32,000 nucleotides of DNA, from NCBI RefSeq assembly GCF_000146505.1, contig NC_017448.1:3600001-3632000 (forward strand), read 5' to 3'. The position numbers and the translations under genes are program-made. The notes under the pieces are model-generated. The model was not told the origin of the DNA and made no database searches. It saw only the letters and a program-made list of their open reading frames with translations. Positions 1 to 32,000 of this stretch are shown here, piece by piece. Numbering within the stretch: position 1 is the first letter of the stretch; every line of letters begins with the position of its first letter. This DNA comes from Fibrobacter succinogenes subsp. succinogenes S85. Its GTDB lineage: Bacteria > Fibrobacterota > Fibrobacteria > Fibrobacterales > Fibrobacteraceae.

Positions 1-342
1 GCAGAAGAAGAACACGACCTTGTTTGTACCCGGAACCTGGAACACAGCGAGTTTGAACTTCTGTGAAACAGCGCGACGGAAAAACTTGATATCTTCTTTC
101 TTCGGGATGACCTGATCGCTACCCGGCTTGATTTCGCAAATCATGTCGGCATCGGCAAGCAAAGCCTTGGACTTCTGCTGGAGAGCGAGGAAGTTCGGTT
201 CGGTGCTTTTGCGGATGTTTTCCATGTTGAACGGGCTTCTGGCCTTCAGGCCTTTGAGCGCACCACGGATAACAAAAAATAAAGCGACGACCACAACTAG
301 AATAATCAGGTAGGGCCAGTTGTTTGCTAAAAAGTCTAACAT
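1..342 (-). CDS. Hypothetical membrane-anchored protein, N-terminal part only (gene runs off the left edge)
   Basis: Absent from the ORF track because no stop lies in the window. The reverse-complement frame from ATG (342-340) is open to base 1 (114 codons): MLDFLANNWPYLIILVVVVALFFVIRGALKGLKARSPFNMENIRK...KLAVFQVPGTNKVVFFFC. It has one N-terminal hydrophobic helix and is divergent from the next gene. No family recognised. Confidence 0.55.
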   Translation of the reverse strand, partial: MLDFLANNWPYLIILVVVVALFFVIRGALKGLKARSPFNMENIRKSTEPNFLALQQKSKALLADADMICEIKPGSDQVIPKKEDIKFFRRAVSQKFKLAVFQVPGTNKVVFFFC

Positions 343-428
343 AATCACCTCAATTTGGTGCCTCAAATATAGCAATTTTTGTGAGATTCGCCAAAACCGC
401 CTGCGGATGCCTTTTGTATCTTTGATTC

Positions 429-1712
429 GTGAAATTTTTTGTGAAGACTTTTTTGTTGGCGGGAGTCGTTTCCGCTTTTGTATCTGCAAACGCTGCAGAG
501 TCGGATTCGCTGCGTGTCGATTCCGACCTGTGCAGCGATGGTGCAAAAATCGAATCGATTGAGTTTGAAGGCCTGGAACATACTAAGCCTCGTGTGGTGT
601 GGCGCGAACTTACGCACAAGGTTGGGGGCTCTTTTTCGCAGAAGACTTTTGAATCGGAGAAGCTTCGCCTCCAAGACTTGGACCTCTTTACGGATATTTA
701 CGTTTCTTGTAAAAATGGAAACGTCGTTTATAATTTCAAAGAAATCTTCCGTTGGATTCCATCGCCGGATAGCAAGACAACTGACCGCGATGGTCTTATG
801 CTTGGGCTTGCGCTTGCGAACCTGAACGTGCTTGGCGAAGACATTCGTGCCGAAGTGCACTACCGCACGGCTATTGATCCGTTTTTTGAAAATAACGAGT
901 ATGCCTTTTACGCGAGTTCGCCATATTTGTTTGGCATCCCGCTTGGCTGGAATATTGATTTTACGCGAACCGATAGCTGGGACGACCTTCGTGAATTCAA
1001 GGACGCAAGTTGGTTGTTGAGTTTGGACTTGAATTGGAAATTTGTTCCGCATTATTCGCTTTTAGGAAAGTTGACTTATCGCTATCTTGAAAAAGGACCT
1101 GGCGTGCTACCGGAATTTGGGCTTGGCTTTGCTGTGGACTACCGCGATAGCGAACTTGATACGCGTAAGGGAATTTATTTTGAAAGTGATGTGACGCATG
1201 TGGGCGTTGGCGGAAAGCGTGGCGAAAATTTTGTTGAATTCTTGGAAGATGCTCGCGCTTACTATTCGATCGGTCGTTTTGTTACGGGGGCAACAGCGCT
1301 TGTTCGTTTGCGCCCGGGCGATGTAAAACGCTATGATTATTTCTATCATGGCGGTACGAACTCTTTCCGTGGTCTTAACAGTCCGGATGCGGAGCATTTG
1401 GGCGTTCATGAAATGCTCTTGAATCTGGAAGAGCGTTTTGTGCTATTGGAACGCCGTTCGGCATCGCTGTGGGGAATTAACTTCTTTTACGGAATCCAGC
1501 TGGTGGCAGGTTTTGATGCAAGCGTGCTTTGGGACAAGGGGGCTCCTGGTTGGAAAAATTACGAAGGGGCTGTCTATGGTGGTTTGCATATCGTGATCCC
1601 TGCGCTTGACCGAATCCGTTTTGAAGTTGGCTACAGCCCCGATACGGGAAAACCGAAGTTTAGTTGGGGTATCTTGGGCAAGACGACAACGCAGCGCTGG
1701 CGGAGTAGGTAA
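429..1712 (+). CDS. Omp85/bacterial surface antigen (D15) family outer-membrane protein, small single-POTRA type
   Basis: 427 aa with a GTG start. Signal peptide MKFFVKTFLLAGVVSAFVSANA. POTRA-like segment IESIEFEGLEHTKPRVVWREL...FSQKTFESEKLRLQDL, then a long region of alternating-hydrophobic beta-strands with Gly/aromatic-rich ends (FYGIQLVAGFD..., RIRFEVGYSP), as expected for an Omp85 barrel. Confidence 0.75.
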   Translation: MKFFVKTFLLAGVVSAFVSANAAESDSLRVDSDLCSDGAKIESIEFEGLEHTKPRVVWRELTHKVGGSFSQKTFESEKLRLQDLDLFTDIYVSCKNGNVVYNFKEIFRWIPSPDSKTTDRDGLMLGLALANLNVLGEDIRAEVHYRTAIDPFFENNEYAFYASSPYLFGIPLGWNIDFTRTDSWDDLREFKDASWLLSLDLNWKFVPHYSLLGKLTYRYLEKGPGVLPEFGLGFAVDYRDSELDTRKGIYFESDVTHVGVGGKRGENFVEFLEDARAYYSIGRFVTGATALVRLRPGDVKRYDYFYHGGTNSFRGLNSPDAEHLGVHEMLLNLEERFVLLERRSASLWGINFFYGIQLVAGFDASVLWDKGAPGWKNYEGAVYGGLHIVIPALDRIRFEVGYSPDTGKPKFSWGILGKTTTQRWRSR

Positions 1713-1831
1713 TTCGGTTTTGAATATACTTTGGTAAAAAAAGACTTTACAATTTCCGAATAAATACTAAATTAGGGATTATATTTGTAATAAAAAGATA
1801 ATGAGGCTCAATGTGGGCCGACGGAGAATAA

Positions 1832-2422
1832 ATGGCAATAAACTACTTGGATCTTCCAATTGGACGCAAGTATCCTTACGAAGTGGACTGCGTCGTGGAA
1901 ATCGGCAAAGACACGAACTTGAAGTATGAATATGACGAACGCTTGCATGTGTTCCGTCTTGACCGTTGTCTTTTGAGCTCTATGAGCTACCCTTGCACGT
2001 ATGGTTTTATCCCGAGCACCAAGGCAGACGATGGTGATGCTTTGGATATGCTCATTTACAGCCCGGCATCTATGATTACGGGTACGGTTTGCACGTGCCG
2101 CGTGATTGGCGCACTTGACATGACCGATGGTGGCAAGAAGGACTACAAGGTTTTGGGCGTGCCGGTGTTTAACCCGCGTCCGTTCTGCGACATTACTGAC
2201 GTGGACCAGATGTTCCTCCGCATTACGAAGAACTTCTTCCAGAACTACAAGGAACTGGAAGGCAAGGACGTACAAATTGGTGAATGGAAGGATGCCGCTT
2301 TTGCCCGTGAAAAGGTGATTGCCGCTCACAAAGCCTACTTTCAGAACCAAGTCCAAGTGCCGGAATCCTGCTATCAGGAACCCGAACACGACGAAAAGAT
2401 AACTGCCGAAGAATTAATCTAA
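1832..2422 (+). CDS. ppa: Inorganic pyrophosphatase (family I)
   Basis: 196 aa. Motifs YPCTYGFIPSTKADDGDALDMLI (acidic metal-binding cluster), KVLGVP and FFQNYK. GGAG Shine-Dalgarno upstream of the ATG. Confidence 0.9.
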   Translation: MAINYLDLPIGRKYPYEVDCVVEIGKDTNLKYEYDERLHVFRLDRCLLSSMSYPCTYGFIPSTKADDGDALDMLIYSPASMITGTVCTCRVIGALDMTDGGKKDYKVLGVPVFNPRPFCDITDVDQMFLRITKNFFQNYKELEGKDVQIGEWKDAAFAREKVIAAHKAYFQNQVQVPESCYQEPEHDEKITAEELI

Positions 2423-2556
2423 AGGCGAGTGCTGCGACCGTGCTTGCACGGGCATTGCCGAGCCGCTGATTAAAGAACCGCGAAGCGGTACGTTGATATA
2501 AGCCGAGCGTCGCGGGAGACCGCTTGCGGGCTCACATGACCGAGGCGCAATATCTA

Positions 2557-2580
2557 GAAAAACAACGAAGTTGTTTTTTA
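2557..2580 (+). terminator. Weak AT-rich hairpin plus T-run (possible ppa terminator)
   Basis: aaaacaac-gaa-gttgtttt followed by ttatt. The stem is A/T-rich, so it is weak. Confidence 0.35.
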
Positions 2581-2624
2581 TTTATCTAAAGTCTTGGAAT
2601 TTGCTCGTTATAAAATTTATCTAT

Positions 2625-2660
2625 GGTCCTGCCTGCTTGGCGGGACCATTAATTTTTTTA
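2625..2660 (+). terminator. Rho-independent terminator
   Basis: ggtcctgcc-tgctt-ggcgggacc (9-bp GC-rich stem with one G-U pair) followed by attaattttttta. Confidence 0.65.
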
Positions 2661-2674
2661 TCAAAACGTTTGTT

Positions 2675-2714
2675 TTGTTACAAAATATTTAATATATTAT
2701 TTTTGTTGTAACAA
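2675..2714. promoter_or_regulatory. 9-bp inverted repeat (TTGTTACAA-N22-TTGTAACAA) in an AT-rich region upstream of the 2735 gene; candidate operator or promoter element
   Basis: ttgttacaa at 2675-2683 is the exact reverse complement of ttgtaacaa at 2706-2714. The AT-rich spacer lies 20 nt upstream of the ATG at 2735. Confidence 0.3.
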
Positions 2715-2734
2715 TTAAAGTATAAAGAGGTCTT

Positions 2735-3214
2735 ATGAATAAGCTTATGCTTACTTGCGCGATGTCGCTCATGCTGCTCAGCACGTCTGCTATGGCATTG
2801 ACGATTAACGTTGAACCAAAGAAGGAAGAACACTCTCGCGTAGCTCCTCCTCCGCCACCTCCTCCGGCTCCGTCGATCACTTGCAAGTTTGCAGAACCGA
2901 AGTGCGACCGTCATGACAGAATTCATGCAGAACGCTACAGCAACGATCAGAAAATGTATAGCCGTGGTGAATGCTATCGTGGTGACAAGGAACGCAAGTT
3001 TGACTTCTACTGCGACAATGGTGACGTCTGGATGCAGATTGATTACCGCCGTGACCGTGCTGACCGCATCAATTGTATGGATCCGAAGCGTGGTAAGTAT
3101 TTCGCCGCTCGTAGCATTAACGAATGCGAAGACCTTTATCGTAACTACAAGCGCCATGAACAGCCTCGCAAGAAGCACTATGAACGTGATGGTCTTCGTG
3201 GCCACCGCGAATAA
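2735..3214 (+). CDS. Small secreted Cys-rich, highly charged protein with a poly-proline tract (hypothetical)
   Basis: 159 aa. Signal peptide MNKLMLTCAMSLMLLSTSAMA. PPPPPPP tract, then a mature region rich in R/D/K/E/Y with six spaced Cys (ITC, PKC, GEC, FYC, INC, NEC). AGAGG upstream. Followed by a strong terminator. Confidence 0.7.
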   Translation: MNKLMLTCAMSLMLLSTSAMALTINVEPKKEEHSRVAPPPPPPPAPSITCKFAEPKCDRHDRIHAERYSNDQKMYSRGECYRGDKERKFDFYCDNGDVWMQIDYRRDRADRINCMDPKRGKYFAARSINECEDLYRNYKRHEQPRKKHYERDGLRGHRE

Positions 3215-3258
3215 AAACGCAAGTAAAAGATTTAGTGAGCCTTTGCTCGCTTGCTGAA

Positions 3259-3303
3259 TAAAAAAAAGCCTCTCGCTTAAAGCGGGAGGCTAAATTTTTT
3301 TTT
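3259..3303. terminator. Bidirectional rho-independent terminator between convergent genes
   Basis: A-run (3259-3267), gcctctcgc-ttaaa-gcgggaggc (3268-3290), T-run (3295-3303). Serves both the 2735 gene (+) and galE (-). Confidence 0.8.
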
Positions 3304-3308
3304 GTTGT

Positions 3309-4325
3309 TTAGCCCTTGTAACCCTTGGGGTTGTTCTTTTGCCAGTTCCAAGCGTCGCGGCACATTTCTTCGATGCCGTACTGGGCCTTCCAACCGAGTT
3401 CGTCGAATGCCTTTTGCGGATTGCAGTAGCAAGTGGCGATGTCGCCTGCGCGACGCGGCTTGATGCTGTACGGAATCTTGACGTTGTTGACTTTTTCGAA
3501 TGCTTTTACGACATCGAGCACGGAGTAGCCGTGACCTGTACCCAAGTTATAAATGGCGAGGCCGCACTTGCGTTCGATAGCCTTAAGGGCGCTCACGTGG
3601 CCAGAGGCAAGGTCGCAGACGTGGATGTAGTCACGGACGCCGGTACCATCCGGGGTGTCGTAGTCATTGCCGAACACGCCGAGTTCCTTGCGGAGTCCGA
3701 CTGCGGTCTGCGTGATGTAAGACATTAAGTTGTTTGGAATGCCGTTCGGGTCTTCGCCGATACGTCCGCTCGGATGTGCGCCAATCGGGTTGAAGTACCG
3801 GAGCAAAACGATATTCCATTCTGGGTCGGCCTTTTGCACGTCGCGGAGGACTTCTTCGAGCATGGACTTCGTCTGTCCGTAGGGGTTGGTGCATTGGCCC
3901 TTGGGGCAAGCTTCTGTAATAGGAATTTGTGCCGGGTTGCCGTAAACGGTTGCCGAAGAACTGAAAATGAGATTCTTGCAGCCGTGATTACGCATGGCGT
4001 GGAGCAACACGAAAGTGGCGTTCATGTTGTTTTCGTAGTATTCAAGTGGCTTCGCGACGGATTCACCGACAGCCTTGAGCCCTGCAAAGTGGATGCAGGC
4101 GTCAAACTTGTTTTCGCTGAAAATCTTGTCCATGGCGGCAGCGTCACGGACGTCTGCCTTGACGAACGGAATGGGGGAGCCGACAAGCTCTGCTACGCGG
4201 CGGAGCGATTCATCGCTTGAGTTTACGAGGTTATCGACGACGACAACGGAATGACCCGCTTTGTAGAGTTCGATGATGGTGTGGCTTCCGATATAACCTG
4301 CGCCACCCATAACAGCTATTTTCAT
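3309..4325 (-). CDS. galE: UDP-glucose 4-epimerase
   Basis: 338 aa from ATG at 4325: MKIAVMGGAGYIGSHT (Rossmann GxxGxxG), FSSSATVYG, YGQTK (YxxxK), VRDYIHVCDLA. The 635-aa track ORF is an open upstream extension antisense to the MscS gene. Confidence 0.9.
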   Translation of the reverse strand: MKIAVMGGAGYIGSHTIIELYKAGHSVVVVDNLVNSSDESLRRVAELVGSPIPFVKADVRDAAAMDKIFSENKFDACIHFAGLKAVGESVAKPLEYYENNMNATFVLLHAMRNHGCKNLIFSSSATVYGNPAQIPITEACPKGQCTNPYGQTKSMLEEVLRDVQKADPEWNIVLLRYFNPIGAHPSGRIGEDPNGIPNNLMSYITQTAVGLRKELGVFGNDYDTPDGTGVRDYIHVCDLASGHVSALKAIERKCGLAIYNLGTGHGYSVLDVVKAFEKVNNVKIPYSIKPRRAGDIATCYCNPQKAFDELGWKAQYGIEEMCRDAWNWQKNNPKGYKG

Positions 4326-4382
4326 GATTGCTCCAATGATAAAAGTTCGGTGCATAATATACGAAATTTTTAGATTGTAGGC

Positions 4383-5546
4383 ATGAACGATTACTATCAA
4401 TTTGCAATACTTTCTGCTGTCGTTGTGGCTGTTTATGCCTTTTTGTATTTCGTAGTGCATCCGCTTGCGAAATGGATTGCCATAAAGACTCCGAACAAGT
4501 TTGATGACTTGCTTGTGAAAAAGAAAGTGATTTCGCGTGCGCTCTTTTTTGTGCCGGTAATAATTCTGGTGCAGTCGTTCCCGTATGTGCTCGCGAAGGG
4601 CCATTGGCTTTATGAATTTTGTGAACATATCGGAAATATTTTGTTCACGGTAGCGGCGTTCTTGCTCGCGAGTGCGGTGCTCGATGTCATTGAAAGCTTG
4701 AATGAACGCAATGTGAAAATGAAGTTGCGCCCGATGCGTGGCATTTTCCAGGCGATTAAACTTGCGATGTTCTGCGTGGCGACCATCCTTGTGGCGTCGC
4801 AGATTGTGAATAAAAGCCCGGTGATTATTTTGTCGACACTTGGCGCCATGGCAACTGTCCTGTTGTTGGTTTTCAGGGACTCGATTCTTGGCTTGGTCTC
4901 TGGAATCCAGATAAACTTGTCGGACCTCTTGCGTAAGGGCGACTGGATTGAAATTGAACGCCACCATGCTGATGGCTCGGTCATTGACATTACGCTTACG
5001 TCTGTGAAAGTGCGTAACTGGGACAATACGGTTTCGGTAATTCCGGCGTATGACCTGATTACGAATTCGTTCCGCAACTGGCGTGGTATGCAGGAATCGG
5101 GCGGTCGCCGCATCAAGCGTTCGCTTTTCATTGACCAGCAGAGCATCCGCTTTTTGACGCCTGAGGAAATTGAAAAGTTCATGAAGATTGATGTGCTGCG
5201 CCCGTACTTGGAACAAAAGTTAAGTGAAATCGGTGAAGGTTCGGGTGTGTCGGAAAATGTCACTGTGACAAAGCTGAATGGCCGCCATTTGACAAACATC
5301 GGAACGTTCAGGGCTTATTGCACGGCGTATCTCCGCAGCCGTAAGACGATTGCTCAAGATATGACGCTCATGACGCGCCAGCTTGCGCCAACGCCGACCG
5401 GGCTCCCGCTTGAAATCTATGCGTTTGCCAATACGGTGGAATGGATTGAATACGAAAATATCCAGTCTGATATTTTTGATTTTCTGATTGCATCGCTCCC
5501 GGAATTTGGGCTTTCGCTGTACCAGTACGCAAACCGCGTGCCGTAA
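4383..5546 (+). CDS. Mechanosensitive ion channel family protein (MscS-like)
   Basis: 387 aa with N-terminal TM helices. MscS core LLLVFRDSILGLVSGIQINLSDLLRKGDWIEI...ADGSVIDITLTSVKVRNWDNTVSVIPAYDLITNSFRNW. Confidence 0.85.
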   Translation: MNDYYQFAILSAVVVAVYAFLYFVVHPLAKWIAIKTPNKFDDLLVKKKVISRALFFVPVIILVQSFPYVLAKGHWLYEFCEHIGNILFTVAAFLLASAVLDVIESLNERNVKMKLRPMRGIFQAIKLAMFCVATILVASQIVNKSPVIILSTLGAMATVLLLVFRDSILGLVSGIQINLSDLLRKGDWIEIERHHADGSVIDITLTSVKVRNWDNTVSVIPAYDLITNSFRNWRGMQESGGRRIKRSLFIDQQSIRFLTPEEIEKFMKIDVLRPYLEQKLSEIGEGSGVSENVTVTKLNGRHLTNIGTFRAYCTAYLRSRKTIAQDMTLMTRQLAPTPTGLPLEIYAFANTVEWIEYENIQSDIFDFLIASLPEFGLSLYQYANRVP

Positions 5547-5567
5547 TTTTTTTCTACATTCGTCAAT

Positions 5568-5831
5568 ATGGATATTAATGAATGGCGCATTCGCATTGAC
5601 GAACTTAATGATGAACTGATGTCGCTTCTCAACAAGAGGGCTACATACGCTGCTGAAATTGGGAAAATCAAGAAACAGAAAGGTTTGCCCGTTTTTGATG
5701 AAGGTCGCGAACAGTCTGTCTTGAATTTGGTTGCTGAAAAGGCCGCAAAGGCCGGTGGCCCGCTTTCTCCGGAATCGTTCCAGAATATTTTCCGTGTCAT
5801 CATGGAAGAAACTCGCAAGGTGGAAGAATAA
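5568..5831 (+). CDS. Chorismate mutase (AroQ class)
   Basis: 87 aa. WRIRIDELNDELMSLLNKRATYAAEIGKIK...REQSVL...IFRVIMEETRK is the typical AroQ three-helix pattern. TAATG overlap with the next gene. Confidence 0.85.
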   Translation: MDINEWRIRIDELNDELMSLLNKRATYAAEIGKIKKQKGLPVFDEGREQSVLNLVAEKAAKAGGPLSPESFQNIFRVIMEETRKVEE

Positions 5832-7021
5832 TGGTTGCCCGCATTACTATGGTGGGGTTTGGCCTCTTGGCAAGCTCGATTGCTGCTGCCATCAAACAGG
5901 CTAAGCTCCCGACGAAGATTCGTGCCGTGAGTTCACCTGCAACGCTCAAACGTGCTCGTGAACTTGAACTTGCCGATGAATTTTTTGAATACGACGAGAC
6001 TGAAAAGTGGGCGAAGGATAGCGACCTGATTTTGCTCTGTGCGCCGATCCTCCACATTTTAAAGATGATTGATGCGCTCGGTAAAGTTTCGTGGGCAGGT
6101 GCAAATGCCGCTGCTGACCGAGAAATTTTGGTGAGCGATATCGGTTCGACAAAGGTTGAAATTTGCAAGGCGGGCGTTCGCTTGCCCTCGCCGTTCCGCT
6201 TTGTCGGTAGCCATCCGATGGCGGGTTCCGAAAAGCGTACTTGCGAGTACAACGATCCTGCGATTTTTGAAAATGCGTACTGGTTTGTCTGTCCGCCGGA
6301 TGGAACGCCTGAATCTGTTTATGCCCCGCTTCTGGAAATTATCCGCTTTGTGGGTGCAAATCCTGTCGTGTTCCCGCCGGAACATCACGACCGCACGATG
6401 GCATGGGTGAGTCACATGCCGCAGATGCTGAGCTCGACGCTTGCCGGGAACTTGCCGGAACGCTTGCTCAAGCACAACTACCAGCATTTTGCAGGCCGCG
6501 CTTTCCGCGACATGACGCGTATTGCCGCCTCGGGCTGGGGAATGTGGCACGATATCGCCGTGACGAATCGCGACGAGACAACTCGTGCGCTTTGCGAAGT
6601 CCGCGATGGCCTCGACAAGACGATTGCGGCGATGAACGGACTCAACGTCGTGAAGGACGGTAAGCCTGCTTCGGGTGATTTTGAAAATGACGAGCATAGC
6701 GTGATTGCCGATAATTCGCAGGCGCTTGCCGATATTTTCAAGGCGGGTAACGATGGCCGTGCGAGCTTGTTTGCTCCGGGTCGCAATAATACCAACTCGT
6801 TCTACGAAATTACGGTCCAGCTCAAGGATAAGCCGGGCGCTCTGTTGAGCGTGATGCAGCCGCTTGCTGAAGAAGGCATCAACATTCGCGACATAGAACT
6901 CATGAAGGTCCGCGAAAATGTGGCGGGTACGCTTTTGCTTGCGTTCAAGACTCAAGAAGAAGCGGCGCGTGCCGTGAAGACGCTTCAATATTTGGAATAC
7001 GAAGTTAAAGAAAGACGTTAA
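5831..7021 (+). CDS. tyrA: Prephenate dehydrogenase with C-terminal ACT domain
   Basis: 396 aa. N-terminal Rossmann MVGFGLLASS, GSHPMAGSEK motif, C-terminal ACT-like YEITVQLKDKPGALLSVMQPLAEEGINIRDIEL. Confidence 0.85.
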   Translation: MVARITMVGFGLLASSIAAAIKQAKLPTKIRAVSSPATLKRARELELADEFFEYDETEKWAKDSDLILLCAPILHILKMIDALGKVSWAGANAAADREILVSDIGSTKVEICKAGVRLPSPFRFVGSHPMAGSEKRTCEYNDPAIFENAYWFVCPPDGTPESVYAPLLEIIRFVGANPVVFPPEHHDRTMAWVSHMPQMLSSTLAGNLPERLLKHNYQHFAGRAFRDMTRIAASGWGMWHDIAVTNRDETTRALCEVRDGLDKTIAAMNGLNVVKDGKPASGDFENDEHSVIADNSQALADIFKAGNDGRASLFAPGRNNTNSFYEITVQLKDKPGALLSVMQPLAEEGINIRDIELMKVRENVAGTLLLAFKTQEEAARAVKTLQYLEYEVKERR

Positions 7022-7040
7022 TTTGCTTAAGGAATAGACG

Positions 7041-8408
7041 ATGGAATTCTTGATGAATCCCGACCGTGAACGGATGAATTTGACGTTGGTGATGGCGCTT
7101 TTGGTGAATGGCCGCACCGTGTTGGAAAATTTTGCGTGGGCAAGTGGTAGTGAAAAGTATGCCGAGGCGCTGAAAGATTTTGGTCTCACTTATGAATTGC
7201 AAGGGCATCAGCTTGTCTTGAATGGCAAGGGGTTCCAGTACTCTATTCCGACCATGCTTCCGTTCAAGTTCAACGAAGCTGATAACGTGATGCTTTGGAC
7301 GCTCGCAAGCAAGGACGATGAACAGCTTTACACGTTTGCCGCTGAAGTCGATGATGCGGGAATTGCCCGCGTGAATACGGCGAAAGAAACGCTCCAGAAG
7401 TATTTCAAGATCAAGGTGCAAAAAGATGAACCGGCAAAATTTGTCTTTAACTTTTTGCGCGACGAACTAAACGTCAAGAAGGATTCTCTCGGAAACGTCT
7501 CGTCTGTGATGCGCAACAGGCTTTTGCTCCGTGCGCTTATCCGCAATGACTATTTGAATTTTGAAGAAAAGTCTACGGTGCATGACCAGTGGACGAAAAT
7601 GCTCATTTACTTTGGTGCGGCTGTGAAATATGAAGGCCGTGGCATGGAACAGTTGAGCGAATTTGAACGCCGCTTGATGATTGCTCAGGGCAAGAAGATT
7701 GAACGTACGCAGTTCACGGAACTTTCGGAAACGAAGGTGATTACTGCGCGTGAATACTATGTGCCGGGTGATACGACGGAAGCGACTGCATTTGCGGTAC
7801 TCGCGACTGTCGGGAACATGCCGAAGGACAACGTCATCAAGCTTTTGAACGTGGACTTGAACAGCAGTCGTGCGGGTGCGCTCACATGCCTCAAGCGCAT
7901 GGGTGCAAACGTTGAAACGGTGAGCCGTCGTGAAAAGTATGGTGACGTTTTTGGCGATGTTGAAATCAAACCGCTCGCTTCTGGAAAGCGTTTGCAGGGT
8001 CGCCGCTTTAGCGAAGACGTGATTGCGACGGCGCTTGAAGAATACCCGCTGTTGGCTGTGGCGGCTTGCTACGGCGAAGGCGAAACGATTTTGCGCGTGC
8101 CCAAGGAAGTCCGCAAGGAAATGCGCCCCAAGAATGAATTTCTGGCGGTGAACTTGCGCAAGACGGGGGCCGAAGTTGGCGTGTACGACGATGGCCTTGT
8201 GATTCGCGGCCTTGAAACGATTGTGAACGGTAGCGATTTTGACGGTGGCGATTCGGCGCAGATGGGGCTTGCCTTGAGCGTGTTGTCGCTTGCGCTCCAG
8301 AACGATGAACCTGTTGAAAATATGGACAAGGTTGAAGCGATGTTCCCGGGTGTTGTCGACAAGCTCAAGAATGTGCTTGTGGCAGAAAACGCTGAGAAGA
8401 AGGAATAG
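7041..8408 (+). CDS. EPSP synthase-fold (AroA-like) protein, strongly divergent at canonical ligand-binding positions
   Basis: 455 aa. Collinear with AroA by eye (VPGDTTEATAFAVLA ~ VEGDASSASYFLAAA; CLKRMGANV ~ VLEKMGATI; NLRKTGAEV ~ ELRKVGAEV). Lys22, Arg27, GNAGTAMR, Gln171, KExDR and DHR positions are substituted (see finding). Confidence 0.7.
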   Translation: MEFLMNPDRERMNLTLVMALLVNGRTVLENFAWASGSEKYAEALKDFGLTYELQGHQLVLNGKGFQYSIPTMLPFKFNEADNVMLWTLASKDDEQLYTFAAEVDDAGIARVNTAKETLQKYFKIKVQKDEPAKFVFNFLRDELNVKKDSLGNVSSVMRNRLLLRALIRNDYLNFEEKSTVHDQWTKMLIYFGAAVKYEGRGMEQLSEFERRLMIAQGKKIERTQFTELSETKVITAREYYVPGDTTEATAFAVLATVGNMPKDNVIKLLNVDLNSSRAGALTCLKRMGANVETVSRREKYGDVFGDVEIKPLASGKRLQGRRFSEDVIATALEEYPLLAVAACYGEGETILRVPKEVRKEMRPKNEFLAVNLRKTGAEVGVYDDGLVIRGLETIVNGSDFDGGDSAQMGLALSVLSLALQNDEPVENMDKVEAMFPGVVDKLKNVLVAENAEKKE

Positions 8409-8462
8409 GTGGTTAGGCTGACGCCGGGAACAAACGCAACGGTGAAATCGCGAAACTTGAGG

Positions 8463-9353
8463 ATGGTTATGGAAAAGTCTTTCAGCAGCATTGGAATTGT
8501 CGGGTTCAAGGATAAGAGTGCCGATTTGGCATGTGCCTTGAAGCAGATTACTTCTTGGGCGCTTGAACACCCGCAGGTGAAATTTTACGCGCTCGATTCC
8601 CTCAAGGAACTCGTGAAAAAGCCGATTCGCGTGGTGAAAGAATCCGCGTTGCAGAAGACGGATTTGCTGCTTGCGATTGGCGGTGATGGCACTGTGCTGA
8701 CGGCTGCGCATATGGCGCTTGGTCATAACATCCCGATTCTCGGCGTGAATGCCGGACGCGTGGGATTCTTGGCGGAATCGCGTGTGGAAGGCTTGACCAA
8801 GACGCTCGATAGCTTGCTTGCGGGCGACTTCTCGACTCGCGAACGCATGATGATCGAGGCTGCTGTTTACCATGGCAGAAAGTGCATTGCAAAGCAGACT
8901 GTTCTGAATGAAGTCCATGTGCGCGCACACGCTCCGGAACGCATGGTGAACGTGAACGTGGCTTATAACGATACTTGCCTGACGGAATACTGGGCGGATT
9001 CAATTCTCGTTTCGACGCCGACGGGCTCGACTGCATACAACCTTGCTGCTGGTGGCCCGATTATCCATCCTTCGACGCCTGCGGTGGTGCTCACGCCTGT
9101 GGCGCCGAGCAGCCTCTCGGTGCGTCCGCTTGTGCTTTCGCTTACGGATAAAAAGTTGCGAATGGCTTCGGCGGTGAATTGCTCGCTCGATCTTGTTTTT
9201 GACGGGCGCATCACGCTTGAGATGAAACCGGATGAATATGTGATGTTGTCTGAAAGTAAGCTTGTGACGACGTTTATTCGTATGCGTCACACGGGCTTTG
9301 TGGGCGCTCTTCGTGAAAAACTTGGTTGGACGGGTAAACCGCGATCTGCTTAA
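8463..9353 (+). CDS. nadK: NAD(+) kinase
   Basis: GGDGTVL, VNAGRVGFL and TPTGSTAYNLAAGGPI motifs. The track ORF begins at GTG 8409 directly after the aroA-like stop. ATG 8463/8469 (GAGGA upstream) gives the usual N-terminus (...SIGIVGF). The exact start is uncertain. Confidence 0.85.
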   Translation: MVMEKSFSSIGIVGFKDKSADLACALKQITSWALEHPQVKFYALDSLKELVKKPIRVVKESALQKTDLLLAIGGDGTVLTAAHMALGHNIPILGVNAGRVGFLAESRVEGLTKTLDSLLAGDFSTRERMMIEAAVYHGRKCIAKQTVLNEVHVRAHAPERMVNVNVAYNDTCLTEYWADSILVSTPTGSTAYNLAAGGPIIHPSTPAVVLTPVAPSSLSVRPLVLSLTDKKLRMASAVNCSLDLVFDGRITLEMKPDEYVMLSESKLVTTFIRMRHTGFVGALREKLGWTGKPRSA

Positions 9354-11072
9354 TTATTTGCACGTTCCTAGTTTCCCGACTGAATAGAACGCGAATAACC
9401 CATTGGTATTGGGAGCGCCGCTGAAGACAAAATTGATGTCATGGACAGTGCTTGAGCTTAATGGATGACTGAATGAGTCCCAAGACAAGTCAATTGTTGC
9501 TCTTGAAAACGACTTTGGAATTGTTGCCGTAGGATTGTTTGTTGAAATTAAGCTTCCATAAGGCGCTAATTCAACAGAAAAATCATGGTCAGATTCGTAT
9601 ACCAGACAAAGTCCATTCCAATCTGAAATGTTGATATTTTGGGTTGATTGTTTGTCTAAGTCAAAACCTACTTTTACATAGGGCTTCTCGATTCCGCTAT
9701 TCAACGTGTAACTTCCAACAAGTTCTCCGTAATTTACGATGACGGGTTCCAGTGATGTTGCATTGTAAATGTTGCCTATTGGGACCGGCCAATTTAAGGT
9801 TGAGGATCCTCCTTCTTTTTCGTCCGTTTGAAAATGCCAATATCCGACATTTTCTGTTCCGTATTCTATGTAAAGTTCATCACTTCCGTCTGGGGCGCAC
9901 CACATTTCACTACAGTGATACGGTATGAATGGGTCCTTGAGTTCATCTGCAACTGTTCTTAGACGAATTAAATTGAATTTTCCTTTAGTTGAATCTTGCT
10001 GCTCGATTATGAATTTGACTACACTTTGGGAGGCTTCGTCTCCCGATATGGCGGTGTTATCCCAACGGCGCTGTTTGAATGAAGACCAATTGAAGCAGCG
10101 TTCTTCTGGAATTGTAGATGGTGTTGGTCCGAGTAAAGCCTGTGGCAGGTTGTTTTTTAATTCGGTATTTTTTGTATTGCCTAGGTCTAGTGTTATTTTG
10201 ATTCCAATTTCAGATGTGTAAGTAATGCAAATTCCTCGCCAATCCTTTAAGTCATGAGTGGCTTGCTCGGATTCTTTGAAGTAAAAACCCGATTCGTCAT
10301 TGTCCTTGTAAATTATTTTGTCGTAGTTGCTTGAACTTTCGGTATCTATATTGGGGTTGTGACACCATAGGTTGGTACTATTGCAAGAGACAAATGAGGG
10401 TGACGATGATGCTGGTAATGAAGTGTTATATACGGGTTTCAATATATATATTGAGCAGTAGTTTGCTGCGGGATCGTAGGGGATAGAATTGCAAAGGCTT
10501 TTATAAAGCGTGGTTGTTGTATTGTCACAAGTGACATCGACAATCCCGTCAAGATGGTCGTTCAAGGAACAGTTGTTGCCTTTGTTTGGGAGTTCGGTGA
10601 GTTTTGTACCGTCTTTGTTGAATAGATGCCCCAAGATTACGTCATTGCAGGATACGTTGTAGAACGTTTCTAGAGTGTCTAGTTTTACAGTGCAGGATGA
10701 GGAAATGTCGCTGTTTTTGGGAATGTTTGTTATGGAAGTGTCCTTGCTTGTCGTTGAATCTTTTGCGATGGTGGAATCTTTTGTTACGGGAGTAATATTT
10801 GTGGTGGATGTGTCTTTAGCAAAGGTTGAATCTTTCGCAATAGTACTATCCTTTGCTATGGTAGTATCTTTTGTTTGCGTACTATCCTTAGACGATGTAA
10901 TAGAGCTTGTTTCGTTATATGATGAACTCGAAATGTCTTTTTGAGTGTTTACTGAATCTGATTCTGTGCTTGTAATGCCTGTAGGAAATGTACTAGATTC
11001 GTTATCGCTACAAGAAACGAAATAAAACAATGATAAAGCCGATAGGGTTATAAAATATTTATTCAGATACAT
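9354..11072 (-). CDS. Lipoprotein with Ser/Thr-rich KDSTxA tandem repeats and two duplicated Cys/Trp-containing C-terminal modules (hypothetical)
   Basis: Start taken at ATG 11072 (MYLNKYFITLSALSLFYFVSC, lipobox VSC), because the track start at 11192 would overlap the upstream pseudouridine synthase gene. 572 aa. Repeats KDTTIAKDSTIAKDSTFAKD...KDSTIAKDSTTSKD. Two similar modules (LWCHNP...WRGICITYTSE... and MWCAPDG...WNGLCLVYESD...). Visibly AT-richer than its neighbours. Confidence 0.7.
   Translation of the reverse strand: MYLNKYFITLSALSLFYFVSCSDNESSTFPTGITSTESDSVNTQKDISSSSYNETSSITSSKDSTQTKDTTIAKDSTIAKDSTFAKDTSTTNITPVTKDSTIAKDSTTSKDTSITNIPKNSDISSSCTVKLDTLETFYNVSCNDVILGHLFNKDGTKLTELPNKGNNCSLNDHLDGIVDVTCDNTTTTLYKSLCNSIPYDPAANYCSIYILKPVYNTSLPASSSPSFVSCNSTNLWCHNPNIDTESSSNYDKIIYKDNDESGFYFKESEQATHDLKDWRGICITYTSEIGIKITLDLGNTKNTELKNNLPQALLGPTPSTIPEERCFNWSSFKQRRWDNTAISGDEASQSVVKFIIEQQDSTKGKFNLIRLRTVADELKDPFIPYHCSEMWCAPDGSDELYIEYGTENVGYWHFQTDEKEGGSSTLNWPVPIGNIYNATSLEPVIVNYGELVGSYTLNSGIEKPYVKVGFDLDKQSTQNINISDWNGLCLVYESDHDFSVELAPYGSLISTNNPTATIPKSFSRATIDLSWDSFSHPLSSSTVHDINFVFSGAPNTNGLFAFYSVGKLGTCK
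10725..10890. repeat. Imperfect 18-bp tandem repeats (coding for KDST[IF]A units)
   Basis: Seen on the + strand as ...gaatcttttgcgatggtg gaatcttttgttacggga... aaggttgaatctttcgca atagtactatcctttgct atggtagtatcttttgtt. In-frame coding repeat within the lipoprotein gene. Confidence 0.6.
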
Positions 11073-11131
11073 ATATCCTCCCAAGAGAGAATATAGGAAT
11101 AAAATAAAGACTAAGTTTAATTGATGGGTGC

Positions 11132-11992
11132 TTAATGAAGGTTTATTTTTCGAATCTCGCCCTGCTTTAAATCGCCCAATTCGTAATTGCAAAACTTGAT
11201 GCGCACAAGGCGCAAAACTTCGTAGCCGAGCTTCGCAAGCATGCGGCGAATTTCACGATTCTTGCCTTCGTCCAAGGTGATTTCTAACCAACAGTTCTTT
11301 TCGCCTGCGCTGTAGAGCTTGGCGCTGACGGCGTGCATGAACTCTTCGGGTTCGCCAAAGACGCGAGGCGGTACATTGAAACCCGCTTCCATTTGCGAAA
11401 GTTCTTCGGCGGTGGGGTGCCCGTTAACCTGAACGCGATAGATTTTTGTGTGGATGGGGCCGCGCGACTCTCGTTCTACGCATTTGTCGTCTCTCGTCTT
11501 TCGTCTCTCGTCTTTCGTCTTTAATAAAGCGTCTGCCCATTGCGTATCGTTTGTAAATAGCAAAAGCCCTTCGCTGGCGGCATCGAGCCTGCCCACGGGC
11601 GATATATGCGGCACAGGCTTGCCGGGGAACATCTTGGCGTATTGCTCGCGGAAAAGGTCCATGACGGTTGCGCGCCCTTTTTCGTCGCTTGCCGTAGTGA
11701 CATAGCCGCGCGGCTTGTTCATCATAAAGTAAACGAACTCGCTTGCCTTTACGGGCTTTCCGTCAACGCAAATCTCGTCATTTTCGCGGGCGGGAGTGTC
11801 CGGATCGCGGACGATTTTACCACGCAAAGAAACCCGGCCCTCGCGGACCAGGTTTTCTGCTTGGCTTCTGCTACAAAAACCGCGCTTAGAAATCACACGG
11901 ACAACGCCGTGAGCTTTGGCGCTAGGCGCGGGCTTCGCGCAGTCTCTTTCTCGGTTTACTTGCCGAGATATGCCTTGATGTTTTCGAGGCAT
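11132..11992 (-). CDS. Pseudouridine synthase, RsuA/RluB/RluF family, with N-terminal S4 domain
   Basis: 286 aa. S4 segment VISKRGFCSRSQAENLVREGRVSLRGKIV. Catalytic motif VGRLDAASEGLLLFTND. EITLDEGKNREIRRM. The ATG at 11992 overlaps the hisC 3' end by 37 nt, so the start is uncertain. Confidence 0.85.
   Translation of the reverse strand: MPRKHQGISRQVNRERDCAKPAPSAKAHGVVRVISKRGFCSRSQAENLVREGRVSLRGKIVRDPDTPARENDEICVDGKPVKASEFVYFMMNKPRGYVTTASDEKGRATVMDLFREQYAKMFPGKPVPHISPVGRLDAASEGLLLFTNDTQWADALLKTKDERRKTRDDKCVERESRGPIHTKIYRVQVNGHPTAEELSQMEAGFNVPPRVFGEPEEFMHAVSAKLYSAGEKNCWLEITLDEGKNREIRRMLAKLGYEVLRLVRIKFCNYELGDLKQGEIRKINLH
11487..11522. repeat. Heptamer microsatellite (TCGTCTY)x5, equivalent to a 14-mer x2.5, inside the pseudouridine synthase CDS
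   Basis: tcgtctc tcgtctt tcgtctc tcgtctt tcgtctt. Encodes KTKDERRKTRDDK on the minus strand. Confidence 0.8.
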
Positions 11993-13065
11993 TTCTTGTT
12001 CTGAGCTTCGGTACCGACGGTAATGCGGAGCACGTCACCCATAGCCGGCTGCGGACGGATGATGGTGCCCTTGGCCTGCAAGAACTTGAAGGCGTCCATC
12101 GGATCCTTGAATCCGCTGACGGCGATGAAGTTTGCATGGCTGTCGACGTAGGGGAGGCCGAGTTCCTTGAAACCTGCCTTGAGCTGTTCAAGACCCTTCT
12201 TGTTGAGTTCGCGAACCTTGTTCACGTAATCCTGGTCGTCAATAGCGCCGATAGCTGCTGCCTGAGCGATGCTGTTCACGTTGAACGGTTCACGCACGCG
12301 GTTGATGAGGGCGACGATTTCCGGGCGGGTGATGCAGTAGCCCACGCGGAGACCAGCGAGACCGTAGATCTTGCTGAACGTACGGCAGCAGATGATGTTC
12401 TTGCCAGCGGCGATGCGGCTGTTGAAATCCGGAACGAGTTCCGGCGTGTCTTCGATAAATTCGGTGTAGGCTTCGTCCATCACGAGAACGCAAGTTTCCG
12501 GGAGGCTGTCGGCGAAGTCGAGGATTTCCTTAGCGGTGAGGTCAGAACCGGTCGGGTTGTTCGGGTTAGCGAGGAACACGATGCGGGTCTTTTCGTTCAC
12601 GGCGTCGCGCATAGCCTTGAGGTTGTAGTTGTATCCCGGAGCGGGCATGTCAACTTCAACAATCTTGGCGTTCATGGCCATCGTGGCAAGCTTGTAAACA
12701 GCGAAACTGTGGTTGCCCATGACGGCTTCCGTGCCGGGGCCGAGGAACACCTGAGCGATCATGTCCAAAAGTTCGTTACTGCCGTTACCCACAGCAATCT
12801 GTTCGCGGTTCACGCCGCGGAATTCAGCAATCTTTCCGATGAGGTCGTAAGAACCGCCATCCGGATAGAGGTTCACTTCTTCCAAAGCCTTGCGAGCTTC
12901 GGCCATGCCCTTCGGGCTCGGGCCAAACGGGTTTTCGTTGCTGGCGAGCTTGTCAATGTCTTTCGGGTCGAGACCGAATTCACGAGCGGTGTAGGCGATG
13001 GGTTTGCCGGTCACGTAGAGCGGCTGCTTCAAAATGTGCTGTTGTGCGAGCTGATTGATATCCAT
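11956..13065 (-). CDS. hisC: Histidinol-phosphate aminotransferase
   Basis: 369 aa. LASNENPFGPSP, NPNNPTG, RTFSKIYGLAGLRVGY (PLP-lysine motif). Confidence 0.88.
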   Translation of the reverse strand: MDINQLAQQHILKQPLYVTGKPIAYTAREFGLDPKDIDKLASNENPFGPSPKGMAEARKALEEVNLYPDGGSYDLIGKIAEFRGVNREQIAVGNGSNELLDMIAQVFLGPGTEAVMGNHSFAVYKLATMAMNAKIVEVDMPAPGYNYNLKAMRDAVNEKTRIVFLANPNNPTGSDLTAKEILDFADSLPETCVLVMDEAYTEFIEDTPELVPDFNSRIAAGKNIICCRTFSKIYGLAGLRVGYCITRPEIVALINRVREPFNVNSIAQAAAIGAIDDQDYVNKVRELNKKGLEQLKAGFKELGLPYVDSHANFIAVSGFKDPMDAFKFLQAKGTIIRPQPAMGDVLRITVGTEAQNKKCLENIKAYLGK

Positions 13066-13242
13066 AGTTGTTATTTGCTAGTTATAGTTATTGATTATTT
13101 GTAATCCGTAAGGAATAATAGCAATTTTAGTTTCGTCGCTTGGTTTCTTTGACAAAATGTCTAGAAATTTAATTCGGAATTGCGCCCTATAATGGCTTTG
13201 GGAATATAAATTATATGTTGGAAAAATAAGGAATTTATTGAG

Positions 13243-14934
13243 ATGTTTGAAGCTTCGAATCGAATTTTAGCGGTGCTGTGCGGACTTGCTGTTTGTGCGT
13301 CTGCAGCGGTGGATCAGTGTAAATCGATTGGCTGGGCGACTCGTTCGGGCCGTACATCGACTGAATTTAATGTAACCGGTGGCGGAAATGCAACACCCAT
13401 TACAGTGACGACCTTTGCCGATTTGCAAAAGTACGCGAAGGATTCTTCTCCGCGTGTGATTTACATAGACGGTACGCTTGGCGATGGCTGGAGCGGGCGA
13501 ACGGGGGACCGCTTGAATATCACGGGTTCCAACAAGACCATCATCGGACTTAAGCCGGGGACTGTGCTTAAAGCGCCAATTCACATCAGCAAGGCTTCAA
13601 ACATTATCGTCCGCAATATCGTGATTCAAGGGCCGGGCAGTAATGCTGAGCAGGCTTGGGACAACCTTACCATTGAAAATAACGGTTCCAAAAATATATG
13701 GATTGACCACTGTGAATTCTGGGATGGTCAGGATGGCAATGCCGATGTGGTAAAAGGTGCAGATAACGTAACATTTACGTGGTGCATTTTTGGCTACAAG
13801 AAAAAGAGTTCGCACAACCTTTCGAATCTCATCGGCAGTTCTGACAATGAACCCGAAAGCGAAGGCAAGCTGAATGTGACCTACATGTTCAACTGGTGGC
13901 AGGCAGCCAACCAGCGCAAACCACGCTGCCGTTACGGAAACGTTCATGTGGTGAACAACTTGCTTACGGGCAATGCTAGCATCACAAACGGAACCGATGT
14001 GCTTGGCGTTTCGGCTGGCCACATGTGCAAAGTGCGCACGGAACGCAATGTATTTATCAACGAAGCAAACCCAATTTATACGGGCAATGCGAACGGCACG
14101 GGCGTGAACGAAGTCATCGACAATATTTTCACGAATTGCTCGGGCAATACAAAGGGAACGGGGACTTCTTTTACACCGCCGTATGAATACACGAGCTTTA
14201 TGCTCAAGGCGAGCGAAGTCGAAGCTGCCGTGAAGGCAAATGCGGGCGCTACGCTCAAGAGTCCGACGGAATGCGATGCCAATTATGTGGAACCGGAACC
14301 GCCGACACCTGATAAACAGTACCAGGCCGAAAAAGGTACGATTACAGGTGGTGTTTCTGAAAGTAGCAATGGCGGCTACCACGGCGATGGCTATGTGAAT
14401 TTCGATAAGGGCGGCGATGTCGTCGTGAATGTGAAAGTCGATACGGCTGGCCAATATCGCTTTGATATCGATTTTGCAAATGGCTCCAGTGAAGCACGCT
14501 CTCTTGCGATTTCTGCTGGTTTAGATACGGCAACGACATCTTTCAAGACAACTGGTGGCTGGACCGTCTGGGAAACGGCTGAAGTCTTGGTGAATCTTGC
14601 CGCAGGCGAAAATGCTGTGAAGTTTGCAACCGTTGGCGGTAATGATGGCCCGAACATCGACCAGTTCGATGTAACGCTTGTGAAGGCTGCGGAAAAAGAT
14701 TCATCGGAAGAAAAGACTATATCGATTCGTCCGAAAACAGCTGCTGTGGTTGAGCCTAGCGTTTACCGCGTCGACATTTTCGATACGAAGGGCGCGTTGG
14801 TGCGCCGCATGAATGTGGAATCTGCGAAAGTCAGCGATGTCGCCTGGATGACTCGCGGCTTGCCTGCTGGCTTGTATGTGATGCAGCTGAAGAACGCAAA
14901 TACGGAACGCCGCAAGTTTATTACTGTGAAGTAA
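13243..14934 (+). CDS. Secreted pectate lyase (PL1-like) with CBM6/35-like module and C-terminal sorting-type tail
   Basis: 563 aa with a signal peptide. Parallel beta-helix motifs NIWIDHCEFWDGQDGNADV, WWQAANQRKPRCRYGNVHVVNN. CBM-like YQAEKGTITGG...GDGYVNF...GGNDGPNIDQFDV. Last ~80 aa (YRVDIFDTKGALVRRM...GLYVMQLKNANTERRKFITVK) resemble a T9SS-type C-terminal domain. Confidence 0.8.
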   Translation: MFEASNRILAVLCGLAVCASAAVDQCKSIGWATRSGRTSTEFNVTGGGNATPITVTTFADLQKYAKDSSPRVIYIDGTLGDGWSGRTGDRLNITGSNKTIIGLKPGTVLKAPIHISKASNIIVRNIVIQGPGSNAEQAWDNLTIENNGSKNIWIDHCEFWDGQDGNADVVKGADNVTFTWCIFGYKKKSSHNLSNLIGSSDNEPESEGKLNVTYMFNWWQAANQRKPRCRYGNVHVVNNLLTGNASITNGTDVLGVSAGHMCKVRTERNVFINEANPIYTGNANGTGVNEVIDNIFTNCSGNTKGTGTSFTPPYEYTSFMLKASEVEAAVKANAGATLKSPTECDANYVEPEPPTPDKQYQAEKGTITGGVSESSNGGYHGDGYVNFDKGGDVVVNVKVDTAGQYRFDIDFANGSSEARSLAISAGLDTATTSFKTTGGWTVWETAEVLVNLAAGENAVKFATVGGNDGPNIDQFDVTLVKAAEKDSSEEKTISIRPKTAAVVEPSVYRVDIFDTKGALVRRMNVESAKVSDVAWMTRGLPAGLYVMQLKNANTERRKFITVK

Positions 14935-14939
14935 TACTT

Positions 14940-15818
14940 TTAAAGATTATTTAAAAACTCGACAAGGTCTCGATTCAGCTCGCTGTTGAGCGAATCTGCC
15001 TCTTGAACGGTGTGGTGCTCGTCGCCTTCAAAATCGTGGGCGCGTTCGCCGCAGATGTCGATGCCAAGAATTTTGCGACCTGTGGTAAGTGCGGTGATGC
15101 TATCTTTGAGGGCGTCAAACGTAAGCGTGCCTTGATCCCAATTGGTGGCAGCATAGACTGGTGATAGGGCGTCCTTGTCGATGGAAATGTAGAGATTAGA
15201 CGAGAAAACGTTCACAGAATCGCTGCAGATTATAGACGGGAGTGTGCTGAGTTCGCTTTCTTTGATGAACGTAACCTTCTCTAAAATATTTGCTTCCCCG
15301 GATTGCGAAAGCTCTTCGCGGACGGTTTCAACGAGTTCGTCTTTAACTCCGATGATGATGACGTTTTGGATAAACTTGTTGTTTTCAAGGACTTCTTTGA
15401 CCCAACCGCCGCAACTTAAAATTCCGCCAAAGCGGGGCGGTTGCATGTCGGGATGGTGGTCAAATACAATGAGCGTGAATGATTCTTGAACTCGGTCGGT
15501 CCAGAGCTTGCTCATGTAATGATAATTGCCGTTGTCAAAAAAGTGAATACCTGGTTGTGGCGCAATGTCGCTTGTGGAATTGTCGCGATTCTTGATATTG
15601 CGGTCGCTTTCACTCTTGCTGTTGCTTTCTGCGTTATCAATCAATTCGTTAATTTCCTTGATGGCGTCGTCGTCGCAGTAGCAGTCGGTTCCTACGATTT
15701 TCGTGCAGTTGAGCCAGCGAACGTCCTTGCTTGTTTCTGCGGTGGCGCGCAGTTCTTGCATAAAGGCTTGCTCGGCATAAACGCCCGTGAAATCTTGAAC
15801 CGTAATCATCATTGCCAA
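14940..15818 (-). CDS. Arginase/ureohydrolase-fold family protein (substrate unknown)
   Basis: 292 aa. Family metal-ligand motifs are present in order: NGNYHY (cf. GGDHS), VFDHHPD (cf. DAHxD), ISIDKDALSP (cf. SxDxDxxDP), GIDICGE. Has an N-terminal extension with GTDCYCDDDAI and a low-complexity insert NAESNSKSESDRNIKNRDNSTSD. Confidence 0.55.
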   Translation of the reverse strand: MAMMITVQDFTGVYAEQAFMQELRATAETSKDVRWLNCTKIVGTDCYCDDDAIKEINELIDNAESNSKSESDRNIKNRDNSTSDIAPQPGIHFFDNGNYHYMSKLWTDRVQESFTLIVFDHHPDMQPPRFGGILSCGGWVKEVLENNKFIQNVIIIGVKDELVETVREELSQSGEANILEKVTFIKESELSTLPSIICSDSVNVFSSNLYISIDKDALSPVYAATNWDQGTLTFDALKDSITALTTGRKILGIDICGERAHDFEGDEHHTVQEADSLNSELNRDLVEFLNNL

Positions 15819-15972
15819 AAAATAGTTAAAAATCCATTGCCTTGGGCGAAAAAGGCGGTGCCTGCTCAGTGGCTGGCATGACAGACTTTGGGAAAAATAG
15901 CGTGTTTTGAAGTTTTCCTGTTGTTGATTTTCCCAATGTTTTTGATTATTTTAGTGAGGTCAAGGAGTTTTT

Positions 15973-16467
15973 ATGCAAGAAGAATTGAAGAATATCACGG
16001 ACGAAGACAAGCGTTTTATGCAGATGGCGATTCAGTTGTCCGTTGACAATGTCGATAATGGCGGCGGTCCGTTTGGTGCTGTGATTGTCAAGGATGGCGA
16101 GGTCGTGGCAACGGGCGCAAATCGCGTTGTGCCGAATAATGATCCGACTGCTCATGCTGAGGTGACTGCAATTCGCAATGCTTGCGCAAAACTCGGAACG
16201 TTCATGCTGGATGGCTGTACCGTTTACACGAGCTGTGAACCTTGCCCGATGTGCCTGAGCGCTTTGTACTGGGCCCGCGTCAAGCGCATCTGCTACGCCA
16301 ATACAAAAGTTGATGCTGCTGCAATCGAATTTGACGATTCCTTTATCTATGACCAGCTTGACTTGCCGTACGAAAAACGTGCTATCAAGTGCGACCATTT
16401 TATGCGAAACGATGCGCTCGTCGCATTCAAAAAGTGGGCGACAAAGACGGACAAAACCCGTTATTAA
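15973..16467 (+). CDS. Nucleoside/guanine deaminase (CDA-fold zinc deaminase)
   Basis: 164 aa. HAEVTAIRNAC and SCEPCPMCLSALYWARV zinc-binding motifs. Small GuaD-like size with a C-terminal FKKW...Y tail. AAGGAG RBS. Confidence 0.8.
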   Translation: MQEELKNITDEDKRFMQMAIQLSVDNVDNGGGPFGAVIVKDGEVVATGANRVVPNNDPTAHAEVTAIRNACAKLGTFMLDGCTVYTSCEPCPMCLSALYWARVKRICYANTKVDAAAIEFDDSFIYDQLDLPYEKRAIKCDHFMRNDALVAFKKWATKTDKTRY

Positions 16468-16478
16468 TTTGAATTCGC

Positions 16479-17429
16479 TTATTTAAACCGTTTGCAAAAA
16501 CTGCAGGTTTGGCAAAAAGGGTGGCGTAGTTCATGCTGCGCGAACCCTTCTTTTATATTTAGCGCCATTGGGCTGTTGATGATTTCGGCAAGGCTTTGTT
16601 CGCCGATGTGACCGAGCGTAATTTGTCCGCTGTGATCGAGGCAACAGGCGACAACGCGACCGTCATGGAGAATCGCTACGTGCGTGTCTAGCGCGCGGCA
16701 TGTACCTGCGACGATTTCCTTGCCTATCCTCTCGTCTTTGACGCCTTCGGCGTCAGACAGTAAGGCTCGGTCATGCCAACAAGTAAACTTGTTGTCGCGA
16801 CTCTCGCCTCTTTCGTCTATACTAGGCCATTCAAATCTTGTGTCTTCGTGCAGATAAAGTCGACCGGTTATGTTGAAACTCTTGTGGCGACTGCAGAAAT
16901 GCCCGGGCGTGATATCAACGCCAAATGTCTCGTGGATGCGCATAAGCATGTAGCTGTTCCACGAGGAGGCTTCTTTGGCGCCGACGTTCCACAATCGTAA
17001 ATTGATGTAGAGATCGGGGCGTTCAACAATCGCAAGACTGCAAAAATCAAGGACGTTTTGCAAATGTCGTTCAGCGGTTTCGCGGGGGAGTTCCGCGTAG
17101 GCATGCGTCGAAAAGTTGACTTGGCGAACGGAGGGCGAGGCTAGAATTTGGTGACCTGTGCGCTCAATTGTGGTGCCATTTGTTGTGAGCGTGAGTTTTA
17201 ATGGTGTTAGTTCTAACTTCTTGACGTAATGCGCAAAGCCGGGATGGAGCGTGGGTTCGCCGAGAACATGAAAGTACACATTTGTTGCGTCGATTTCTTG
17301 AGCGCCTGCGATGCAATCTTCGAACAGCTTGGAATCCATGAACGTGCGGCTCGCGGGCTCCTTGCCACAGGGGCAAAAGCTACAATGCAAATTGCAAACG
17401 TTCGTGATTTCGATGTAGACGCTGTTCAC
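16479..17429 (-). CDS. Radical SAM protein with C-terminal SPASM/twitch-like Cys cluster
   Basis: 316 aa with a GTG start. YIEITNVCNLHCSFCPC (CxxxCxxC). C-terminal Cys cluster GTCRAL...VACCLDHSG...HPFCQTCSFC. GTGA overlap with dus. Confidence 0.8.
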   Translation of the reverse strand: MNSVYIEITNVCNLHCSFCPCGKEPASRTFMDSKLFEDCIAGAQEIDATNVYFHVLGEPTLHPGFAHYVKKLELTPLKLTLTTNGTTIERTGHQILASPSVRQVNFSTHAYAELPRETAERHLQNVLDFCSLAIVERPDLYINLRLWNVGAKEASSWNSYMLMRIHETFGVDITPGHFCSRHKSFNITGRLYLHEDTRFEWPSIDERGESRDNKFTCWHDRALLSDAEGVKDERIGKEIVAGTCRALDTHVAILHDGRVVACCLDHSGQITLGHIGEQSLAEIINSPMALNIKEGFAQHELRHPFCQTCSFCKRFK

Positions 17430-18418
17430 GAGAGCTCCCTCATTGCCATAATTGCTTCTTGGTATTCGCTGAGTTTGCCTGCTTTCTTGATTTTTTTGAA
17501 AATCTTTTTGGGAATGCTTGGCTCAAGGTATTCCCAGAAACTTTGTACGTGCGAGAGAATTTGGCTGTCGCCTTGGTACGTTTTGCAAGCGTGGTCAAAT
17601 ATGATCTGGTGCATTTGGAAAAGCTTGCGGAGAAAATCCTGCGGGTCGGCGCAGTTTATATCGCGCAATTCCTTGTAATCCGCGGCCATACTTGGTCTCG
17701 CAAGCATTCCTCGTCCAATCATCACGCCGGCAAGCTTCGGGTAGCGTCGTTCCATTTCACAGATTTGCGAAACGCTTGTGATGTCGCCGTTATAAACGAG
17801 CGGATGGCGGCATTCCTCATAAAACTTTTCAAATGATTTGAAATCGATTGTGCCTTTGTACTGCTGTTTGCCGAGTCTTGGGTGAAGTGTGATTTGCGAG
17901 AGCGGCGCTTCGTTTAGAATCGGGAGGATGGCAAAGGCTTCGTCGGGGGTGTCTTGCCCAAGCCGCATCTTGACGGAAAATTTTACCGGCGCAGTTCCGT
18001 TTGCGTTAGATATTTTCCTGATCTCGTCCATTATTTCTTGGACGGTTTGCTTGTCGTTTAAGATTCCTGCTCCACGATGACGGTTGACTTGCATCGGGAA
18101 GGGGCATCCCATGTTGAAGTCGATTTCCGTGTAGCCTTTAGCGATTAGCGCGTCTGCGAGGATTTTAAATTCATCGACGCTGTTCGCGATAATTTGCGGA
18201 ATCTCGCGCGCATTCCCATTCACGAATCCCGCGCAGTTCCCTTCGCGCGCATTCTTATCAAACGAATTTAAATCTCGCAAATCTTTTTCGCGCGGTTTCC
18301 CGTTTTCAATTCGCAAGAAAGGTGCGTAATAAGCATCAACACCGCCAAAGATTTCAGCGTGGGCTTTTCGATAAATGCCCGTCGTGTAACCTTGTAGCGG
18401 TGCAAATAGAATTCTCAA
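17426..18418 (-). CDS. tRNA-dihydrouridine synthase family protein
   Basis: 330 aa. APLQGYT..., EIDFNMGCPFPMQVNRHRGAGIL (catalytic Cys region), ITLHPR. Confidence 0.8.
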   Translation of the reverse strand: MRILFAPLQGYTTGIYRKAHAEIFGGVDAYYAPFLRIENGKPREKDLRDLNSFDKNAREGNCAGFVNGNAREIPQIIANSVDEFKILADALIAKGYTEIDFNMGCPFPMQVNRHRGAGILNDKQTVQEIMDEIRKISNANGTAPVKFSVKMRLGQDTPDEAFAILPILNEAPLSQITLHPRLGKQQYKGTIDFKSFEKFYEECRHPLVYNGDITSVSQICEMERRYPKLAGVMIGRGMLARPSMAADYKELRDINCADPQDFLRKLFQMHQIIFDHACKTYQGDSQILSHVQSFWEYLEPSIPKKIFKKIKKAGKLSEYQEAIMAMRELS

Positions 18419-18420
18419 AT

Positions 18421-19047
18421 TTATTTCCCGAGCGCTTTTTTCAAAGCCCTAATGGCGTTTCCGCGATGGCTGATGACCTTCTTTTCTTCAAGCTCCATTT
18501 GCGCGAACGTTCTCGTTTCACCATCCGGAACAAAAAGCGGATCGTAGCCAAAGCCCATGTCGCCAACAGGAGCGTGGTTGATTTCGCCGCGGCATTCGCC
18601 TTCAAAAATAATTGGCTTGCTGATGACAAATTCACCTTGTTCGTTCTTGGTCACGGTCTGGTACGAAAGAGCGCAGAAGTAACGAGCCTTGCGGTCTTCA
18701 ACGCCTTCGAGCTTTTGCATCAACTTGACATTGTTGGCTTCGTCATCGCCGTGCTTGCCGCAATAGCGGGCGCTGTAAATGCCCGGTTCGCCGTTCAAAG
18801 CGAAAACTTCAAGACCGGAGTCGTCGGCGAGAACGGTCGCTTCGATGTTTCGCTTGGCGAGCCATTGAGCCGTTGTATTCGACTTGATGATGGCGTTTTC
18901 GGCAAAGGAATTTCCGTCTTCAACGATGTCTTCGTCAAAACCGATGTCTTTCAAAGTCTTGAATTCGTAATGGTCTGTGCCCAAAATATGGGCGAAGTCT
19001 CTAATTTTTCCGGCACTACCGGTTGCAATAACAAAAAGGTGTTTCAT
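18421..19047 (-). CDS. rdgB: dITP/XTP pyrophosphatase (non-canonical purine NTP pyrophosphatase)
   Basis: 208 aa. ATGSAGKIRDF, EDGNSFAENA, DDSGLEV..LNGEPGIYSARY, FGYDPLF, SHRGNAIRAL. Confidence 0.88.
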   Translation of the reverse strand: MKHLFVIATGSAGKIRDFAHILGTDHYEFKTLKDIGFDEDIVEDGNSFAENAIIKSNTTAQWLAKRNIEATVLADDSGLEVFALNGEPGIYSARYCGKHGDDEANNVKLMQKLEGVEDRKARYFCALSYQTVTKNEQGEFVISKPIIFEGECRGEINHAPVGDMGFGYDPLFVPDGETRTFAQMELEEKKVISHRGNAIRALKKALGK

Positions 19048-19051
19048 AGAA

Positions 19052-19243
19052 TTAATAATGTTCCGGTTTCATGACGATCAAGATGGCGTCAACGACAACG
19101 CCTACGCCAAAGAGACCTGCGGTGCAAAGCCACAGAATGCCTGTCCAGATTTTTCCTTCGTAAAAACGGTGCAGACCCAGGTATCCGAGAAGAATGCAGA
19201 GGGCGAGAGCAATCCACTTGTTGTGTTCACCAGTAGCGGGCAT
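19052..19243 (-). CDS. TM2 domain-containing small membrane protein
   Basis: 63 aa from ATG 19243: MPATGEHNKWIALALCILLGYLGLHRFYEGKIWTGILWLCTAGLFGVGVVVDAILIV. The GxxGxHRFY motif is typical of the TM2 family. The track start 19294 adds 17 unlikely residues. Confidence 0.7.
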   Translation of the reverse strand: MPATGEHNKWIALALCILLGYLGLHRFYEGKIWTGILWLCTAGLFGVGVVVDAILIVMKPEHY

Positions 19244-19325
19244 AAAGACTCCTTTTTTAACGATATATAATTTAGAAAATTCATAGCCCCACATCCGTAC
19301 TTATATTTTTATTATAATTCCTGAC

Positions 19326-21284
19326 GTGAAAATGAAAAAATTATCTCTTTCCTTATTGAGTCTCGCAGGGCTTTCTGCGGGCATGTTCCTTGCGGCATCC
19401 TGTGCTGCTCCGTCTGTCAATCCTTCCGTGCAGGCTAATGATGCTGCTCCGACGATTCACGTCCCGGTTTATGCGGCTCCTGTGACCGTCTTCGAAATGC
19501 GCGTGCTCGACAGGGATAAGCAAGTCCGCGTCGTCGAAAAGCCAACGCTTGCCGCTCTTGATTTTGCGGCGTACTTTGCAAACCCGATCCGCATGGCGGG
19601 CATGGATGAAAAGCCTGAAAATTACACGGGCAAGATGGCAAATGCAAAGCTTGAGGAATTCCCGTTCCCGATGCTCGACTCGATTTCGGATTATGAGCCT
19701 GCCGCGGTTGCCGGTGTAGCCCCGATTGCGTGGGAACCGTTTGCGAAGATCCTTTACGCGCAGACTGGTGATGATGCTCTTGCAAAAGCCTTGAATGAAG
19801 TCGAGGCGGTCAAGTGGAATGAACCTGATGTGTTCCGCGCTTTCCAGACGGTAAGTCGTTTGTGGGGTGTGCCTGGAACGGGCGAAAATCAGGGAAAGAT
19901 TGAATGGTGGGCCGAAGTCATGCCTGCCGTTTGGACTGGCCGTACTCCGTTCTACGGTAAGCTCAAGGTCGTTTCGGGTGGTGAATCTGCGGAAGTCTTG
20001 AACTACTACATGACGGCCGAGATGAACAATGAAGAGGCAATGAATTGGGCCCGTACGCTTTCGTCTTATTGGTACCCGACTTTGAATACGGACTTGGAAC
20101 AACATACACCTGGCGCCATTTGGGAAAACTCAAGTGCGAACCGCCCGTTTGCGGTGATGCGCGGAAACCCGATGGGGAGCCCGATGTGGGTCGCATTTGA
20201 AGTTCCTGCTTTCCGCTTGACGGATGAACAGTTGCGTGCCGCTGCTGTTGCCGATTCTTTGGCGGCTGCGGGTGAAGTGGTGCCGGTGAACCGCACGCTC
20301 GATACGAGTTCTTATGCTCGCTTGGAAACGCTTGCCGCTATGGAAAATAGCTGCCCTGCAACGCCTGCGACAAAGAAGTTCCGCGAAGCATTGAAGAAAA
20401 AACTGGCGAAGCTCCCGAAGGAACAGAATGCCTGGGCTGATAACGGAATGCTCTGGTTCCGCCGCAATGCAAACTACCTCGTTGCAGACAAAATTAGCGG
20501 TCAGGATAGCCTCCACAATCCGCTCCCGAGAATGATTGAACTCAAGCAGTATCTGGATTCCATGAATGTACAGCTTCTCGTGGTCCCGGTTCCTGTGAAA
20601 GAAGAAATCTATGCAGACAAGCTTGTAAAGGGTACGCCTGCGGACTTGTGCGTAAACGTAAACGGTCGTGAATTTATCCGCGAAATGCTCGCTGCTGGGA
20701 TTGATGTGCTCGACCTTTACCCGTCTCTGATGGCGGCCCGCAGTGGCGATGACGCTCCGCATTACAGCTACCAGCGCTACGATACGCACTGGGCTTTGCC
20801 GGGCATGCTTGCCGCAATGGAACAGCTCGCTTCTCGCGTGACGCAGTACAGCTGGTATGCCGATGCCAATCCGCAGCCGGGTAGCCTCGTGATGAAGGAT
20901 ACGGTTGTGCTCCGCGAAGGGGACTTGGTCGCTCATTTGCCGGATAAGGAAAAATCCAAGTATGCCGCAGATACTCTTGCAGGCATGAAAATCTACAAGG
21001 GCGATAAATCTTACAAGGGTGGCAAAAATGCTCCGATCCTCTTGATGGGTGACTCGTTCACGGGCGTGTTTGAATCCGTGGACCAGAAGAGCGGTGGCCC
21101 GGGTTCCTTGCTTGCTTATGCGACGGGGCTCGACGTTCAGGTGCTTACGAGCTGGGGCGGAGGCCCTGGCGTTCGCGCTCGCCTCAAGAAGATGAAAAAG
21201 GACATGCTGAGCAAGCGTCTCGTGATTTACATGATGACCGCTCGCGACTACTGGCAAAGCCCGATGGAATGGGACGGAATTTAG
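19326..21284 (+). CDS. Lipoprotein with unknown N-terminal domain (~330 aa) and C-terminal AlgX/AlgJ-type SGNH-like O-acyltransferase domain
   Basis: 652 aa (GTG 19326 or ATG 19332). Lipobox LAASC. C-terminal half reads DNGMLWFRRN..., QLLVVPVPVKEEIYADKL, GIDVLDLYP, YQRYDTHWALPG (DxHW, nt 20781-20792), LLMGDSFTGVF (GDS, nt ~21048-21056). This order matches AlgJ/AlgX. Confidence 0.75.
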   Translation: MKMKKLSLSLLSLAGLSAGMFLAASCAAPSVNPSVQANDAAPTIHVPVYAAPVTVFEMRVLDRDKQVRVVEKPTLAALDFAAYFANPIRMAGMDEKPENYTGKMANAKLEEFPFPMLDSISDYEPAAVAGVAPIAWEPFAKILYAQTGDDALAKALNEVEAVKWNEPDVFRAFQTVSRLWGVPGTGENQGKIEWWAEVMPAVWTGRTPFYGKLKVVSGGESAEVLNYYMTAEMNNEEAMNWARTLSSYWYPTLNTDLEQHTPGAIWENSSANRPFAVMRGNPMGSPMWVAFEVPAFRLTDEQLRAAAVADSLAAAGEVVPVNRTLDTSSYARLETLAAMENSCPATPATKKFREALKKKLAKLPKEQNAWADNGMLWFRRNANYLVADKISGQDSLHNPLPRMIELKQYLDSMNVQLLVVPVPVKEEIYADKLVKGTPADLCVNVNGREFIREMLAAGIDVLDLYPSLMAARSGDDAPHYSYQRYDTHWALPGMLAAMEQLASRVTQYSWYADANPQPGSLVMKDTVVLREGDLVAHLPDKEKSKYAADTLAGMKIYKGDKSYKGGKNAPILLMGDSFTGVFESVDQKSGGPGSLLAYATGLDVQVLTSWGGGPGVRARLKKMKKDMLSKRLVIYMMTARDYWQSPMEWDGI

Positions 21285-21298
21285 ACGAAAGACTAAAG

Positions 21299-22048
21299 AT
21301 GAATCTCTCGTCTCTCGTCTCTCGTCTCTCCTCTAAACTATTTTGGTGGCTTTTCTTCGCGACGCTCGTGATTGCACTCCCGTTTTTGCTTTGGAACGGG
21401 AAAAGCGAGTCCATGAGCTATCGCGAAATGGCGTGCGTATTTGAAGAACGCGCGCCGGGCTGCCTTGATTCCATTAGTGACTGGCATGCGGGACTTGCTT
21501 ACTTTGATAGTAGTGTTGCGGCGACTCACGACACTTTGCAATCCCTGAAAAACCTGCTTTGGCAATTTTGGAATATCGAATTTGCCGGGGCGGGCGAGGC
21601 CGCTGTTGCTAAAGATGCTGTGCTTCCGCTTCGCGTTCTTGCAAACAAAAGATCGGGTTGCATGGGACTTTCGTGGCTTGCGCTCATGGTGGCGCAGTCG
21701 CGTGGTTTGCCTCTCGACGCTATTCTCCTTCCGGGGCATGTCTTTTTGCGTTACGGCTCCTCGGACAGTTTTGTGAATTTGGAACCGAACCGTCGCGGCT
21801 TTACCTATACCGATGAAGAATACCGTGAAAAGTACAAAAAAGGTCCTTGGACCGGCCTTGAATTTAAACCGCTTGAAACGCGACAGTTTATAGGGCTTGC
21901 CGCGTTTGATATCGGCAATTTGTACCTTGAAAACGACATTCCGCGTGCGCTCACGTGGTACCGCATGGCCGAAGAATTTTTCCCAGAATATCCGGGAATT
22001 GAGGCTAATCAATCCATTGCGAAAAATAGATTGCCAAATCCATTTTGA
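21299..22048 (+). CDS. Membrane-anchored transglutaminase-like (SirB1/Transglut_core2-like) protein with C-terminal TPR-like helix pair
   Basis: 249 aa from ATG 21299 (alternative ATG 21269 overlaps the upstream gene by 16 nt). TM helix LFWWLFFATLVIALPFLLW. Cys-His-acid pattern SGCMGLSWLALMVAQSRGLPLDAILLPGHVFLRY...VNLEPN. TPR-like IGNLYLENDIPRALTWYRMAEEFFPEYP. Confidence 0.65.
   Translation: MNLSSLVSRLSSKLFWWLFFATLVIALPFLLWNGKSESMSYREMACVFEERAPGCLDSISDWHAGLAYFDSSVAATHDTLQSLKNLLWQFWNIEFAGAGEAAVAKDAVLPLRVLANKRSGCMGLSWLALMVAQSRGLPLDAILLPGHVFLRYGSSDSFVNLEPNRRGFTYTDEEYREKYKKGPWTGLEFKPLETRQFIGLAAFDIGNLYLENDIPRALTWYRMAEEFFPEYPGIEANQSIAKNRLPNPF
21304..21333. repeat. Heptamer microsatellite (TCTCGTC)x3 plus one degenerate unit at codons 2-12 of the transglutaminase-like gene
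   Basis: tc tctcgtc tctcgtc tctcgtc tctcctc. Same TCGTCTC unit as the tract at 11487-11522. Confidence 0.8.
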
Positions 22049-22144
22049 TTACTTATTTTAATTGAAGAATCTCTGTTTTTAAGGGGAAAACGGTCAGAGA
22101 ACGAGTGGCTTGGGTTAGCTTAAAAAGCTATTTTTAAGGAGAAT

Positions 22145-24991
22145 ATGTCTAAGTCTTTTGCACATACCTTCTTCTTTGAAAAGGTACTTTTTTTAGTACC
22201 GTTTTTACTCGTTTTTTCTGGTTGTGATACTTTTTTTGGTGACCATGTGTGGCTTAATGCTCCCGTTGAAACGGACAACGCTCACGATGGCCTAATTCTC
22301 GTAAGAGCTTCGAAAGTCAAAAATTCAAGTGGTGGAACGCTTTCGTATTTGGGAACGTATGCGGCTAAGGCAAAGGCGAGTGAACGTCCGCAATTACGTG
22401 CCGCTTTGAACTATGATTTTTCCATGGGTATGCACGAGGTCACTTGTGCCGAGTTTAAGAGCATCATGGGGACGACTTTTGACGAACGGTGCAATGGCGA
22501 AGAGTCTGATCTTTTGCCGGTGACCAAGGTGACGTATTACGATGCCGTTCTTTATTCCAACGAGCGCAGTAAACGTGAAGGCTACGATACCGCCTATACT
22601 TACACATCCACGTCGGTTGATGTCACAGGTAGCTGTATTACGATGGAAGGGCTCGTGTTCCATCCGGAGGTCGATGCTTATCGCTTGCCGACCGAAGCGG
22701 AATGGATTATGGCGGCAGACCGTGACTGGAATCCGTCTGGCGAATGGAATGCGTTAAATTCAGATTTTGAACCGAAAAAAGTCTGTTCGTATGCCCGCCT
22801 CCGTGGTGATTTTTGCGACATGGGCGGTAACGTCAAGGAATGGGTTGCGGACTGGCTTGGCTATTTCAAGGATACGACCATTACTAATTACGTCGGTGGG
22901 CCTGACGGTGGCGTGCTTGGCGAGCGCGTCATCAAGGGCGGCAGTTATCGCAATGATCCTTCGGCGATTAAGCTTTACGGTCGAGGCGATGTCTACATTG
23001 TCACTTCGGCGACAAAGTCGGACTATCTCGGTTTCCGTCTGGCTTTTGGAAAAATCCCGAATGCAGTTTGGATGGGGCGTGATGGTCATGCCCGAGACAG
23101 TCGAATCATCCCGATGGCAAGTGCGACCGTTGTCAAAAACAACCTGGATACGTACCGCACCAAGCTCGTTTTCCGAAATGATGTCACGGGCAATTTGGCG
23201 TATGTTGATTACGTCAACGGGACGCTTTCTGTGACTGAAATTTCTGATTCCATTGATTCGTTCCACCCTGATATTTCTCCGGATGGCAGGCTTGTCGTGT
23301 ACTGCACGGGAATGGAAGGCGTTTCTGGAAAGTCCGAGGCGTATATCCGTGCGCTTTCTACGAGCAACGCAAAACCTTTGAAAGTCAAGGTCAATGGTAA
23401 CGTTTCGATCCCGCGTTGGCGAGTGCTTGAAAATGGCGATACGGCGATAGTCTATGTGTCCGATGCAGGGAACAACAAAAACGATGGCGAATTCAAGTCC
23501 AAGAGTACGTGGCTTGTCAAGTATGGCAATGGCCGTTTTGGAACGCCCCAAAAACTTTTTGACGGAGCGTACCATGGTGGAATTTCTAGTGATAACAGAC
23601 TGGCGGTGACGGGTGCGCGACTGTTGCGTGCGCGTGTGGCTCCTGCGGGTAAAACGCTCGCTGATGGGCGCGATACTGTTTGGTACAACGGAGAACAGGC
23701 TTGCAATGTGTCTCTTGCTAATGATGGTTCCAAGCGCGTGGCGTTCCTTGATTTTGGCGGTAAGACCGGTGCCGAATTTGTGGGTAAGAGTTACGGGACT
23801 CATGAACGTTTGCTGATTGCCGATAGTACAGGAAAACTCATCAAGGCGATTGCATCTCCGGAAGGCTTTAGCTTTGACCATGCGGAATGGGCTTTGAACT
23901 ATGCCGGCTCAGATTCTGATGGTGGCTTTATTGTGGCGACTCTTACGAATGCCAATGGTGCCCATACAAAAGTAGTCCTTGTGAATGTGGGGGATGGCTC
24001 TATTCTGGATTTGGTCGAGGGCGATGAACTTTGGCATCCGAGCATTTGGCGCCAAAAGATCAACGTGCCGGAAACGAGTAAACTGGATCCGGACAGTGCG
24101 GGCGTTTACCTGTACCCATCAGATAAGTGGGAATCCGTCATTATGCGCTATAAGATGAATCTCCTGTGGAAATACCGCGACTCGGCTAACGTCGCTATTT
24201 TGGGATCGTCGAGGCCGATGTTTGGTGTGACTCCGCTTAGTTTTGACAAGAAGTTCTTTGCCGTTAATTTTGGACAAACTCCAAACTCAATTTACATGTC
24301 CAGGGATTTCTTGAACAACTATATCTTTAGGCACATGAAAAATCTCAAGTATGTTGTCGTTTCTCTGGATATTGATTTCTGGCATAAGATTGATGGCCCG
24401 GGTGGGGACAACTTCTTCTATACGGATTTTGAAAATTATCCGGGATACGTTTATGACCGCAACCATGAATTCTGGGATGCGGGCTATCCGGATGGCTTGC
24501 TGGAATATACCGAGAGCTCCGTGGGTTCATCGGACGAAAGTTATTACATGAAGGATAGAGGCCGCTATGCGAATGCGAATTGCGGTTCCTGGCGTGAAGA
24601 ACCTGAAATTGAACAGGATAGCGTCTACCTCGATGATCATTGGAATTTGATTGACGATAGCAAGGCTGCCCTTATGACTATCATTAAAGAAGCGGCGAAG
24701 CGCGATATCCGCGTGGTGGGCCTCATTTTCCCGCAGAGCCCAGCGTATGCAAAAACCGGGGCGTTTGGCCGTTATGGACTCCGCCGCAGTTCTGCCAAAA
24801 AGTTGATTAGCGAGCTTGAATCCTTGCATAAGGAATACCCGAATTTTGTGTTGATGGATGAAAATAAAATGGGCGAGCATGACTATACAGACTTGATGGC
24901 TGTAGACGAAGACCACCTTTGCTATGGCGGAAGTTATATACTCACGTCTCGCTTGAACCGATTGTTATTATCCTGGGAGGCTGAAAAATGA
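22145..24991 (+). CDS. Paralog 1: large lipoprotein with FGE-sulfatase-like domain, TolB/PD40-like beta-propeller and DltD/SGNH-like C-terminal domain
   Basis: 948 aa. AAGGAG RBS. Lipobox VFSGC. FGE-like HEVTCAEF...VTYYDAVLYSNERSK...YRLPTEAEW...GNVKEWVADW...RVIKGGSY...YLGFRLA. Propeller FHPDISPDGRLVVYCT...SLANDGSKRVAFLDFGGKTG. C-terminal ILGSSRPMFG ... AVDEDHLCYGG. Confidence 0.8.
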   Translation: MSKSFAHTFFFEKVLFLVPFLLVFSGCDTFFGDHVWLNAPVETDNAHDGLILVRASKVKNSSGGTLSYLGTYAAKAKASERPQLRAALNYDFSMGMHEVTCAEFKSIMGTTFDERCNGEESDLLPVTKVTYYDAVLYSNERSKREGYDTAYTYTSTSVDVTGSCITMEGLVFHPEVDAYRLPTEAEWIMAADRDWNPSGEWNALNSDFEPKKVCSYARLRGDFCDMGGNVKEWVADWLGYFKDTTITNYVGGPDGGVLGERVIKGGSYRNDPSAIKLYGRGDVYIVTSATKSDYLGFRLAFGKIPNAVWMGRDGHARDSRIIPMASATVVKNNLDTYRTKLVFRNDVTGNLAYVDYVNGTLSVTEISDSIDSFHPDISPDGRLVVYCTGMEGVSGKSEAYIRALSTSNAKPLKVKVNGNVSIPRWRVLENGDTAIVYVSDAGNNKNDGEFKSKSTWLVKYGNGRFGTPQKLFDGAYHGGISSDNRLAVTGARLLRARVAPAGKTLADGRDTVWYNGEQACNVSLANDGSKRVAFLDFGGKTGAEFVGKSYGTHERLLIADSTGKLIKAIASPEGFSFDHAEWALNYAGSDSDGGFIVATLTNANGAHTKVVLVNVGDGSILDLVEGDELWHPSIWRQKINVPETSKLDPDSAGVYLYPSDKWESVIMRYKMNLLWKYRDSANVAILGSSRPMFGVTPLSFDKKFFAVNFGQTPNSIYMSRDFLNNYIFRHMKNLKYVVVSLDIDFWHKIDGPGGDNFFYTDFENYPGYVYDRNHEFWDAGYPDGLLEYTESSVGSSDESYYMKDRGRYANANCGSWREEPEIEQDSVYLDDHWNLIDDSKAALMTIIKEAAKRDIRVVGLIFPQSPAYAKTGAFGRYGLRRSSAKKLISELESLHKEYPNFVLMDENKMGEHDYTDLMAVDEDHLCYGGSYILTSRLNRLLLSWEAEK

Positions 24992-27738
24992 AAGGCGGAA
25001 TACAGATAAATGTGAAATGCTTTGCATTTTTGGCGCTGGTTCTTTTTTTGTGGAGTTCCTGTAGCGATAGTAGCGATTCTCCATCTTCTGGGGAACCGTC
25101 AAATTACGTGACGAGTGTTGACGGTTTTGTTTATGTCAATTCCAAAGGTAATTCAACGTTCTTGGGGACGGATGTTAGCGGAGCCCGTAAGAGTGATTCT
25201 CCAAAGATGGAAGTGCATTTCACATACGATTTTTATATCGCCGAACATGAAGTGACTTGCGGCGAGTTCCATGCACTGCTTAAATCGTCGGGCGAAAAGT
25301 GCGAAGGCATGTATCGCGATAAGAGCCCCATCACAAACGTGACGTTCTTTGATGCTGTACTCTTTGCCAATGCCAAAAGTAAAAAGGAAAATCTAGATAC
25401 CGTCTATACGTACACGAGCGCTTCTTTTGATGCTTCGGGGAGTTGCGATAACTTGGTTGGACTTTCGTTCCACGAAAATGTAAAGGGCTATCGCTTGCCG
25501 ACGGAGGCCGAATGGGTTTATGTGGCTAGCCAGGGCTGGGACCCTGAAAAGGGCTGGAACAGCGTCAATTCGGAATACAAGTTCCACGATGTTGCAACGT
25601 CTCCTGCGAACGAACTTGGAGTTTACGATATGGCGGGAAATGTTCTGGAATGGGTGAATGACTGGCTCACTTATTTTACGAAAGAGCCGGTGACGAATTT
25701 TGCAGGCGGTGCTGATGAAGGTAGCCTTGGTGAACGTGTTGTCAAGGGCGGTAGCTATAGAAACGAGTCTTCTGCAACGACTTTGTACAGCCGCGGTGAC
25801 GTCTATACGGTGATTTCTTCGACAAAGGGCGATTATCTTGGATTCAGGCTTGCGCTTGGAACGATTCCCGATGCTACATGGCTTGATGAAAGCGGTACGG
25901 TGAAGGAATCTATTGTGAAGTCGGATGTGTCCGTTTTTGAAATGAAGCACTTGACGGGAACTTTTGAATCCAAGCTGGTGTTCCGCAATGATATTACGAG
26001 TAACTTGTCCTTTATTGATTTTGGAAGCGGAGTTGTTTCGGTCATTGAAATTGAGGATACGCAGAAGGCTTACCACCCGGATATCTCGCCCGATGGAAAG
26101 CGCGTGGCTTATTGCACTGGCTTTGAAGGGACGAATGGCAAGTCGAGTATCTACGTGCGCAACTTGAATGCAAAGGGGACGGACCTTGTCAAGCTTGAAG
26201 TTGAAAATGCGGCTATCCCTCGCTGGAAAATTCAGGAAAATGGCGATACGGCAATTGTCTATGTGACGAGTGCCGCAAATAACAAGGATGACGCAGCTTT
26301 TGCGGAAATGAGCACGTGGCAGGTCCCGTTTAACAATGGTAAGTTTGGAAAACCAAAAAAGCTCTTTGACGGTGCGTACCATGGTGGCGTGAGTGGAACC
26401 AAGCAGCTCGCTGTATCGGGGGCTAGGCTGTTGCGTGCTCGCGTGGCTCCGTACGGAAAGACTGTCGCAAACGGAAACGATACGGTGTGGTACAACGGGG
26501 AACAGGCTTGCAATGTCTCGCTTGCTAATGACGGAAGCGATAGGACGGTGTTCCTTGATTTTGGCGGCAAGACGGGTGCGGAATTTGTCGGATCTTCATA
26601 CCGTACGCATGAACGCCTCCTGGTGGCTGATGCCAAGGGAAAACTTATCCAAAGTGTTGCAGCCCCGAGCGGCTATACGTTTGACCATACGGAATGGGTA
26701 CTGGGCGGTTCAAATTATGTTATTGCAACTCTCGCCAATGCTAGCGGCGCTCACCAGAAAATTGCGTTAATTAACTTGTCCGATAGTACGGTGCAAGTCT
26801 TGGTTGAAGGCGATGAACTTTGGCACCCGTGCCTGTGGCATTCGAAAAACAACTATAGCAGCAAGGATTTGAATACGGATAGTGCGGGCGTCTATTATTC
26901 GTCAAGCGCTTATTACAGCGCATTGGAACTCCGTGTCAAGATGCAGAAGTTCTGGGAAAATCGCGACAGCATTACGGCTTTGGCGCTCGGCTCCTCGCGT
27001 ACGATGTTTGCCTTGCACGATAAGAGTATCAAGTCGCACAACTTGCTCAACATGGCGTATTCCGCCGGACAGCTGACGGGTATGTCTTACCTGTTCATCA
27101 ACTATGCGCTGACCCATCTCAAGAATCTAAAGGTCCTGGTCCTTGAAATGTCTCCGGACTTTTTATGGTACGACGGGTTTACGACGTGGATTAACGTGAT
27201 ATACAACAAGGTGCCTGGCTTCAAGTACGATGAAAACCACAACTTCTGGGCCGATGGTTTGCCGGAACATTTTGTCGACGCAGTGAAGGTGACTCCCCGC
27301 CCAGAAACGGCTTTACAGCACCCGTACGACCTGGAAGACTTCCTTTTACCGGATAATTCCTGGGGTTTTCCGGTATTTTTGAAGGATTCTGCAGATTGTA
27401 ATATGGATTCCCCTGTATTTAAGGAAAATTTTGTTTATTTTAAGTATGTAGTGGACGTGGCCCGCCAGAAGGGGATTAAAGTTGTTGTGACTGTATTCCC
27501 GCAACATCCGGGCTACGCTTCGACAGGCTCGTTTGGTGTGTATGGTCCGAGGCGGAGTTCTGCGAAGGAAATTATTGATTCGGTGAAGACGATGGATGTT
27601 ATTCTGTTTGATGAAAATAAGTTTGGTGCTCACGACTATACGGACAAGATGGCGTATAACGTCGACCACTTGAGCACTTCGGGAGCAGAACAGTTTACGC
27701 ATCGGTTGGATTCGCTGCTTTCAAAATTGAGCCAGTAA
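24988..27738 (+). CDS. Paralog 2 of the same three-domain lipoprotein family
   Basis: 916 aa. ATGA overlap with paralog 1. Lipobox LWSSC. Same motif series (HEVTCGEF, YRLPTEAEW, RVVKGGSY, YLGFRLA, YHPDISPDGKRVAYCT, FLDFGGKTG, GDELWHP, LGSSRTMF, YNVDHLSTSG). Confidence 0.8.
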   Translation: MKGGIQINVKCFAFLALVLFLWSSCSDSSDSPSSGEPSNYVTSVDGFVYVNSKGNSTFLGTDVSGARKSDSPKMEVHFTYDFYIAEHEVTCGEFHALLKSSGEKCEGMYRDKSPITNVTFFDAVLFANAKSKKENLDTVYTYTSASFDASGSCDNLVGLSFHENVKGYRLPTEAEWVYVASQGWDPEKGWNSVNSEYKFHDVATSPANELGVYDMAGNVLEWVNDWLTYFTKEPVTNFAGGADEGSLGERVVKGGSYRNESSATTLYSRGDVYTVISSTKGDYLGFRLALGTIPDATWLDESGTVKESIVKSDVSVFEMKHLTGTFESKLVFRNDITSNLSFIDFGSGVVSVIEIEDTQKAYHPDISPDGKRVAYCTGFEGTNGKSSIYVRNLNAKGTDLVKLEVENAAIPRWKIQENGDTAIVYVTSAANNKDDAAFAEMSTWQVPFNNGKFGKPKKLFDGAYHGGVSGTKQLAVSGARLLRARVAPYGKTVANGNDTVWYNGEQACNVSLANDGSDRTVFLDFGGKTGAEFVGSSYRTHERLLVADAKGKLIQSVAAPSGYTFDHTEWVLGGSNYVIATLANASGAHQKIALINLSDSTVQVLVEGDELWHPCLWHSKNNYSSKDLNTDSAGVYYSSSAYYSALELRVKMQKFWENRDSITALALGSSRTMFALHDKSIKSHNLLNMAYSAGQLTGMSYLFINYALTHLKNLKVLVLEMSPDFLWYDGFTTWINVIYNKVPGFKYDENHNFWADGLPEHFVDAVKVTPRPETALQHPYDLEDFLLPDNSWGFPVFLKDSADCNMDSPVFKENFVYFKYVVDVARQKGIKVVVTVFPQHPGYASTGSFGVYGPRRSSAKEIIDSVKTMDVILFDENKFGAHDYTDKMAYNVDHLSTSGAEQFTHRLDSLLSKLSQ

Positions 27739-27775
27739 AAAGTCGATAAACATGTATGAAAGAAGGGGAGAAATT

Positions 27776-30535
27776 ATGAGATATCTTATAGCGATTCTGC
27801 TTGTGTCTTTGTACGCTTGCACCGATTCCAATAGTACCTATGGATTTGAAAGTGATGTTGTAAAAACAGTAGAAGACTCCCTTTCGGGAATGTTGCGCGT
27901 GTCTGGTAACGTCACGGCGCACTTGGGTACGAACGACATTACGGCAAAGGCGACCGAACGTCCGCAAATGGATGTCCTGCTGACTTATGATTTCTCAATC
28001 GGCAAAAGCGAAGTGACTTGCGGTGACTTCAACGCCTTGATGAAACCTGCGACCGGACTCAAGGTGAAGTGCATTACGAACATGTACCCTGCAACGGATG
28101 TTACTTATTACGATGCTGCGCTTTACGCGAACGAACGCAGCAAGTCTGAAGGCATGGATACCGCTTACACGTATGTCGGGACTCAATTTGATCACGAAAA
28201 GCACTGCACGAATCTAGACGGTTTTGCTTTCCACCCCGAGGTGAAAGCTTACCGATTGCCGACAGAAGCGGAATGGTCGCTCGTGGCTCAATCCTATAAG
28301 AAGCACGCGGGTGGCTGGACTTCTGAAAATTCGGATTACACGCTCCATGAAGTCTGTAACAAGTACGACAGCCAAACGAATGTCTGCGACATGATCGGTA
28401 ATGCGATGGAATGGGTGAACGACTGGTATGGCGAGTTCCTGGATACGACTTTGACAAACTATGTGGGCTCTCCTGATGCGGGCATGTTCGGCATGCGCGT
28501 GGTCAAGGGAGGTAGCTATAAGAATGCGGCAAGCTCCATCCATATCTATAACCGTGGAGATGTGTACCCGGTCACCTGTTCTAGCCATGTGGATTACGTG
28601 GGTTTCCGTTTGGCGTATGGCTCTATCCCTGATGCGGTTTGGCTGGGTTCTAATGGTCATCCAGCGACGAGTCGCGTGGTTTCGCTCATAAATTCAACGG
28701 CCATCCGTTCTCAGACGGGTACATATAAAGTCAAACTGGCTTTCCGTGACGACCTTACGGGAAACCTGGCGTATATTGATTACTCAAGTGGCGCTTCTGT
28801 TGTGAACGAAATTGTGGATAACATCCCCGTGTACCATCCTGAAATTTCGCCTGATGGCAAAAAAGTTGCTTTCTGTACGAATATTGAAGGCCTTTCTGGA
28901 AAGTCCGAAATCTATGTCCGCGACTTGAATACTTCGGGAACGAACCTCGTGAAGCTTGATGTTGAAAGTGCTGCGATTCCGCGTTGGCGCGTGCTTGAAA
29001 ACGGTGATACGGTCATTACTTATGTGACGGATGTCAGCAACAACAAGGACGATGCAACCTTTAAGGCCGCTTCGACATGGCAGGTAAAGTTTGCCGATGG
29101 AAAATTTGGCAAGCCCGAAAAGCTTTTTGATGGCGCTTATCATGGCGGTGTCAGCGAAGACGATCGCCTTGCCGTGACGGGCGCTAGACTCTTGCGTGCT
29201 CGTGTTGCAAAGGCGGGCTCGACTGTCATGAGTGATGCTGTCGATACAATTTGGTACAAGGACGGTGACGAGGCTGAACAGGCTTGCAATGCATCGCTTG
29301 CCAAGGATAGCAGCAAGCGTACCTTGTTCCTTGATTTTGGCGGCAAGACGGGGCAGGCTTTTGCCGAAACGAAATATGCAGTGCATGAACGTTTGCTTAT
29401 CGTTGATTCAACGGGTGCGCTTGTTCAGTCTATAGGCGCTCCGAGTGGCTTTACGTTTGACCATAGCGAATGGGCTTCTGGTGTCCGTAACATTGCCGTT
29501 GCGACTTTGACAAACGTCAATGGTGCGCATACAAAGATTGCGTTGATTAACTTGTCAAAGAATGAAATTATTGAACTTGCCGAAGGCGATGAACTTTGGC
29601 ACCCGTGCCTGTGGGTGAAAAAGGATTTTGACCTGAATGATGATTTGCAACTCAATCTCGATAGTGCTGGCGTGTACTATAGGGAGGGGCAGGACTGGGC
29701 GCACATTTCAATGGGCTACAAGATGTCGCTTTTGTGGCGCTACAGAAACGATGTTGAAATTCTGTGCGTCGGTAGCTCGAGAACGGAAAACAGCGTGGTG
29801 GTCACGTCGATTACGGCAGGATTTGCACTGAACACGGGCCATTCGGGTAACGACATGAACGCTTCGCTTTACGTGGCCGAAAACTATGGCCTCAATCACT
29901 TGAACAAGCTGAAGAGTATCGTTGTGTCCCTGGATTTGGACCTTTGGCACAACTCTACGGAATATACGGAAATTTTGATTGCGACGACACCGGGTTTTGT
30001 GTACGATGCTAGCCACGGATTCTGGACTTCCGGCTTGCCGGACGGTTTCTTGGATGCGGTTGCACTTTCTTCGCAGTATTCCGATGTGGCGAGGACGATT
30101 TACGAACCCTCGCGTGGATTCTTCAGCGCCGATGGCTCGGGCTGGGGAACCGCTTCCGTGGAACTGGACTCTAACTGGCATGGTGATGCCGGCATGCAGA
30201 AGATTGAATGGAATATCAAGCGCCTGAAGGACTTTATCGTCAAAACGGAACCTTTGGGTGTAAATATTGTCGGTGTGATATTCCCGCAGAATCCGGGATA
30301 TCGCAATACCGGTTCCTGGGGCCGTTATGGTCCGAGACGCTCTGTTGCCAAGGACATTATGGATTCCCTGAATAAGTTCCAGAAGCAGTATCCGCATTTC
30401 CATGTGCTTGACGAAAACAAGAACGGTGAGCACGATTATGCGGACGATTGCGCTGTGAATACGGACCATCTAAGCTTGATAGGGGCAGCCAAGGTGACGG
30501 GGCGTATAGATTCCCTGCTGAAAACGTTGAAGTAA
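27776..30535 (+). CDS. Paralog 3 of the same three-domain lipoprotein family
   Basis: 919 aa from ATG 27776 (AAGGGGAG RBS; the track start 27752 adds 8 aa). MRYLIAILLVSLYAC lipobox. Same motif series (SEVTCGDF, YRLPTEAEW, RVVKGGSY, YVGFRLA, YHPEISPDGKKVAFCT, FLDFGGKTG, GDELWHP, VGSSRTEN, VNTDHLSLIG). Confidence 0.8.
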   Translation: MRYLIAILLVSLYACTDSNSTYGFESDVVKTVEDSLSGMLRVSGNVTAHLGTNDITAKATERPQMDVLLTYDFSIGKSEVTCGDFNALMKPATGLKVKCITNMYPATDVTYYDAALYANERSKSEGMDTAYTYVGTQFDHEKHCTNLDGFAFHPEVKAYRLPTEAEWSLVAQSYKKHAGGWTSENSDYTLHEVCNKYDSQTNVCDMIGNAMEWVNDWYGEFLDTTLTNYVGSPDAGMFGMRVVKGGSYKNAASSIHIYNRGDVYPVTCSSHVDYVGFRLAYGSIPDAVWLGSNGHPATSRVVSLINSTAIRSQTGTYKVKLAFRDDLTGNLAYIDYSSGASVVNEIVDNIPVYHPEISPDGKKVAFCTNIEGLSGKSEIYVRDLNTSGTNLVKLDVESAAIPRWRVLENGDTVITYVTDVSNNKDDATFKAASTWQVKFADGKFGKPEKLFDGAYHGGVSEDDRLAVTGARLLRARVAKAGSTVMSDAVDTIWYKDGDEAEQACNASLAKDSSKRTLFLDFGGKTGQAFAETKYAVHERLLIVDSTGALVQSIGAPSGFTFDHSEWASGVRNIAVATLTNVNGAHTKIALINLSKNEIIELAEGDELWHPCLWVKKDFDLNDDLQLNLDSAGVYYREGQDWAHISMGYKMSLLWRYRNDVEILCVGSSRTENSVVVTSITAGFALNTGHSGNDMNASLYVAENYGLNHLNKLKSIVVSLDLDLWHNSTEYTEILIATTPGFVYDASHGFWTSGLPDGFLDAVALSSQYSDVARTIYEPSRGFFSADGSGWGTASVELDSNWHGDAGMQKIEWNIKRLKDFIVKTEPLGVNIVGVIFPQNPGYRNTGSWGRYGPRRSVAKDIMDSLNKFQKQYPHFHVLDENKNGEHDYADDCAVNTDHLSLIGAAKVTGRIDSLLKTLK

Positions 30536-30598
30536 TAATGTATTTGACGTTATTCTGGGTGAAGGAAAGTTTGTATATTAGTTCCAAGGAATCATAAT

Positions 30599-32000
30599 AT
30601 GAAAATTTTTGGAATGAAAGATACTCTTATCTTAAGCGTTGCCGCTTTATCTATAATTTTCCTGGAATCCTGCTCGGATGATTCTCCGACTCAGACAGAA
30701 ATGGGGTCGTCCCTTGTTTGTTCCTTAAGGGACAATTGCCCCGGTGCTGATCTAAAAGATGACTTTGCGCTTGTCCGGTCTTCTGGAAAAACTATAGTAG
30801 TAGGCACGAATAACAAAACGGCTAAAGTCAATGAACGCCCTGAAATGGACGTCAAGTTTGATTACGATTATCAGCTCGGTTTGCATGAAGTCACCTGTGG
30901 CGAATTCAAGGACTTGATGAACGGAAAGAACGGACTTTCGCTTGAGTGCTCTCAGAGTGTGGTTCCTGTGGTGAATGTCACCTATTACGATGCGGTCCTT
31001 TTTGCCAATGCCAAAAGCGTCAAGTTCAAGTTAGATACCGCTTATAGCTATTCCTCGGCTGAATTTGACAAGAATGGCCATTGTGTGCTTCTGGAAGGGT
31101 TCAAGTTCAATCCGAATGTTGATGCTTACCGCTTGCCAACCGAAGCGGAATGGATTTTTGCGGCAAGCCTTTCGGCCAATGTTGAAAAGAGCTGGAATGC
31201 CGACAATTCTGATTTCAAGGCTCACGAAGTTTGCAAGAAAAAAGACGAAAACGGCTTTTGCGATCTATATGGCAACGTGACGGAATGGGTCAATGACTGG
31301 CTCGGGAATTTCCGCGATACGACGATAACGAACTTTGTGGGCGCTACAAATGGCGGTAGCCTTGGCGAACGAGTGATCAAGGGCGGTAGCTTTAGGAGCG
31401 AACCTTCGGCGATTAACGTGTATGCCCGTGGAGATGTCTACACCGTTACGGGTACGAGTTCTTCGGAATATCTCGGGTTCCGACTTGCGTATGGAAAGAT
31501 TAGCAACCCGGTTTGGCTTGATGCTTCGGGCGAGGTCGTGGCTTCGAATATGTCTATTGTCACATCTTCGAAAAAGATTTCGTCCATTTTTGGAGTTTCG
31601 CGTTCTAGGCTTGCGTTCCGCAATGACGTGACCGGAAACTTGGCCTATGTCGATTTTGCAAAGATTTCACCGACCATTGTTGAAATCAAGGATTCTCTGG
31701 GCGTTTATCACCCCGATATTTCTCCGGACGGCAAGCGTGTGACGTTCTGCACGGGGCAGGAGGGAATTAGTGGAAATTCTGCAGTCTACGTGCGCAATCT
31801 GGATGCGGAAGGGACTGGCCTTGTAAAGCTTGACGTGAAGTCGGCTGCGATTCCGCGCTGGCGCGTGCTTGAAAACGGCGATACGGTGATTGTGTACGTG
31901 ACGGATGCCGGCAATAACAAGGACGAATCTGTGTTCAAGGCAGCATCTACATGGCAGGTGAAATTTGCAAATGGCAAGTTCGGCGAACCTTCTAAGCTTT
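30599..32000 (+). CDS. Paralog 4 of the same family, N-terminal ~467 codons only (runs off the right edge)
   Basis: Not in the ORF track because it has no stop. My translation from ATG 30599: MKIFGMKDTLILSVAALSIIFLESCSDDS...HEVTCGEFKDLM...VNVTYYDAVLFANAKS...AYRLPTEAEWIFAA...GNVTEWVNDW...RVIKGGSFRSEPSAINVYARGDVYTVTGTSSSEYLGFRLAYG...YHPDISPDGKRVTFCT...IPRWRVLENGDTVIVYVTDAGNNKDE. Open to the window end. Confidence 0.8.
   Translation, partial: MKIFGMKDTLILSVAALSIIFLESCSDDSPTQTEMGSSLVCSLRDNCPGADLKDDFALVRSSGKTIVVGTNNKTAKVNERPEMDVKFDYDYQLGLHEVTCGEFKDLMNGKNGLSLECSQSVVPVVNVTYYDAVLFANAKSVKFKLDTAYSYSSAEFDKNGHCVLLEGFKFNPNVDAYRLPTEAEWIFAASLSANVEKSWNADNSDFKAHEVCKKKDENGFCDLYGNVTEWVNDWLGNFRDTTITNFVGATNGGSLGERVIKGGSFRSEPSAINVYARGDVYTVTGTSSSEYLGFRLAYGKISNPVWLDASGEVVASNMSIVTSSKKISSIFGVSRSRLAFRNDVTGNLAYVDFAKISPTIVEIKDSLGVYHPDISPDGKRVTFCTGQEGISGNSAVYVRNLDAEGTGLVKLDVKSAAIPRWRVLENGDTVIVYVTDAGNNKDESVFKAASTWQVKFANGKFGEPSKL

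Follow-up and report, generated by a model that had tools for sequence, protein, structure and literature searches.

The four consecutive genes at the right-hand end of the 32,000-nt stretch of DNA analyzed here (hereafter the window) from Fibrobacter succinogenes S85, a rumen cellulose degrader (CP001792.1), belong to the TIGR02171 lipoprotein family and arose from one another by old tandem duplication; their array forms the amplified central part of a new, previously undescribed envelope gene cassette of four families. We see roughly an even chance that this cassette is an envelope-polymer tailoring system, in which the paralogs would be lipid-anchored serine esterases or acyltransferases acting on an envelope glycan.

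Gene structure and family membership of the array

The array genes, Fisuc_2574–2577, all lie on the + strand and encode products of 948, 916, 919 and 979 aa. Paralog 1 (Fisuc_2574/FSU_3144, 22145..24991), whose GenBank name is 'putative lipoprotein, TIGR02171', consists of a lipoprotein signal, an FGE-like domain, a propeller and an SGNH-like domain, and is followed by paralog 2 (Fisuc_2575/FSU_3145, 24988..27738), paralog 3 (Fisuc_2576, 27776..30535) and paralog 4 (Fisuc_2577, 30599..32000). The spacing was found as given in the initial annotation: paralogs 1 and 2 share an ATGA start/stop overlap (24988–24991), and gaps of 37 and 63 nt separate paralogs 2 and 3, and 3 and 4, respectively. 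For paralog 3, a second in-frame ATG upstream at 27752 would yield 927 aa and the ATG at 27776 yields 919 aa; the exact 919-aa product is held in the CP001792.1 record. Paralog 4, annotated as running past the window, is indeed open through all 467 codons of 30599–32000, which are the first of 979 in the source genome (locus L001, 12824–15763). The count of 'at least four' paralogs was right as to four, but not as to more, since the array contains exactly four TIGR02171 genes and the next gene in the source genome encodes an unrelated membrane protein.

As annotated, the four proteins are collinear, aligning over about 900 residues with 44–48% identity. Repeats at the DNA level have a period of 2761–2877 nt and 60–85% identity, indicating that the tandem duplication is old and without recent gene conversion. 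Against the curated NCBIfam cut-off of 544.35 bits, paralogs 1, 2 and 3 scored 1175.6, 1520.6 and 1529.9 bits with the TIGR02171 model (positions 1–912 for paralog 3), and paralog 4 scored 639 bits as the window fragment and 1132 bits at full length; all four are far above the cut-off, so the family tentatively named in the initial annotation is the correct one. Its supposed restriction to Fibrobacter does not hold, since a Chitinispirillaceae MAG encodes a full-length member with about 29% identity. The S85 genome has at least one further member outside the array, FSU_1244. In our literature searches nothing published was found on TIGR02171, including biochemical, genetic or transcript work on its members, nor on the combination of FGE-sulfatase and SGNH domains, in agreement with the view of a named yet functionally undescribed family whose three-domain architecture is not known from any characterized protein.

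Lipoprotein signals and presence in the envelope

The annotated lipobox strings (VFSGC, LWSSC, SLYAC and FLESC) and propeller motifs (HPDISPDG, SLANDGS and FLDFGG) were all located in the translations, and 165 of 197 full-length family members (84%) start with a hydrophobic leader whose last residues are [GAS]-C. The residues behind the lipobox Cys are S-N/D-S and polar/acidic-rich, as is likewise the case in FCB-group surface lipoproteins. In PMC6851124, paralog 2, the AlgX-like protein encoded upstream of the array and FSU_1244 were detected in the biotin-neutravidin affinity-purified envelope proteome, with four peptides for paralog 2 in the supplement, and the 2019 quantitative proteome gave no marked change for paralog 2 (values about −0.07 to −0.16). 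The AlgX-like protein was also found in the envelope proteome of PMC4619616, only or mainly in cellulose-grown cells.

Three-domain architecture of the paralogs

The N-terminal FGE/C-type-lectin-fold domain (residues 56–289 of paralog 2, 25153..25854, +; PF03781, E 5.5e-30) was recovered in 4/4 paralogs with FGE-sulfatase PF03781 at E-values of the order of 1e-24 (4.5e-24 for paralog 1) to 5e-30, and identity between paralogs in this region is 47–50%. With a full-length AlphaFold2 model of paralog 2 (pLDDT 89.3, pTM 0.80), the best Foldseek match was TvpA (2y3c, E 4.9e-15), followed by human FGE at ~1e-11, PvdO, CarF and PorK among others, which bears out the annotated fold. When aligned to S. 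coelicolor FGE, paralog 2 has 'GGSYLCHDSYCNRY' opposite 'GGSYRNESSATTLY'; unlike in FGE, both catalytic cysteines are missing and R-N-E-S-S-A stands there, indicating that it serves as a scaffold for binding and does not mature sulfatases, so that, judged by its residues, the domain can presumably only bind a ligand.

The middle domain (residues ~325–620 of paralog 2, 25960..26847, +) is an all-beta propeller in the same model, with about 21 consecutive strands in about six PD40/TolB-like blades, and matched LRP6, CAO1, and prolyl and acylaminoacyl peptidases in Foldseek. The propeller anticipated from the motifs is thus supported by structure, whereas the Pfam PD40 match stays sub-threshold and TolB reaches 11–19 bits versus a cut-off of 343. 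This domain is the best conserved between paralogs (57–61% identity).

The C-terminal domain (residues ~640–916 of paralog 2, 26905..27735, +) was modelled separately (pLDDT 86.9, pTM 0.88) and has an SGNH-hydrolase fold, in line with the annotated SGNH/DltD type. Foldseek matched acylhydrolases best (4iyj/4ppy, E 7e-5), and further GDSL lipases, rhamnogalacturonan acetylesterase, PatB and sialate O-acetylesterases; the similarity is moderate (TM-score about 0.64 on target, rmsd 8–9 Å), and by sequence no PDB relative was detectable. A Pfam search of 17 C-domains matched DUF1574 in six (best E 5e-7), GDSL_2 in two, and DltD (E 1.3e-3) and AT3-SGNH in one each; the families matching more than one C-domain are all of the SGNH clan, and the closest Pfam families overall, DUF1574 and DltD, both remain below threshold. 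The motifs of paralog 2 come in canonical S...H order, G668-S669-S670 as block I and N891-x-D893-H894 as block V, and the model places Ser670, within G-S-S, where beta1 passes into alpha1, and His894 directly before the last helix, which are the canonical positions of these blocks. Across 81 diverse TIGR02171 members, G668, S670 and H894 do not vary (81/81), and N688 is 95% conserved. The domain is probably a serine esterase/acyltransferase domain. Counting against this reading are the moderate fold similarity, the exchange of the canonical block V Asp for Asn, seen in paralogs 2 and 3 as well as 35% of the family (of the 81 members, 53 have D and 28 have N three residues before the His), and blocks II and III, for which the C-domain gave no confident assignment. 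This is also the domain most divergent between paralogs (33–40% identity), with a variable insert between beta3 and beta4 and, in paralog 4, a Cys-rich insertion of ~45 aa. An AlgX-type assignment was ruled out; in contrast to AlgX, the order is canonical, and hhalign to the neighbouring AlgX-like protein gave a probability of 0.07%.

A conserved four-family cassette

The cassette runs in the order AlgX-like lipoprotein, transglutaminase-like protein, one to four TIGR02171 genes and an orphan ~10-TM protein, and was seen at five independent loci (4, 3, 2, 2 and 1 TIGR02171 copies) in two unrelated contexts, Dus/Ham1...GH8 and peptidase U32...DnaA. Its first gene at 5/5 loci is the AlgX-like one, in S85 Fisuc_2572/FSU_3142 (19332..21284, +; 650 aa; ALGX PF16822, E 8.9e-19, residues 392–614). 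The C-terminal half of the product is AlgX-type, i.e. circularly permuted SGNH-like (RYDTHW ... GDSF), a permutation described in PMC9487903, and retains the permuted DxH...GDS residues; residues ~30–390 received no domain assignment. The second gene overlaps the first by 16 nt and its position is likewise kept at 5/5 loci; in S85 it is Fisuc_2573/FSU_3143 (21269..22048, +; 259 aa; PF13369, E 2.1e-10), encoding a Transglut_core2/SirB1-type protein with a single N-terminal TM helix (24–42). The initial annotation advised looking for an MBOAT or a glycosyltransferase to the right of the array; neither follows, the place being taken by the orphan ~10-TM protein, which has no detectable relative with known function. 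AlgX-type transferases normally require an MBOAT acyl donor, and none was found by domain search in the window or cassette; like the orphan nature of the ~10-TM protein, this counts against the tailoring reading. At loci L003, L087 and L088, moreover, TIGR02171 genes stand without these partners, so the proteins need not depend on them.

Convincing terminator hairpins were found only after the GH8 gene downstream of the cassette, promoter/terminator scans overall being at chance level. Together with the short gaps and overlaps this is consistent with the operon reading, under which the array would be co-transcribed.

Function of the TIGR02171 proteins

A less probable though serious possibility is that the paralogs act on plant cell walls as carbohydrate esterases exposed at the cell surface: flipped to the outside, they would strip acetyl or other esters from xylan, mannan or pectin so that T9SS-secreted glycanases reach cellulose, the four paralogs serving different acylated polymers. 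The closest folds, which include rhamnogalacturonan acetylesterase, gut Bacteroides GDSL acylhydrolases and sialate O-acetylesterases, the FCB-like residues behind the lipobox and the AlgX-like neighbour in cellulose-grown envelopes favor this. So do the genes around the cassette, as the downstream GH8 endoglucanase has a T9SS sorting domain, a TIGR02171 gene adjoins GH8 also in L087 and L088, and 7 kb upstream there is a gene of pectate lyase-CBM6/35-T9SS type, and such T9SS neighbours fit a plant substrate equally well. However, the cassettes L085, L090 and L091 have no adjacent CAZyme while the AlgX-like, transglutaminase-like and membrane genes remain attached, so the GH8 adjacency looks like lineage-specific synteny; moreover, a purely degradative esterase would not be expected to come with a polytopic inner-membrane partner or an AlgX-type transferase, and that paralog 2 showed no marked change in the quantitative proteome also counts against it.

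We consider it improbable that the SGNH domain remodels the cell wall or lipids, acting on peptidoglycan O-acetyl groups (Ape/PatB-like), envelope lipids or lipoproteins, with the TolB-like propeller docking onto peptidoglycan-associated partners. The structural matches include PatB (peptidoglycan O-acetyltransferase B), one weak sequence match is to DltD, the teichoic-acid D-alanyl transferase, the propeller weakly resembles TolB and PD40, and a distant member (L089) has SLT/LysM and monofunctional transglycosylase genes in its vicinity. Yet the PatB and DltD similarity does not exceed that to generic GDSL esterases, the genes near the L089 member lie on the other strand, a PatA/DltB-type MBOAT is absent from the window and cassette, and the TolB score is far under its cut-off.

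Of similarly low probability are non-catalytic structural or adhesive envelope lipoproteins, PorK/GldK/GldJ- or TolB-like, with the SGNH domain as a binding module only. PorK, GldK and GldJ are FGE-fold lipoproteins of the T9SS, and the FGE-like domain matches the PorK structure as well as the GldK/PorK and GldJ models, though weakly; the top structural match, TvpA, is a ligand-binding DGR variable protein. The T9SS is in use by Fibrobacter according to PMC6851124. On the other hand, GldK and GldJ reach 13–41 bits versus cut-offs of 350–458, DGR template/variable repeats were not found, and the block I Gly/Ser and block V His, unchanged in all 81 representatives down to 27% identity, argue for retained catalysis. 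That the paralogs are genuine formylglycine-generating enzymes maturing sulfatases, as some sources annotate homologs (IMG labels one cluster 'formylglycine-generating enzyme required for sulfatase activity') and as the PF03781 E-values might suggest, is effectively refuted by the lost Cys pair, EgtB, OvoA and PvdO equivalog scores far under their cut-offs, the lack of a sulfatase gene in the window or cassette, and the nature of the proteins as extracytoplasmic lipoproteins with two additional domains.

The envelope glycan-modifying system of the initial annotation thus stays the best reading, with added support from the conserved cassette partners, while its catalytic activity, its substrate, the direction of the reaction (esterase or transferase) and the cooperation of the cassette genes are inferred. 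Each paralog would be held in an envelope membrane via its N-terminal lipidated cysteine, with three packed domains, of which the FGE-like domain and propeller may grip the polymer or a partner. The SGNH serine would form an acyl-enzyme that either hydrolyses an ester off an extracytoplasmic carbohydrate-type polymer or transfers the acyl group onto it, and the divergent SGNH domains with their variable inserts may confer a different specificity on each paralog. With the AlgX-type SGNH lipoprotein and the periplasm-facing transglutaminase-like protein working beside the TIGR02171 proteins, the cassette would O-acylate and/or de-acylate the cell's own surface glycan.

Four tandem genes encode members of the TIGR02171 family

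The array consists of four genes on the + strand, Fisuc_2574–2577 (FSU_3144 onward), located at 22145–24991 (paralog 1, 948 aa), 24988–27738 (paralog 2, 916 aa), 27776–30535 (paralog 3, 919 aa, or 927 aa when started from the alternative in-frame ATG at 27752) and from 30599 to the end of the window (paralog 4), the last ORF having no stop inside the window and encoding, when followed into the genome beyond it, a protein of 979 aa. The initial annotation had proposed at least four such genes; the four collinear genes were confirmed, and their number is exactly four and no more. The spacing it had described, i.e. an ATGA overlap followed by spacers of 37 and 63 nt, was also reproduced in the sequence. 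The lipobox strings VFSGC, LWSSC, SLYAC and FLESC all lie within the first 27 residues of the paralogs, and an equivalent leader was present in 165 of 197 family members, lipidation itself being predicted.

The four products aligned collinearly with 44–48% identity, the middle propeller domain being the most conserved part (57–61%, as compared with 47–50% for the N-terminal FGE-like and 33–40% for the C-terminal SGNH-like domain). Variable inserts were seen in the alignment, including a Cys-rich one in the SGNH domain of paralog 4. At the DNA level the copies were 60–85% identical with a repeat period of 2761–2877 nt, and the DNA repeat comparison revealed no near-identical tracts between them, indicating that the array arose by an old tandem expansion without recent gene conversion.

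All four proteins matched the TIGR02171 model (NCBIfam 'Fb_sc_TIGR02171', 912 positions) from end to end, with 1175.6, 1520.6 and 1529.9 bits for paralogs 1–3 and 1132.3 bits for full-length paralog 4 (638.6 bits for its window fragment), against a curated cut-off of 544.35 bits. The assignment to TIGR02171 proposed in the initial annotation was therefore right, and the paralogs are plain members that show no difference from the family. Their products are already named 'TIGR02171 family lipoprotein' in GenBank and RefSeq. A full-text literature search found no paper treating TIGR02171 or the array locus tags as objects of study, and TIGR02171 is a name only, without a described function, structure or paper.

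A word-indexed search of public data gave a family size of 2,327 clusters at E ≤ 1e-5, and the named clusters among the 120 matches listed were those of Fibrobacter. A profile search with the C-terminal domain gave 1,939 cluster representatives (213 at E ≤ 1e-30), the best 150 of which were nearly all ~900-aa proteins of the same architecture or fragments of such proteins. Distant full-length members with ~27–29% identity and an extra InlB-B-repeat were found in a Chitinispirillaceae MAG and one further assembly. A genome scan for relatives based on FGE-domain patterns brought up no more than two full-length members, most of its matches being unrelated proteins with an FGE domain. In S85 itself there is at least a fifth member, FSU_1244, away from the array.

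Two further observations concern the surroundings of the family. P0132 (339 aa), retrieved in the search for C-domain representatives, is a stand-alone TIGR02171 C-domain lipoprotein whose signal peptide ends in 'LFAC', indicating that the predicted SGNH-like catalytic module can exist on its own. In the Chitinispirillaceae MAG, an 801-aa protein encoded directly after the distant TIGR02171-like gene (locus L004, 4515–6920) carries a canonical GDSL_2 domain at its C-terminus, i.e. a second, different SGNH protein stands beside a family member.

An FGE-like domain without the catalytic cysteines precedes a propeller

Paralog 2 was used for modelling and residue numbering (full-length AlphaFold2 model: pLDDT 89.3, pTM 0.80). 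PF03781 (FGE-sulfatase) matched the N-terminal domain of all four paralogs with E values of 1e-24 to 5e-30, and the best Foldseek match of this domain was TvpA (2y3c, E = 4.9e-15), followed by human and bacterial FGEs (~1e-11 to 1e-9, with human FGE at about 1e-11), PvdO, CarF and PorK. The catalytic cysteine pair of FGE is Cys336/Cys341 in the human enzyme and lies in 'LCHDSYC' in S. coelicolor FGE. Residue-level alignment placed the cysteine-free 'RNESSAT' at the position of the latter motif, and the pair was also missing from the consensus of 81 family members. Since the FGE-defining cysteines are absent, true FGE function is excluded, and the N-domain is best regarded as a putative ligand-binding scaffold of C-type-lectin fold, like other non-catalytic FGE-fold proteins. 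Its best sequence and structure matches, TvpA (2y3c), CarF (5aoh), PvdO (5hha) and PorK/GldK/GldJ, likewise do without the pair.

Membership in several specific FGE-fold families was rejected. PorK/GldK and GldJ models scored 13–41 bits against cut-offs of 350/458, and only over the shared FGE-fold segment, so the N-domain, unlike these proteins, is not an equivalog; the scores for the EgtB, OvoA and PvdO equivalogs were also far under their cut-offs. The top match to TvpA and papers on diversity-generating retroelements (DGRs) that mention Fibrobacter prompted an examination of the array as a DGR target, in which no near-identical template/variable repeats were found. Unlike TvpA, the domain has no DGR, is N-terminal and is conserved rather than hypervariable. 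[quoted passage not shown]

The middle domain (residues ~325–620) was modelled as ~21 consecutive beta-strands, and Foldseek matched it to LRP6 YWTD propellers, CAO1 and the prolyl and acylaminoacyl peptidases. Thus, the predicted beta-propeller fold, one half of the original 'TolB/PD40-like propeller' description, is supported by the model, whereas the profile matches behind the other half stayed below threshold (best PD40 score 20.1 bits against 20.9; TolB 11–19 bits against 343). TolB membership was rejected on these scores, and 'PD40/TolB-like' is a plausible label.

The C-terminal domain is an SGNH fold with a conserved Ser/His centre

The C-domain modelled alone (pLDDT 86.9, pTM 0.88) formed a three-layer alpha/beta/alpha fold with a parallel sheet. 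By sequence, a profile search for PDB relatives gave chance matches only. By structure, nearly every top Foldseek match was an SGNH/GDSL protein, the rest being a few designed scaffolds (TM on target 0.60–0.66, best E = 7e-5 at a probability of 1.00). Among the SGNH/GDSL proteins were two acylhydrolases of Bacteroides, 4iyj and 4ppy (TM on target 0.63–0.64, E = 7e-5 to 2e-4), and further fold matches were GDSL lipases, rhamnogalacturonan acetylesterase, PatB and sialate O-acetylesterases.

In this model G668-S669-S670 comes right after strand 1 (664–667), the canonical block I position, and D893-H894 stands just ahead of the last helix, the canonical block V position. Conservation was evaluated over 81 representatives clustered at 50% identity, in which G668, S670 and H894 were invariant (81/81). 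The third residue before the His, the Asp of the block V Asp-x-x-His, was Asp in 53 and Asn in 28 of the 81, while Asp893 beside His894 was 68% and D875 99% conserved. As regards the oxyanion-hole residues of the superfamily, the Gly of block II and the Asn of block III, N688 (95%) follows strand 2 and an 'SPD' motif follows strand 3. The paralogs thereby resemble the SGNH superfamily (CL0264, including DUF1574 and DltD) in the alpha/beta/alpha fold, in Gly-x-Ser at the first strand-helix junction and in (D/N)-x-x-His ahead of the last helix.

When 17 C-domains were scanned against Pfam one by one, the families matched by more than one member all belonged to the SGNH clan: DUF1574 matched six (best E = 5e-7) and GDSL_2 two, with DltD (E = 1.3e-3) and AT3-SGNH matching one each. 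These likenesses are weak, all available bit scores of the SGNH-clan matches being under the gathering thresholds. DUF1574 (PF07611) reached ~25 bits on two whole homologs against a threshold of 29.1, over the first third of the model, and did not match the C-domain of S85 paralog 2 in the Pfam scan. As judged from these profiles, DUF1574 is the nearest family to the C-domain and not its demonstrated home. A review of SGNH proteins describes the AlgX family as circularly permuted and DUF1574 as a family with neither a known activity nor a known structure (PMC9487903).

The initial annotation had called this domain SGNH, DltD-like, and 'SGNH, DltD/DUF1574-like' is supported by the fold, the motif order and the weak Pfam matches. 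Unlike DUF1574 and DltD, however, the C-domain shares its chain with an FGE-like domain and a propeller, and its block V Asp is often Asn. A Dlt identity was not borne out: no match to PF04914 was above threshold, and neither an MBOAT (as DltB is) nor a carrier protein (as DltC is) was found in the window or the cassette. The other option that had been raised, an AlgX/AlgJ-type domain (PF16822), did not hold either: the catalytic residues are in the canonical S...H order and hhalign gave a probability of 0.07% against the adjacent AlgX-like gene, leaving 'AlgX-like' unsupported for this domain.

Prolyl oligopeptidase and acylaminoacyl peptidase similarly have a propeller packed on a Ser/His hydrolase domain within one chain. 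Foldseek aligned 690–790 columns with these peptidases at a poor global superposition (rmsd 22–24 Å), and the hydrolase domain of the paralogs is, unlike that of prolyl oligopeptidase, SGNH and not an alpha/beta-hydrolase fold; the likeness is an analogy of design only.

The array belongs to a recurrent four-family cassette

Upstream of paralog 1 lie an AlgX-like lipoprotein gene, Fisuc_2572 (19332–21284, +, 650 aa; ALGX domain E = 8.9e-19), and Fisuc_2573, encoding a transglutaminase-like Transglut_core2 protein with one N-terminal TM helix (21269–22048, +, 259 aa). Downstream, separated from paralog 4 by 17 nt and just right of the window, Fisuc_2578 (594 aa, ~10 predicted TM segments) occupies 15781–17565 of L001, the S85 source locus whose position 1 is window position 17776. 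The same order, AlgX-like, transglutaminase-like, n TIGR02171 genes and membrane protein, recurs across the loci compared with n varying (n = 3 at L083 and L084, 2 at L085/L086 and at L090 of Fibrobacter sp. UWT3, and 1 at L091). At L085, L090 and L091 the cassette stands in wholly different surroundings, peptidase U32 to DnaA. This recurrence in unlike surroundings gives good support to a functional cassette in which the middle component can be present in different numbers of copies. Other TIGR02171 genes lack the cassette partners, namely a singleton at L003 and clusters at L087 and L088.

The AlgX-like lipoprotein keeps 'RYDTHW' followed by 'GDSF', i.e. the permuted catalytic order (permuted H-S-G-N, DxH block V), and its ALGX domain is truly of the AlgX family. 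Its ~360-residue N-terminal region (about residues 30–390) matches no family. Homologs are labelled 'alginate O-acetyltransferase complex protein AlgJ' in IMG, and alginate genes or AlgI are not nearby.

It had been suggested that an MBOAT or a glycosyltransferase be sought to the right of the array. Neither these nor a sulfatase was found in the window or the cassette, and the ~10-TM protein stands there instead, its family always coming after the last TIGR02171 gene of the cassette. Fisuc_2578 has a near-invariant 'FPLTDTDIWWHLA' ('TDTD' motif) after TM1, many invariant charged residues, an invariant-rich membrane core and a conserved ~130-aa soluble C-terminal domain. Pfam, NCBIfam and PDB gave no match to it, also when a profile of 33 sequences was used or members were scanned individually. 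None of the 510 homologs of Fisuc_2578 carries an annotation, and those with a named source are all Fibrobacter proteins. Its topology recalls that of GT-C glycosyltransferases, a resemblance limited to the topology and the TDTD motif. In S85, the protein has a ~70-aa loop insertion rich in Lys and Ser, in which 'KNTSLKL' repeats are encoded by a 21-nt tandem repeat of 3.2 copies (L001 16943–17009), and there are 485-aa orthologs without this insertion.

The cassette is followed by a gene for the GH8 endoglucanase FSU_3149 with a T9SS sorting domain (L001 17654–19099, right of the window), an arrangement kept only in the succinogenes-type context; several lineages of Fibrobacter (L087, L088) have a TIGR02171 gene beside a GH8 gene. 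Two strong terminator-like hairpins lie 3' of GH8 (L001 19140–19206) and nowhere else at the locus, in a promoter/terminator scan that was at chance level overall and used a sigma-70 consensus that may not be that of Fibrobacter. On the left, a divergent housekeeping block on the − strand, encoding a radical SAM/SPASM protein (16479–17429), Dus (17426–18418), Ham1/RdgB (18421–19047) and a 63-aa TM2-domain protein (19052–19243), is the conserved flank of the succinogenes-type cassette and also of the cassette-less L088 locus.

Farther upstream, 7 kb from the array, is the gene for a typical secreted Fibrobacter CAZyme, a 563-aa pectate lyase (PF00544; 13243–14934, +) that also carries a CBM6/CBM35 module and, at its C-terminus, a weak T9SS sorting domain. 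Two large ORFs, at 9354–11192 of the window (−, 612 aa) and at L001 19502–21859 (+, 785 aa), matched no Pfam or NCBIfam family, and the 785-aa product was absent from the protein collection by exact look-up. A 635-aa ORF at 3309–5216 (−) has an epimerase/dehydratase domain in residues ~298–621 only, and its N-terminal extension overlaps an MscS-type channel gene (4383–5546, +); the real epimerase gene probably starts ~300 codons later.

Products of the cassette and of the family are present in the envelope

An envelope proteome obtained by biotin-neutravidin affinity purification (Raut et al. 2019, PMC6851124) contains paralog 2 (FSU_3145, 4 peptides), the AlgX-like protein (FSU_3142, 7 peptides), the TIGR02171 lipoprotein FSU_1244 (8 peptides) and the GH8 enzyme FSU_3149. 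Fisuc_2572 was also reported as an envelope protein found only, or more abundantly, on cellulose (Raut et al. 2015, PMC4619616). PMC4668043 has no entries for Fisuc_2572–2579. The envelope proteome detections indicate that the genes are not silent.

Discussion

With its invariant Ser and His, each paralog would be a lipid-anchored serine esterase or acyltransferase, in which the FGE-like and propeller domains may bind the polymer or a partner, and divergence of the SGNH domains with their variable inserts, including the Cys-rich one of paralog 4, may diversify specificity. The cassette as a whole would then tailor an envelope polymer. The main competing explanation is that the proteins work at the cell surface as carbohydrate esterases on acetylated polymers of plants, which suits the nearest solved folds as well as the local GH8 and pectate-lyase genes; however, it leaves unexplained why genes for an AlgX-type protein and a polytopic membrane protein stay linked to the family in CAZyme-free contexts. 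Remodelling of peptidoglycan or lipid is less likely, as is a purely structural role.

Tailoring of an envelope polymer has known counterparts in AlgX/AlgJ–AlgI and PatA/PatB, where extracytoplasmic SGNH-type proteins are likewise paired with a polytopic membrane protein. Unlike in the AlgI and PatA systems, the membrane protein of the cassette does not belong to the MBOAT proteins or match any other known family, and unlike in the AlgX and PatB systems the cassette lacks genes for a polysaccharide synthase or for export, the transglutaminase-like protein being an extra component. Partners of DltB/DltC type, found in the Dlt system, are also missing from the cassette. A bolder and rather doubtful proposal is that the cassette constitutes a previously unrecognised, Fibrobacter-specific envelope machine for acyl relay or glycan tailoring. 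The ~10-TM protein might do the work of an MBOAT, serving in the membrane as donor or translocase, or it might act as a GT-C-like glycosyltransferase, and groups might be handed to the AlgX-type Ser enzyme, the transglutaminase-fold Cys enzyme and one to four three-domain SGNH lipoproteins, such that these extracytoplasmic acyl-enzyme catalysts would together decorate a surface polymer mediating adhesion to cellulose.

The array genes belong to a family that already has a name, so that there is no novelty in their existence, and the array is a variant within the SGNH enzyme world and not a categorically new system. What is new is the assignment of the domains from evidence, with a probably active SGNH centre and a dead FGE fold among them; the combination of FGE-like, propeller and SGNH domains, for which we found no described precedent; and the cassette of four families, in which an orphan membrane protein stands where an MBOAT would be expected. 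Few known organisms degrade cellulose as actively as F. succinogenes, and TIGR02171 is multi-copy per genome and expressed in the envelope. The SGNH centre, the non-FGE domain and the cassette linkage turn an array of 'hypothetical lipoproteins' into a testable enzyme system, whose interest would rise further if Fisuc_2578 turned out to be a novel donor enzyme for acyl or glycosyl groups. Should the cell's own surface glycan be the substrate, the cassette would matter for the attachment of the cells to cellulose; should plant acetyl esters be the substrate, the proteins would make up a new esterase family that has no place in the CAZy classification and would be of use in breaking down biomass. 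The function of the DUF1574-like branch of the SGNH superfamily would also become approachable for the first time.
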